Shown piece after piece: positions 1 to 44,250 of a DNA stretch of 44,250 nucleotides. The stretch comes from an uncultured Oscillospiraceae bacterium (GTDB lineage: Bacteria; Bacillota; Clostridia; Christensenellales; CAG-138): NCBI GenBank assembly GCA_964408655.1, contig CAYPAH010000001.1, positions 1 through 44,250 of the forward strand, given 5' to 3'. The translations under genes were made by a program, and so were the position numbers. Position 1 is the stretch's first letter, and the number at the start of each line of letters is the position of its first letter. The notes below the pieces were generated by a model, which was not told the DNA's origin, did no database searches, and worked only from the letters and a program-made list of their open reading frames with translations.

Positions 1-29
1 CTGTTTCCGGCCTTTCCGAAATTGTTCGC

Positions 30-1556
30 TTACAGCACAGGCTTCATGGTCGGGAACAGCAAAACATCTCTGATCGTCGCGCTGTCGGTAAGCAGCATGA
101 CCATGCGGTCTATGCCGATGCCGATGCCGCCCGTGGGGGGCATTCCGTATTCGAGGGCGAGGCAGAAATCCTCGTCGATCATCATGGCCTCGTCGTCGCC
201 CTTTGCGCGCTCCTTCGCCTGCTGCACGAATCTCTCGCGCTGATCGATAGGATCGTTGAGTTCGGAGAAGGCGTTGGCATATTCGTGTCCCGCGATGAAA
301 AGCTCAAATCTCTCGGTTATTCCCTCTACGCCCGGCTTGCGCTTGGTGAGGGGAGAGTTTTCCACAGGATAATCGATAACGAAGGTGGGCTGGATAAGAG
401 TATCCTCCACAAAAGCGTCAAAAGCCTCGGCAAGTATCTTTCCGCGGGCGATGGTCTTGTCCTCAAACACCATATCGAGCTTATCCTTTGCCAATGCGCG
501 GGCTTCCTCATCGTTTTTGCAGGCCATAAAGTCGCAGCCCGTCTTTTCCTTCACGGCCTCGTTCATCGTAACGCGGCGGAAGGGAGCGGTGAGGTCTATT
601 TCATTCCCCTGATAATTTATCCTTGTAGTTCCGTTCACCAGCTTGCAGCAATGCGAGAAAAGATCCTCGGAAAGCGCCATCATTCCATGATAATCGGTAT
701 ATGCCTGATAAAGCTCGATGGTGGTGAACTCGGGATTATGCGTGGCGTCCATGCCTTCGTTTCGGAAAATACGGCCGATCTCATATACCTTTTCCAAGCC
801 GCCCACGATGCACTCCTTCAGGTGAAGCTCGGTGGCGATGCGCATATACATATCGATATCGAGCGAGTTGTGGTGGGTGGTGAAGGGACGCGCGCTCGCG
901 CCCGAGGCCGTGGTGTTGAGAACGGGCGTTTCCACCTCGATGAAGCCCTGCGCGTTCAGTCTTTCGCGTATGGCGGCGATTATAAGGCTGCGCTTGACGA
1001 AGGTATCGCGCACCTCGGGATTGACGATAAGATCGACAAATCTCTGGCGATAGCGAAGCTCCGGATCCTTCAAGCCGTGGAATTTTTCCGGAAGCGGACG
1101 AAGAGACTTTGAAAGGAGCGTCAGCGAATTGCAGTGTATGCTGGTCTCTCCCGTTCTGGTCTTGAACACTATGCCCTTTACGCCGAGTATGTCGCCGATA
1201 TCCATGCTTTTAAAGGCGGCGTAGGCTTCTTCGCCCACATCGTCGCGCTTGACATATATCTGGATATCGCCTTTATAATCGAGAAGATGGGCGAAGCTCG
1301 CCTTGCCCATTATGCGTTTGGACATCATCCTGCCGGCAAGGCTGACCTCCTTAGCCTCGTATTGCTCATAATTTTCCGTAACATCCGTGCTGTAGCACTG
1401 CTGATCGTAGGTAACTATAGCAAAGGGATCATGCCCTTCATCCTGCAGGGCTTTGAGCTTATCGCGGCGTATCTGCAAAAGCTCTGAAAGCTCGGCCTGC
1501 GTCAATTCCGCGTCCTGCGCCGCGGGCGTGTTCATATTTTCTTCCATGCTCTTCAT
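30..1556 (-). CDS. lysS: Lysine--tRNA ligase (class II)
   Basis: 508-aa ORF with an N-terminal OB-fold region and class II aaRS core motifs ([23 protein letters not shown]; [20 protein letters not shown]). Three closely spaced ATGs (1556/1547/1535) are possible starts. Confidence 0.95.
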
Positions 1557-1588
1557 CCTGTCTGTATAATTCTTTTGTTCGTTCGGCT

Positions 1589-2059
1589 TTATTTGCCGAT
1601 GGAAACGATAACGAAATCCGTTATTCCGCCGGGAGTGGTGACCTTAACGTCATCACCGGCCTTGTGGCCGAGCAGCGCCTTGCCTACCGGCGACTCGTTG
1701 GAAATGCGGTTTTTATAAGGATCGGATTCCGCGCTGCCGACTATCTGGAATTCCATTTCGGTATCAGTAGAGAGATTTTTCACCTTTACTGTGGAGCCTA
1801 CGTTGACTATGTCGGTGTCGAGCGAGTCCTGATCGATAAGCACGACATTGCTAAGCAGCGCCTCGATCTCAACTATCTCGTATTCCATACGCGCCTGCTC
1901 TATTTTAGCGGCGTCGTACTCTGCGTTTTCGGACAGGTCTCCGAAAGAACGCGCAATTTTGATCTGCTCGGCTATCTCCAGTCTTCCGGTGGTCTTGAGG
2001 TAATCCAGCCTATCCTGATACTTTTTAATGCCTTCCGCAGTCAATCGAACTTCCGCCAT
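1589..2059 (-). CDS. greA: Transcription elongation factor GreA
   Basis: 156-aa ORF of typical GreA length. N-terminal coiled coil with the acidic tip region ([14 protein letters not shown]) and a C-terminal globular domain. Sits 32 nt upstream of lysS. Confidence 0.95.
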
Positions 2060-2121
2060 GCTTATGCCTCCTGCTTTTCTTCAAAATAGCGTTATTATTA
2101 TATGAAGCGTCTCCTGTTTTG

Positions 2122-3090
2122 TCAATGGCGCGCGAGGACTTCCCCATATTCCTCAAGAAGCGCCAGAGTCTCTTCCATTGTGCCGCATTCATTCAAGCGT
2201 GTGCGCCATGCCGCCGCGTCCCTCATGCCCTTTATATACCACGCGAGGTGCTTTCGCATCTCGATAACGCCCTGTCTTCCTTTATATTCGCATTCGCGCC
2301 ACGTGTGCTCCTTCGCCATAGTCAGGCGCTCAGCCAATGTGGGTGGAGTATGATCCTCTCCGCCAAGCGCGGCCTTTATCTCGCGAAAGATAAAGGGATT
2401 CCCCATTGCACCCCGGGCTATCATAAGCCCGTCGCAATTCGTTTCCCGGCGCATCCTCAGCGCGTCCTCAGCCGAAAAGATATCCCCGTTGCCGATAAGC
2501 GGAACTGAAAGCGCCTCCTTGAGTTCGGCTATCACCGCAAGGTCGGCCTTGCCCGAATACATCTGCGCGCGGGTGCGGGCGTGAAGGGTGAGCATTGCCG
2601 CGCCGTTATCCTCCAGTACCTTCGCAAAGCTTAGCGCGTTCACATGCGCCTCGTCAAAGCCCTTGCGAAACTTCACCGTTACCGGAAGTGGAGTGGCCTT
2701 AAAGAGCGCCTTCACTATGCGCCCCGCGAGCGCTTCATCGAGCATAAGCGCGCTGCCCTCGCCGTTTTTAATTATTTTTTGCGCGGGGCAGCCCATGTTT
2801 ATATCAATGCAGGCCAGCGAAGCTCCGCATTCGTCATAAAGCCGCTTCGCCGTTTCCGCCATAAGCCCGGGCTCGCGGCCAAAGAGCTGCACGGCGCAGG
2901 GTATTTCGTTATCGGCCATGGCAAGCAGGCGGCGCGTATTATCGTTATTATAGGCAAGCCCCTTCGCGCTGACCATCTCGGTATATGTGAAGTCGCAGCC
3001 CATCTCGCGGCATATCGCGCGATACGGCATATCCGTGACTCCCGCCATCGGGGCGAGCATTATCGGGAATTCCGGCAAAAAACTCAGCAT
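2122..3090 (-). CDS. dusB: tRNA-dihydrouridine synthase
   Basis: 322-aa ORF. N-terminus MLAPMAGVTDMPYR and the TIM-barrel Dus signature (INMGCPAQKI) are typical of DusB. Confidence 0.9.
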   Translation of the reverse strand: MLSFLPEFPIMLAPMAGVTDMPYRAICREMGCDFTYTEMVSAKGLAYNNDNTRRLLAMADNEIPCAVQLFGREPGLMAETAKRLYDECGASLACIDINMGCPAQKIIKNGEGSALMLDEALAGRIVKALFKATPLPVTVKFRKGFDEAHVNALSFAKVLEDNGAAMLTLHARTRAQMYSGKADLAVIAELKEALSVPLIGNGDIFSAEDALRMRRETNCDGLMIARGAMGNPFIFREIKAALGGEDHTPPTLAERLTMAKEHTWRECEYKGRQGVIEMRKHLAWYIKGMRDAAAWRTRLNECGTMEETLALLEEYGEVLARH

Positions 3091-3099
3091 AGCGGTTGG

Positions 3100-3669
3100 T
3101 TACTGATTTTCCGCAAGGCTCATATCCGGCGTTGGCAGCGCTTTTTGCGCGGGATTCGTTTCAAGCACGGTTATGCGGTTGATGAGCCAGTGTCCGTCCC
3201 GCCTTACGAATTGTATCTCGCTGCGGGTGGTGGGCCATTCGGGCAGCGCGGGGGCAAGCGTCCCCTCCGCCTGATCGCTCGGCACGGCCGAGATAGACGC
3301 GAGCTTTTCTATCACTTTGATCTCCACCGTGCTCTCCCACGGGAAGGCGATAAGGTTTTCCGCATCCACGCGGTAATCGAAGGCCGAGACAGTAAAGCCC
3401 GCATAGGCGTCCTTTTGCAGCGCCGTATCGGTCAAAAGAAAGTCGTCGGTGAAATATTCGGTCAGCTCTGTAAAATCGCTTTCGTTCAAAATGCACTCGG
3501 CGCGTTTTTCCATGCCGTCCTGCAAGATTATATAGATATTGCTGGTATAAAGCCCCGTAGTGAACACGCCCAGAACGAGGGTGACAAAAACCACTATCAA
3601 AAGCAGTATTCTAAGGATATACCAGATAGAGCGTCTTGCGACCGCGAATTTATTGCGTCCCATAAGCAT
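3100..3669 (-). CDS. Hypothetical membrane-anchored protein (single N-terminal TM)
   Basis: 189-aa ORF with a hydrophobic helix (ILRILLLIVVFVTLVLGVFTTGL) followed by a soluble domain. Tightly packed between sigH and dusB. No family recognised. Confidence 0.6.
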   Translation of the reverse strand: MLMGRNKFAVARRSIWYILRILLLIVVFVTLVLGVFTTGLYTSNIYIILQDGMEKRAECILNESDFTELTEYFTDDFLLTDTALQKDAYAGFTVSAFDYRVDAENLIAFPWESTVEIKVIEKLASISAVPSDQAEGTLAPALPEWPTTRSEIQFVRRDGHWLINRITVLETNPAQKALPTPDMSLAENQ

Positions 3670-3732
3670 ACCTGCATCAGTCTGTTTTAGTTATTTACTA
3701 TATCACACAAAGGCGCGGCTTGACAAACCCGC

Positions 3733-4347
3733 CTATTCTTCATCCGTAAGGCTTATGCGTCCCTCCAGCTTTTTTCTGCTGCGCTGAAGCGCGTTGTCAA
3801 CGGACTTCGTGCTTCGGCCAAGGCGCTCCGCTATCTCAGTATATGAAAGATTATCGAGATAGAGCCTTAGCACCTCTCTTTCCATCGGGGAAAGCAGCTC
3901 GTCTAACAGCCTTTCTATGTCGGCGTGGCGTTCTTTGCCAAGAAAGGATTCCGCCGGATCTTCCGTGGCTATCTGCAAGATATCGAGTATCGGCCTGTCC
4001 CTGTCGGGGTCGGAGCCGCTTTTATAAAGCGAGATATAGCTGTTCAGGGGAATATGCTTTTGCCGCGTGGCGGTCTTTATAGCGGTGATTATCTGGCGGT
4101 GAACGCACATCTCCGCAAAGCTTCGAAAGCTTGCGCCGCCGGGCACATAATCGCGCACCGCTTTATAAAGGCCGATCATGCCCTCCTGCAAAAGATCGTC
4201 CCTGTCCGCGCCGATAAGATAATACGGCCTTGTTTTTCCGCGCACTATGTTCTTATAGCGTTCGTATAGCGTTTCGTCCGCGAGGGCGTCTCCGTCTTTA
4301 GAAAGAGCCGCCAGCTCCTCGTCCGTCTTATCCGTATATTCGCTCAA
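3733..4347 (-). CDS. sigH: RNA polymerase sporulation sigma factor SigH
   Basis: 204-aa ORF. Region 2 motif YYLIGADRDDLLQEGMIGLYKAVRDY and a region 4 HTH (LSYTEIAERLGRSTKSVDNALQR) match sigma-H. The position downstream of rlmB/mrnC mirrors Bacillus/Clostridium synteny. Confidence 0.9.
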   Translation of the reverse strand: MSEYTDKTDEELAALSKDGDALADETLYERYKNIVRGKTRPYYLIGADRDDLLQEGMIGLYKAVRDYVPGGASFRSFAEMCVHRQIITAIKTATRQKHIPLNSYISLYKSGSDPDRDRPILDILQIATEDPAESFLGKERHADIERLLDELLSPMEREVLRLYLDNLSYTEIAERLGRSTKSVDNALQRSRKKLEGRISLTDEE

Positions 4348-4361
4348 ATTCCACGCTCCGT

Positions 4362-5660
4362 TCAGCTCTGTTCGCTTCTCATCTTTTCATACAAAAGTAT
4401 CGCCGCCGCCACCGAGGCGTTCAGGGAATCTATTTTCCCCTTCATCGGTATGCTCACGAGAAAATCGCAGTTCTTTTTGACCAGCTCCGATATCCCCTTG
4501 CCCTCGCTGCCGATGACCAGCCCTATAGCGCCTTTAAAATCCGCCTTCGTCATGGATTCTCCCGCCATGTCGGCGCCCGCTATCCAAAGTCCCGCGTCCT
4601 TGAGCCGCTCGATAGCGCCCGAAAGATTGCTTACCTGCGCCACCTTTATATATTCCACCGCTCCGGCCGACGCCTTGCAGGCCGATGAGGTAACGCCCGC
4701 AGCTCTTCTTTTGGGGATTATCACGCCGTGCGCTCCGGCGCATTCCGCGCTTCTTAAAATTGAACCGAGATTATACGGATCTTCTATTCCGTCAAGTATC
4801 ACAACGAAAGGCTTTTCGCCGCGTTCCTTTGCGACCGCGAGTATATCCGATATCTCGCAATACTGCACGCCCGGCACCTGCGCCACTATGCCCTGATGGT
4901 TGCCCGTTTTGTTGCCGTGGCCGAAGGGCAGGCACATTTCGTCGAGCTTGCTTCTATCCACCTCGCGTATCTGTATCTGCTTATCACGCGCAAGAGAGAT
5001 TATTTCTCTTAACGAACCGTCGGGATCGTTTTGCACAAGTATGCGGTCAATGCTTCTGCCGCTCTTCACGGCTTCCTTTACGGCGTTTCTTCCCATAAGG
5101 ATATAAGGAAGCTCATCCTCTCTCAAGGGAGCCTGCACAGCTTCTTTCGATCCCTCGTCCGCGGGTCTTGGCGCGCGCCTTTCAAAGCCGCGTTTATCCC
5201 TGTCTCCGTAACGCCCGCGCTTTTCAAAGCCCGTGCTTCTTTCGCGCCGCTCTTCATCCTGCTGCTCGGCCGTCTTGAAGGGATAGTCCGCACTTTCCGC
5301 GCTCTTTGCGCCATAATTGCGCGGCGCCGCTCCGCGCTTGAAGCCGCCCCTGCGGTTTTCGTCCCCGGCGGGCTTGTTTTCGCCGTAGCGGGGCTTGTCG
5401 TTTCGTTTATATTCGCTTCGCGCTTCCGTCTCGCTGCGGCTGCCCGAATAAGACTTTTTTGAGTAGCCGCCCTGAAGCTGCGCTTCCTCGCCGCCGCGCG
5501 CGTTGGTATCAGGCTTTGCATAGCCTCTGCCGCCGCTTCTGCCGCCCGCGCTCTTTGCGCCCTCGCCGCCGCGTTTTCCGGCGCTGCTTTTATATACGGG
5601 CTGCCCGTCGCGAAAATCCTTTATTCTTCCGTTATTGTTATCGTTTTTTCTGTATGGCAT
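4362..5660 (-). CDS. rlmB: TrmH/SpoU-family 23S rRNA 2'-O-methyltransferase (RlmB-like) with long R/G/K-rich N-terminal extension
   Basis: 432-aa ORF. The C-terminal ~245 aa carry a SpoU substrate-binding region plus SpoU methylase motifs (ILDGIEDPYNLGSILRSAECAGAHGVIIP; GSEGKGIS; IPMKGKIDSLNASVAAAILLYE). The N-terminal ~185 aa are low-complexity R/G/K/E-rich. Confidence 0.85.
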   Translation of the reverse strand: MPYRKNDNNNGRIKDFRDGQPVYKSSAGKRGGEGAKSAGGRSGGRGYAKPDTNARGGEEAQLQGGYSKKSYSGSRSETEARSEYKRNDKPRYGENKPAGDENRRGGFKRGAAPRNYGAKSAESADYPFKTAEQQDEERRERSTGFEKRGRYGDRDKRGFERRAPRPADEGSKEAVQAPLREDELPYILMGRNAVKEAVKSGRSIDRILVQNDPDGSLREIISLARDKQIQIREVDRSKLDEMCLPFGHGNKTGNHQGIVAQVPGVQYCEISDILAVAKERGEKPFVVILDGIEDPYNLGSILRSAECAGAHGVIIPKRRAAGVTSSACKASAGAVEYIKVAQVSNLSGAIERLKDAGLWIAGADMAGESMTKADFKGAIGLVIGSEGKGISELVKKNCDFLVSIPMKGKIDSLNASVAAAILLYEKMRSEQS

Positions 5661-5669
5661 ATCTTCTTT

Positions 5670-6455
5670 TTACTCTTTCCCGGCTGTGCCGATGTTTTTG
5701 ACCACCCAGGCAAGGATCGTTTTATCGTCCGCCTTTGCTTCAGAAAGCTTTGCAAGCTCATCGCCAAGCTCTCGTATCTTTGCCGCCTCTTTGCAGCTCA
5801 TTTTTCCTTCGCCGCAAGCTCCGCTCAAGCATGAGGGGCCTGCCTTATCAAAAAGCGAGGGGGCTTCGCGCCTCGCTATGCCAAGCATCGTCCACGCGAG
5901 CCGCCTTATCTCCCACTGGGCGCGGTTGCAGCAGCGCAGGGAAAAGAAATGCAGCAGCTCCCGGGCGTTCATCGTCATAACGAGCCTTGTCTCCGCCGCG
6001 TTTGGCAAAAGAAATCTCGCGTCCTCCGCGGGGATCTCTTTCGAGAGCCAATAAGCGTAATATCCGTTTATTCTTTCCATCTGCTCTTCGTATTCTCTCA
6101 CGGCCTCCCCGCCCAATGCCCGTATAGAGGGAGGTATTATATAGCTCGTCCCCCCGGCCTTGGCCACATAGCGCTGAGACTGCACGGAAAAGCTCGCCAG
6201 ACGGTGCCTTGTCAGCTGGGCTAGCAGCGAACGCGACACGCCCTCCACGCCAAAGGTAAAGCTCGCGTGCTCTATGGGCGAAAGATGCCCGTAGCTCATA
6301 AGCTTTTCAACAAAAGCGCCCGCCTTGGGCTCCAGATCGTCCCTAAGCTCTGAAATGCCGCTGTCGGAATAGCAGAGCCTTGCGCCAAGCGCCGCCGCAA
6401 GCTCCGGCTGCGGCGTGGAGCAAAGCAGCTCCACAGAAAACACAGCTTCGCTCAT
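5670..6455 (-). CDS. thyX: FAD-dependent thymidylate synthase ThyX
   Basis: 261-aa ORF with the ThyX signature RHRLASFSVQSQRY. Overlaps the mrnC stop by 4 nt. Confidence 0.95.
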   Translation of the reverse strand: MSEAVFSVELLCSTPQPELAAALGARLCYSDSGISELRDDLEPKAGAFVEKLMSYGHLSPIEHASFTFGVEGVSRSLLAQLTRHRLASFSVQSQRYVAKAGGTSYIIPPSIRALGGEAVREYEEQMERINGYYAYWLSKEIPAEDARFLLPNAAETRLVMTMNARELLHFFSLRCCNRAQWEIRRLAWTMLGIARREAPSLFDKAGPSCLSGACGEGKMSCKEAAKIRELGDELAKLSEAKADDKTILAWVVKNIGTAGKE

Positions 6456-6907
6456 TTTTCCACTTCCTCCCCTTCATTTGAAAGGATAAGGCTCATTATC
6501 TCTTTGAGCCTTCCATCGCGTCCGCTGAGATAAAGATAGCCTAAAAGCGCCTCAAGCCCCGTGGCCGCGCGGTAATCCGCTATCGCGGCGTGCTTTGGCA
6601 CAGTGCCCATATGCGAGTTGCGTCCCCGTTTATAAATATCCTGCTCTTCTTCGCTGAGCATCGGGGATATGCGGCGGTATGCGGCGGATTGAGCCGCCGC
6701 GCATACCCTTTGCGCCGAAAGACGGTGAAGTCCCCGCACCGCAAGGTCGCTTTGCTCGATAAGGCTCGTCCGCACATAAAGGTCATACACGGTGTCGCCT
6801 ATATAGGCGAGCACCAGCGGGCTTATAAGCTTTGCCTCTTTACCGCCCGCGCCCCTCGGCAGGGCGGAGCAGACGGCCGAATATATGTTTTCGTATTTAT
6901 CTTCCAT
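6452..6907 (-). CDS. mrnC: Mini-ribonuclease 3
   Basis: 151-aa ORF. RNase III-like motif LAYIGDTVYDLYVR and AATGLEALLGYLYL, with size and synteny next to rlmB/sigH. Confidence 0.85.
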   Translation of the reverse strand: MEDKYENIYSAVCSALPRGAGGKEAKLISPLVLAYIGDTVYDLYVRTSLIEQSDLAVRGLHRLSAQRVCAAAQSAAYRRISPMLSEEEQDIYKRGRNSHMGTVPKHAAIADYRAATGLEALLGYLYLSGRDGRLKEIMSLILSNEGEEVEK

Positions 6908-7675
6908 TTAATCCATTATAGATGCAGCGCCGTCTGCGGGCAAGAGAATTTCACCGTTTGCCGCGCGATCTTCTTCAATAAGAAAGTTCATAAGTCCCCT
7001 GCATATCCCTTCGGCAAGCTTTTCGCGGTATTCGGGCGTAGAAAGCAGCTTTTCCTCCTTTTCATTGCTCAAAAATCCGCACTCCACCAGCACCGCCGGA
7101 CTTTCGCATTCCCTTATCACAAAATAGTCGCCCGGATTCGCCTTGCGAAGAGGATGCTCCACCGCCTCGCATACGGCGGCTATCACGCACTCCGCCAGCC
7201 TTTCTCCACGTTTTGAGCCCTTCATATAAAAAGCCATGGGTCCGCTTACGGCTCTGTCCCCGAATGCGTTCATATGAACGCTTACGCAAAGCGTAGCGCC
7301 CTCGCTGTTGAGTATTTTGCGCCGCTCGGCCATGTCCGCCTTTTTTGTGTTTCCCAGCGCGTTTTCATCCTTGCGCGTCATTATAGTCGCAATGCCCCTC
7401 GTTTCAAGCTTTTTTTGCAGCAGCGAGGCGACCTCTAAATTAAGCCCCGCCTCCACGGTGCCCGAATGACCCACGCTGCCTCCGTCCTCTCCGCCGTGAC
7501 CCGCATCGATAACTATCAGCTTTTTTGCGGGCGCATCCGAGCCTAAGTCCGCCGTAGCCGGGACCGCCTCGCCTTCAGACGGAGTATAAAAGATCGCCAT
7601 AAGCATCAGCGCCGCAATAAAGAACAGCGTGACGCCGCCCTTACGCAGCAGATAGGCAAGTGTAGCTTTATTCAT
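6908..7675 (-). CDS. cwlD: N-acetylmuramoyl-L-alanine amidase (Amidase_3, CwlD-like)
   Basis: N-terminal TM segment, then VIDAGHGGEDGGSVG...LNLEVA...SVHMNAF, typical of CwlD-type amidases. I chose the start at ATG 7675 because it is preceded by GAGGTG; the ORF track extends to 7705. Confidence 0.75.
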   Translation of the reverse strand: MNKATLAYLLRKGGVTLFFIAALMLMAIFYTPSEGEAVPATADLGSDAPAKKLIVIDAGHGGEDGGSVGHSGTVEAGLNLEVASLLQKKLETRGIATIMTRKDENALGNTKKADMAERRKILNSEGATLCVSVHMNAFGDRAVSGPMAFYMKGSKRGERLAECVIAAVCEAVEHPLRKANPGDYFVIRECESPAVLVECGFLSNEKEEKLLSTPEYREKLAEGICRGLMNFLIEEDRAANGEILLPADGAASIMD

Positions 7676-7940
7676 AAAATCACCTCGATAAAGCATACCG
7701 CTCAAAGCATAGTTTTATTCCGGCCTTGATCCTATAAGTTCCACTTTTATGCTCTCGGGCGCTTGTCCGATAGCTGAAATTCATGCCGTTTTTTGAAGAT
7801 TTCCACATTGTCCACATAGTTATCCACCGTTTTGCAGTGGCTTGTCAGCTCATTTTTTGCTTTCTTGTCCACAAAACCGAAAATCAGCTTACTGTTTCGT
7901 GCCATGAAATTTTTTGCATTCAAGGTCGATTTTATGCACA

Positions 7941-7976
7941 TAAAACTAAAAAATATTCGGTCGTTTGACCGAATAT
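7941..7976 (-). terminator. Intrinsic terminator downstream of tsaD
   Basis: Perfect 10-bp stem (7953-7962 pairs with 7967-7976) with a 4-nt loop. On the minus strand it is followed by TTTTTAGTTTT, 45 nt after the tsaD stop. Confidence 0.8.
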
Positions 7977-8020
7977 CATGTCTGTATATATCTTTTTTTA
8001 AAAGCATAAACGGCTGCGGT

Positions 8021-9082
8021 CTATATGAGCGAAAGGTTTGGCACGGCGTTGAGTGAAAGCGGCGAAACGCCCTTATTTATCAGCTTATAGCGGCCTGCGC
8101 AGGCGATCATTGCGGCGTTATCGGTGCAAAAGCGAAACTCGGGAGAGCAGAAGCGCAGCCCGTTTTCCTCCGCCGCAAGGCGCATGGATTCGCGAAGCGC
8201 AAGGTTGGCCGAAACTCCGCCCGCGAGAGCGAGCGTATTTGTTCCCTCGGCAAGAGCCGCGCGCAGGGCTTTTTTGGTAAGCGTGGTCACCACCGCATTT
8301 TGAAAGCCCGCCGCAAGATCGGCCTTGTTCAGCGCCTCTCCCTTTTGCTCCGCGTTATGTATAAGATTTATCACGGCCGTTTTCAGGCCGGAAAAGCTAA
8401 AGTCCGGCGAAGGGCTGTCGTTAAAGGGAGCGTGTATGCGTATCGCCTCGGGATCGCCCTCCCTTGCAAGCTTTTCAAGCAAGGGGCCTCCGGGATACGG
8501 AAGGCCGAGCACGCGAGCCACCTTATCAAAGGCTTCGCCAGCCGCGTCGTCCCTTGTGCAGCCCAGCAGCGAATAACAGCAATAATCCTCCACCTTCACA
8601 ATATGGCTGTGCCCTCCCGAGGCCACAAGGCAGACGAAGGGCGGCTCGAGCTCCGGAAAGCTCAAATAGTTCGCGGCGATATGTCCCGCTATGTGATTAA
8701 CGCCCACAAGCGGAAGCCCCGCCGCGTAAGCAAGCCCCTTGGCATAGCTCAATCCCACGAGCAGCGCCCCCACAAGCCCCGGCCCATAGGTGACGGCTAC
8801 CGCGGAAATATCGTTTATCGTTACATTCGCGTCCGAAAGCGCTTTTTGCGTTACTCCGCCCACGCGCTCCACATGGCTGCGCGAGGCAAGCTCCGGCACC
8901 ACGCCGCCGTACTTCTGATGCAGCGGTATCTGAGTGTGAACCGCCATCGAAAGGACCTCGCGGCTGCCGCGCAAAACGCTTGCCGCGGTCTCGTCGCAGG
9001 AGCTTTCTATCGCGAGCAGCAGCGCGTTTTCATCGTTTTTATATTTTTCCAGTCCGCTTAACGCGGCCTGCTCGTATCTCAT
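8021..9082 (-). CDS. tsaD: tRNA N6-adenosine threonylcarbamoyltransferase TsaD
   Basis: Motifs LLAIESSCDETAASV and GVNHIAGHI plus a C-terminal ASKHA fold. I placed the start at ATG 9082, which forms an ATGA overlap with the upstream gene stop. The 55 extra codons in the ORF track look spurious. Confidence 0.93.
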   Translation of the reverse strand: MRYEQAALSGLEKYKNDENALLLAIESSCDETAASVLRGSREVLSMAVHTQIPLHQKYGGVVPELASRSHVERVGGVTQKALSDANVTINDISAVAVTYGPGLVGALLVGLSYAKGLAYAAGLPLVGVNHIAGHIAANYLSFPELEPPFVCLVASGGHSHIVKVEDYCCYSLLGCTRDDAAGEAFDKVARVLGLPYPGGPLLEKLAREGDPEAIRIHAPFNDSPSPDFSFSGLKTAVINLIHNAEQKGEALNKADLAAGFQNAVVTTLTKKALRAALAEGTNTLALAGGVSANLALRESMRLAAEENGLRFCSPEFRFCTDNAAMIACAGRYKLINKGVSPLSLNAVPNLSLI

Positions 9083-9774
9083 GCCTTTCCCTCCGCGTTT
9101 TTGTTTTTTCGCCTGTGCGCTATGCTTGTTGCACACATCAACGCGATAACGGCAATAAAACACAATCCTATGCGCAGCACTATCCCGTAAAACAGCTCTA
9201 TCGGGCATATCCTTATCATGCGGCACACGGCCGGATTCATAAGCCAAAGATCGTTAGTGAAGAAAAGGCGGTGGAAGCCCGTCCAAAAGCTGTTGAAGTC
9301 GATAAGTACCCATGCGCCCAATATAAGCACCGCGGCTAAGATAACTGCCAAAGCCCAAATAAGCCCGCCTTCCCAAAGCGCTGCAAGCTCCTTTTTCCAT
9401 ATAATCAGAACAAGAGACAGCCCAAAGAGACCAAAGCTTATCCACATGAAAGCGCGAAAGCCCTGATAAAGCGCGCGCACATCCTTCATGTGCTCTATTT
9501 CCTGCCAGTTATACATTTCAACGTCGCTTCCGTTCTCGCTTACCGTGAGCTGGATATCATCTACCCCGCCCTCCATATATTCAACGAGCCTGTAAACGGC
9601 GCGGGTGCAGTCTCCCACAGATATGCCTGTTGAGCTTTCTATGTCTAGCTCTTCATAGCGGCCGGCAAAATAAGCGGGCTGCTTTATGGTAAGCCTTAGC
9701 ACCAGAAAAAGATAGGCTATCATCACCGCCGTCACGCAAAGGGCAAAGGCGGCAGTAATAAGGTTTTTCTTCAT
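9079..9774 (-). CDS. Integral membrane protein (possibly TIGR01906/DUF1461-like)
   Basis: 231 aa from ATG 9774 (ATGA overlap with the NUDIX stop). One N-terminal TM, an extracytoplasmic domain, then about 4 C-terminal TM helices. The family assignment is from memory only. Confidence 0.7.
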   Translation of the reverse strand: MKKNLITAAFALCVTAVMIAYLFLVLRLTIKQPAYFAGRYEELDIESSTGISVGDCTRAVYRLVEYMEGGVDDIQLTVSENGSDVEMYNWQEIEHMKDVRALYQGFRAFMWISFGLFGLSLVLIIWKKELAALWEGGLIWALAVILAAVLILGAWVLIDFNSFWTGFHRLFFTNDLWLMNPAVCRMIRICPIELFYGIVLRIGLCFIAVIALMCATSIAHRRKNKNAEGKA

Positions 9775-10502
9775 ATATTTCGCGGAAGGCAGCACAAAGC
9801 GCTCTCAAGCGCCTCCACAGCCTCCTCCTCCATTCCGTTTTTCCCCAGCATGAGCAAGCGCGCCACGCGCTCTCTCGGCTGGCGGTTCAAAGCGCAAAGC
9901 GCCGCGAATAAAACATGCCCGTGGTCGCTCGCAAGATCTCCGGCTTCCGCTGCCGCCGCCGTGTGCGCGCCCAGCACATCATAGCGAAGCTGCGCCCTTG
10001 CGGTGAGTATGCGGTCGTTCATAAGCATCATGCGGTATGTTTCGGCGCTTGCGCTCACGGCCTCTTTATGAAGCTCCACAGTGAAAAACGCGGCCTCGGC
10101 AGCGTCGTCGCCCGCCTTTGGCTCAATAGAGTCCATTGGCGCAACGGTATAATGTCCCACTGTTATCACCCTTGTTCGCGGGTCGCGATCAAGCGCGCCA
10201 AAGGCGCCGAACTGTATCATCGGCAGCCCCGTAACGCCCGTTTCTTCCATCAGCTCGCGCTCCGCTGCCTGATAAAGCTCTTCATCCATGTTGACAAAGC
10301 CGCCGGGCAGCGCATATTTGCCTATAGAGGGATGATCCTTTCTTTTTACGAGCAGCACCGCAAGCTCCGGCCCCGCCATGCGCTCTACCAAGGTGAAAAC
10401 GGCTATATCCGCCGTTACCGACGGACGCTCATAGCGCGTAACGTCATATGCCGACAAAAATTCTTCCAGCGTCTGTCCTTTTTCATTGCGGATCGCCTTC
10501 AT
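9771..10502 (-). CDS. NUDIX hydrolase (NrtR/ADP-ribose pyrophosphatase-like N-terminal fold)
   Basis: Nudix box GGFVNMDEELYQAAERELMEETGV. Start ATG 10502 is preceded by GGAGGT at about 9 nt; the ORF track start (10565) lacks an RBS. Confidence 0.85.
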   Translation of the reverse strand: MKAIRNEKGQTLEEFLSAYDVTRYERPSVTADIAVFTLVERMAGPELAVLLVKRKDHPSIGKYALPGGFVNMDEELYQAAERELMEETGVTGLPMIQFGAFGALDRDPRTRVITVGHYTVAPMDSIEPKAGDDAAEAAFFTVELHKEAVSASAETYRMMLMNDRILTARAQLRYDVLGAHTAAAAEAGDLASDHGHVLFAALCALNRQPRERVARLLMLGKNGMEEEAVEALESALCCLPRNI

Positions 10503-10590
10503 AAGCGCTTTACCTCCGGGCTTTGATCTTTTATTATTATACCTTTTCGATACGGCATACGCCATACCGATATTGCATAACTATTATAAC

Positions 10591-11469
10591 ATGGAAAAAC
10601 GTATCGTGCTTTCAGGGCAATTCAGCGGCACAGCGCATCTGTGCGCGGAAAACGAGCGCACAGAGCTGCGCCTGAATACGCGGCGGGCGCTTCCGGAGGA
10701 ATGCACAGCTTATCTATTGTGCGCCTCTAAGCTTGTGCCCATGCCGCTCTACGCCGGGGCGGGCAGCGTGAAAGGCCGTTTTGCGGCGGACGCGCTGCTC
10801 GTCGCGACGGGCGAAAGGCTGCTTTGCTCCGGCGGCTTTTCCGGCCGCAGCCAAAGCTATGAGCAGGCTCTTCGCGAAATGCGGCTTATCGCATTTTCAC
10901 TCTCGCAAAGCTCCGCCAATAAAGGCGGCTCCGAAAGCGAAGCCGCAAAGGAAAAAGCTTCATCCCCCAAACACGCTCAAGCGTCAATAGAAAACAGCGA
11001 AAAAAACGAAGCGGAAGAGAAAGATAAAACGAGCGCGGCCGCGGCTGATATAGCGGCTGATATAATAGAAGAAACGCCCGCTTCAAGCGCGAGTGAGAGC
11101 TTTCCCTTTAAACTTCCCGCAGGCGGCGAAAGCCCCGCGCTTTTTGAGATATTGCAAAAGGCGCAGTCGCTTTTCGGCCCGCTTCGCGCCATGCAGCAGG
11201 CTCAGCCGCCCGTAAAAGAAGCGCCGCGCGAAGCCCCGCTTTGCCCTTTTCCCAGGGAATATCCCAAGGCTGTGTGGAAAAAGGTGCAATATCCCGCCTC
11301 GCCGCGCTATTATCTCGAAGGAACCATGCAAAATGCGGAGGGTCGCTTTATCCTTCACGCGATAACCGGCGAATATTCGGCTACGCCTCCCGTTCCCGGC
11401 TTCAAGCGCTTTCTTCGCGCCGAGGATGGCTGCGGATATTGGATAAGAATAAGAAAAGCACGGCCGTAG
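10591..11469 (+). CDS. Hypothetical protein with low-complexity acidic/Ser-rich centre
   Basis: 292 aa from ATG 10591, the first ATG after the divergent NUDIX start. No family recognised. Coding inferred from length and codon bias only. Confidence 0.55.
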   Translation: MEKRIVLSGQFSGTAHLCAENERTELRLNTRRALPEECTAYLLCASKLVPMPLYAGAGSVKGRFAADALLVATGERLLCSGGFSGRSQSYEQALREMRLIAFSLSQSSANKGGSESEAAKEKASSPKHAQASIENSEKNEAEEKDKTSAAAADIAADIIEETPASSASESFPFKLPAGGESPALFEILQKAQSLFGPLRAMQQAQPPVKEAPREAPLCPFPREYPKAVWKKVQYPASPRYYLEGTMQNAEGRFILHAITGEYSATPPVPGFKRFLRAEDGCGYWIRIRKARP

Positions 11470-11503
11470 CCATGCTCTTTGTTTTATATTCTAGCTTATT
11501 GTA

Positions 11504-13003
11504 TCACGGAAGCATATCGTAAAGTTCCTCTGGAAGCAGCTTTTCCTCCACCTGCGTTTTCATTAGGCCGCGGCTTTGGCAAAGCCCGCTTAAAGCAAGG
11601 GCGAGCGCGTCCGTTTTTTCTTTTATAACAAGTCCCTCGGCCTCGGCTCTTTCGGGAAGGGCGTCGTCATATCCCTCCACCTCCGCCCATGGCTCGCGCT
11701 CGCAAAGCGCCTCAAGCTCAACGACGCTTTTGCAAAGCTCCGTATAATACGGGTCGGCATAATAACTCAAAAGCTCCGCATTTTGCTCGTATAAGCTCAG
11801 GTCAAGGCCGAAAAGGGAGCAGATGTAGCGCGTTGCCGCCGCGTATTCCCTGCCGCGCTTTGCCTCTTTTTCAGCTATCACATAGGGAAGGCCGAAGCGG
11901 TTATCCGTTTTTATGCGAAGGCCGTATATTTCCTCTATCATATCCTGCAATGCAATGGTATCGAGCACATAAAATGTGGCGTTTGAAAAAGAGGTCTTAC
12001 TGACCAGCTCTCCCGGCAGGGTATAGCGGTGAAGCTGAGCGGCAACGTCGAGCTTCTGCCCGAAAAGAGCCAGCGCCGCTATCTGCTCCGCGTTAAGGTC
12101 GGTATATACATAATCCTTTACCGAATCATAGATCTTTGGCACATTCACGAGCTGCCCCCTTTGCTGAAGCTGCGAAAAGATCGCGAATATGATGCGCTGC
12201 TGCCTGTCCGCGCGGCCAATGTCGGAATTTGCCCCCGCGCTGCCCGTGCCCGTTATCCTTTTTCTCGCCCGGCAATAATCAAGCACCTGCTGTCCGTTCA
12301 AGTGCTGATAGCCTTCCTCTAAGACGCGGCCGTTAAGCTCGATCCTCACGTCCACATCATAATCCACGCCCCCCATGGCGTCCACCACGGCCTTAACGCC
12401 CTCCATATTGACCCCCGCGTAATGGGATATGGGTACCTGCAAAAGATTTTCAACGGTCTTCATCGCATAGCTAAAGCCGTCGCCCGCGGCGCTGCCTCCC
12501 TTTGCAAAAGCCGCGTTTATCTTCCAGCGTCCGCTCGTTTCATAAACGGAGGCCATGGTGTCGCGCGGTATGGAAATAAGATCGATGCAGCTTTTCCCAA
12601 AGTCCACCCGCAAAAGCATCATCACATCCGAGCGGAAGTTGTTTTCTTCATCGCGGTAAAGCGAGCTGTCCTCATCATCGCGCTCGGGGCTTTGATCCCA
12701 GCCGAGCAACAATATGTTCACCGCGCCCTGCATAAAGTCCTTTGCCGCTTCGCCGTCAAGCATTTCCTGAGGCGAAAGCGTAGACGGGGGCGTAATAAGC
12801 GCATGTGAATCCATGATAGCGGGCGTTTGCGAAGGTCTTATCGTAAGCTGAGGCGAGGGCGTTGCAAAAACGCGCATCGGGTCTATCGCCACGCGCGTAT
12901 AAAAGCGTATTACGAAAAAGATCAAGGCCGCAACGCCCGCAAGCAGGCATATGAGTATTATGCGGCGCGGATCTTTTCTGTTTTGTTTTTCTTTGTTTTC
13001 CAT
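11504..13003 (-). CDS. LytR-CpsA-Psr (LCP) family cell-envelope glycopolymer transferase
   Basis: N-terminal TM, then an LCP core (NILLLGWDQS...RSDVMMLLRVD...ISIPRDT...INAAFAKGG). About 150-aa C-terminal extension. Start taken at ATG 13003 (MENKEK); the ORF track starts at a TTG at 13066. Confidence 0.85.
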   Translation of the reverse strand: MENKEKQNRKDPRRIILICLLAGVAALIFFVIRFYTRVAIDPMRVFATPSPQLTIRPSQTPAIMDSHALITPPSTLSPQEMLDGEAAKDFMQGAVNILLLGWDQSPERDDEDSSLYRDEENNFRSDVMMLLRVDFGKSCIDLISIPRDTMASVYETSGRWKINAAFAKGGSAAGDGFSYAMKTVENLLQVPISHYAGVNMEGVKAVVDAMGGVDYDVDVRIELNGRVLEEGYQHLNGQQVLDYCRARKRITGTGSAGANSDIGRADRQQRIIFAIFSQLQQRGQLVNVPKIYDSVKDYVYTDLNAEQIAALALFGQKLDVAAQLHRYTLPGELVSKTSFSNATFYVLDTIALQDMIEEIYGLRIKTDNRFGLPYVIAEKEAKRGREYAAATRYICSLFGLDLSLYEQNAELLSYYADPYYTELCKSVVELEALCEREPWAEVEGYDDALPERAEAEGLVIKEKTDALALALSGLCQSRGLMKTQVEEKLLPEELYDMLP

Positions 13004-13150
13004 AGCTTCATTATACTTTATAGTTCCCCGCGAAACAACGCATATGCAAAAACGCAGGCTTTTCAAAAAAGTCCGGCCGGCCTTTTTGAGCCTTCCGAAT
13101 TTTGCCTGTGCCCTTTGGCCGCAGCCCTCAAAATGCGAATGGAAACAGCA

Positions 13151-13184
13151 AGCGCCCGCAGCTCATATTGAACCGCCGGGCGCT
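13151..13184. terminator. GC-rich hairpin at the distal end of the phage-like operon (possible terminator)
   Basis: 8-bp stem AGCGCCCG/CGGGCGCT with an 18-nt loop. The T-tract (TTTGTTTTGTT) lies on the plus-strand side, so orientation and function are ambiguous. Confidence 0.35.
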
Positions 13185-13204
13185 TTGTTTTGTTATATTT
13201 ATAT

Positions 13205-13501
13205 TTACTTTTTCTTTTTTATCGCCGCCGCCATGCCAAGGAGCGCCGGGAGGATCAGCAGCGCCGCCGCGCCCGCGTCTCCCGTGGCGGGAAGAGAAGC
13301 CACCGGATATACGGGTATAACGCGCACCGGCATGATAAGCGTAAGTCTTCCGCAGGAAAGACAGCCGTCAGAGCCTGCCTTTTCGCCAAGAGAACCATCG
13401 GAAAGAGCGCCGCATGAGCCGAGCGCGTTTGCCGAAGCCGCCAGAGAAAGCAGCAGGCAGGCGAGCAGCAAAAGCGCAAGCCTTCTTTTTATCTTATGCA
13501 T
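13205..13501 (-). CDS. Small secreted LPXTG cell-wall-anchored protein
   Basis: 98 aa. Signal peptide (MHKIKRRLALLLLACLLLSLAASANA), a ~45-aa Cys-containing mature segment, then LPATG plus a hydrophobic helix and a KKKK tail, which is a canonical sortase sorting signal. GGGGGAG RBS about 7 nt upstream. Confidence 0.8.
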   Translation of the reverse strand: MHKIKRRLALLLLACLLLSLAASANALGSCGALSDGSLGEKAGSDGCLSCGRLTLIMPVRVIPVYPVASLPATGDAGAAALLILPALLGMAAAIKKKK

Positions 13502-13516
13502 AAACAGCTCCCCCGC

Positions 13517-13813
13517 CTATTCCTTCTTTGCCTTGCAATATTCGCCCGTGCATTTCACGGCGTCGAAAGCGCCGTTTGAGGCAAGCGCCACGACCGCCGC
13601 GTTGATAAGCGCCAGAACCGCGCCCGCAATATCCAGCTCTCCCGAATAAAACGTTGCGCCAAGCAGAATGAGCGCCGCCACAAAATATGCGAATATCCTT
13701 GTGGGCAGCTTATCAAAAAGCGGCACCTCCTTCAAAAGCTGTGTTATAAGAGTGGTCGCGAGCACCGCGCCGGCATATGTGCCGAGTATCGGCCATGTAA
13801 AAAATTCATTCAT
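13517..13813 (-). CDS. Putative phage holin
   Basis: 98 aa with 2-3 predicted TM helices and a charged C-terminus (KAKKE). Located immediately after the XhlA-like and endolysin genes. Confidence 0.6.
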   Translation of the reverse strand: MNEFFTWPILGTYAGAVLATTLITQLLKEVPLFDKLPTRIFAYFVAALILLGATFYSGELDIAGAVLALINAAVVALASNGAFDAVKCTGEYCKAKKE

Positions 13814-13832
13814 GCCTTTTTCTCCTTTTCTT

Positions 13833-14030
13833 CTATAATCCTAGTTCAGCAAGCAGAAAACCCATTCCCGCCGCAAGCAATATCTTCAAGCTGTCCGCAA
13901 GCAGAGCCTCCCATTTTTTGCCCGCCCTGCTTTCAAGCAGCCTGAGCCGTGTTTCATGGTCGTCAAGACGCGATATGGCTATATCGAGCTTGGTTTCTAT
14001 GCGCGCAAGCGTCTCTGTCGTTCCATCCAT
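13833..14030 (-). CDS. XhlA-like lysis accessory membrane protein
   Basis: 65 aa from ATG 14030 (GAGG upstream). Coiled coil (LARIETKLDIAISRLDDHETRLRLLESR) plus a C-terminal TM, resembling PBSX XhlA. The ORF track start at 14075 would overlap the endolysin by 40 nt. Confidence 0.6.
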   Translation of the reverse strand: MDGTTETLARIETKLDIAISRLDDHETRLRLLESRAGKKWEALLADSLKILLAAGMGFLLAELGL

Positions 14031-14035
14031 ACGCT

Positions 14036-14770
14036 CTATGCCTCGAAAAAGGGCAGCCGCCCGTAACGGTTCCAATAGCTCTCAGAGCTTGCGTCAAGCT
14101 CTCTCTCCACTACGCCGTCGTCGCATCCTTTGGCCTCTATTACCCTGCCCGCGCCCATATATACGCCCACATGATAAATGCGAACGCCGTTATGCCTGAA
14201 CACAAGATCGCCTGCTTTAAGCTCGTTTCTTGATATCTGCTCGCATTTTCCGTAAAGACCGCGCGAGGAAAGGTCATATGGGATAAGCCGCTTTTCAAGC
14301 AGAAATCTCACAATGAGCCCCGAGCAGTCATAAGCCCTTATGGGCGACATGCCCTCTGAAAGCCTTCTTTCATAAAGCGCGGCCGCCCTTGCCGCATTAT
14401 ATGCCGTAGTCTCTCTTGAATATATCCAGCTCGCGCTGCTCACGCTCTCGCCTTGAGCGCCCCAGACATATATGCTGCCGAGCTGATCCTTAAGATAGCC
14501 GAGAAAGGCTTCAAGCAGATCTTCGCCTTGCTCTTCATTTTCGCCTTCGCCGTTTTTTTCAAGCTCCGCGTTGGTCAAAGGCCCCGCCATCCCGTCGATC
14601 TCAAGCCCTTTATCCGCCTGAAAAGACTTGAGGGCGGCGAGCGTTTTTTCTCCGAATATGCCGTCCGCGCCGCCCGCGTCGTAGCCGTGCGCCAAAAGCC
14701 TTTCCTGCAATACTCTCACGTCCGTTCCGTGCTGCATAGGTATCGTATATTTCAAAATTCTTTGAGCCAT
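14036..14770 (-). CDS. Endolysin: PG_binding_1 domain + NlpC/P60 endopeptidase
   Basis: 244 aa. N-terminal peptidoglycan-binding repeat (VRVLQERLLAHGYDAGGADGIFGEKTLAALKSFQ). C-terminal NlpC/P60 with catalytic Cys (YDCSGLIVRF) and His (YHVGVYMG). Confidence 0.85.
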   Translation of the reverse strand: MAQRILKYTIPMQHGTDVRVLQERLLAHGYDAGGADGIFGEKTLAALKSFQADKGLEIDGMAGPLTNAELEKNGEGENEEQGEDLLEAFLGYLKDQLGSIYVWGAQGESVSSASWIYSRETTAYNAARAAALYERRLSEGMSPIRAYDCSGLIVRFLLEKRLIPYDLSSRGLYGKCEQISRNELKAGDLVFRHNGVRIYHVGVYMGAGRVIEAKGCDDGVVERELDASSESYWNRYGRLPFFEA

Positions 14771-14794
14771 ATTTTTTCTCCCTCCGGCGCGCGC

Positions 14795-15853
14795 TTAGTC
14801 CACGCCGTATTTTCTTTTAAGCCCGGCGTAGCCGCTCTCGCCAAGCACGGATTTGATATAAGCAATGCTCGGCGCGTCGTTCAGCATCACCCGCCGCTCT
14901 CTTTCGGTCATCCCGGCAAAAAGCGAATATATCTTTTCGCCCGCCTCATTGCCGCTTGAAACGCTCTTTGAGCTTTTTGACGAGCTTGCGCCTTTGCTCG
15001 CGGACGAGCTTTTTTTAAGCGCATATTCACGTTCCCAGTTTTCCTGCTCGCGCGCGTTCTGCGCTTCTTTATAGGCAAGCTCCCGCTCATATCTTGCCGC
15101 CTCCTGCTCCGCTTCATATCGGGCAAGCGCGGCCTCCCGCTCGTCGCGGTACTGCCTGTAGTAAAATTCCCTCTCCGCGTTCGCGTCTTCTATTTCGTCG
15201 CGGTAACGCCCGTAGCCGGCCTCGTCAAGCTCGCTGTAAGCGGCAAGCTCTTTATAAAGGGAATCCTCCTCGCTCTTATATTTATCATATGCGCCCTCGG
15301 CAAGATCGGGCACCTTGTCCGCAAGCGCGCGCATATATGCCTGATAGCTTTGCTGCCCCACGCCCTGCGCATATGACGAGCCGTAGCCGCCCGTGAGCGC
15401 GGCCGCGCTGCCCATGCTGTCCTGCATGGCAAGCTTTCCGCCCTGAATATAGCTTTCCTTATAATTATCATAGAGAGGATCTTCGCTGTAATCATATGAA
15501 AAAGGCTCGCGCTCTTCTATTGCGTTCATAAGCGTTTCGAGCTTGTCGCTGTAGGCGCTTTTATATTCCCTGGCGGGCTTTATGCTCTGCATCTGCTTTG
15601 CAATGGCAAGCGTCGCGTCCTCGCCGAAGGGCGCGCCGTAGTCCGCCCTTGCGCCCCAGTCGGGCTTTTTCCCCGCTGCGCTCTCCGTCCGCGTGATCCC
15701 TGCGCTTTGCACCTCGGGCAGTTCGAGAGTGGCGCCCGCGTATATCCTGTTTATGTTTTTTATGCCGTTGCGCTTTGCAAGCTCGTCAACGCTTGATTTA
15801 TAGCGTTTGGCGAGGGAGCTTAGCGTATCGCCCCTTTGAATCGTATATTTCAT
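14795..15853 (-). CDS. LysM-domain protein with E/R/Y-rich coiled-coil and Ser-rich tract
   Basis: 352 aa. N-terminal LysM (YTIQRGDTLSSLAKRY...INRIYAGATLELP), a central repetitive YRDE/ERE/AAR region, a poly-Ser/Lys tract and a conserved-looking C-terminus. Function unknown. Confidence 0.7.
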   Translation of the reverse strand: MKYTIQRGDTLSSLAKRYKSSVDELAKRNGIKNINRIYAGATLELPEVQSAGITRTESAAGKKPDWGARADYGAPFGEDATLAIAKQMQSIKPAREYKSAYSDKLETLMNAIEEREPFSYDYSEDPLYDNYKESYIQGGKLAMQDSMGSAAALTGGYGSSYAQGVGQQSYQAYMRALADKVPDLAEGAYDKYKSEEDSLYKELAAYSELDEAGYGRYRDEIEDANAEREFYYRQYRDEREAALARYEAEQEAARYERELAYKEAQNAREQENWEREYALKKSSSASKGASSSKSSKSVSSGNEAGEKIYSLFAGMTERERRVMLNDAPSIAYIKSVLGESGYAGLKRKYGVD

Positions 15854-15869
15854 AGCCTTTCAAGCTCCT

Positions 15870-16832
15870 TTATGTGTTTACGGTGGTGAAGTCGAAATAA
15901 CTGCGGCTTTTGTCGTCGTTGCTCTGCCTTATCCAGAAAGCGCCCGTGTCCGCGCCCGTCCATATGGCTGCCGCCGCGTCATAGCTGTATTTTTTATTGC
16001 AATAAGCCCAGAGGTATCCCCCCGCGTCCGTGCTCGTCGTTGTGTAGCCATATACCTCGCCGGATGAGCATGTTCCAAGCGTGCTCGAGCCCGTGTTCGG
16101 ATATGCGCGCTTGTTCAGCCCCTCGCCCTGCGACCTTATGCGCAAAACGTTCGTCGCGCTGCTCTGTGGCACGCTGCCGGGAGTGGAAATGACGAGCTGC
16201 CCGTTGCTTATCGCCATATCGAAAAGGCAGAGGCGTCCCGTGTCGGATATGCCGAGAAAATAAGCGCCCGACGAGCCTGAGGGCTGGCCGTAGACATAAT
16301 CGAGATTGTCGGCGTTCACAAGCAGTCCCGCCGCCCTTTTGTCCGAGAGCGTTATGCCGCCCACCTGCAGGGTGGCCGCTCCCGCGAGATTTCCCGCCGC
16401 GTCCACCGAAAAGCCGCCGAAGGAGCCGGCCGTAGCCTCCATGCTGCCGTCGGTATTTATCCTAAAGCCGTCGTTGGCGGTGACTACGCCCTCGAGCGAT
16501 ATCCTCTCCGCCTGTATCTTCACTTCCTCGGCGCTTTGATTTATCTCGCTGATTATTTCGCCCTTTTGCACCTTTAGCGAGATGCTTTCGTTGCTTTTTT
16601 CTATGGCCGAGCGGCATTCTTCAAGCCCCGTTATCGCGTCCCCGCTTTTTTGAACGCTAGCGCTTATGCTCTCGTTAAGCTTCACGCCGAGATTGTTTTC
16701 GTCCAGATGGCTGAGAGTGTATGAAAGCTGCTCCGTTAAAACATACATATAGTCTCTCAGCTTTTTTATCTCTCTCGCGCTGCTCAGATCGCTCTTTTCA
16801 AGCTCCGGCAGTTCTATATTAAGCTGCGGCAT
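15870..16832 (-). CDS. Putative tail fibre / receptor-binding protein
   Basis: 320 aa. N-terminal coiled coil, then a segment (ISLKVQKGEIISEINQSAEEVKIQAERISLEG) resembling motifs in Gram-positive phage tail or minor structural proteins. The C-terminal ~90 aa look SH3b-like. Function is inference. Confidence 0.5.
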   Translation of the reverse strand: MPQLNIELPELEKSDLSSAREIKKLRDYMYVLTEQLSYTLSHLDENNLGVKLNESISASVQKSGDAITGLEECRSAIEKSNESISLKVQKGEIISEINQSAEEVKIQAERISLEGVVTANDGFRINTDGSMEATAGSFGGFSVDAAGNLAGAATLQVGGITLSDKRAAGLLVNADNLDYVYGQPSGSSGAYFLGISDTGRLCLFDMAISNGQLVISTPGSVPQSSATNVLRIRSQGEGLNKRAYPNTGSSTLGTCSSGEVYGYTTTSTDAGGYLWAYCNKKYSYDAAAAIWTGADTGAFWIRQSNDDKSRSYFDFTTVNT

Positions 16833-16833
16833 A

Positions 16834-18513
16834 TTATTCTCCCGCCTCCTCGCTTACAAAACTCAGCCCGTGCAGCGCGGCCTCGCCCTCGCCCTCAACG
16901 CGAAGGCGAAGGGAATCGCAGCGGCGCAGTCTCAGCGGCACGAGCACAGGCCGCTTTCGCGTGACCTTTATGCTTCCGGCACTCGAGAACGCGCCGCCGT
17001 CAAAGCTGAGCATAAGGCGAAGCTGCGCTCCCGCCTCCGCCCAAAGACGGATAATAAGCTTTTGCGGACGCTGATATCCCGCGTCGATAAGCTCGCCCGT
17101 TTCAAAATACCAGCTCAGCTTTCCCTCAGCCGTCCCTTCGGAAGCATCAAGAGAAAAGAGCGCGCCGTCGTCTCTTAGCATGTATCCGCTGCCGCCAAGG
17201 CTTACTATAGCCTTAGCCCTGCTCTCATCCTCCCTGTGCCAAAGGGCGCAGCGGCTGTCGTAAACGAAAAGATGCGTCTCTCCGTTTTCGTCCTCGGCGC
17301 TTAGATAATATTTATCCTCAACGGCGCCGCCCACCGCGTTTTTGAGCCTTTCGCCAAGATCTTCGCCTATAAGCTCCGGCATAGAGCCACCATAGGCGCA
17401 CACTCCCGCGCGCGCATGGTAATAAAGCAGGCCGCCCATTTCACAAAGGCTTTTTTCCGATCCGCGGCACAGCCCGTAGCAGGGGGTGGTGACAAGCTGA
17501 TAATTTTCCGGCCGCGTCCCCATCAGCTTCATAAGCCTGTCCTCTTTAAAAAAGAGAACGTTGTTGCCATAGGCGCAGCAGCCGCTGAAGCTGCCTCCGC
17601 CGCCGGTAGAGAGGGTATAGCTGTCGGTGCTTATGCCCATATAACAGTTCCAGTTGCCCGGGTCGCCAAGCTTGCAGCAGGCTATCTCGTTTCTTTCGCT
17701 GCTGCATCCCCAAACGCGGTTGTCCTTTTCGCAGATAAAGTCAAAATCGGGGATTTCCCGGGAAATATGAAGCTCCGCGCTCTGCGTGAAGGCTTCGTCC
17801 AGCGTGCCCGCGATAAGAAGATAGTCCTCGCCCGCCGCGTAAACAACGGCGCTGCCGTTTATGGCCTGCGCTTCGGCTCCGCTTATCTCTATCCCGTCAT
17901 ATTCTGAAAAGTCCGCCCCTATGCCAGCGTTCGATATTTTTATATATGCCGCGCTCAAGCTTATCCACATGCCCGAAAGCGAGGAATAGCGCTTTAATAC
18001 ATTGGGAGTCTGCGCGGTGTCGAGCCACAGCGCCCCACCCGAGGGGTCCTCCGGCGGCATATCCGAAACGGCATAGCTTTGGTATTCCTCGCCCTGAAGG
18101 TTGCACATGGAAAAGCTCACCGTTCCCTCGCTTGCGAACTCCGCCCCCAGCGCTGAAAGAGTGCCGTCTTCGGTGTTGAAGCTAAGCTTATCCGGCCAGA
18201 TGAGTATTTTAGCGCCCGATCTCACAAAGCTCTTTTCCGTGTCGCTGACGCTGCCCACGCATTCCCCGTCGTAAAAAAGCTGAGTTCCATCGGCCCAGCA
18301 AAGCTTTTCGCCCGCGAAAAGGCCGTTTGGTTTTTCAAGCACAGCCGCTCTTCCCCGCTTTTTTCGCGTGGAGAGAAGCGGAAAACGATCGGCCGAAAGA
18401 TTTTTCATTTCATAAAAACGATCCGCGCCCGCACGGTGATCGTGACGGTAGCCGCCAAAGGCGCTTATGGAACGCTTTATGCGTTTTGTCGATACAAGTG
18501 GAGGTAATTTCAT
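16834..18513 (-). CDS. Large phage structural protein (possible tail hub/nozzle)
   Basis: 559 aa, the largest structural ORF after the capsid gene, with repetitive beta-rich sequence. Role assigned only from position in a P22/T7-like gene order. Confidence 0.45.
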   Translation of the reverse strand: MKLPPLVSTKRIKRSISAFGGYRHDHRAGADRFYEMKNLSADRFPLLSTRKKRGRAAVLEKPNGLFAGEKLCWADGTQLFYDGECVGSVSDTEKSFVRSGAKILIWPDKLSFNTEDGTLSALGAEFASEGTVSFSMCNLQGEEYQSYAVSDMPPEDPSGGALWLDTAQTPNVLKRYSSLSGMWISLSAAYIKISNAGIGADFSEYDGIEISGAEAQAINGSAVVYAAGEDYLLIAGTLDEAFTQSAELHISREIPDFDFICEKDNRVWGCSSERNEIACCKLGDPGNWNCYMGISTDSYTLSTGGGGSFSGCCAYGNNVLFFKEDRLMKLMGTRPENYQLVTTPCYGLCRGSEKSLCEMGGLLYYHARAGVCAYGGSMPELIGEDLGERLKNAVGGAVEDKYYLSAEDENGETHLFVYDSRCALWHREDESRAKAIVSLGGSGYMLRDDGALFSLDASEGTAEGKLSWYFETGELIDAGYQRPQKLIIRLWAEAGAQLRLMLSFDGGAFSSAGSIKVTRKRPVLVPLRLRRCDSLRLRVEGEGEAALHGLSFVSEEAGE

Positions 18514-18531
18514 ATGAGCCTCCTCGTTTTT

Positions 18532-18888
18532 TTACTGGTGTACCCCGCGCCCCTTCAGGGGCATGTTCCTTCTGTTATAATCGGCGGCAAAGGCGGAAAA
18601 TGCCGAGTTGAAGCGCAGCATGGCGTTCGTATATCTTTCGAACTCCCCGTCATGCATGTGTATCATCGCCGCAAGATAGTCGGCATAAAGCCCCGTATAG
18701 GGCGCGGAGGCAAGCAGCTCGCTCTCATTTGAATATCCCCGCGGCTCCTCCGGCGCGTTTTCATGCCACATGAGCAGCTCGCGGTATATCATGCCGTCCA
18801 GCTCAAGAAGCCATCTGAGCTTCAGCTCCGCCTCATATACATTAGGCAAAAGCGCGTCGGTCAGCGCTATGGCCTCAAGCGCTTTCAT
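18532..18888 (-). CDS. Phage protein, possible head-tail adaptor
   Basis: 118 aa, helical. Its start overlaps the stop of the preceding gene by 1 nt (18888). Function is guessed from position only. Confidence 0.4.
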   Translation of the reverse strand: MKALEAIALTDALLPNVYEAELKLRWLLELDGMIYRELLMWHENAPEEPRGYSNESELLASAPYTGLYADYLAAMIHMHDGEFERYTNAMLRFNSAFSAFAADYNRRNMPLKGRGVHQ

Positions 18889-19172
18889 CAGGCGAACCTC
18901 GCTTCCCCGCTCAAGCGGGAAACAAGCCTTGCGGCCTTTTCATCCTGCTTTTCGGAAGCCTTTATCACCTGCGCTATAGCATAGGGCATCTCTACCTCTA
19001 CGCCGCGCTGAATGTGAAACCTTCTGCCGTTCACGCTGGCAAAAACATCGCCCTTATATTTGCCGTTATCCTTGAAAAGCTTCATCGTCACCGTTTCCGC
19101 GCGTCCCGCGCGAAGCGCGGCCACCATTTCAAGATAAGCCTGCTCGGGACTGAGCTCATTCTGCTTTGTCAT
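18888..19172 (-). CDS. Phage protein of unknown function (downstream of capsid gene)
   Basis: 94-aa ORF, 68 nt after the capsid gene stop. No family recognised. Confidence 0.5.
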   Translation of the reverse strand: MTKQNELSPEQAYLEMVAALRAGRAETVTMKLFKDNGKYKGDVFASVNGRRFHIQRGVEVEMPYAIAQVIKASEKQDEKAARLVSRLSGEARFA

Positions 19173-19240
19173 ATATATTCGCTCCTTTTTTCATTTTTCG
19201 GATATCGCGAAGGGGAAAGCTTCCCCTTCGCCTTTTTTTA

Positions 19241-20527
19241 TCAGTTGGCGATGGCCGTAGCGGAATATGAGCAGCCGCTTTCAACGCGCACCATATACTC
19301 TTCCACAAGCCGCTCGCTGCACTTGCTTGCCTTCCAGCCAACGGTGCTGCGCTGGTCAAGAGGATCGGCCGTGCCCGAGCTGCCCTGCTGCTTGATGATA
19401 GTGGTGAGCCCGCCGCCGCTGAGCTCGGTCTTGCCATAGGCGTTCGCGCCGAGCATAAGGCTTACGAAGACGGCGCTGCCGTCCGCGCCCGCGCCGCCGC
19501 CGCATATCACCGCGTCCGCGCTCACGCTCTTTACAGCCGCGCTTACCGTCAAACTTGCGCTGCCCGCGCTGCCTGCGGTGACGGAACTGAGCGTCGCCTG
19601 CTTGCCGCCCACATAAATAGCCGCGCCATCGCCGATCGCGGCGTTTGCGGCCTCCGCCTCCGCGGCGCTTATAGCCTCTTTGACGGCGATCGTGGTAGAG
19701 CCGCTTGAATCAAGCGCGGTCTTTAAGGTAAGGCGGCACTTGCCCGGCACTATGTCGGCGGGAGCGATGATCTTAGCCTCGGTGGTCTCAACGAAGCGAA
19801 CTCCGCCAAGCTTGCCGATCTCGCCGCGATAAATGTTATCGGGATGATATTTATGCAGCTCTATCCACTCTTCGCTGCGCATCAGGTCATATGCCACATA
19901 AGGATGCACGATGCAAACAAAGCTGTCGTCAACGGGCTTTGCGTTCATCGCCTTTAGCTGAGCCGCCGCGCGGAAGACCATATCGGGGCTGAGCTTGCAG
20001 TTTGCGCCTATCTCGCTGCGGTCGGTGACCTCGCTTTCGGTATTTCCGCTGACATAGGGAGCGTACATTACCTGAGTGCCGCCGCAGAGCACCTCGCGGG
20101 TGATGGTGTCGAGCGTTCGTCCTGCCTGACTTGCGAGTATCTTGGTGCTCTGCTCTACCACGGGATCGATGCTGGTAAGGTCGAGCATGTCGCTAAGCTC
20201 AACAAAATCGCCGTATTGATCGACAGAAGCCGTGACGCTTTCAACGTTGAGCTTGTTGCCCGCGGGGGTAACGCCCTCGGTAATGGGAGTAAGCGCCTTG
20301 CCAAGCGGAGAGAACTTGCGAAACTCTATGCTTTTTCCGCCATGCGGAGGAATGGGATAGCAGTCTCCGAACTGATCGTGAACAAGATCGGGCTCGGCAT
20401 AATCGATCAGCCTTTTTTCATAATAGGTCTTGGCCTCTGCCTCGGTGCTGTTGCCTTCCGCGCTCATTCCGGTGGTCTGGGTGGCTGCAAAAAGCTGAAG
20501 ATCTATCTTATCGTTGTTTTCCTTCAT
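19241..20527 (-). CDS. Major capsid protein (HK97 fold; resembles N4-gp56/TIGR04387-type)
   Basis: 428 aa. N-terminal pattern YYEKRLIDYAEPDLVHDQFGDCYPIPPHGGKSIEFRKFSPL...LTPITEGVTP recalls the N4-gp56 capsid family (from memory). Lies directly after the scaffold gene. Contains an Ala/Gly/Ser-rich insertion around aa 270-350. Confidence 0.8.
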   Translation of the reverse strand: MKENNDKIDLQLFAATQTTGMSAEGNSTEAEAKTYYEKRLIDYAEPDLVHDQFGDCYPIPPHGGKSIEFRKFSPLGKALTPITEGVTPAGNKLNVESVTASVDQYGDFVELSDMLDLTSIDPVVEQSTKILASQAGRTLDTITREVLCGGTQVMYAPYVSGNTESEVTDRSEIGANCKLSPDMVFRAAAQLKAMNAKPVDDSFVCIVHPYVAYDLMRSEEWIELHKYHPDNIYRGEIGKLGGVRFVETTEAKIIAPADIVPGKCRLTLKTALDSSGSTTIAVKEAISAAEAEAANAAIGDGAAIYVGGKQATLSSVTAGSAGSASLTVSAAVKSVSADAVICGGGAGADGSAVFVSLMLGANAYGKTELSGGGLTTIIKQQGSSGTADPLDQRSTVGWKASKCSERLVEEYMVRVESGCSYSATAIAN

Positions 20528-20549
20528 TGCATGTTTCCTTTCTTTACGC

Positions 20550-20999
20550 TTAAATATTGATGCTGTGTTTCTTGCCCTTTAGCGCCTCGCGCCCAATGCG
20601 CTCGCGCTCTTCGCGGCTCCATTCGCTGGGCGTTTTTTCGCGTATGGTGGCTGCCGCGCGTCCGCCAGTGCCGTTTTCGGCGGGACGCGAGCCTCGCGTT
20701 TCAATATCTCTTAGCACCCGCTCGCGCACTCCCTGCGCCACCTCGTTGATAAGCTTTCCCGTGAGCTCGTCCCTGTGGGCAAACTCATAGGCCGATCTCA
20801 TGTCTATGCCCGCGCGCATCAGCTTTGCGAAAAGAGGGTCTTTCATCTCGTTTTTCAGCTCGAATCCGGCGTAAACGCCCTTGAGACGCGCCTCCTCTTC
20901 TTTTATCGCCGCCGCCCGCAGCTCCAGCGCGCTGCCGCTGCCGTCAGGCGCTTTGCCCTCGCCCGTCTCTATGGCTTTTGCCGTTTTCTTTTCGTTCAT
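20550..20999 (-). CDS. Putative scaffolding protein
   Basis: 149 aa from ATG 20999 (AAGGAGAAGG RBS). Charged, helical, and immediately upstream of the capsid gene. No separate prohead protease gene is present. Confidence 0.6.
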   Translation of the reverse strand: MNEKKTAKAIETGEGKAPDGSGSALELRAAAIKEEEARLKGVYAGFELKNEMKDPLFAKLMRAGIDMRSAYEFAHRDELTGKLINEVAQGVRERVLRDIETRGSRPAENGTGGRAAATIREKTPSEWSREERERIGREALKGKKHSINI

Positions 21000-21042
21000 A
21001 CTGGCCTTCTCCTTTTTCCAAAATAGCTTTCGCATCTTTTCC

Positions 21043-21357
21043 TCAGCTTTCTACCGATATCGAATCGGGGTAACGCTCGGCCAAAAGGCTCATCCCGCTC
21101 GTCACGGTGTCCACCGCCGCCGAAAGATAATCCTCATAGCCGCCTGCCGCCTCCGCGTCGATAGAAAGATAGTCCTCGTCGCTGCAAATGCGGCAGCTTC
21201 TTAGACAGCCGTTTTGCAGCTTTTCATCCATCACCGAAAGCAGCATTTCGGACATGAGCTTTACATATTGCTCTTCCTCGGCGCCCGTTTCTCCCGCTTC
21301 GCTGGTCATGGTGATGATATATCTGTCATAACAGCGGTCAACTACATAATTCGTCAT
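21043..21357 (-). CDS. Acidic phage protein of unknown function
   Basis: 104-aa ORF whose start overlaps the portal stop by 4 nt. No family recognised. Confidence 0.5.
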   Translation of the reverse strand: MTNYVVDRCYDRYIITMTSEAGETGAEEEQYVKLMSEMLLSVMDEKLQNGCLRSCRICSDEDYLSIDAEAAGGYEDYLSAAVDTVTSGMSLLAERYPDSISVES

Positions 21358-23114
21358 TGCATTTTCACCTCCGCGCCCTCACGGGCTTTTTGTGTGGCTC
21401 CGCCCCGCATGGCGGAATAAATGGCTTCGTCGCGTCCCTTCGGGGCGCTCTTTTCGCTTCCTTCAAGGGCGGGCAGCAGCGTTTCGGCTTTTTTAAGCAG
21501 CTCCGCGTTTTCCTTAAGCGCTCTAAGCGCCTGCTCCTTGCCCTCAAACTCCATAAGCTCCATAGCCTGCACGGCCTGCTTTACGCGCGCGGGGTCGAAA
21601 AGGCCGAGCTTATAAAGATTCATCGCAAATTCGTTTTGCGAAATGCGGCTGTATGCGCCCGCCTTCGCCGCCTTCACACGCACATCGAACACCGGCTCGC
21701 GATAGGTAAGCAGTCCCGCCGTGTTTTCTTCATGCAGTCGGATATCCGCGTTCGTATAGCTGGTGAATTCCTCCGCGCCATTTTTGCCCGTTATGCGGAA
21801 ACAGCGCGGGCTGTCGTAAAACTGCCTTATCAGCTCGATTATCAAATAACAGACCCGCGCATAGGCACGGTAAGCCCCCTTTATCATGTCGCGGGAAAGC
21901 TTGCTGCCCGCCTCCTGCAGGGCGGCTATTGCCGAGGCCGCCGTGACCCCGCTCGCGGCTCCGCCCTGATTGAAGTCGCGGTTACCGCTGGTCTCTTTAA
22001 GCTCTTCTATCTTGTTGTTGAGTATTGAAATATATATGTCCGGAAGCGTTCTTACCTCGACCTGCGAAAGATTGTCGCGCGGGTTCCCGCTGCCGTGATA
22101 GTGAACGAAGTCGCGGCTCCAGTCGGCATACTCCTCTTCGTTTATGCTTCCGTCTCCCCTTACGAACCAGCGCGGCCTCGCGGCCATCAGCGCGTTTTTG
22201 AGTATCGCCTGATTCAAAAGGTCTATCTGCATCTGCGGACTTTTGCAAATATCCACATATCCATATCCCACGGGCGAGCCCTCCTCGGGAAACAGAGTGT
22301 CGAACACGAAGGGATATCTGGCGTGGTCATAAAAGCCCCTCTCGCGCATTTCGGGCAGATTTTCCGTGGCATAGAGCACCTCGCCGCAGGCAAGCTTAGC
22401 ATATTGCAGCACCGTGCGCGTTCCGCGTTTTTGCTTATAATACCAGTCGACCACGGGTATCTTGCCGCTTATGTCTATCGTGTCGTCATAAACATACTGC
22501 GTTACATCCACAGTTCTTCCGCCAAGCTGAAGCTCTGGAAAACGCGCGCGCAGATATTCCGCGTCCACAAGCTCCACAGAGAAAAAGTTGGCGGAGGACT
22601 GTATATCCCTTACTCCCGGCTCCCAAAAGAGATTGAGAAGATCAAGCTGGCGAATATCTATCTCGCCAAGGCCGTTGTTCTTTTCCGGATTCCAGAATAC
22701 TCCCGTGATGCCCGTGCCGTTTTTGAGCTTGTACCACCACATGTCACTGTAAGCCTGCTCATAATCGTTCTGCTCGAGCAAAACGGGCAATATGCTTCCA
22801 AGAGCTTCGGCGGCGGCGCTGTCGTTCTGCTCGCGCGGCAGCACCAGGGGCTCGGGATAATGATCCATTGCGTCGGCGTGCTTTCCGGCTATGCAGTTTT
22901 GCAGCCATGCCGAGGCCGGCTCCGCCTCCCTTTCGCCCTTGCCGCGTATCTGCTCCCAGTGTCTCAGACGCCACCAGCCCTCGTTGGCGACTATCCGCTT
23001 TTCAAGGCCGGCCTTGCCCGCCTTGTACTTTTTGAGTATTTCGAGCGCCTCCGCCGCCTGCTCCCGTCCTATCGGCCTTTTGCCCGCTTGTTCACTTTGC
23101 TCCATGCTCTTCAT
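21354..23114 (-). CDS. Portal protein
   Basis: 586 aa, 13 nt downstream of the terminase gene. Size and position are typical of portals. No search was done. Confidence 0.75.
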   Translation of the reverse strand: MKSMEQSEQAGKRPIGREQAAEALEILKKYKAGKAGLEKRIVANEGWWRLRHWEQIRGKGEREAEPASAWLQNCIAGKHADAMDHYPEPLVLPREQNDSAAAEALGSILPVLLEQNDYEQAYSDMWWYKLKNGTGITGVFWNPEKNNGLGEIDIRQLDLLNLFWEPGVRDIQSSANFFSVELVDAEYLRARFPELQLGGRTVDVTQYVYDDTIDISGKIPVVDWYYKQKRGTRTVLQYAKLACGEVLYATENLPEMRERGFYDHARYPFVFDTLFPEEGSPVGYGYVDICKSPQMQIDLLNQAILKNALMAARPRWFVRGDGSINEEEYADWSRDFVHYHGSGNPRDNLSQVEVRTLPDIYISILNNKIEELKETSGNRDFNQGGAASGVTAASAIAALQEAGSKLSRDMIKGAYRAYARVCYLIIELIRQFYDSPRCFRITGKNGAEEFTSYTNADIRLHEENTAGLLTYREPVFDVRVKAAKAGAYSRISQNEFAMNLYKLGLFDPARVKQAVQAMELMEFEGKEQALRALKENAELLKKAETLLPALEGSEKSAPKGRDEAIYSAMRGGATQKAREGAEVKMQ

Positions 23115-23127
23115 CCTTTCTGCGTAT

Positions 23128-24480
23128 TTATATATCCAGTGCCGCGCATATTCCCGCCTTCGCCGGCGCGCCGCAGCGCGGGGCGATAGGTCTTGCCATG
23201 CAAAGATAGCGCAGCTCGTCCGCTATGTGATCCTCGCCCGTCGTGTCAAGATCCTCCGGATCGGTCTTTGAAAATACCAGCGTGGGCAGCGTGCGTATAA
23301 AGCCCGCGCAGCTTGAAAAGCAATAAAGCATCGGAATGCCGTTTTCGTCGAAGGCGAGGCGATAATGCACCTGCATCCAGCCGGGTATGCGCGAGTTGTC
23401 GCCCCTGTCAAAATAAACTCCGCAGGCGGCGGCCTCATCCGCTATCGATATCCCGCGGCTCGCGTCCCATATCGAAGGATCGGCCACGCCGATCACGCGC
23501 TTTCCTTTCAGATAGGGATGCTCTTTTTCCAGGCGGGCGATCTCCCTGAATATCTTATCCGGCGGCCATTTCAGCCCCGTGTTCGGGCTTTCCGTGCAGC
23601 CGTAAAGCTCAAGTATCCTATAGATCCGGCCGTCGTAATCCACCGCCCACCACGCGCATGAAAAGGGACGGGCATAGCCAAAGTCGAAGCTTCTGTATAT
23701 CTGCCACGCAGAGGGCGGCTCAAAGGGAGCTATCACATGCGTCCACTGCCTGTCGCGGTAATGCTCGGGAGCGTCGGTGAATTCAGCAAAAAACTGTCCC
23801 TCAAAAACGTCCCAGTCGCCATAGCGGTGCGCCCGCCTCAGCTTTTCGGGCAGGGCGTCCAAAACCGCCACATAGCCCGGGTCATATTTTAAAAGGAATT
23901 CGTTATCGTCCACCGTGGCCGGAATAAAGGCATAGTCCTGAGCGGCCTCGCCGGGCGTGAACCTTCTTTTTACAAATAAACGGCGGAACCATTCATGCTT
24001 CACTCCGCCGGGGTTGCCCGTAAAATACATACGGGCTGAAAAATCGGGGCGGACGCTTCTGTTGCAGGTCATAAGAAACTGCACCTGCGTCCATGTGAAA
24101 TGCGTGCATTCCTCAATGCCGATAACGTCGTATTCCTGCCCCTGATATTGAAAAACGTCCGTTTCGCTCTCGCAATAGCCAAGGCGTATGCGGCTTTGGT
24201 TGGCAAAGCGAAAGGCTTTTTCCGTGCTGTTATAAACAGCCGCGCCGCCAAGTATTTTTTGCAGCGGCAAAAGATGGTTTTCTCTAAGCTCCGGCAGCGT
24301 GCGGCGCAGCAGCAGAAGGTTGAGTCTAGGATAGCGCAAAGCCAGGAGGACGAGCTTCGTTCGCATAGCCCAGCTCTTTCCGCCGCCGCGCGCCCCGCCG
24401 TAGCCGATATAGCGGGCGCGGCTTTCAAAAAACCGCGCCTGCTTTGGATTGGGTGATCCAAGGGAAATAACACTTACCAT
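23128..24480 (-). CDS. Terminase large subunit
   Basis: 450 aa. Walker A (GYGGARGGGKS), Walker B (YDVIGIEE) and C-terminal RNaseH-like nuclease acidic residues (SFDFGY; GEDHIADELRY). Confidence 0.92.
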   Translation of the reverse strand: MVSVISLGSPNPKQARFFESRARYIGYGGARGGGKSWAMRTKLVLLALRYPRLNLLLLRRTLPELRENHLLPLQKILGGAAVYNSTEKAFRFANQSRIRLGYCESETDVFQYQGQEYDVIGIEECTHFTWTQVQFLMTCNRSVRPDFSARMYFTGNPGGVKHEWFRRLFVKRRFTPGEAAQDYAFIPATVDDNEFLLKYDPGYVAVLDALPEKLRRAHRYGDWDVFEGQFFAEFTDAPEHYRDRQWTHVIAPFEPPSAWQIYRSFDFGYARPFSCAWWAVDYDGRIYRILELYGCTESPNTGLKWPPDKIFREIARLEKEHPYLKGKRVIGVADPSIWDASRGISIADEAAACGVYFDRGDNSRIPGWMQVHYRLAFDENGIPMLYCFSSCAGFIRTLPTLVFSKTDPEDLDTTGEDHIADELRYLCMARPIAPRCGAPAKAGICAALDI

Positions 24481-24540
24481 AAAGAAGAACCTCGCTAGAA
24501 CTTACGTTCTTTGCGTATATTACCATAGAACAAAAGTTTT

Positions 24541-24563
24541 GTGGTACAGAAAATGGTACTCTG
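24541..24563. repeat. Copy A of a 23-nt motif (GTGGTACAGAAAATGGTACTCTG) upstream of the terminase gene
   Basis: 18/23 identical to copy B, including an identical 14-nt core AAAATGGTACTCTG. Contains GGTAC twice, 11 nt apart. Confidence 0.7.
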
Positions 24564-24581
24564 TGAAATATATTATTTGTT

Positions 24582-24854
24582 CTATTCGCTCCAGTCCTTC
24601 CCCCTCTCGTCGGAAAATATCACCATCAGCTCATTAGCGCTCTCGCACTCTCTAAGCTCCTTTATCTGCTGCAATACCGACACCACCTCTTTAAGCGGCT
24701 TCGGGTCGGGTTTTCCCCCATTCTCCTTGCCTTTTTCCTCTATCAGCTCGCTCTCGATATACTCGAAAAGCCTTGCTCCGGGCTTTAACGAGCGCGATAA
24801 AAGCTGTTCCATCTCGGAAAAAGCGTCCTCATTTTTCGGTTTTTTCGTCTCCAT
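24582..24854 (-). CDS. Small acidic protein in the small-terminase position (function unknown)
   Basis: 90 aa from ATG 24854, which is preceded by AAGGAGAGGGAG. The ORF track start at 24881 lacks an RBS. No HTH or TerS motif recognised. Confidence 0.6.
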   Translation of the reverse strand: METKKPKNEDAFSEMEQLLSRSLKPGARLFEYIESELIEEKGKENGGKPDPKPLKEVVSVLQQIKELRECESANELMVIFSDERGKDWSE

Positions 24855-24917
24855 ATCTCCCTCTCCTTTCGCGTGAACCATTGTTCTGTTAACAGCATAT
24901 ACTCTTTTGTTTTTTTC

Positions 24918-24940
24918 GTGGGGACAAAAATGGTACTCTG
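24918..24940. repeat. Copy B of the 23-nt motif (GTGGGGACAAAAATGGTACTCTG) in the divergent control region
   Basis: Same orientation as copy A and 377 nt away. Lies upstream of the small acidic ORF and overlaps a possible minus-strand -35 (TTGTCC). Confidence 0.7.
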
Positions 24941-24992
24941 CTTCGCGATTTTTCGCGAATATGCAAAAAAGCCCCTCTCTCCCTCCGGCGGA

Positions 24993-25021
24993 TTGCGAAG
25001 GGCAAAACGAGGTGCTATACT
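24993..25021 (+). promoter_or_regulatory. Sigma-A-type promoter for the AAA+/VWA operon
   Basis: TTGCGA (24993-24998), 17-nt spacer ending in TGc, then TATACT (25016-25021). It lies about 35 nt upstream of the GGGAGG RBS and TTG start. Confidence 0.5.
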
Positions 25022-25056
25022 AATCGATAAATAAAAACCGCGGGAGGAAAACGAAC

Positions 25057-25968
25057 TTGCTGCAATTTCTAAGAAGCGAAGGCGTCAGCGAAAACATAAT
25101 AAACGAGATAGAGCGCTTCAGGCAGGAGCATCCTCCCGAAGAAGCTCTGACCTACCGCATACCTAAGCCGAAGTATCATTATTACGGCAAAGAGATCTGG
25201 GAGGCCGCCGTTACGGCCATACTCTGCGGCGAGCATCTTTTGCTGCTCGGCCCCAAGGCGACGGGCAAAAACGTGCTGGCCGAAAATCTCGCCGCCGCCT
25301 TCAACAGACCCGCATGGGACATTTCATTTTATATAAATACCGACGCGGCTTCGCTTATCGGAACTGACAGCTTTGAAAACGGCAAAGTCACTCTGCGCCA
25401 CGGCCCCGTTTACCGCTGCGCGGAGCACGGCGGTTTTGGCGTGCTTGACGAGATAAACATGGCTAAGAACGAATCTCTGGCCGTGCTGCATTCCACTCTC
25501 GATTTTCGCCGCGTTATCGACGTTCCGGGTTACGATAGAATAGTGCTGAACAGCGCCACCCGCTTTATCGCGACCATGAATTACGGCTATGCCGGCACAA
25601 GGGAGCTCAACGAGGCGCTTGCTTCGCGCTTTGTGGTCATCAATATGCCCTCTATCAGCCCGGAAAATCTGCAAAAGCTGCTGCGGCGGGAGTTTCCTTC
25701 ACTAAAAGAAGGCTATATCACGCAATTCAGCGAGCTTTTCACGGATATACGCGAAAAATGCGAAAGCGCGGAAATATCCACAAAAGCGCTGGACCTGCGC
25801 GGGCTTCTCGCCTCCCTGCGCCTTATGGAAAAGGGGCTTGCGCCGATAGAGGCTTTGCGTCTTGGCATCGTGAACAAATCCTTCGACCAGTTTGAAATGC
25901 AGCTCGTTGAGGATGTGATAAGGGCGCGCATACCGGAAAATCTATATCACGATAAACTTTTTGATTAA
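25057..25968 (+). CDS. MoxR/NorQ/CbbQ-class AAA+ ATPase (AAA_5-like) with atypical P-loop
   Basis: 303 aa, TTG start with GGGAGG 9 nt upstream. Walker A is GPKATGKN (Asn where Ser/Thr is expected). Also Walker B FGVLDEINMA, sensor-1 IATMN, and an Arg-finger region ALASRF. Confidence 0.8.
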   Translation: MLQFLRSEGVSENIINEIERFRQEHPPEEALTYRIPKPKYHYYGKEIWEAAVTAILCGEHLLLLGPKATGKNVLAENLAAAFNRPAWDISFYINTDAASLIGTDSFENGKVTLRHGPVYRCAEHGGFGVLDEINMAKNESLAVLHSTLDFRRVIDVPGYDRIVLNSATRFIATMNYGYAGTRELNEALASRFVVINMPSISPENLQKLLRREFPSLKEGYITQFSELFTDIREKCESAEISTKALDLRGLLASLRLMEKGLAPIEALRLGIVNKSFDQFEMQLVEDVIRARIPENLYHDKLFD

Positions 25969-25969
25969 A

Positions 25970-27703
25970 ATGGAAATAGACAGGAGCGAAAAGCTGCGCG
26001 CGCTCAATATGATATGGAACGCGGCCAAAGATTATTCCATCCTTCCCTCCTTCAAGGTGTATGACGCGCGGGGGCGGGCGGATATCTATTGGAACAGCAT
26101 AATAGGCGCCGTTTACAGGCATTTCGATTTTTCAAGGATAGAAGCTCTGTTTCGCTCGTTCGAGGGCGACGCTTCGGAATATCAGCTAAAAAATCTTCTT
26201 TGGCTGGGTCTGGAAAGCGCTGCCTATTTTCGCGAGCGCGGCGAACGCCCCGTGCTTGACGAGCTTCGTCTTGAATACGCCAGGGCCGTGCTGGCAGAAA
26301 GGCCGAAGCCCGACCCCTTGCTTTTCGAGCGGGTGCAAAGGGCGAGCTGCGCTCTCATCGCCGGAGAAAGACCCGACTGCTCCGAATATTGCCTGAAGCT
26401 TTGCGAGCTGCTTTCTTTTAGCGCCGATATGGACACGGAGATGGTGATAGCGCGCGCAAAAGAGATATTTTCGCTTTATCTTCATTTTGAAGCGGAGGAA
26501 AAGGCAAAAAAAGAAGAAGCCGCGCCCGAAAGCGGGCGAAGCTTACATATCCCGTTTTTGCGCCTTGGAAAAAAGGGCGCTAAAAGGGGCGGCGAGGGGC
26601 GCGCTTCATCCCGTCTTTTCGCTTCCGGCAGCGCGGAGTATTCAAGCGAGAGCGGTTCCGACCCCGAATCTATCAATGTTCGGCTTTCCGCCTTCAATAT
26701 GCGAAGCGAGGATGAGCTGCGCGCCTATATGGAAAATTTTTTCGGCGCTTCCGTTTATAACAGCTCGCAGCTGTCGAGCATGGAAAAAGAGCTTTGCAGC
26801 GGCAGGCACAGCGGCTGCCATCTGCATTTTACCCGAGGCGTTTTCAAGGATAAAAAGGGCTTTAAGGGAAAAGACGATTATCTCAAAATGTCGGCTCTTC
26901 GCCAGCGCGATAAAAACCGCGCATATTACGAAGAGAGACGCACCGAGGCGGAGCATCATATTTCGAGCCTTGCAAGCCGCATTCGAAACTCCATGCTCAC
27001 CCACCTTCAAAGCAGCGCCGTGAAGTCTAACTCCGGCATACTGTGCGCGGGCAGAGTGTGGCGCGAAGAATATCTAAACGATATGAAGATATTTCAAAAG
27101 GAGCTAAAGGGAGAATGCGGAGAGCTGAGCGTAGATATACTGCTCGACGCTTCAAGCTCGCAGGCAAAGCGGCAGGAGCGCCTTGCCACGCAGGCTTATA
27201 TCATAGCCGAAAGCCTGAGCCGCTGCGCCATCCCCGTGCGTCTCTATTCCTTTTGCAGCCTGCGCGGCTTCACTGTCTTTCGCATTTTTCGCGATTATAA
27301 CGAGACTGATAAAAACGCCGAGGTCTTCAATTATTTCACCTCCGGCTGCAATCGCGACGGGCTTGCGCTTAGAGTTTCGCACGATATGCTCTTAAAAAGC
27401 CCGTATGAGCATAAGCTGCTCATAATCCTTTCGGATGTGCGGCCTAACGGCGTTCAGCGCGTAAGAACGGAAAACGGCGAATACAAAAACTACAGCGACG
27501 AGCTTGCCGTGCGCGACACCGCCGCCGAGCTTAGAAGCGCCGAGCGCGATGGCATTTCCGTGCTTTGCGTTTTTACCGGCGAAGAGGACGCGCTCCCCTC
27601 GGCCAAGCTTATTTACGGCACGGGCTTCACCCGCATAAAAGAGCTTGAGCATTTTGCGGACGCGGTAGGCACGCTTATTCAAGAGGAAATAAAAAATTTA
27701 TAG
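25970..27703 (+). CDS. NorD/CobT-like protein: long uncharacterised N-terminal region + C-terminal VWA (MIDAS) domain
   Basis: 577 aa from ATG 25970, 1 nt after the AAA+ stop. A TTG at 25961 is an alternative start. The C-terminal ~190 aa carry a MIDAS DxSxS (ILLDASSSQ) and a later SD motif (LIILSDVRPNG). There is a central low-complexity acidic/Ser region and a Cys/His cluster (CSGRHSGCHLH). Confidence 0.8.
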   Translation: MEIDRSEKLRALNMIWNAAKDYSILPSFKVYDARGRADIYWNSIIGAVYRHFDFSRIEALFRSFEGDASEYQLKNLLWLGLESAAYFRERGERPVLDELRLEYARAVLAERPKPDPLLFERVQRASCALIAGERPDCSEYCLKLCELLSFSADMDTEMVIARAKEIFSLYLHFEAEEKAKKEEAAPESGRSLHIPFLRLGKKGAKRGGEGRASSRLFASGSAEYSSESGSDPESINVRLSAFNMRSEDELRAYMENFFGASVYNSSQLSSMEKELCSGRHSGCHLHFTRGVFKDKKGFKGKDDYLKMSALRQRDKNRAYYEERRTEAEHHISSLASRIRNSMLTHLQSSAVKSNSGILCAGRVWREEYLNDMKIFQKELKGECGELSVDILLDASSSQAKRQERLATQAYIIAESLSRCAIPVRLYSFCSLRGFTVFRIFRDYNETDKNAEVFNYFTSGCNRDGLALRVSHDMLLKSPYEHKLLIILSDVRPNGVQRVRTENGEYKNYSDELAVRDTAAELRSAERDGISVLCVFTGEEDALPSAKLIYGTGFTRIKELEHFADAVGTLIQEEIKNL

Positions 27704-27714
27704 CACTTCAAAAA

Positions 27715-27750
27715 AGCTCGTGACATTTCGCGAATGGAGCTGTGATTTTT
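27715..27750 (+). terminator. Possible terminator after the VWA gene
   Basis: Imperfect hairpin (AGCTC...GAGCT enclosing the CATT/AATG and TTCGCGAA palindrome) followed by GTGATTTTTC. Weak. Confidence 0.3.
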
Positions 27751-27821
27751 CTATTATTTGCTATTGGGTCTGTTATCTGGAATTTGCGAAATGAATACCG
27801 CTTTGATCCGAAAATCCCGAT

Positions 27822-28352
27822 CTATTCAAAAAAGCCGAGCTTTCCAAAGGGAGCGACGCGCAAAAACGCGCGCCCGCGAAGGGCTCCGGCCTCAAGGCGC
27901 ATGTTTTCGGGCGACACCGTCATATATGTGCGGCAGTCCGGCAGAAGGAAATATTCATCCTCTTCAAGCTTTATCTCCTCCATATTCGCCTCTGCGTACT
28001 GCGCGTAAGCCGCCTCGCTCAAAAACACGCCGTTTATATAAACGTTGCCTTCGTCTATCACTATGCTCTCGCCCGGCAGCCCCACTATGCGCCCAAGCAG
28101 GGACGCGCCCTCAAAATCGGCCGAATAGATATCTCCCCGCCGGGGAGTGCGAATAAATTTGCTAAAGCGCGAAAAGAGCACCACGTCTCCCGCCCTTAAA
28201 GTGGGCGACATCCCCTCATCCGCTATCTGCGTGCCTTGAAATACCAGCGCGAAAATGAGCAGCGCTATCAAAAGCGCGACAAAAAGCGTGAACAGCGCGC
28301 TTCTTCTGTGCAGTCTTCCGTATTCCCAGCCGTTTTCTTCTCTGCGTTCCAT
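27822..28352 (-). CDS. Signal peptidase I paralog lacking both catalytic residues (probable pseudo-enzyme)
   Basis: 176 aa from ATG 28352 (TGATG overlap with lepB). S26 fold is recognisable (MSPTL, RGDIY, GRIVGLPGE, VYINGVFL). In alignment with the adjacent active paralog, catalytic Ser aligns to Gly (GDSMLPTL vs DEGMSPTL) and catalytic Lys aligns to Gly (KRVIALPGE vs GRIVGLPGE). Box E GDNRxxSxDSR is absent. Confidence 0.75.
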   Translation of the reverse strand: MERREENGWEYGRLHRRSALFTLFVALLIALLIFALVFQGTQIADEGMSPTLRAGDVVLFSRFSKFIRTPRRGDIYSADFEGASLLGRIVGLPGESIVIDEGNVYINGVFLSEAAYAQYAEANMEEIKLEEDEYFLLPDCRTYMTVSPENMRLEAGALRGRAFLRVAPFGKLGFFE

Positions 28353-28948
28353 CAGATCGCCCTGTAATTTTTGATCGGCCACATAACGAAGTGCGCCCGT
28401 CCCACTATGCGCGAATACGGTATCGGCCCTACGCTTTCAGCGCGGCTGTCCTTGCTCACATTGCGGTTGTCGCCCATGACGAACACGCTGTTTTCCGGCA
28501 CGGTCATCTCTTCCATGTCGCCAAAGATCATATCGTTCCAATATTCGCTCTCGTCAAGCGGCTCTCCGTTTATATATACCGTTCCCCAGCTTATTTTGAT
28601 CCTTTCTCCGGGAAGGGCTATCACCCGCTTAACGCAGTTTTTGCTTTCATCGGGATAGCGGCAGATGATTATCTCGCCGCGTTCGGGATCGCTAAAGTAA
28701 AAACTCACCTTTTCCACAAACATCCGCTCGTTGTTGAAAAGCGTTGGCAGCATAGAGTCCCCGTCAACGCGAACAGGCTCAAACACAAAAAGCCTTATCG
28801 AAAGCGCCACTATCAGCACCACCGCCAGATACAAAAAAAAGTCGATATTGTCGTATTTCCTATAGGCGGGATCGTTCGCGTGGAACTCCTCCTGCGCCTT
28901 CAGCAGTGCGTTCTTTTCCTTTGCTGTGAGCTTCTTTGCTTCACTCAT
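28352..28948 (-). CDS. lepB: Signal peptidase I
   Basis: 198 aa. TM anchor, then GDSMLPTL (Ser), VKRVIALPGE (Lys) and GDNRNVSKDSR. All canonical S26 boxes are present. Confidence 0.9.
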   Translation of the reverse strand: MSEAKKLTAKEKNALLKAQEEFHANDPAYRKYDNIDFFLYLAVVLIVALSIRLFVFEPVRVDGDSMLPTLFNNERMFVEKVSFYFSDPERGEIIICRYPDESKNCVKRVIALPGERIKISWGTVYINGEPLDESEYWNDMIFGDMEEMTVPENSVFVMGDNRNVSKDSRAESVGPIPYSRIVGRAHFVMWPIKNYRAI

Positions 28949-29145
28949 TCCCCGTTACCTTCTTGCATAATCAATTTTTTTGCGCTCTTTATAAAATCCG
29001 CCCGGTCAAGCATCACTATACGTCCGCATTGCAGGCATTTTATCTTTACGTCCGCGCCGGTGCGTATTATCGTCCACTCGTTGCTCCCGCAGGCGTGAGG
29101 CTTGCGCATCACCACGCGGTCGCCAAGCTCAAAGCTTTCTATCAT
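28945..29145 (-). CDS. DUF951-family small protein
   Basis: 66 aa from ATG 29145 (AGAGGAGAAG RBS). FELGDRVVMRKPHACGSNEWTIIRTGADVKIKCLQCGR matches my memory of DUF951. Confidence 0.7.
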   Translation of the reverse strand: MIESFELGDRVVMRKPHACGSNEWTIIRTGADVKIKCLQCGRIVMLDRADFIKSAKKLIMQEGNGE

Positions 29146-29161
29146 CTTCGGCTTCTCCTCT

Positions 29162-30949
29162 TTATATGGCTCTTGTGGCTTCTTTGAGCCATTCAAGCAT
29201 TTCGCTCTCGCCCTCAAAGCAGGGCGTCAACGCGGAAAGCACCTGCGCGTGATATGCGTTCAAAGCGCTTTTTTCCTCGGCGTTGAGCATTGAGTCCTCC
29301 ACAGCGTCAAGGTCTATGGGCGAAAGCGTCAGCGGCTCAAAGCAAAGGAACTCGCCGTAAGGCGTGGTTTCGGCCTTGCGGCAGAGCAAAAGGTTTTCGA
29401 GCCTTATTCCGTGGCTTTCCTCTTCATAAATACCCGGCTCGTCGCTGACCACCATCCCGGGCGCAAATATAAAGCCCTCGTGCTTATGGCGGATGCGAAC
29501 GGGATCTTCATGCACTCCGAGAAGATAGCCTACGCCGTGTCCCGTGCCATGCCTGTAATCAAGACCCTCTCTCCAGATGGGCGCGCGGGCGAGCATGTCG
29601 AGCTGCTCTCCCTCGGTGTCCGCGGGAAAGCGCGCGTTCATAAGCGCGAGCATGGCCTTGAGCACCAGAGTATAATGCCGCTTTTCCTTTTCCGTCACGG
29701 CGCCAAGCGCATATGTGCGCGTCAGGTCTGTAGTTCCTTCATAATATTGTCCGCCCGAGTCAACGAGCAAAAGCCCTCTCGCCTCTATGGGGACGTTGCT
29801 TTGCGCGTCGGCCTTGTAATGAACTATCGCCGCGTGCTCGCCGTAGCCGCATATCGTTTCGAAGGAAAGCCCTATGCAGCCCTCGGTTTTAAGTCTCATT
29901 TCATCCAGATACTCCGCCGCCGAAAGCTCGCTTACGCCCTCTCTGCCGGCGTTTTTCTTTATCCAGCGCATAAACTTCGCAAGCACCGCGCCATCCTTGC
30001 GGTGCGCTTCGCGCATGTGCCTTATCTGGGTCTCGTTTTTTATTATGCGCCCGCGCGTGAGCTGATCGCCCGCTTCAACGACTATCGCGTTCTGATTCAG
30101 CGCGCTCCAAAGAGAATAATTGGTCTTCGCCGCGCTTAGCATCGCCATCGTGCCCTTTTCATATCTTGCCGCGCAGCCGAGCGCCGCCTCATAAGGGCGA
30201 AACTCCACGCCCAGCGCTTCAAGCGCCGCGTCAAATTCATCGCTTCTCTTTTTCGCGTCTATGCAAAGCGTAACGCGCTCTTTTTCAACAAAGCAAAAGC
30301 AAAGCGGAACGGGGGTATGCGGCATGTCTCCGCCGCGAATGTTCAGCAGCCACGCAATATCCTCGCAATCAGATAGTACCCAAAGCTCGGCGCCCTGCTC
30401 TTCCATAGCGGCGCGTATGGCTTTAAGCTTATGCTCCGCGCTCTCTCCGGCGTATTTTTCATCGAGCAGCCATGCCTTGGCCTCCGGCATGGGCGGCCTG
30501 TCCGTCCATATGGGCGAGATAAGATCCTCGCCGCTTCTTATCTCTATCTCTTTATCGGCGAAAAGCGCGGAATAGCTTTTTACGGTTCGCGCATCCATCG
30601 TGGCGCCGTCAAAGCCCAGCGCGGCGTTTTCTTCAAGCGTGTCATGCAAAAAGTCGCCTATTTCCGGCACGTCCTTTTCGCCGAGCCTCATAAGCTCTAT
30701 GCCGCTTCCCTCAAGCTGCTTAGCGGCCTGCAAAAAGTAGCGTCCGTCCGTCCAGAGATACGCCTTTTCGGGCAGCACTACGAGCGTGCCCGCCGAGCCT
30801 GTGAAGCCAGAAAAATATTCCCGCGCGCGAAAATGCGCACACACATATTCCGAGCCGTGATAATCGTCCGTCGGAATAATATAAGCGCCAAGCCCCGCCT
30901 GCTTCATGCCTTTTCTAAGCGCTTTGAGCCTTTGTGTGATAACGTTCAT
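29162..30949 (-). CDS. Xaa-Pro aminopeptidase (M24B, aminopeptidase P family)
   Basis: 595 aa. Creatinase-like N-terminal domains plus an M24 pita-bread core with metal ligands (VDSGGQY; HGTGHGVG; SDEPGIY; IRLEN). Confidence 0.85.
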   Translation of the reverse strand: MNVITQRLKALRKGMKQAGLGAYIIPTDDYHGSEYVCAHFRAREYFSGFTGSAGTLVVLPEKAYLWTDGRYFLQAAKQLEGSGIELMRLGEKDVPEIGDFLHDTLEENAALGFDGATMDARTVKSYSALFADKEIEIRSGEDLISPIWTDRPPMPEAKAWLLDEKYAGESAEHKLKAIRAAMEEQGAELWVLSDCEDIAWLLNIRGGDMPHTPVPLCFCFVEKERVTLCIDAKKRSDEFDAALEALGVEFRPYEAALGCAARYEKGTMAMLSAAKTNYSLWSALNQNAIVVEAGDQLTRGRIIKNETQIRHMREAHRKDGAVLAKFMRWIKKNAGREGVSELSAAEYLDEMRLKTEGCIGLSFETICGYGEHAAIVHYKADAQSNVPIEARGLLLVDSGGQYYEGTTDLTRTYALGAVTEKEKRHYTLVLKAMLALMNARFPADTEGEQLDMLARAPIWREGLDYRHGTGHGVGYLLGVHEDPVRIRHKHEGFIFAPGMVVSDEPGIYEEESHGIRLENLLLCRKAETTPYGEFLCFEPLTLSPIDLDAVEDSMLNAEEKSALNAYHAQVLSALTPCFEGESEMLEWLKEATRAI

Positions 30950-30960
30950 TTTACCCTTCC

Positions 30961-31446
30961 TTATGGATCGATAATGTCAATGGGCAGCCCGCGCCGTTTA
31001 GCCCTTTCCACGGTGTAAGCCGTGCCGCCCGGTTTGCCGTCGTATACGGCTATCATGCGCTCGCTGTTTTCTATGATATAATCATTTCTCGCAAAATAAC
31101 AGCCCCGCGTGTGCGTTTTTGACAGCGTTTTAACGCTGTCGCAGCGGGCGATGAGACTTTCAAAGCTCATTTTATCAGAATCGCACCACGAAACATGCGG
31201 GCTTTCAAAGGGCAGAGCCGCTTCAAGGCGCAGCCCTTCATGCTCTGCTTTAAGCTCCGTCACCGCCTGTGCGAAAATAAGGTCGCTGCCCTCCGCAAAG
31301 CCGCAGATAAAATCCTCGCAGCCCTTTTCAAAAGCGCACAGCACCGCCTTTTTGAGCTTTGCCTTCAGCAGTTCTATCGCGGGAGCGTCCTTTCGCGAAA
31401 AAGGCAGCTTTTCAAAGCGGTATCCCGTAAAGCCGCAGGCGCTCAT
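30961..31446 (-). CDS. DUF1273/SLOG-family protein (YpsA-like)
   Basis: 161 aa. CGFTGYR start and a GxxGG-like tail (GKPGGTAYTV), recalled as DUF1273 features. Confidence 0.65.
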   Translation of the reverse strand: MSACGFTGYRFEKLPFSRKDAPAIELLKAKLKKAVLCAFEKGCEDFICGFAEGSDLIFAQAVTELKAEHEGLRLEAALPFESPHVSWCDSDKMSFESLIARCDSVKTLSKTHTRGCYFARNDYIIENSERMIAVYDGKPGGTAYTVERAKRRGLPIDIIDP

Positions 31447-31697
31447 CCTTCCAAAACTTTACGCAGGCAGCGCGCAAGCTGATCGCTGCACGAGGTGGGC
31501 TTCACCCCGCAGCGGATGCCAAGAAGCTTATCCGATATCTGCTTCGCGTCCTCGCCCTCGCAAAGCTTCCCCAGCGCCTTGAGATTTCCGTCGCAGCCGC
31601 CGGTATAAACGAGATTGTGTATCTTTTTTTCCTCATCCAGATCGAAGTCTATGCGGCTTGAACAGACCGCCTTGGTATAAAAGGTATGATGCGTCAT
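31443..31697 (-). CDS. TSCPD-domain small protein (TIGR03905-like)
   Basis: 84 aa. Pattern C-SRIDF...YTGGCDGNLKAL...GIRCG...TSCSDQLA matches the 4-Cys TIGR03905 family, from memory. Confidence 0.65.
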   Translation of the reverse strand: MTHHTFYTKAVCSSRIDFDLDEEKKIHNLVYTGGCDGNLKALGKLCEGEDAKQISDKLLGIRCGVKPTSCSDQLARCLRKVLEG

Positions 31698-32482
31698 ATT
31701 TCCGTTTCTCCTTCAAATACGAATTCGGCCGGACCCGTCATATAGGCGGACGCGCCCTCTTTTTCTATCGTTAAGGCGCCAAGCGTCAAATGCACCTTCA
31801 GTTTTTCTTCTGTGAGCCCCGCCCGCATCGCGCAAAGCGCGGAGCTTGTCGCGCCCGTGCCGCAGCAAAGCGTTTCGCCGCAGCCGCGCTCCCAAACGCG
31901 CATGGTGATGTTTTCCCTGTCGTCCACTCTGATAAAATCAACGTTCGTTCCATTGGGAAAAGCCTTCGCCCATTCGAGCAGCGCGCCTATCTTCATCCAT
32001 TTGCGGCTTTCAGGATCGTTCACGGGAACGACGGCGTGGGGAACGCCCATGATTAGCGGCCAGTATTCTATGTCGCTGCCCTCTATATTTACGCGGCGCA
32101 GACCATCGCTCAAAAATTCCGGCTCGCCCATGCATATGCGTATGTTCGCATTTTCAAGACATTCCGCCTCTTTCACGCCCGCAAGCGTTTCAATAGTCAT
32201 TTTGTCCTTTGAAACTATGCCTCGCTCGCGCACATAACGCGCAAAACAGCGTATTCCGTTGCCGCACATTTCGGCCTCGCTGCCGTCGCTGTTTATTATC
32301 CGCATACGGATATCGGCCTTTTCAGAGCTTTTTATAAGTATAAGCCCGTCCGCGCCTATGCCCGTGCGCCTGTTGCAAAGCACTTTGCCCAATAAGGCAA
32401 GCTCACTGAGCCTTTCTTTTCTTTCGTCAAGCACGATAAAATCGTTGCCCAGACCATGCATTTTTGTAAAACAGATCTTCAT
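31694..32482 (-). CDS. dapF: Diaminopimelate epimerase
   Basis: 262 aa from ATG 32482. MHGLGNDF at the N-terminus and two catalytic Cys motifs (MCGNGIRC; CCGTGATS). Confidence 0.9.
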   Translation of the reverse strand: MKICFTKMHGLGNDFIVLDERKERLSELALLGKVLCNRRTGIGADGLILIKSSEKADIRMRIINSDGSEAEMCGNGIRCFARYVRERGIVSKDKMTIETLAGVKEAECLENANIRICMGEPEFLSDGLRRVNIEGSDIEYWPLIMGVPHAVVPVNDPESRKWMKIGALLEWAKAFPNGTNVDFIRVDDRENITMRVWERGCGETLCCGTGATSSALCAMRAGLTEEKLKVHLTLGALTIEKEGASAYMTGPAEFVFEGETEI

Positions 32483-32637
32483 GCGCCGATTATACCACAT
32501 CTTGCTAACGCGCTTCCACTCCCGCGTGTGAACTTTTCTGTGACTTACTGTACAAAAGTCGAGCTTTGCGCTATCATTATTGTGTTAATTTATGTATTCA
32601 TATACATATTTACTGAAAGGAAAAGAAAAGTATTAGT

Positions 32638-33540
32638 ATGTCTGCTTTTCACTTTATTGTCAATCCGCTTGCAGGAAGCGGGCGCAGCGCGGAGCTTTTT
32701 GCAGTTGTTGAGGAGAAACTCAAGGCTCTTGGCATTTCTTATGAAAGCACCTTCACCACGGCCGCCCATCAGGGGGCGGAGCTGACGAGAGAGGCCATTG
32801 CGGCGGGCGCGGAGTGCGTCGTCGCCGTTGGCGGAGACGGCACCATAAACGAGGTGGCGGAGGGGCTTTTCGGACATGAGGGAGTGAAATTCGGCGTTAT
32901 GCCTTTCGGCTCCGGCAACGATTTTGCCCGCTGTACGGGTATTCCGGCGGAAGCCGAGGGCGCGCTTGATGTCATTTTGGGCGGTTTTACGCGAAAGCTG
33001 GACATTGGCCGCGCCAACGACCGTTTTTTCGTGAATGTCGCGGGCATCGGCTTCGATGTGGACGTGCTTCGCGCCACGGAAAAATACAAGGTGAAATATA
33101 ACGGCATGTTTCCTTACCTCATGGGGATCTTCGACGCGCTTTTCCACCTTCGCGCCATGCACATGACTATAGACGTGAACGGTGAAACTATCAAGCAGGA
33201 TGCTTTGCTCGTGGCCATAGGCAACGGACAGTATTTCGGCGGAGGGATGCAGGCGCTTCCCCATGCCGATCCCTTTGACGGGCTTTTTGACATACGCATA
33301 GTCAAAAAGGTGTCGATCCCCCGCTTTTTGATGCTTTTGCCCCGCTTCGTCAAGGGCAGCTTAAAGGACGACTGCCCCTTGCTTTTGAACCTTCGCAGCG
33401 ATAAGCTCCGCGTTTCCTGCGCAGAGGAATGCGCTCTCGATCTCGACGGCGAGCTTTTATCGCAAACGCCCGCGGAATTTTCGCTCGTCCCCGGCGCGCT
33501 TGAGCTCTTCGTAAAAAAAGAAAAGGATGAACCCTCTTAA
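32638..33540 (+). CDS. Diacylglycerol kinase-family lipid kinase (YegS/BmrU-like)
   Basis: 300 aa with DAGK catalytic-domain motifs (FIVNPLAGSG; VAVGGDGTINEV; PFGSGNDFA). Confidence 0.85.
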   Translation: MSAFHFIVNPLAGSGRSAELFAVVEEKLKALGISYESTFTTAAHQGAELTREAIAAGAECVVAVGGDGTINEVAEGLFGHEGVKFGVMPFGSGNDFARCTGIPAEAEGALDVILGGFTRKLDIGRANDRFFVNVAGIGFDVDVLRATEKYKVKYNGMFPYLMGIFDALFHLRAMHMTIDVNGETIKQDALLVAIGNGQYFGGGMQALPHADPFDGLFDIRIVKKVSIPRFLMLLPRFVKGSLKDDCPLLLNLRSDKLRVSCAEECALDLDGELLSQTPAEFSLVPGALELFVKKEKDEPS

Positions 33541-34668
33541 ATGGCATTAAAACGGCGCTTTGTAGCGCGCAACAAGAAAAAAACGATTTTGCGGCTTTGC
33601 CTGCTCTTCGCCGTTCCGCTTTTGATAGCAGGAATAGTTTTCGGCTGCATAAAGCTTCTTAAGACCGGCGGCCCGAGGGTAAAGCTCAGCGAGCTCCCCT
33701 TTTTGCCCGAAGACAGCTATACCTATACCGGCAGCGGCTTCCTTTATTATAAAGAGGGCAAGCTCATATACGAAGACGATTCCGATAAAAAGAAAAACTA
33801 CAGCCTTTCCGCCACAAGCGCCTCATCCTCGCTGCGCCTTGCGGCGGGCAGCGGGCTTTCTGTGCTTTATAACGAAAGCTCTATGCTAATAGCCGGGGCG
33901 AACACGCCCATAAGCTTTAGCGGCACGGTCTCGCGCGTACTTTGCGGCGTAAGCCATATCGCCGTATATGTCAGAAGCGAAAACTCCGATTCCATCGAGA
34001 TATATTCTGCCGACGGCACGCAGACCAACGTTCTTGATTTTTCCACCGCCTCTCTTATCAATTTCGGCATAGACGCGGGCAGCGAGGACACCCTTTGGAC
34101 GCTCACCCTCGCCACGAACGGCGGCTCTCCCGTTTCCACGGTGACCACTTATAATCTCACGCAAGGCGTGACCAACGGGCTGATGAATGTGCAGGACGAG
34201 CTTATCGAGGATGTGTTTTTCACCGAAAAGAGCATATTCCTTTGCGGCACGAATCACATAATCCGCTATAACCGCAGCGGCAACAACGAGGTCTACCGCG
34301 AGCTTATCTATGGCTATCAGCCGATAGACTTTTCCAATTCCTCATCGGGACCCGTGTTCATGCTGCATTCCCGCGCGGAGGACGGCTTTGACAATGTCCG
34401 CCTCTATTCCCTGCAGGAGGCTGATCTGCCTTCGGCGAAAATAAGCAATGTGCAGCTTCCCGCGGGCACGCTCAGCGCCCGCCTTTACGGGGGAAAGCTC
34501 GCGGTCTTCACGCAAAGCTCGCTTTATCTTTATGATGGCGGCGGGGTATTGAGCGGCTCGCAGGAGCTTGAAGAGGGAATAAGCTTAACGAGCGTTGAAA
34601 AGCTCTCTGAAAGCAAGGCGCTTATCTCAAACGGCAGCGCGCTTTACGCGCTCAACATGAAAGGCTAA
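33541..34668 (+). CDS. Membrane-anchored hypothetical protein (beta-rich ectodomain)
   Basis: 375 aa. ATG directly abuts the upstream stop. N-terminal basic segment plus a TM helix. No family confidently recognised. Confidence 0.6.
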   Translation: MALKRRFVARNKKKTILRLCLLFAVPLLIAGIVFGCIKLLKTGGPRVKLSELPFLPEDSYTYTGSGFLYYKEGKLIYEDDSDKKKNYSLSATSASSSLRLAAGSGLSVLYNESSMLIAGANTPISFSGTVSRVLCGVSHIAVYVRSENSDSIEIYSADGTQTNVLDFSTASLINFGIDAGSEDTLWTLTLATNGGSPVSTVTTYNLTQGVTNGLMNVQDELIEDVFFTEKSIFLCGTNHIIRYNRSGNNEVYRELIYGYQPIDFSNSSSGPVFMLHSRAEDGFDNVRLYSLQEADLPSAKISNVQLPAGTLSARLYGGKLAVFTQSSLYLYDGGGVLSGSQELEEGISLTSVEKLSESKALISNGSALYALNMKG

Positions 34669-34674
34669 ACGATT

Positions 34675-35391
34675 ATGAATCTTTTGGATTACTGCGTGCT
34701 CGGCATATTCGTCGTATTTATACTGCGCGGGATTTACAAGGGCTTTATAAGCACCCTTTTCTCTATCGGCGCGTTCATCCTCGCGTGGCTTCTTGCGCTC
34801 GTTTTCATGCCGCTTGGCTCAAAGACCATTCGCAACAACGAGCATCTTTACGACATGATGCTCTATTACACCGAGGGCAGCGAATATATCGCCAATAACG
34901 TTGGCGTTGAAAGCGCGCGGCTGAACATTTCACAGGTGGGCAGTCAAGAACTCAGCGATATAGTTACCAAGGCCAACGTTCCTTATCCCATGGATAAAGA
35001 GATACTTTCAAACGTCGCAAAGGAAGCCTTTGCCGGGCAGAATATCAGCACTCTCGGAGATTATTTCAACCAGACGATGGTCTGCGTTTTCGTGAACATC
35101 ATCTCCTTTTTCGCTTTCTTTTTCTTATTCAGGCTGATACTCGCGTTTTTCATAGAGGGTGTGGATTATTCATGGCGCTTCCCCATGCTTCGCACGGGCG
35201 ACGCGCTTCTCGGCGCCGGACTTGGCATTCTGCGCGGTATGCTCTCGCTTTTCCTGCTCTTTATGCTCATGCCCGTGCTGCTCACGATAGTCGGCCAGTT
35301 CGACCTTATCACCAATATGATAGAAGAATCCTTCTTTGCGCCCTTCTTCTATTATTCCAATTTCCTTTTAAGCATGATTCCGGGGGTATAA
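34675..35391 (+). CDS. cvpA: CvpA-family membrane protein
   Basis: 238 aa. N-terminus MNLLDYCVLGIFVVFILRGIYKGF and a multi-TM layout typical of CvpA. Confidence 0.7.
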   Translation: MNLLDYCVLGIFVVFILRGIYKGFISTLFSIGAFILAWLLALVFMPLGSKTIRNNEHLYDMMLYYTEGSEYIANNVGVESARLNISQVGSQELSDIVTKANVPYPMDKEILSNVAKEAFAGQNISTLGDYFNQTMVCVFVNIISFFAFFFLFRLILAFFIEGVDYSWRFPMLRTGDALLGAGLGILRGMLSLFLLFMLMPVLLTIVGQFDLITNMIEESFFAPFFYYSNFLLSMIPGV

Positions 35392-35397
35392 GCAAAT

Positions 35398-36258
35398 ATG
35401 TATCTTTCAGATCAATGGAAGGATTACGCCATACTCGACGCGGGCGGCGGCAACAAGCTGGAACGCTGGGGCGAGGTGCTCCTTCTTCGTCCCGATCCGC
35501 AGGCCGCGTGGCCTATGGAATATGACGTCTCCACCGCGGACGCTCACTACCTTCGCTCTCAAACGGGCGGCGGACACTGGGAATATTCAAAGTCCCTGCC
35601 CGAAAGCTGGCATATCCGCTATAAGGATCTGAAGTTCCTCGTGCGGCCTACCGGCTTTAAGCACACCGGACTTTTTCCCGAGCAGGCCGTGAACTGGGAT
35701 TTCATGCGCGAAAGAGTGGAAAGCTTCAAGGCAGGCCGCCCCTTCCGCGCGCTGAATCTTTTCGCCTATACCGGCGGCGCCACCTGCGCGCTTGCGGCCT
35801 CCGGCGCGAACGTCGTGCATGTGGACGCGGCAAAGGGCATGGTGAGCTGGGCAAAGGATAACCTTGCCTGCTGCGGCCTTTCAGACCGCCCTGTTCGCTT
35901 TCTCGTTGACGACGCAATGAAATTCGTGCTTCGCGAAGCCCGCCGCGGCAATTTTTACGACGGCATACTAATGGACCCGCCAAGCTACGGGCGCGGTCCG
36001 GACGGCGAAATGTGGAAAATAGAGAACGACCTTTATCCCCTCGTTGAAGCCTGCGTGCGCATACTTTCAAACGAGGCGAGCTTCTTTTTGATAAATTCCT
36101 ATACCACCGGCCTTGCCCCGTCGGTCATCTCCAATATTCTGCGCGTCGCCCTTAAAGAGCGCGGCGGTCACGCCGAATGCGAAGAGCTGTGCCTGCCAAT
36201 AGAGCGCGGCTCGCTCGTTCTGCCCTGCGGTTCAACAGGCAGGTGGACAAGCGGCTGA
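35398..36258 (+). CDS. Class I SAM-dependent methyltransferase (RlmI/RlmK-like catalytic domain, no PUA)
   Basis: 286 aa. SAM motif I (LNLFAYTGGATCALAASG) and DPPSYGRG motif IV. Confidence 0.75.
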   Translation: MYLSDQWKDYAILDAGGGNKLERWGEVLLLRPDPQAAWPMEYDVSTADAHYLRSQTGGGHWEYSKSLPESWHIRYKDLKFLVRPTGFKHTGLFPEQAVNWDFMRERVESFKAGRPFRALNLFAYTGGATCALAASGANVVHVDAAKGMVSWAKDNLACCGLSDRPVRFLVDDAMKFVLREARRGNFYDGILMDPPSYGRGPDGEMWKIENDLYPLVEACVRILSNEASFFLINSYTTGLAPSVISNILRVALKERGGHAECEELCLPIERGSLVLPCGSTGRWTSG

Positions 36259-36260
36259 TT

Positions 36261-37628
36261 ATGAATATCCTTTATGAAGACAATCATATCCTGGCGGTCG
36301 TAAAGCCCCCCAACCTGCCCGTTCAGGCGGACGCTTCGGGGGATGACGACCTGCTTTCGCAATGCAAGCGTTATATAAAAGAAAAATATAACAAGCCAGG
36401 CGAGGTCTATCTCGGCCTTGTTCACCGTCTTGACCGCCCTGTGGGCGGCGTAATGGTATTTGCCCGCACCAGCAAGGCCGCATCTCGCCTTTCGTCTCAG
36501 TTCAAAAGCCATTCCACGGTGAAAAAATACGCGGCGCTCACGCAGGGCGAGCCTCTCCCGCGAGCGCGTCTGGAGGATCTTCTTTTAAGCGCGGAGGACG
36601 GTTCTTTGCCCTCCCGCGTCAAGGGCGCCTCCGCCCGCGTCGTTCCGGAAGGGACGCAGGGCGCAAAGCAGGCTGTTCTTTCATATGTTCTCGCCGCAAG
36701 CGAAGGCGGGCTCTCGCTTCTTGACGTCACGCTTTTTACGGGGCGGCATCATCAGATACGCGCCCAGCTTTCCGCACATAAAGCGCCCATTTACGGCGAT
36801 CAGCGTTATAATCCCGATGCCGTTCCCGGCGAGCAGCTCGCGCTTTGGGCATATTCCCTGAGCTTTGAGCATCCTACGCTGCACAGCCGCCTTCGCCTTA
36901 GCTCTCTTCCGAGCGGCGGAGCGTGGCAGCCCTTTGAAGAAAAGCTTTCGGCAATGGAAAAGGATATCTATATTTCATATGAAGACGAAAATATCATTGC
37001 CGTGATAAAGCCCGCAAATCTTGAGACCGCTCAGTGCGACGCCGCCCCGGGGAAGGATTCTCTTGAAAGCCGCGTTTCATCGCTTTGCGCCTCTCCAGTT
37101 TATCCGGTGCACAGGCTTGACGCGAACACCACAGGACTCGTGCTTTTCGCGAAGAACACCGAGGCGGAAAAAGCGCTCGGCGAGGCCATATCAAAGCGGA
37201 GGATAAATAAATTTTACCGCTGCGTCGTGAAAAACGAACCCCGCCCCCCAAAGGCCACGCTCAAGGCATGGCTGCTTAAGGACGCTAAGGCCGCGCGCGT
37301 AACGATAAGCGAAACTCAGCAAAACGGCTCAAAAAATATTGAGACGGCATATGAAACCCTCTCTCCCTCAGCTTTGGCCGCCAACGCTTATGAGCTTGAG
37401 GTAGAGCTTTTAACGGGGCGCACCCACCAGATAAGGGCGCATCTCGCCTATGCGGGGCACCCGCTTCTTGGCGATGATAAATACGGCGAGCGGGATTGGA
37501 ACCGCGAAAACAAGGCAAGAGCGCTATATCTGTGCGCCTGCCGCATTTCCTTCAGCCTGCCACCGGATGATCCGCTTTGCTATCTTAACGAAAAAACCTT
37601 CACCGCAACGCCCTTCTGGGCGGAATAA
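36261..37628 (+). CDS. Tandem (double) RluA-family pseudouridine synthase fusion
   Basis: 455 aa from ATG 36261 (2 nt after the upstream stop). Two complete RluA modules. Module 1: ILYEDNHILAVVKPPNL, HRLDRPVGGVMVFAR, GRHHQIRAQL. Module 2: ISYEDENIIAVIKPANL, HRLDANTTGLVLFAK, GRTHQIRAHL. Confidence 0.85.
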   Translation: MNILYEDNHILAVVKPPNLPVQADASGDDDLLSQCKRYIKEKYNKPGEVYLGLVHRLDRPVGGVMVFARTSKAASRLSSQFKSHSTVKKYAALTQGEPLPRARLEDLLLSAEDGSLPSRVKGASARVVPEGTQGAKQAVLSYVLAASEGGLSLLDVTLFTGRHHQIRAQLSAHKAPIYGDQRYNPDAVPGEQLALWAYSLSFEHPTLHSRLRLSSLPSGGAWQPFEEKLSAMEKDIYISYEDENIIAVIKPANLETAQCDAAPGKDSLESRVSSLCASPVYPVHRLDANTTGLVLFAKNTEAEKALGEAISKRRINKFYRCVVKNEPRPPKATLKAWLLKDAKAARVTISETQQNGSKNIETAYETLSPSALAANAYELEVELLTGRTHQIRAHLAYAGHPLLGDDKYGERDWNRENKARALYLCACRISFSLPPDDPLCYLNEKTFTATPFWAE

Positions 37629-37644
37629 CGAGAGGAGGAACCAT

Positions 37645-38316
37645 ATGCAGACCTTTCGCAGCCTAGACATTATCGGCCCACGCATGATCGGCCCCAGCAG
37701 CTCGCACACGGCGGGCGCGGCACGACTTTCACATGTGGCGTGGCAGGTCTCCGGACGCGATGTGAAAAGCGCGCTTTTGATACTTTACGGCTCGTTCGCC
37801 AAAACGGGCAGCGGCCACGGCACCGACAAAGCCCTGCTTGCAGGAGTTCTCGGCCTTGCTCCCGACGACGAAAAGCTGCGCTATTCGCGCCTTCTCGCGC
37901 AGGAGGCAGGCGTAGAATACCGCTTTGAATTCAGCGAGGACACGCCGGGGGATTATGCCAATATGGCGCGAATAATCATAACCGGACATGACGATCACAT
38001 AACAAACGTTCTCGGCGCTTCCATAGGCGGCGGCAACATACTCATCAGCGAGATAAACGGGATGCAGGTGCAGTTCACGGGAGAATATCCCACGCTTATC
38101 GTGAGCCATCAGGATATGCCCGGCATGATAAGCGCCGTCACCGGCCTTTTGGCCGAAAAGGGAATAAACATCGCCGAAATGCGCGTTTATCGCGACGGCA
38201 AGGGCAGAAAAGCATACATGGCGATAGAAACGGACGCGCTTATAAGCGAAAACGTGCTTGACGAGATAATGCATATGCCCCACGTCAACCGTCTTTGCAT
38301 GATAGACAACCGCTGA
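37645..38316 (+). CDS. sdaAB: L-serine dehydratase, iron-sulfur-dependent, beta subunit
   Basis: 223 aa from ATG 37645 (GAGGAGG RBS). IIGPRMIGPSSSHTAGA motif and a C-terminal ACT-like domain. Confidence 0.9.
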   Translation: MQTFRSLDIIGPRMIGPSSSHTAGAARLSHVAWQVSGRDVKSALLILYGSFAKTGSGHGTDKALLAGVLGLAPDDEKLRYSRLLAQEAGVEYRFEFSEDTPGDYANMARIIITGHDDHITNVLGASIGGGNILISEINGMQVQFTGEYPTLIVSHQDMPGMISAVTGLLAEKGINIAEMRVYRDGKGRKAYMAIETDALISENVLDEIMHMPHVNRLCMIDNR

Positions 38317-38333
38317 AAGGGGGAGAAGGAAGC

Positions 38334-39215
38334 ATGTCATATGATTTTACGAGCGGCGAAACGCTTTTGAGCATTTGCAAAGAAGAAGATCTTCCCATAA
38401 GCGAGGTGATGCAGCTTCGCGAGCTTGATTTCGGCGAGCTGGATCGCGCGAAGCTGCGCGAAGAAATGCGGCTGAACCTTGAAACGATGCGCGCTGCTTT
38501 AAAGAAGGGTCTTGAAGAGGAGCACGAGTCCGTTTCGGGTCTTTCCGGAAAGGATGCTCAGCGCCTTCTCTCTTATGCCGAAGATTCGCTTCTTGGCAAA
38601 ACTATGGCTCTCGCCTGCGCGGGAGCTATGGCCGTGGTCGAGGTCAACTCCTCTATGGGCAGGATAGTCGCGGCTCCTACTGCGGGAGCCTGCGGTATAT
38701 TGCCCGGCCCTCTCTTTATTTTTGCGAAGGAGCGCGGCTGGAACGACGAGTCTCTTATCGATTCTCTCTTTACTGCGGCTGCGATAGGCAGCATAATCGC
38801 CTCAAACGCCACGCTTGCGGGCGCCGAGGGCGGCTGTCAGGCGGAGACCGGCAGCGCCGCCGCAATGACGGCCGCGGCTCTTGTTGAGCTTTGCGGCGGA
38901 AAGCCCGCGCAGGTTTTGGACGCGGCCTCATTCGCCCTGAAAAACATTCTCGGCCTCGTCTGCGACCCTGTTGCGGGGCTCGTTGAGTGTCCCTGCATAA
39001 AGCGCAACGCCCTGGGAGCCGCAAACGCCGTGCTCTCGGCCGATATGGCTCTTTGCGGCATGAGCGCCCTCATCCCCTTCGACGAAGCAGTGATCGCAAT
39101 GAGAAACGTCGGCAAAATGATGAACGGCGACCTTCGCGAAACAGCTCGCGGCGGGTTGGCTTCAACGCCAAGCGGCAGGCGCATACGCGAAGAGCTTGGC
39201 TTTGAAAAAGGCTGA
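38334..39215 (+). CDS. sdaAA: L-serine dehydratase, iron-sulfur-dependent, alpha subunit
   Basis: 293 aa from ATG 38334. Cys ligand motifs (GACGILPG; EGGCQAE; VECPCIKRNA). Confidence 0.9.
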   Translation: MSYDFTSGETLLSICKEEDLPISEVMQLRELDFGELDRAKLREEMRLNLETMRAALKKGLEEEHESVSGLSGKDAQRLLSYAEDSLLGKTMALACAGAMAVVEVNSSMGRIVAAPTAGACGILPGPLFIFAKERGWNDESLIDSLFTAAAIGSIIASNATLAGAEGGCQAETGSAAAMTAAALVELCGGKPAQVLDAASFALKNILGLVCDPVAGLVECPCIKRNALGAANAVLSADMALCGMSALIPFDEAVIAMRNVGKMMNGDLRETARGGLASTPSGRRIREELGFEKG

Positions 39216-39362
39216 GTATAGCTTGGAGCAAAAAATATGGATATCAGACCCGCAGCGGTTTTCTTGAAAGCGGTGATTTTTTAAAACGACAATATCGGCG
39301 GCAAAGCGCTTCGCGAGATCATGTATACGAAACGCATTGCAGATCGATAATCACTGATCTTA

Positions 39363-40628
39363 TCAAACTCTCTTTATATCCGCGCCTATAGCGCGCAGCT
39401 TCTGTTCGAGATATTCATAGCCGCGGTCTATATATTTGATGTGGTGTATCTCGCTTCTGCCCTGACCCATCAGCGCCGCCACGATAAGCGCCGCGCCCGC
39501 GCGAAGGTCGGTGGCGTATAGCATAGCGCCCGAAAGGTTCGGCACGCCCTCTACTATCGCCGTGCGTCCGTTTATCGTTATGTTCGCGCCCATTCGCCTA
39601 AGCTCGGGCACATGGTTGAATCTTTCTTCAAAGATATTTTCCACTATAAAGCTGTTGCCCTCGGCGGTGGATAACAGCGCCATCATAGGCTGCTGCAGAT
39701 CCGTCGGGAAGCCGGGATAGGGCAGGGTCTTTATATTCACTGCTCTTGGGCGGCCTTGATCGGCGGTTACGCGCAAAAAGAACTCGCGCCCGTCGTCGCC
39801 CTCTATCACCTTTATGCCCGCCTCCATCAGCTTTGCGGAAATAGCCTCCAAATGCGTAGGTATAACGTTGTTTATCACAACGTCGCCGCCCGTCGCGGCT
39901 GCCGCTATCATATAAGTTCCGGCCTCTATCTGGTCGGGAATGATGGCGTAGCTGCATCCGTGCAGCTTTCTGCCGCCGCGTATGCGTATAACGTCGGTAC
40001 CCGCGCCTTTTACGCTCGCCCCCATCATATTCAGAAAGTTCGCCACGTCAACGACGTGCGGCTCTTTCGCGGCGTTGTTGATTATCGTTAATCCCTCTGC
40101 GCCAACGGCGGCCAGCATTATGTTTATGGTCGCGCCAACGCTCACAACGTCAAGATATATCTCTGCGCCTATAAGCTCCTTGGCCTTGGCCGTGACCATG
40201 CCGTTTTCTATTTTTACCTCCGCGCCCAAAGCGCGCATACCCTTGATATGCTGGTCGATAGGCCTCTGCCCTATAAGGCAGCCGCCGGGCAGGGCGATCT
40301 GCGCATATTTATATCTTCCAAGCATCGCGCCAAGCAAATAATATGAAGCGCGAAGCGAGCGCACCATTTCATAATCCACATTGAATTCGTTTATTCCGCG
40401 CGGATCAACGCGCATACTGCCATCGGGCGTAAAGTCCACCTGAGCGCCCATGCGCTTGAGTATAGCCTCGAGGGTGCGCACATCGTTTATGCGCGGCAGA
40501 TTTTCCAATAAGCAGCTTTCGCCCGAGAGTATCGTTGCGGGAATTATCGCTAGCGAGGCGTTTTTCGCGCCGCTCACCGTAACGACGCCCTCAAGGGGCT
40601 TGCCGCCGTTTATTATATAATGAGCCAT
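39363..40628 (-). CDS. murA: UDP-N-acetylglucosamine 1-carboxyvinyltransferase
   Basis: 421 aa. GAKNASL near the N-terminus, active-site loop LPGGCLIGQRPID, and typical length. Confidence 0.95.
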   Translation of the reverse strand: MAHYIINGGKPLEGVVTVSGAKNASLAIIPATILSGESCLLENLPRINDVRTLEAILKRMGAQVDFTPDGSMRVDPRGINEFNVDYEMVRSLRASYYLLGAMLGRYKYAQIALPGGCLIGQRPIDQHIKGMRALGAEVKIENGMVTAKAKELIGAEIYLDVVSVGATINIMLAAVGAEGLTIINNAAKEPHVVDVANFLNMMGASVKGAGTDVIRIRGGRKLHGCSYAIIPDQIEAGTYMIAAAATGGDVVINNVIPTHLEAISAKLMEAGIKVIEGDDGREFFLRVTADQGRPRAVNIKTLPYPGFPTDLQQPMMALLSTAEGNSFIVENIFEERFNHVPELRRMGANITINGRTAIVEGVPNLSGAMLYATDLRAGAALIVAALMGQGRSEIHHIKYIDRGYEYLEQKLRAIGADIKRV

Positions 40629-40697
40629 GTCAATCTTTCCTTTTATAACAGTTCAACGGGCGTATCATACCATACCCGACTTGATTTGTACAGTATG

Positions 40698-42071
40698 TCA
40701 ATCCAGATAATAGCGTGGATTATAGGCTTCACCGTCTATGCGCAGCTCAAAATGAAGATGCGGCTCGTCCGCGTTTCCGCTCTTCCCCATTATGCCGATA
40801 GCTTCGCCCGCGTTCACATGATCGCCAAGGTTCACGGGAGCCTCCGCCAAATGCGCATAGCGCGTAACAAAACCCTCGCCGTGGTCTATCTCTACCATCA
40901 ATCCGTAGCCGCCGCGTTCCATTTTGCATACCACCGTGCCGCCGCAGGCCGCGAGCACTCTTGCCGCCTCCTGCTTTGAGCTGTAATCCAGCCCAAGATG
41001 CAATATCCCCGCGCTCTGCCCGTAATTCAATGTCACCTCGCCGTCCTCAAGCGGCGAAACAAAGCTGAGATCTTCCGCCTCTCTGCCCTTTTTGCCCTCT
41101 CGTCTTCCCGGCTCGTCGTCGTCTTTTATCTTTTGCGTGCCGACTCTCACTATCCTGTCCCGCGCCTCAAGCCCGGTGATCTTTTCCTGTTCGCTCTCGG
41201 TTCTTCTTCGCCCGTTTTTATAAACGACGCTGCGGGTCGTGACGATCTTGCCGTCGCGTCCGGGGTCTTCTATTATACTCGTGCCTTTAAGAAGATATTT
41301 GTCGTCGCTCTCTTTTGTCTTCGCGCTTACTATCTCCTCCTCCGTGGCCGTTTCCGTAGTGATAACGTCCAGCCGCGTGTTTTTTGAGCAAAGAGTTTCA
41401 AATAATTCCTCCGCGGAGGAAAGCTCATCGTCGGCCGTTTCCGGCGCGGGCAGGAATTCCACCACATTGTCTATCGTCGTTCTCAGTTCGCCCTTTATCT
41501 CATATTCCTCGCGTATCTGCGCCTCGAAATAATCGCAGACCTCGTTTAGCAGCGCCGCCGCCGCCTCATGGCTCACCAATACTCCGATCGTTCTTTCATC
41601 CACCACCAGCGCCGTGCGTTCATAGCCCTGCGCGGCAGGCTCAATGACCGCCATCTCGGGCCCGCTCATCACAGGAAGCAGCACCTGCGCTTCGGGCGTG
41701 GGTCTTGGCGCGGCCGTAGGGCGGGGCGTGGGCGTGGGCGTTGGCTGAGGCTCGGGATAAAGCCTTGGCGAGCGAACTAAAAAAGCGGCGATGCAAAGCA
41801 GAACGAGCACAGCCGCAAGCGAGGGCGCAAGCCAGCCGGAGCGATCGGGCTTTTCTTCTTCTTCATCCTCTTCGCCCATAAGCTGCGCAAGAAACACAGC
41901 GGGGTCCTTTCCGTTGAAGGGATCATAGGCTCCGCGCACTGCCTTATCCGGAAGCTGCCCTATATAAAAGGACGAAAGCTGTTCTTTTTCTTCTTCCTTC
42001 TCCGAAGGCTTATTATTCGTGTTTTCTTCGTTATTCTCCGGCATATTGCCGTTTTCGCGCTTTTCTTCCAT
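40698..42071 (-). CDS. Membrane-anchored G5-domain / M23 metallopeptidase
   Basis: 457 aa from ATG 42071. TM helix, Pro/Thr linker, G5-like domain (IVTTRSVVYKNGRRR...IVRVGTQK), and C-terminal M23 (HLGLDY; GYGLMVEIDHGEGFVTRYAHL; PHLHFELR). Confidence 0.85.
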   Translation of the reverse strand: MEEKRENGNMPENNEENTNNKPSEKEEEKEQLSSFYIGQLPDKAVRGAYDPFNGKDPAVFLAQLMGEEDEEEEKPDRSGWLAPSLAAVLVLLCIAAFLVRSPRLYPEPQPTPTPTPRPTAAPRPTPEAQVLLPVMSGPEMAVIEPAAQGYERTALVVDERTIGVLVSHEAAAALLNEVCDYFEAQIREEYEIKGELRTTIDNVVEFLPAPETADDELSSAEELFETLCSKNTRLDVITTETATEEEIVSAKTKESDDKYLLKGTSIIEDPGRDGKIVTTRSVVYKNGRRRTESEQEKITGLEARDRIVRVGTQKIKDDDEPGRREGKKGREAEDLSFVSPLEDGEVTLNYGQSAGILHLGLDYSSKQEAARVLAACGGTVVCKMERGGYGLMVEIDHGEGFVTRYAHLAEAPVNLGDHVNAGEAIGIMGKSGNADEPHLHFELRIDGEAYNPRYYLD

Positions 42072-42078
42072 GCTTCGT

Positions 42079-42087
42079 ATTATAGCA
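42079..42087 (-). promoter_or_regulatory. Extended -10 promoter (TGcTATAAT) 7 nt upstream of the M23 peptidase ATG
   Basis: Minus-strand sequence TGCTATAATACGAAGCATG. No Shine-Dalgarno between the -10 and the ATG, compatible with a leaderless transcript. Confidence 0.4.
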
Positions 42088-42099
42088 TAAATCCCGCCG

Positions 42100-42134
42100 A
42101 TAAAAAATAGCGGAGAAGCCGCAGCCTCTCCGCC
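42100..42134 (-). terminator. Intrinsic terminator downstream of thiT
   Basis: Minus strand GCGGAGA-N10-TCTCCGC followed by TATTTTTTAT, about 30 nt after the thiT stop. Confidence 0.75.
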
Positions 42135-42165
42135 AATAATTCCCTTATTTCGCCTGGCGCTCCCT

Positions 42166-42711
42166 TTATGCCGCGCCAAGCGAGAGCTTGTCGGCCAGCT
42201 TCTTTACCGGCGGCAGCAGCGCCACTATCACGCAAAGCGCGGCGTCAACGCCGATGGTGCTCAAATTATAAACAACAGAGTAGAGCCATGCGTTGCTCCA
42301 GCCGGCCTCGGCCGCATAGCTTGAAAAAAACACGGCGCCCGAAATGATAGAGCATATCATGCGGCCTATGCCGCCCGCCGCCGCGCCCAAGGCATATTTT
42401 TTCGGGAAAAGCGAGGCGAGGCCAAGAGCCGTGAAGGCGAGGAAATAATCCAGAATAAACTGCGCCGGATGCACTATATAAGCGCCCTGTATCACCTGCA
42501 AAACGCCGTAGGCAAATGCGGCAATGAAGCCGTAGCGCGGGCCGAAGGCGCAGGCGTAAAGGCAAAGCGGCAACATGCTGCAAAGGGTGATCGAGCCGCC
42601 CATAGGCATAGAAAAGAGCTTGACGTAGCTGAGCGCGAAGGATAAGGCGATGCTCAGCGCCGCATAGACCAGCTTGCGGATATTTGCGTTGCTGTTGTTT
42701 CTTTTTTCCAT
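42166..42711 (-). CDS. thiT: ECF-transporter S component, thiamine-specific (ThiT)
   Basis: 181 aa from ATG 42711 (GGAGG 9 nt upstream). About 6 TM helices. Specificity is inferred from the TPP riboswitch directly upstream. Confidence 0.8.
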   Translation of the reverse strand: MEKRNNSNANIRKLVYAALSIALSFALSYVKLFSMPMGGSITLCSMLPLCLYACAFGPRYGFIAAFAYGVLQVIQGAYIVHPAQFILDYFLAFTALGLASLFPKKYALGAAAGGIGRMICSIISGAVFFSSYAAEAGWSNAWLYSVVYNLSTIGVDAALCVIVALLPPVKKLADKLSLGAA

Positions 42712-42732
42712 TGTGTTTGTTCCTCCGTTTGA

Positions 42733-42769
42733 TGATAAAAAAGAAAAGTCCCCGCATAGAAACGGGGAC
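42733..42769 (-). terminator. Riboswitch expression-platform terminator
   Basis: Minus strand GTCCCCG-UUUCUAUG-CGGGGAC followed by UUUUCUUUUUU, between the TPP aptamer and the thiT RBS. Confidence 0.8.
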
Positions 42770-42790
42770 ACACAATGTTTTTTTAAGTAT

Positions 42791-42880
42791 GTTCCGCTTC
42801 CCTACGCCGGTATTACCCGAACAGGTTCCCGGGGTGTTATCTCAGCCCTGCGGCCATCGCCGCACAGCACCCCCAGCAGG
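42791..42880 (-). promoter_or_regulatory. TPP (THI-box) riboswitch aptamer
   Basis: Minus-strand sequence CUGGGGGUGC...GGGCUGAGAUAACACCC...GAACCUGUUCGGGUAAUACCGGCGUAGGGAAGC contains the conserved GGGGUGC, CUGAGA, ACCUG and UAAUACC.GCG.AGGGA elements. Confidence 0.9.
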
Positions 42881-42900
42881 AGATTTTTCTTTTCGCCGTT

Positions 42901-42929
42901 ATTGTATAACTAAGCCTCGCTTATGTCAA
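42901..42929 (-). promoter_or_regulatory. Promoter for the TPP riboswitch-thiT unit
   Basis: Minus strand TTGACA (42929-42924), 17-nt spacer, TACAAT (42906-42901), about 15-20 nt upstream of the aptamer. Confidence 0.6.
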
Positions 42930-42983
42930 GCGGCCAAAAAAGAGGCTTTTTACGAAAAAATCCCGAAAATATGCTCAATACTC

Positions 42984-43013
42984 TTGCTTTTTTTAGTTAA
43001 ACAATGCTATAAT
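42984..43013 (+). promoter_or_regulatory. Promoter for typA
   Basis: TTGCTT (42984-42989), 18-nt spacer ending in TGc, TATAAT (43008-43013). Confidence 0.55.
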
Positions 43014-43077
43014 TCACTGTTTGTGTTAAGTAGCTTTTGTGTTTTAGGCAAAAGGCTGGAAATAGAGGTAAAACCGC

Positions 43078-44250
43078 ATGGATATCAAACGAAACGAAAA
43101 ACTGCGCAATGTTGCGATAATCGCCCACGTCGACCACGGCAAAACCACTCTCGTCGATCAGCTTTTAAGGCAGAGCGGCGTATTCAGAGCCAATGAGCAG
43201 GTGCAGGAGCGCGTTATGGACTCCGGCGATATCGAGCGCGAGCGCGGTATAACCATACTTTCAAAAAATACGGCCGTTAATTATAAGGACTGCCGCATCA
43301 ATATCGTTGACACTCCGGGTCACGCGGACTTTGGCGGCGAGGTAGAGCGCATACTTCAAATGGTGGACGGCGTTCTTCTTCTCGTTGACGCCTTCGAAGG
43401 CTGTATGCCGCAGACCCGCTTCGTGCTTCGCAAGGCTCTCGAGCTTGGAAAGGTCCCCGTAGTGGTAATAAACAAGATCGATCGTCCCGGTGCGCGTCCC
43501 TACGAAGTGGTCGACGAAACTCTCGAGCTTTTCATGGAGCTTGGCGCAAGCGCGGAGCAGCTTGATTTTCCCGTTGTTTACGCAAGCGCCCGCGAGGGCA
43601 ACTCGGGCATGGATATAGACAAGCTTCAGCCCAATATGGAGGCTGTGTTTGAAACGATAATCAATACCGTTCCCGCTCCCGCCTGCGATCCCGACGCGCC
43701 GCTTCAAATACTCTTTTCCTCAATAGATTACGATGATTATGTCGGCAGGATAGGCGTTGGGCGCATAGTGCGCGGCAAGGCTGTGAGAAACGGCATCGTC
43801 GCTCTCTGCGGCGGCGCTTCAAATCAGCGCCACGACGTTAAGCTTTCGCGCCTGTATCGCTTTGAGGGCTTGAAGCGCGTAGAGGTCGAGTCCGCCGAAG
43901 CGGGCGAGATCGTCGCCGTCGCAGGAGTTACCGGCCTTTCCATCGGCGAAACCGCCTGCGATATCGAGTGCATAGAGCCGCTGCCCTTCGTGCATATAGA
44001 CGAGCCTACCGTCGCCATGATGTTCATGGTGAACGACAGCCCCTTTGCAGGAAGAGAGGGCAAATATGTCACCTCCCGCAATTTGAGAGACCGCCTTTTC
44101 AAAGAAGTGGAAACTAACGTCTCCATGCGCGTTGAAGAGACCGAGTCCACCGATATGTTCAAGGTGAGCGGGCGCGGCGAGCTGCATCTTTCCATACTCA
44201 TTGAAACGATGCGCCGTCAGGATTATGAGTTTTCCGTTTCGCGCCCCAAG
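43078..44250 (+). CDS. typA: Translational GTPase TypA/BipA (3' end outside window)
   Basis: Frame open from ATG 43078 to the window end; absent from the ORF track because it has no stop. Translation reads [30 protein letters not shown]..., with [14 protein letters not shown] and VINKIDRP, the G1/G3/G4 motifs of TypA. Confidence 0.95.

Follow-up and report, generated by a model that had tools for sequence, protein, structure and literature searches.

A podovirus-derived particle and lysis operon of an uncultured Oscillospiraceae bacterium, related to FpGTA and apparently under LexA control

Introduction

PBSX of Bacillus subtilis is an SOS-inducible, chromosomally encoded defective-phage particle of a Firmicute and has a lysis set of the XhlA/holin/lysin type. 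It spans about 28 kb, is of the myovirus type with sheath, tube and tape measure, and carries its own Xre repressor. The closest described system to the locus reported here is FpGTA of Faecalibacterium prausnitzii, a podovirus-like GTA that was shown experimentally (Borodovich et al., bioRxiv 2024.11.15.623857; Nat Commun 2026, PMC12946183). Purified FpGTA particles contain about 9 kb DNA, and RCH50844 ('TolA') is their third most abundant protein (PMC12946183).

We analyzed a window of 44,250 bp (the whole stretch of DNA examined, a single 44-kb contig of its genome) and found a locus which, like FpGTA, is podovirus-derived, chromosomal, and free of replication and integration genes. The first-pass annotation had considered a short-tailed version of about 12 kb unusual in Firmicutes. 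This premise of no Firmicutes precedent fails because FpGTA already fills that slot (PMC12946183). The locus resembles PBSX as a Firmicute chromosomal element with an XhlA-type lysis set, although the XhlA call in the window is weak and the structural genes are not homologous. With the RcGTA-type GTAs of alphaproteobacteria, as far as these are cited in PMC12946183, it has in common a vertically inherited head-tail cluster, host regulators, and a TerS without specific DNA binding. The RcGTA-type elements differ in being of the siphovirus type: their head depends on an HK97 protease, their proteins are unrelated, CtrA/GafA control them, and their lysis and accessory genes lie at other loci.

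Results and Discussion

The locus occupies positions 13205-24881 (11,677 bp) on the minus strand and consists of 15 co-directional ORFs, with spacing from a 4-nt overlap to 101 nt. They run in the order TerS-like protein, TerL, portal, Prp-like protein, scaffold, capsid protein, g07, g08, nozzle, fibre, LysM protein, NlpC/P60 lysin, XhlA-like protein, holin, and LPXTG micro-protein. The tight coupling and order given in the first-pass annotation were thus confirmed by the ORF map, and its reading as a podovirus-style particle and lysis operon agrees with the PHROG and Pfam matches and with the nozzle fold of the 559-aa protein. The first gene likely starts at 24854 (90 aa), although the listed ORF extends to 24881. 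Housekeeping genes extend for 13 kb and 19 kb on the two sides of the module, and all scanned genes of the contig outside it are of this kind. The neighboring AAA+/VWA pair is outside the element.

Pfam scans of the larger non-overlapping contig ORFs revealed neither an integrase or recombinase nor a repressor or replication gene, and no module protein matched a tape-measure or sheath family, in line with what had been noticed by reading the sequence. No tRNA was found on the contig, no flanking direct repeats, att repeat, or terminal repeat were found, and the module contains no giant polyvalent protein. Such a gene set could belong to an intact prophage as its late region, with the early region located at another place in the genome or separated from it by the assembly. 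The window is indeed a single contig, and split architectures occur in 12 of the 30 related loci with full flanks. However, this is highly improbable because of the housekeeping genes on both flanks, the same boundaries in the related loci L005 and L187, and the loss of the giant protein and the HTH-bearing TerS inside the module, not just at its edges.

The packaging genes come first. The 90-aa product of g01 (24582..24854, read from an RBS-preceded ATG at 24854) is called TerS-like; its gene lies directly upstream of TerL, a position that is the same in the FpGTA-type locus. It has no match in Pfam, PHROG, or NCBIfam, and it lacks a recognizable DNA-binding domain (HTH). The profile of 73-116-aa TerS-like proteins aligns to columns 69-121 of a 170-column profile (hhalign probability 84%, E 7e-6) made from the HTH-bearing proteins of 137-197 aa that precede TerL in L073 and four giant-protein phage loci. 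The g01 protein is 58% identical to its L005 orthologue (dN/dS 0.35). TerL (23128..24480, 450 aa; phrog_979 E 2e-45, Terminase_3 E 4e-12) has a visible Walker A motif, GGARGGGKS, and shows 81% identity to the L005 protein (dN/dS 0.13). The portal (21354..23114, 586 aa) is of the P22/SU10 type (phrog_156 E 3e-75, P22_portal PF16510 E 3e-28) and is shorter at its N- and C-termini than its counterparts in related 41-kb phages. The median portal length is 557 aa in the reduced loci versus 669 aa in the giant-protein phages (p = 3e-4).

The 104-aa product of g04 (21043..21357) is a Prp-protease homologue without the catalytic dyad, recognized by phmmer, which matched it with the Prp domain in a 317-aa protein of the FpGTA-type locus (E 2e-5). 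In the alignment, L011, L013, L015, and the FpGTA-type locus carry the motif GHA...D(I/V)VC, and it is replaced in the window, L005, and L187. With the His and Cys lost, g04 is predicted to be catalytically dead. The earlier claim that a prohead protease is missing is right in function only, since the protein is still a homologue of Prp. The scaffolding protein (20550..21035, 161 aa; phrog_13908 E 6e-23), whose role is assigned from its position and whose true start may be an internal ATG, shows homology with the C-terminal portion of the Prp-scaffold fusion in the FpGTA-type locus (E 2e-15) as well as with a 287-aa phage protein at the same position (E 8e-19).

The major capsid protein (19241..20527, 428 aa) belongs to the N4-gp56 family (TIGR04387 261 bits; phrog_1357 E 3e-77). 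All its Foldseek matches are HK97-fold capsid proteins, with the Sf6/P22 coat proteins best, from a low-confidence model (pLDDT 65, TM 0.2-0.3). Its N-terminus carries a Prp-type cleavage motif, IDLQLF/A (the slash marks the cleavage site), which is conserved across the clade and follows the F/A cleavage rule for Prp (PMC5744158). The leader resembles that of ribosomal protein L27, and its cleavage by Prp may be expected from the motif. The protein has kept an ~85-aa insertion domain (residues ~254-335), absent from the 339-aa FpGTA-type capsid protein, so that a small capsid cannot be assumed.

The long, phage-like form of the capsid protein would also suit a self-transmitting minimal element or helper-dependent satellite, which would preferentially package its own 11.7-kb locus, maybe with flanks, and re-enter chromosomes by homologous recombination or with the help of a co-resident 41-kb phage. 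Virome scaffolds of ~11-12 kb with such modules (MT836159, MT836218, and MT836150) and related reduced modules in differing chromosomal contexts across lineages point in the same direction. However, those scaffolds have host flanks and not defined ends, the neighborhood is constant across the clade, and the TerS-like protein shows no recognizable DNA-binding domain. Together with the lack of an integrase or replication gene on the contig and of att or terminal repeats, these features make this reading quite improbable.

Two small conserved proteins precede the nozzle. The 94-aa g07 protein (18888..19172; phrog_15239 E 2e-20) is homologous to a 70-aa FpGTA-type protein (E 2e-20) and has a dN/dS of 0.18. 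The 118-aa g08 protein (18532..18888; phrog_12105 E 2e-28), homologous to a 127-aa FpGTA-type protein (E 1e-12), is by its position a candidate portal-nozzle adaptor. The 559-aa g09 protein (16834..18513) is a podovirus tail nozzle by its AlphaFold model (pLDDT 91.7) and Foldseek matches, led by the PhiM1 nozzle 8vbx (E 4e-15), P22 gp10 8eap_D (E 6e-15, TM 0.54/0.63), and T7 gp12; it also matches an FpGTA-type 623-aa protein (E 2e-88). The 320-aa tail fibre (g10, 15870..16832) was assigned from PHROG fibre/minor-head coiled-coil segments and a weak Gp58 match. It consists of a conserved N-terminal anchor of ~60 aa which matches a 67-aa FpGTA-type protein (E 3e-8), followed by a coiled-coil segment and, at the C-terminus, a variable domain with weak likeness to lysin cell-wall-binding domains (E 0.004-0.025). 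The 352-aa g11 protein (14795..15853) combines LysM (E 1e-13) with coiled coils, and its residues 86-223 are homologous to an FpGTA-type 421-aa protein (E 3e-23), of which, we infer, RCH50844 'TolA' is the counterpart.

The lysis genes complete the operon. The 244-aa endolysin (14036..14770) has PG_binding_1 and NlpC/P60 domains (E 4e-16 and 4e-13) with the catalytic motifs DCSG and HVGVY visible in the sequence. The XhlA-like accessory protein (13833..14030) rests on a weak match (phrog_937 E 8.5e-5); its likely true start at 14030 gives 65 aa, the length of the orthologues in L005, L004, and L187. The 98-aa holin-like protein (13517..13813) adjoins the lysin and has three hydrophobic segments and a charged C-terminus, and its single weak PHROG match is to a family of unknown function. 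The last gene, g15 (13205..13501), encodes a small sortase-anchored protein with a signal peptide, LPATG, a hydrophobic stretch, and KKKK. An ORF at this position is also found in L005, L004, and L187 and evolves fast (31-46% identity, dN/dS 0.42).

Two predicted promoters on the minus strand precede the packaging genes. Promoter 1 (24896..24937), upstream of the first gene, has AGTACC-N6-GTCCCCAC (24937-24918) followed after 16 nt by the -10-like TATATG (24901-24896). This motif is nearly identical in L005 despite saturated synonymous sites, and the architecture recurs upstream of TerL (family D12). There, promoter 2 (24517..24560) has AGTACC-N7-GTACCAC (24560-24541), 18 nt, and the -10-like TAATAT (24522-24517). 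Its pattern occurs once in the window, where none is expected; it is kept in L005, and the L187 version is CGTACC-N7-GGTATC. The conserved GTAC-N8-GTAC element at about -35 suggests that an additional activator may be involved.

Both promoters carry a predicted LexA operator that matches exactly the Cheo box consensus GAAC-N4-GTTC (PMC4234289). Box 1, GAACAATGGTTC (24875..24886), is 9 nt downstream of the promoter 1 -10, and the equivalent position has an exact site in L187 and a 1-mismatch site in L005. Box 2, GAACGTAAGTTC (24498..24509), is 7 nt downstream of the promoter 2 -10 and precedes the TerL ATG by 17 nt, with exact sites at its position in L005 (3260-3271) and L187 (3901-3912). The 44,250-bp window contains two exact sites against 0.36 expected, one per module promoter. 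LexA probably binds the two boxes, and the module is apparently switched on through this host DNA-damage repressor. True prophages and bacteriocin operons also carry LexA boxes, and SOS control is therefore no proof of domestication.

The SOS-type control combined with a lysis cassette recalls the logic of colicins, pyocins, and PBSX, and the XhlA-like protein, together with the holin and lysin, makes up a lysis set like that of PBSX. The particle might then be a domesticated weapon or release device, in which SOS lysis frees particles that kill or bind competitors, or frees cell contents, and DNA is incidental. Strong wall binding is suggested by the LysM domain and the cell-wall-binding-like domain found in virion proteins, and the FpGTA authors also allow for this possibility. 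We consider it unlikely, since the complete packaging machine (TerS-like protein, TerL, and portal) is under purifying selection (dN/dS 0.11-0.35, window-L005), which is needless for a pure killing device, and since purified FpGTA particles do hold DNA of the size given above.

The window, L005, and L187 have intact copies of all 15 genes in the same chromosomal neighborhood, and the ten module genes within the L004 contig are intact as well. In the window-L005 pair, dS is ~0.9-2.9 (near saturation) and dN/dS is 0.10-0.42 over the 15 genes, below 1 in every case; the flanking LCP, AAA, and VWA genes are equally diverged (60-76% identity). This synteny and selection comparison had been proposed with the first-pass annotation, whose by-eye judgment of a host-like, GC-rich third position also held when computed. 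GC3 is 0.647 in the module and 0.630 in host genes (Mann-Whitney p = 0.38), and module-host RSCU correlates at r = 0.963 against r = 0.979 for a host-half versus host-half control. The codon usage of the module is host-like and fully ameliorated.

These data bear on whether the locus is a non-functional cryptic prophage, the late half of a phage which persists by chance after losing its early genes. Its gene set is indeed the late module of related 41-45-kb phages, and other genomes do carry copies that are clearly eroded or rearranged (L008). However, this reading is strongly disfavored by the intact ORFs in three genomes at near-saturated synonymous sites, by a dN/dS well below 1 for every gene of the window-L005 pair, by the ameliorated codons, and by the conserved promoter and operator sequences. 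A close phage relative was also not found: none exceeded 65% capsid identity among the 120 best matches of a 5.8-billion-protein search, and none in IMG/VR was above 53%. The view that this is not a freshly decayed prophage is supported by the same intactness, selection, and host-like codons.

The nearest phages are 41-45-kb uncultured gut podoviruses of the same family (L013, L015, and IMG/VR contigs), which have the core virion module in the order of the window and likewise a long capsid protein with the insertion domain. Module proteins of the window resemble those of the 41-kb phage L013 (TerL E 2e-156, capsid protein E 5e-157, nozzle E 3e-125) more closely than those of the FpGTA-type locus. 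In these phages, and not in the window, the TerS-like protein is 144-258 aa long and bears an HTH, the portals are longer, Prp looks active, and there are replication or nuclease genes and a giant injected polyvalent protein (2685-4296 aa in complete examples; MuF_C, ART-PolyVal). A short TerS-like protein without HTH, a shorter portal, and no giant polyvalent protein are common to the reduced loci and not to the 41-kb phages. Among cultured phages, the most distant relatives are Page, Pony, and Palmer of Bacillus megaterium and API480 of Paenibacillus.

For comparison with FpGTA, we used an FpGTA-type locus of 10 ORFs in which each gene corresponds to one of the published operon I; L097-L105 was identified with this operon by architecture, annotation names, and size. 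Nine window proteins have collinear homologues there (E 2e-5 to 1e-180). The shared order begins with a small TerS-like protein that has no DNA-binding domain; TerL, portal, Prp-related protein and scaffold, and N4-gp56-family capsid protein come next, and two small proteins, nozzle, small anchor protein, and an abundant coiled-coil 'TolA'-like virion protein follow. The two capsid proteins belong to the same NCBIfam family, and both nozzles match PDB 8eap, in FpGTA by the authors' own match (PMC12946183). There are also clear differences. The window has one operon including fibre and lysis cassette, whereas FpGTA has two operons 125 kb apart; the window capsid protein is long with the insertion domain, whereas the FpGTA-type one is without it; Prp is separate from the scaffold and dead-looking in the window, but fused to it with the dyad present in the FpGTA-type locus; and LexA boxes are at the window promoters but absent upstream of the FpGTA-type locus. 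In a four-protein tree, nodes with 94% and 100% bootstrap support lie between the two, and these nodes include giant-protein phages. From these sequences, the window element appears to be related to FpGTA but a separate reduced lineage, or a separate reduction event.

We conclude that the locus is probably what remains of a gut podovirus, now fixed in the chromosome and controlled by the host, that still builds a complete short-tailed particle and lyses the cell, a GTA-type viriform related to FpGTA and separately reduced. Homology and evolutionary signature would justify the label 'GTA', and we infer non-specific packaging, capsid size, and DNA delivery. The GTA-like reading of the first-pass annotation is strengthened by the intactness, selection, and FpGTA collinearity, although the kind was already known as FpGTA. 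In the proposed mechanism, host LexA would sit on the two Cheo boxes just downstream of the -10s, at the promoters before the TerS-like gene and TerL, and DNA damage would remove it, presumably in a fraction of cells. The scaffold and the N4-gp56-type capsid protein would assemble on the portal. Removal of the 13-residue capsid leader ending in LQLF/A would fall to the host ribosomal protease Prp, since the catalytic residues are lost from the Prp homologue of the element. TerL and the TerS-like protein without a DNA-binding domain would fill the heads with no sequence specificity; the small connector proteins, nozzle, fibre, and LysM protein would finish the particle; and the XhlA-like protein, holin, and NlpC/P60 endolysin would release it.

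Two hairpins on the minus strand were also seen in the sequence. A perfect 11-bp stem-loop (19207..19231) lies between the capsid gene and g07, with no U-tract after it on the coding strand, and may serve as an mRNA stabilizer or attenuator. The other, AAGCGCCCG...CGGGCGCTT (13150..13185), follows the last gene and likely acts as a terminator.

Gene content of the module

The module consists of 15 co-directional open reading frames (ORFs) on the minus strand (13205-24881), with intergenic spacing that ranges from a 4-nt overlap up to 101 nt. Library searches and the ORF layout bear out the first-pass annotation, which had read the same 15 genes from the sequence as a podovirus-style particle and lysis operon. 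TerL (phrog_979, E 2e-45), a P22/SU10-type portal (phrog_156, E 3e-75), the capsid protein (TIGR04387, 261 bits), a LysM protein and a PG_binding_1 plus NlpC/P60 lysin were all matched on this strand. The XhlA-like protein gave a weak match (E 8.5e-5), and the holin was assigned from three hydrophobic segments seen in its sequence. The 559-aa protein and the capsid protein had no matches in PDB sequence searches. The AlphaFold model of the 559-aa protein (pLDDT 91.7) matched podovirus tail nozzles in Foldseek (PhiM1 8vbx, P22 gp10 8eap, T7 gp12, GP4, and Sf6; E about 1e-13 to 1e-15, TM 0.5-0.63), and the module is therefore short-tailed, as had been proposed. The capsid model is partly confident (pLDDT 65, low Foldseek TM) and supports an assignment as an HK97-fold capsid protein only.

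Two listed start codons likely lie too far upstream. Starting the first gene at the RBS-preceded ATG 24854 instead of ATG 24881 shortens its product to 90 aa, and starting the XhlA-like gene at ATG 14030 instead of TTG 14075 leaves 65 aa. Orthologue lengths are near these revised values (85-89 aa and 65 aa, respectively). Genes in the related loci were read from homology-anchored ORFs and precomputed gene calls. A perfect 11-bp stem-loop at 19207-19231, without a U-tract on the coding strand, separates the capsid gene from the following gene and may act as an mRNA stabiliser or an attenuator setting the capsid protein dosage. The final gene of the operon (13205-13501, minus strand) encodes a sortase-anchored protein with a signal peptide, LPATG, a hydrophobic stretch and KKKK, of which the mature part is about 40 aa. 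Its position is kept in all four clade members, and its sequence is fast-evolving (31-46% identity, dN/dS 0.42).

Genomic context and vertical inheritance

The larger ORFs of the 44-kb contig were scanned against Pfam, PHROG and NCBIfam. All sizeable ORFs outside the module are housekeeping genes: LysRS, GreA, Dus, a sigma factor, SpoU, ThyX, an amidase, TsaD, a NUDIX protein, LCP, two S26 signal peptidases, an M24 peptidase, DapF, an RluD-type protein, serine dehydratase, an EPSP-synthase-family protein and ThiT. In the same scans, no integrase, recombinase, repressor or replication gene was found on the contig, in agreement with the initial reading. There is no tRNA gene on the contig and no flanking direct repeat around the module, and neither the surroundings of the module nor the virome scaffold L001 yielded att-type direct repeats, terminal repeats or tRNA targets beyond short chance repeats. 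The marks of an intact temperate prophage, namely an integrase or recombinase, a repressor switch, genes for replication and att sites, were not found on this contig, and the chromosomal particle genes stand without replication, integration or lysogeny genes of their own, which on this one contig is the pattern of a gene transfer agent (GTA) or viriform. An intact prophage split into separate parts is highly improbable, being contradicted by the internal gene losses and the housekeeping flanks.

The divergent AAA_5/VWA gene pair beside the module was considered as a part of the element and rejected. The pair is found at 63-71% identity in 80 metagenomic loci without an adjoining module gene, the single exception being a portal-like fragment in L162, and it is missing from L187, a clade relative with the module. 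In L162 (81-3799 of a 3.8-kb metagenome contig), AAA_5-VWA is followed by a same-strand portal-like ORF that shares 56% identity with the portal of the window, an arrangement met nowhere else.

By capsid identity, the nearest relatives are L005 (85%) and L187 and L004 (both about 78-79%). L005 has the layout of the window, with VWA-AAA, 15 genes and LCP. L187 carries 15 of 15 genes and an adjoining beta-lactamase gene, a neighbour it shares with L004; its S26-S26-DUF951-M24 block lies a few kb off, as in the window, but on the opposite side of the module. The neighbourhood is conserved in the clade and locally rearranged. In the window-L005 pair, all genes are intact, with dS near saturation (0.9-2.9) and dN/dS of 0.10-0.42, and the flanking host genes have diverged like the module (66% amino acid identity for LCP, 76% for AAA and 60% for VWA). 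The composition is also host-like. GC3 is 0.647 in the module and 0.630 in host genes (p = 0.38), and the RSCU correlation between module and host is 0.963, compared with 0.979 for a host-half against host-half control. The host-like codon bias had been judged by eye, and the computed values confirm it. Within the three to four clade genomes available, the locus displays the long vertical inheritance, purifying selection and host-like composition of a GTA or viriform. The proposal that the locus is not a freshly decayed prophage is supported by the intact genes in relatives, the dN/dS values and the codon usage, and the suggested cross-genome comparison gave a neighbourhood kept in L005 and L187 and dN/dS below 1 throughout the window-L005 pair. 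An inert phage remnant is very improbable; selection, conserved regulatory DNA and amelioration contradict it.

A phage family with reduced chromosomal copies

More than 7,900 proteins belong to the capsid family, which has at least 547 loci in species-representative genomes, and the 80 best-matching of these loci are nearly all in Clostridia (Christensenellaceae, Oscillospiraceae, Acutalibacteraceae, and Ruminococcaceae). Among the 120 best matches of a 5.8-billion-protein search, the closest phage-like relative has a capsid protein 65% identical to that of the window, and the best IMG/VR capsid match is 53% identical. Contigs of 40-45 kb have the same core order as the module together with additional features: a 144-258-aa protein upstream of TerL, which in most of them has an HTH at its N-terminus, a longer portal, a Prp-family protease, Rep and nuclease genes, and a giant polyvalent protein (MuF_C, ART-PolyVal) whose complete examples are 2685-4296 aa. 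The giant proteins, which are probably injected, sit directly after the LysM-protein homologue (L013:15185-21332, L015:14974-19818, and L002:13404-21461).

Chromosomal copies are mostly reduced, and the giant protein is missing from all reduced loci. Among 30 species-representative loci with full flanks, the giant protein is present in three, 13 have a compact giant-less form with TerL and portal, 12 have a capsid-nozzle block with neither TerL nor portal within 10 kb, and two have other arrangements. The statement that integrases are missing from reduced loci covers five loci with annotated flanks (the window, L005, L187, L011 and L097). The block without TerL and portal has the order scaffold-capsid-nozzle-LysM and is seen in L018 (Yeguia hominis NSJ-40), L006, L024, L028, L030, L044, L059, L074, L080, L082, L085, L087 and L088; it could be a split multi-locus layout like operons I and II of the Faecalibacterium element described below, or a partial loss. 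In L008 (1-21245 of a 320-kb contig), FUR, short-chain dehydrogenase, flavin reductase and acetyltransferase genes are mixed in among those of the module, portal and nozzle are shifted upstream, and the module looks like an eroding or rearranged copy.

Comparison with the Faecalibacterium gene transfer agent

To our knowledge, podovirus-like GTAs were first reported in 2024-2026, in Faecalibacterium only. Faecalibacterium prausnitzii carries FpGTA, whose 10.5-kb operon I encodes a TerS-like protein without a DNA-binding domain, TerL, portal, 'Prp', an N4-gp56-family capsid protein, an 8eap-matched nozzle and an abundant 'TolA' protein, and whose 5.5-kb operon II encodes fibres, a receptor-binding protein, holin and endolysin (Borodovich et al., PMC12946183). 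The FpGTA particles are about 40 nm, contain 8.4-8.9 kb of seemingly random host DNA, and have the putative LysM-protein counterpart as their third most abundant protein; DNA delivery to recipient cells is unproven (PMC12946183). The expectation that a short-tailed version of about 12 kb would be an unprecedented kind of element has been overtaken by FpGTA.

A very abundant host-flanked locus (L097-L105, also in the virome scaffold MT836159) has ten ORFs of 94, 477, 577, 317 (Prp), 339, 70, 127, 623, 67 and 421 aa, which match the published operon I and the RCH50853-50844 numbering gene for gene. From this architecture, the annotation names, the gene count and the length, we infer that the locus is FpGTA operon I. 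Ten window proteins cover nine of its ten ORFs in the same order by phmmer, since the Prp-like protein and the scaffold both match the fused 317-aa ORF. The E values are 2e-113 for TerL, 1e-180 for portal, 2e-5 for the Prp-like protein, 2e-15 for scaffold, 1e-115 for capsid, 2e-20 for the 94-aa protein, 1e-12 for the 118-aa protein, 2e-88 for nozzle, 3e-8 for the fibre N-terminus and 3e-23 for the LysM protein. Relative to this putative FpGTA locus, the N4-gp56-type capsid, P22-type portal, TerL and nozzle of the window are homologous and collinear. The first gene of the module, g01, likewise encodes a small TerS-like protein that lacks a DNA-binding domain and sits upstream of TerL; it had no direct pairwise match to the 94-aa FpGTA-type protein.

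There are also clear differences. FpGTA has two operons, whereas in the window the fibre, lysin, XhlA-like and holin genes follow on within a single operon. The capsid protein of the window is a long form with an insertion. The window proteins that match the FpGTA-type locus give higher scores with the 41-kb phage L013. In a neighbour-joining (distance) tree of TerL, portal, capsid and nozzle (1,847 columns, 100 bootstraps), the window groups with L005 and L187 at 100% support, and the sister of this clade is a 94% clade of the giant-protein phages L013, L015, L078 and L062 with the FpGTA-type and other reduced loci. Shared descent from one domestication did not appear in this tree, and the simplest reading of the distances would be several independent reductions of one phage family. 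The module belongs to the phage family of FpGTA, reduced, selected and putatively wired to the host in another Clostridia lineage, apparently by a separate reduction event.

Packaging proteins and capsid maturation

Upstream of TerL, the reduced loci carry ORFs of 73-116 aa, and g01 (90-99 aa) is HTH-less. The profile of these short ORFs aligns to the post-HTH part of an HTH-bearing TerS-like profile built from four giant-protein phage loci and L073 (hhalign probability 84%, E 7e-6). The portal has a median length of 557 aa in the reduced form versus 669 aa in the giant-protein form (p = 3e-4), and that of the window is 586 aa. The short HTH-less TerS-like protein, the short portal and the loss of the giant protein appear to make up a recognisable, shared 'reduction syndrome'. 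The lack of a DNA-binding domain in the TerS-like protein hints indirectly at random packaging of host DNA. A self-packaging or helper-dependent element would suit the long capsid form and the virome scaffolds of roughly 12 kb, but it is very unlikely with int, rep, att and a DNA-binding TerS all missing.

Prp is the host ribosomal cysteine protease that cleaves L27. The GHA...D(I/V)VC dyad is lost in the window-clade Prp homologue (g04 in the window) and kept in the phages, in L011 and in the FpGTA-type locus. The capsid N-terminus of the window clade is (I/M)(D/N)LQLF|A-TQTT; the two 41-kb phages examined, in which the Prp dyad is intact, have ...F|D-NTQTT instead. The 80alpha capsid protein loses 13 residues (PMC5744158). 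From the lost dyad and the L27-like leader, we infer that capsid maturation in the window would depend on host Prp.

Promoters and predicted LexA control

The first gene and TerL are preceded by regions with a common order: AGTACC-N6/7-GT(A/C)CC(C)AC, 16-18 nt, a -10-like hexamer, GAAC-N4-GTTC at 7-9 nt after the -10, and then RBS and ATG. In Bacillus and clostridia, GAAC-N4-GTTC is the operator bound by LexA (PMC4234289). The window contains two exact copies, both at the module promoters, with 0.36 expected. L187 likewise has exactly two, at equivalent positions, and L005 has one exact and one 1-mismatch copy, again at equivalent positions. The promoter and operator motifs are conserved despite saturated synonymous sites. 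LexA boxes occur in bona fide prophages too. A PBSX-like killer or release particle would match the logic of SOS control plus lysis, but it leaves the strongly conserved packaging genes unexplained, and we consider it unlikely.

The AGTACC elements (24918-24937 and 24541-24560, near -35 of both promoters) are unique in the window and could be sites for an activator or an alternative sigma factor. Read as a GTAC-N8-GTAC motif, this conserved element is confined to the window clade and was rejected as a family-wide signal. LexA boxes are also not universal among reduced loci, with none upstream of FpGTA-type or L011-type loci. In L011, a reduced 14-kb module on a 187-kb contig, a divergent HTH_3 plus Peptidase_S24 (CI/LexA-like) repressor gene (4637-5239) lies directly upstream of the module, a control solution unlike that of the window. 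The predicted LexA wiring is lineage-specific, because the FpGTA-type and L011 loci lack the boxes and L011 has its own repressor. Upstream of packaging genes in other reduced lineages (Christensenellaceae and Acutalibacteraceae), the LexA-box-like sequence GAACATGAGTTT occurs twice in L020 (2301 and 2683) and GAACAAATGTTC occurs in L036 (5144), L045 (5166) and L050 (693); SOS wiring may have arisen more than once.

Proposed mechanism and implications

We consider it fairly probable that the module works by SOS-induced particle assembly, non-specific packaging and lysis. After DNA damage, LexA would be cleaved and the two promoters released from repression, perhaps helped by an activator bound at the GTAC element. 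Scaffold and capsid protein would form a procapsid on the portal, and host Prp would trim the capsid leader. The HTH-less TerS-like protein and TerL would carry out sequence-independent headful packaging; the 94-aa and 118-aa connectors, nozzle, fibre and LysM protein would then join the particle, and the XhlA-like protein, holin and NlpC/P60 lysin would lyse the cell. The gene identities, intactness, selection, context, homology and motif positions behind the model are observed; every biochemical step, the capsid size, the DNA content and transfer are proposed. The first-pass idea of a retained particle-producing module is well supported.

Four aspects seem to be new: the separate single-operon lineage, the predicted direct LexA wiring, the apparently dead Prp homologue with an L27-like capsid leader, and the spread of the family outside Faecalibacterium. 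In Oscillospiraceae and Christensenellaceae, DNA of 4.6-8.9 kb has been described as packaged in a GTA-like way, and a targeted search found its sole candidate locus in a Faecalibacterium MAG (Borodovich et al., PMC12946183). A broader reading, which we put forward tentatively and with more doubt than confidence, is that a 41-45-kb gut podovirus family has been repeatedly and independently reduced to host-controlled particle-plus-lysis operons across Christensenellales and Oscillospirales, that the window is a LexA-wired, single-operon, host-Prp-dependent version, and that this family is the source of the 4.6-8.9-kb packaging. If active in hundreds of species, such operons could supply a large share of gut-virome bacterial DNA and drive a large share of gene flow among gut Clostridia. 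The two putative LexA operators predict DNA-damage induction, and host Prp dependence would be a second testable handle.

The reduction syndrome could separate viriforms from prophages in gut genomes. L003 (MT835662.1, 1-12000), from human faeces and deposited as 'Bacteriophage sp.', is a reduced module joined to host genes for PduL, SpoIIM, an M23/G5 peptidase and a C1 peptidase; reduced modules with host flanks are being deposited as phages.

What the first reader, a model, noticed from the sequence alone, without database searches (positions are those of the whole stretch)
25057..27703. Orphan MoxR/NorQ-like AAA+ ATPase + NorD/CobT-like VWA protein next to the phage-like cluster
This is a translationally coupled two-gene operon. 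It encodes a 303-aa AAA_5-type ATPase and a 577-aa protein whose last ~190 aa form a VWA domain with an intact MIDAS DxSxS. Established MoxR-VWA pairs (NorQ/NorD, CbbQ/CbbO, CobS/CobT, RavA/ViaA) act on a specific client encoded nearby. No nitric oxide reductase, Rubisco, CobN or gas-vesicle gene is present here. The nearest neighbours are the divergently transcribed particle operon and signal peptidases. vWA-MoxR modules have also been proposed on computational grounds as NTP-dependent conflict systems. The ~390-aa N-terminal region of the VWA protein, including an acidic/Ser-rich linker and a CSGRHSGCHLH Cys/His cluster, is not recognisable to me. Candidate roles are an anti-phage or abortive system, or an assembly/remodelling chaperone for the adjacent particle. 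Both are hypotheses.
Basis: partly seen in the sequence, partly recalled or inferred. Interest (0 to 1): 0.75.

Follow-up and report, generated by a model that had tools for sequence, protein, structure and literature searches.

The report
Orphan MoxR-type ATPase and VWA partner
This is a real two-gene host operon for an ATP-driven protein-remodelling machine (a ring ATPase and its adaptor) found across gut Clostridia; it lies beside a decayed prophage by accident of position, and the protein it acts on is still unknown.

Summary
Genes 25057-25968 (303 aa, AAA_5 ATPase) and 25970-27703 (577 aa, C-terminal VWA with an intact MIDAS) form a tightly juxtaposed pair.

The two proposed roles do not hold.
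- The pair is a conserved cellular module. Relatives occur in at least 271 species-level genomes, almost all Oscillospiraceae, and the ATPase gene sits directly upstream wherever the contig allows.
- Phage genes flank it only in the window and two close relatives.
- 80 viral contigs related to the neighbouring terminase lack the pair, and IMG/VR holds no relative of the VWA protein.
- No PADLOC model matches, and no effector or defence island is present.

The VWA protein has the NorD/CobT plan: N-domain, disordered linker, helical hairpin, pore "finger", then a VWA with a CobT-type D-S-S-N-D MIDAS. It fails the CobT, CobS, NorD and GvpN family thresholds. Its N-domain matches no solved fold.

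Two new points emerged.
- The ATPase has a family-wide non-canonical Walker A, GPKATGKN.
- Outside Oscillospiraceae, orthologous pairs sit in a rearranging but persistent cluster with a CstA-family transporter and two uncharacterised proteins.

Verdict: a new, uncharacterised member of the MoxR-VWA remodeller class. Moderate interest.

The parts
24993..25021 (+). Promoter-like site (TTGCGA, 17 nt, TG-extended TATACT) in the 175-bp divergent intergenic region
   Evidence: Consensus scan. Only 3 sites were found against 2.5 expected, so this is weak evidence.
25042..25047 (+). Shine-Dalgarno GGGAGG, 9 nt upstream of the TTG start of gene A
   Evidence: Sequence read.
25057..25968 (+). Gene A: 303-aa single-module MoxR-class AAA+ ATPase (Pfam AAA_5)
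   Evidence: (76.3 bits). PDB sequence hits: NorQ 2.8e-12, CbbQ 3.5e-12, a single midasin AAA domain 9.7e-11, CobS only 0.06. It is 51-78% identical in all relatives.
25249..25272 (+). Walker A GPKATGKN (aa 65-72), with Asn in place of the canonical Ser/Thr
   Evidence: The Asn aligns to the T of midasin's GKT.
25435..25452 (+). Walker B FGVLDE (aa 127-132). Sensor-1 N175 and Arg R191 follow at nt 25570-25632.
   Evidence: These positions are invariant or at least 90% conserved in 70 homologues.
25970..27703 (+). Gene B: 577-aa VWA adaptor with the NorD/CobT-type domain plan
25970..26494 (+). B N-terminal domain (aa 1-175): one helix, a short strand region, then seven helices. R10, N13, W16, Y40, R93 and R100 are conserved family-wide.
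   Evidence: AF2 models, pLDDT 85 for the isolated domain. Conservation. No PDB fold match (best E 1.1) and no Pfam match.
26495..26704 (+). B disordered linker (aa 176-245), Ser-rich and of mixed charge. It is 55-92 aa long across the family.
   Evidence: pLDDT below 50. Composition.
26795..26827 (+). Cys/His cluster CSGRHSGCHLH (aa 276-286) at the entry to the CobT_C-like region
   Evidence: Partial conservation.
26870..27004 (+). Two long tandem helices (aa 301-345), matching the alpha0'-alpha0 pair described for CobT_C
   Evidence: AF2 secondary structure. The profile alignment to CobT 340-459 covers this region. CobT description from bioRxiv 10.64898/2026.07.21.739949.
27005..27124 (+). 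Candidate pore finger/shaft (aa 346-385): a beta-hairpin with a short tip helix carrying the conserved W364-R365
   Evidence: E349-353, H360-369, E375-379; W 42/48, R/K 48/48. The Foldseek alignment to NorD VWA+finger chains spans about 265 columns. The role is inferred by analogy.
27125..27700 (+). VWA domain (aa 386-577). MIDAS residues are D393/S395/S397 (nt 27146-27160), N461 (within nt 27347-27361) and D489 (within nt 27428-27439).
   Evidence: The pattern matches the CobT MIDAS D422/S424/S426/N518/D546.

Best explanation
The two genes encode a host MoxR-class AAA+ ATPase (A) and its dedicated VWA adaptor (B). They belong to a large, uncharacterised family of Clostridia. They are not part of the neighbouring phage-derived cluster and are not a defence system.

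Inferred mechanism, by analogy with the solved NorQ-NorD and CobS-CobT complexes:
- A forms a hexameric ring.
- B plugs the ring with a finger that precedes its VWA domain (aa ~346-385, with a conserved W-R at the tip).
- B's N-terminal domain docks on the ATPase lid and/or on the client.
- The MIDAS face binds an acidic residue of the client.
- ATP hydrolysis pulls or twists B's long disordered linker, remodelling the client, most likely to allow insertion of a cofactor or a conformational or assembly step.

The client is not encoded next to the pair in this genome. The only recurrent genomic partners of the family are seen outside Oscillospiraceae: a CstA-family transporter, a two-TM protein X, and a ~100-aa protein S. 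My best guess for the client class is therefore a membrane transporter module.

Shown: gene structure, domain plan, conservation, distribution, lack of phage or defence linkage, and the cstA linkage in distant orthologues. Inferred: ring-and-finger mechanics. Speculative: client identity.
For: Domain identity.
- AAA_5 scores 76 bits. NorQ and CbbQ are the best single-domain PDB matches.
- A family profile of B hits CobT (4.7e-7, including the helices and shaft before the VWA) and NorD (5.8e-6).
- Foldseek gives NorD VWA+finger at E 2e-10, TM 0.71-0.75, then midasin/Rea1 MIDAS.
- The AF2 model has the tripartite plan with a disordered 70-aa linker. This is the same plan as described for CobT and NorD.

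Cellular, vertically conserved module.
- More than 880 close homologues of uniform ~570 aa.
- 3106 clusters at 50% identity with E<=1e-3, of which 462 have E<=1e-30.
- 271 species-level genomes.
- The ATPase partner is present in 78 of 86 loci.
- Flanks vary and are housekeeping genes.

Not phage.
- Terminase and portal are adjacent only in L005/L006 and L007.
- None of 80 viral terminase relatives carries the pair.
- IMG/VR has no relative of B.
- The 'Bacteriophage sp.' records that carry the pair also carry AcrB and rpsT.

Not defence.

The cstA-X-AAA-VWA(-S) cluster appears in 7 distinct contexts, with the pair inverted once and S on either side.
Against: - No client was identified for the window's own copy. 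cstA, X and S are absent from the 44-kb window and from the 10-kb flanks of 80 Oscillospiraceae loci, so the transporter link may not apply in this lineage.
- The Walker A Asn (GKN) could mean altered or weak ATPase activity.
- No complex prediction was possible, so ring, finger and lid contacts rest on analogy and on a single-chain AF2 model with pTM 0.55.
- Adjacency to the phage-derived cluster is conserved in three species, so co-regulation through the shared 175-bp divergent promoter region is not excluded.
Confidence: 0.65

Rival explanations
1. The pair is a phage-derived cobST-like cargo module belonging to, or co-opted by, the adjacent prophage remnant. It would assist assembly or remodelling of that particle, or boost a host chelatase during infection.
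For: - It is adjacent and divergently transcribed from the 99-aa ORF/terminase/portal cluster in the window, L005/L006 and L007.
- The best BFVD fold matches are phage 'CobT-like' VWA proteins (E 2e-17 to 1e-9).
- The ATPase hits phrog_249 at 1.8e-29.
- cobST two-gene clusters are reported as widespread in tailed viruses (PMC8651126).
Against: - 80 or more other loci have the pair with no phage gene within 10 kb.
- None of 80 IMG/VR relatives of the terminase has the pair.
- IMG/VR has no relative of B.
- tblastn against 50,697 phage records finds only unverified faecal contigs that carry AcrB and ribosomal protein S20.
- The BFVD TM-scores (~0.35) are what the VWA part alone would give.
- L005 has lost the capsid genes yet keeps the pair intact.
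Confidence: 0.07
2. The pair is an NTP-dependent anti-phage or abortive-infection (conflict) system of the vWA-MoxR type.
For: vWA-MoxR modules have been proposed as conflict systems (my background knowledge of the Kaur et al. 2020 eLife paper on NTP-dependent conflict systems; not re-read here). There are weak sub-threshold hits to bpMoxR (16.9 bits) and PADLOC mad8 (E 0.0058). It lies next to a prophage remnant.
Against: - No PADLOC model passes for either protein.
- There is no third component, effector domain or beta-propeller.
- Conservation is uniform and core-gene-like, with single-architecture proteins in hundreds of species, unlike patchy defence genes.
- Flanks are purine biosynthesis, PFK, aldolase, signal peptidases and the like.
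- In distant relatives the partners are a transporter and membrane proteins.
Confidence: 0.04
3. The pair is the motor/adaptor (CobS/CobT-like) of a class I chelatase or de-chelatase, whose large CobN/ChlH/HmuS-like subunit is encoded elsewhere in the genome.
For: - The best sequence-profile hit of B is CobT.
- The MIDAS has the CobT-type Asn.
- The alpha0'-alpha0-shaft-VWA topology matches the CobT_C description.
- NCBI labels a homologue 'cobaltochelatase CobT-related'.
Against: - TIGR01651 CobT scores 17.5 bits against a cut-off of 759.
- A versus CobS gives E 0.06 in the PDB and 12 bits against TIGR01650 for a homologue.
- The N-domain shows no M48C-like match.
- No CobN-size gene or cob/cbi gene lies next to the pair in any of about 100 loci.
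- The recurrent partners are cstA, X and S instead.
Confidence: 0.1

Closest known systems
NorQ/NorD (FeB insertion into cytochrome c nitric oxide reductase)
   Same: A single-module AAA_5 ATPase of ~270-300 aa pairs with a ~600-aa adaptor that has an N-domain, a long disordered linker and a VWA with a pore-inserting finger. The best structural match of B is NorD VWA+finger. A hits NorQ at 2.8e-12.
   Different: No norCB is present. Similarity to NorD is limited to the VWA. The N-domain is unrelated or unrecognisable. The Walker A is GKN. The organisms are gut anaerobes.
CobS/CobT of aerobic cobaltochelatase
   Same: Adaptor length, domain order, the two helices plus shaft before the VWA, and the D-S-S-N-D MIDAS.
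   Different: The ATPase is not CobS-like (E 0.06). The CobT equivalog score is far below its cut-off. No M48C-like N-domain was detected. No CobN lies nearby.
CbbQ/CbbO Rubisco activase
   Same: A matches CbbQ structures (3.5e-12 and 2.5e-8). Both are MoxR-VWA pairs.
   Different: No Rubisco is present. CbbO is about 770 aa (from memory); no CbbO hit appeared in the Pfam, NCBIfam or PDB searches run.
Midasin/Rea1 (eukaryotic ribosome-assembly AAA+ with a C-terminal MIDAS domain)
   Same: A matches individual midasin AAA modules as well as it matches NorQ (best domain 44.9 bits). The VWA of B matches the Rea1/MDN1 MIDAS domains (E 1e-7 to 1e-6).
   Different: Midasin is a single ~4,700-4,900-aa chain (chain lengths). 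Here there are two small proteins. The summed E-value of 1e-34 is inflated by repeated domains.
Phage-encoded cobST-like two-gene clusters
   Same: Overall two-gene architecture. The best BFVD fold hits are phage CobT-like proteins. A hits phrog_249.
   Different: No detectable sequence relatives of B exist in bona fide phage genomes or IMG/VR. This family is chromosomal and conserved.
vWA-MoxR conflict systems (computationally proposed)
   Same: The combination of a MoxR ATPase and a vWA protein.
   Different: No third protein, effector or beta-propeller. The bpMoxR model is below threshold. There is no PADLOC hit and no defence-island context.

Membership tests
MoxR-class AAA+ ATPases (Pfam AAA_5; CbbQ/NorQ/GvpN-like) | AAA_5 domain above the Pfam gathering score | tested here: met
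   76.3 bits against 22, full-length profile match 1-139/139.
MoxR-class AAA+ ATPases (Pfam AAA_5; CbbQ/NorQ/GvpN-like) | Canonical Walker A GxxxxGK[S/T] | tested here: not met
   The motif is GPKATGKN. The Asn is conserved in 70 close and 9 distant homologues. CobS has G71-S78.
MoxR-class AAA+ ATPases (Pfam AAA_5; CbbQ/NorQ/GvpN-like) | Walker B hhhhDE, sensor-1 Asn, arginine finger | tested here: met
   FGVLDE 127-132, N175 and R191 are conserved.
MoxR-class AAA+ ATPases (Pfam AAA_5; CbbQ/NorQ/GvpN-like) | Helix-2 insert and pre-sensor-1 hairpin lining the pore | not tested
MoxR-class AAA+ ATPases (Pfam AAA_5; CbbQ/NorQ/GvpN-like) | Adjacent gene for a VWA/MIDAS partner | tested here: met
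   Adjacent in the window, and in 78 of 86 related loci; several of the remaining loci (e.g. L040, L064) place the gene at a contig end.
NorQ/NorD | Linked to norCB (cNOR), the client | tested here: not met
   No such gene in the window or in any annotated related locus.
NorQ/NorD | VWA with a finger that fits the ATPase pore | tested here: inconclusive
   Foldseek TM is 0.71-0.75 over ~265 columns to the NorD VWA+finger chains, and the AF2 hairpin with a tip helix spans aa 346-385. No complex model was made.
NorQ/NorD | NorD-type N-terminal domain | tested here: not met
   The profile match to NorD covers only 379-533. The N-domain fold search found nothing.
CobS/CobT cobaltochelatase | CobT equivalog model TIGR01651 above its cut-off | tested here: not met
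   17.5 bits against 759.
CobS/CobT cobaltochelatase | CobS-type ATPase | tested here: not met
   E 0.062 to the CobS chains. TIGR01650 scores 12 bits against 558 for a homologue.
CobS/CobT cobaltochelatase | M48C-peptidase-like CobT N-domain | tested here: inconclusive
   No Pfam hit and no PDB fold hit (best E 1.1). No CobT chain appeared among the listed fold hits, and the fold library stops at April 2026, before the July 2026 CobSTN preprint. The order of secondary-structure elements (one helix, short strands, about seven helices) is compatible.
CobS/CobT cobaltochelatase | MIDAS of the D-x-S-x-S ... N ... D type | tested here: met
   D393, S395, S397, N461 and D489 against CobT D422, S424, S426, N518 and D546.
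CobS/CobT cobaltochelatase | CobN present in the same genome | not testable with these tools
   None in the window or in the flanks. Whole genomes could not be searched.
vWA-MoxR conflict / known anti-phage systems | Match to a PADLOC defence model | tested here: not met
   B has no hits. A hits mad8 at E 0.0058, 14 bits.
vWA-MoxR conflict / known anti-phage systems | bpMoxR-type ATPase plus a third component or effector | tested here: not met
   PF20030 scores 16.9 bits against 27. No conserved third gene is present in Oscillospiraceae apart from a lineage-specific ~220-aa protein.
Phage cobST-like clusters | Encoded in a viral genome | tested here: not met
Clostridial cstA-linked AAA_5/VWA family (uncharacterised, defined here) | Full-length homology of both proteins, including the GKN Walker A | tested here: met
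   AAA 51-59% and VWA 27-33% identity over 580-640 aligned residues for seven of eight comparators (331 residues for L176). GPKATGKN or a near-variant (G[SQ]KATGKN) is present in all, with the GKN ending invariant.
Clostridial cstA-linked AAA_5/VWA family (uncharacterised, defined here) | Adjacent cstA, X (~340 aa, 2 TM) and S (~100 aa) | tested here: not met
   Absent from the window and from 80 Oscillospiraceae loci.

The most novel reading that the evidence does not exclude
This family may be a MoxR-VWA remodeller dedicated to a CstA-type transporter module (cstA, the two-TM protein X and the ~100-aa protein S). That would be a client class not described for MoxR-VWA chaperones. It would use an ATPase with an Asn-substituted P-loop. 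The window's copy would then act in trans on an unlinked module, or would have switched client in Oscillospiraceae.
Probability: 0.2. Interest if true: 0.6.

Novelty: new member of a known kind. Interest (0 to 1): 0.35.

Why it matters
MoxR-VWA pairs are among the least understood AAA+ machines, and each characterised pair has been tied to one client. This family is present in hundreds of gut Clostridia species, including Oscillibacter, Dysosmobacter and Limivicinus, with cstA-linked relatives in other Clostridia (one from Anaerovoracaceae). It has no assigned client.

Showing that it is not linked to the neighbouring phage remnant removes a misleading lead. The conserved cstA-X-AAA-VWA-S neighbourhood and the invariant GKN P-loop give two concrete, testable handles on what the machine does. 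If the transporter link is real, it would extend MoxR-VWA function from metalloenzyme maturation to the assembly or regulation of a nutrient transporter.

Tried and rejected
- N-domain identity. Pfam and NCBIfam scans of aa 1-177 and 245-380 found nothing. A separate AF2 model of the N-domain (pLDDT 85) searched against the PDB also found nothing (best E 1.1).
- Riboswitch or other RNA leader upstream of the pair, in the window and in six diverse loci. None was found.
- Defence models: none.
- Phage origin: rejected. IMG/VR has no relatives. The terminase's viral relatives lack the pair. The 'Bacteriophage sp.' GenBank hits are bacterial DNA.
- Conserved four-ligand Cys/His metal site: rejected on conservation.
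- The midasin E-value of 1e-34 as a sign of special affinity: rejected. It is a sum over repeated AAA modules, and the best single module scores 44.9 bits.
- B. subtilis YojN/YojO as possible orthologues (from memory). No way was found to fetch the sequences, and a literature search was uninformative.
- A metagenome scan with the X alignment, meant to quantify linkage.
- [FeFe]-hydrogenase/GltD-like genes next to the pair in Oscillibacter and Dysosmobacter. The arrangement is clade-limited and explicable by synteny plus an inversion, so it was not adopted.
Full report
**Observation.** The two ORFs are real and placed as described.
- Gene A runs 25057-25968 (+) and encodes 303 aa. It starts at a TTG preceded by GGGAGG at the right spacing, with a promoter-like TG-extended -10 site at 24993-25021.
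- Gene B is listed from TTG 25961. The ATG at 25970 gives the 577-aa product, which is identical to a database protein, and homologue N-termini align there.
- A's TAA stop ends at 25968. One base separates stop and start, and no Shine-Dalgarno precedes B. Juxtaposition is shown; translational coupling is an inference.
- A is a full-length Pfam AAA_5 domain (76 bits).
- B ends in a VWA domain whose MIDAS residues D393, S395, S397 and D489 are invariant, and N461 is kept in 47 of 48, across relatives down to 27% identity.
The linker is Ser-rich but of mixed charge, and in most relatives has more K/R than D/E. Only C276 and H280 of the Cys/His cluster are well conserved.

**Anatomy of B.** An AlphaFold2 model built on 30 homologues (mean pLDDT 79.5) gives the following layout:
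- a mostly helical N-domain, aa 1-175;
- a disordered segment, aa 176-244;
- a small region carrying the Cys/His cluster;
- two long tandem helices, aa 301-345;
- a beta-hairpin with a short tip helix, aa 346-385, carrying a conserved W-R;
- a VWA fold, aa 386-577.

This is the plan reported for CobT: N-domain, ~90-aa disordered linker, beta0-alpha0'-alpha0, a shaft that enters the CobS pore, then a VWA with MIDAS D-S-S-N-D (bioRxiv 10.64898/2026.07.21.739949). It is also the plan reported for NorD: N-domain on the NorQ lid, an unresolved linker that is functionally required, and a VWA finger in the pore (PMC13036017 and PMC9976466).

A family profile hits CobT at 4.7e-7, covering the helices, shaft and first VWA strands, and NorD at 5.8e-6. 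Foldseek puts the NorD VWA+finger chains first (E 2e-10, TM 0.71-0.75), followed by midasin/Rea1 MIDAS domains.

The N-domain alone, modelled at pLDDT 85, has no match in the PDB (best E 1.1) or in Pfam. The NorQD authors note that N-domains of MoxR-associated VWA proteins are not conserved between systems and probably confer client specificity. An unrecognisable N-domain is therefore what a new family would show.

**Anatomy of A.**
- The best single-domain PDB matches are NorQ (2.8e-12), CbbQ (3.5e-12) and individual midasin AAA modules (9.7e-11).
- The summed midasin E-value of 1e-34 reflects repeated modules.
- CobS is barely detectable, at E 0.06.
- Walker B, sensor 1 and the arginine are conserved.
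- The Walker A is GPKATGKN, with Asn where P-loops carry Ser or Thr. This holds in 70 Oscillospiraceae homologues and in all nine distant homologues examined. I have no explanation for it.

**Distribution and context.** B has more than 880 detectable close homologues of uniform ~570 aa. A profile search finds 3106 clusters at 50% identity, 462 of them below 1e-30. A scan of one genome per species found relatives in 271 genomes. The 80 best are almost all Oscillospiraceae, including Oscillibacter valericigenes Sjm18-20, O. ruminantium, Dysosmobacter and Limivicinus.

Across 86 loci the ATPase gene sits directly upstream in 78; several of the remaining loci (e.g. L040, L064) place the gene at a contig end. 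Clustering all neighbouring ORFs shows that it is the only universally linked gene. Flanks are ordinary metabolism and housekeeping genes and differ between clades.

**Relation to the phage-like cluster.** Upstream on the minus strand lie a 99-aa ORF, large terminase, portal, major head protein, an internal-virion-like protein, and LysM and NlpC/P60 proteins. A host LytR gene follows. No integrase or replication genes are present.

The same terminase-99-aa-pair arrangement occurs only in the window's nearest relatives:
- L005/L006, where the capsid module has been deleted;
- L007, which is cut by a contig end.

No other locus has a phage gene. The terminase has 598 relatives in IMG/VR. The 80 fetched share the terminase-portal-head gene order, and none has the ATPase or VWA gene within 10 kb. 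IMG/VR has no relative of B. The few 'Bacteriophage sp.' GenBank records carrying the pair also carry AcrB or ribosomal protein S20, so they are bacterial DNA from virome preparations. The adjacency is therefore best read as an old prophage remnant lying next to a host operon.

**Defence.** No PADLOC model matches. The bpMoxR model is below threshold. There is no third component or effector, and the neighbourhoods are not defence islands.

**A functional lead from distant orthologues.** Outside Oscillospiraceae, pairs with 51-59% (ATPase) and 27-33% (VWA) identity and the same GKN motif lie in a cluster containing:
- a CstA-family transporter (PF02554);
- an uncharacterised ~340-aa protein with two central TM helices (X);
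- the ATPase and the VWA protein;
- a ~100-aa protein (S).

The one taxonomically labelled locus is from Anaerovoracaceae; named homologues of X come from Lachnospiraceae, Oribacterium and Eubacterium.

I reached this cluster from the VWA side (L087, L088, L171) and independently from the X side (L174, L176/177, L178/179). In L175 the pair is inverted but still adjacent. S lies downstream, upstream or on the opposite strand. The outer flanks differ each time. One cstA-X locus lacks the pair (L173), and one pair has no visible cstA (L172, near a contig end).

X and S match no Pfam or NCBIfam family. No paper in the library links CstA with MoxR. None of the three genes is in the window or within 10 kb of the pair in 80 Oscillospiraceae loci. 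Whether they exist elsewhere in those genomes could not be tested.

**Conclusion.** The pair is a genuine, host-encoded MoxR-class ATPase/VWA adaptor module of a large uncharacterised Clostridia family. It most likely works like NorQD and CobST: ring, pore finger, lid-docked N-domain, MIDAS-bound client and linker-transmitted force. It fails the membership tests for NorQD, CobST, GvpN, RavA-type or conflict-system families. Its client is unknown. A CstA-type membrane module is the only candidate supported by comparative genomics, and only for distant orthologues. It is a new member of a known kind, of moderate interest, and the phage-related and defence readings should be dropped.

Noticed in passing
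window 13100-24881 (minus strand): The phage-like cluster holds only about 11 kb of head, packaging and lysis genes, with no integrase or replication genes: NlpC/P60, LysM, an internal-virion-like protein, major head, portal and TerL. TerL has 598 IMG/VR relatives, many on ~40-43-kb contigs with the same gene order. The cluster is syntenic in L005/L006 and L007 at host-like divergence (TerL 80-87%, portal 76%). L005 has lost the capsid, scaffold-like and internal-protein genes. It looks like an old, vertically inherited prophage remnant.
   Followed up: partly
window 24582-24881 (-): A 99-aa acidic ORF lies between the terminase and the ATPase gene. It is conserved (53-62%) only in L005-L007 and absent from 80 viral terminase relatives. 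It has no Pfam, PHROG or PADLOC hit.
   Followed up: partly
window 25249-25272: The Walker A motif is GPKATGKN, with Asn replacing the Mg-coordinating Ser/Thr. It is conserved throughout the family, close and distant.
   Followed up: partly
L087:5000-12300, L088:5600-11914, L171:4219-9908, L174:5423-11029, L175:5421-10767, L176:5371-11033, L178:5445-11384: A conserved neighbourhood S / cstA / X / AAA_5 / VWA occurs in Clostridia outside Oscillospiraceae (one locus from Anaerovoracaceae; named X homologues from Lachnospiraceae, Oribacterium and Eubacterium). Gene order and orientation vary. X (~340 aa, 2 TM, NCBI label 'ATPase P') and S (~100 aa) are uncharacterised.
   Followed up: partly
e.g. 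L003:8330-8971 (-), and 42 other Oscillospiraceae loci: A fast-evolving ~215-250-aa protein (median 42% pairwise identity) lies divergently upstream of the pair in the Limivicinus-type clade, with varying outer flanks. It has no Pfam hit, and some copies carry a CGCGP motif. It is absent from the window.
   Followed up: partly
L001:11772-15349; L066, L069, L071, L077 upstream of the pair: An [FeFe]-hydrogenase and a GltD-like NAD(P)H oxidoreductase lie next to the pair in Oscillibacter and Dysosmobacter, either upstream-divergent or downstream-convergent. VWA identity between the two arrangements is only 48%. This may be synteny plus an inversion.
   Followed up: partly
GenBank MT836279.1 (L089), MT837820.1 (L090): These 'UNVERIFIED: Bacteriophage sp.' records from a faecal virome carry the pair together with AcrB, ribosomal protein S20, a serine recombinase and a YhcG nuclease. 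They are bacterial chromosomal fragments, not phage genomes.
   Followed up: partly
window 42782-42884 (-): A TPP riboswitch (63.6 bits) lies upstream of a ThiT/YuaJ-type thiamine transporter gene (42166-42771). This is ordinary.
   Followed up: no
window 27822-28948 (-): Two tandem, overlapping S26 signal peptidase genes. The distal one (186 aa) matches only profile positions 4-142 of 168, with a much weaker score, so it may be a degenerate paralogue.
   Followed up: no
window 27822-39215 versus L005:11749-11919: In L005 the pair is followed directly by the EPSP-synthase-family, G5/M23 and thiamine-transporter genes. In the window these lie 11.5 kb further on (39363-42771). A block of about 12 host genes is therefore inserted, deleted or moved between the two relatives.
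   Followed up: partly
tool: The metagenome-contig scan with alignment A4 failed with 'unexpected contig name' and still consumed the session's only scan.
   Followed up: no
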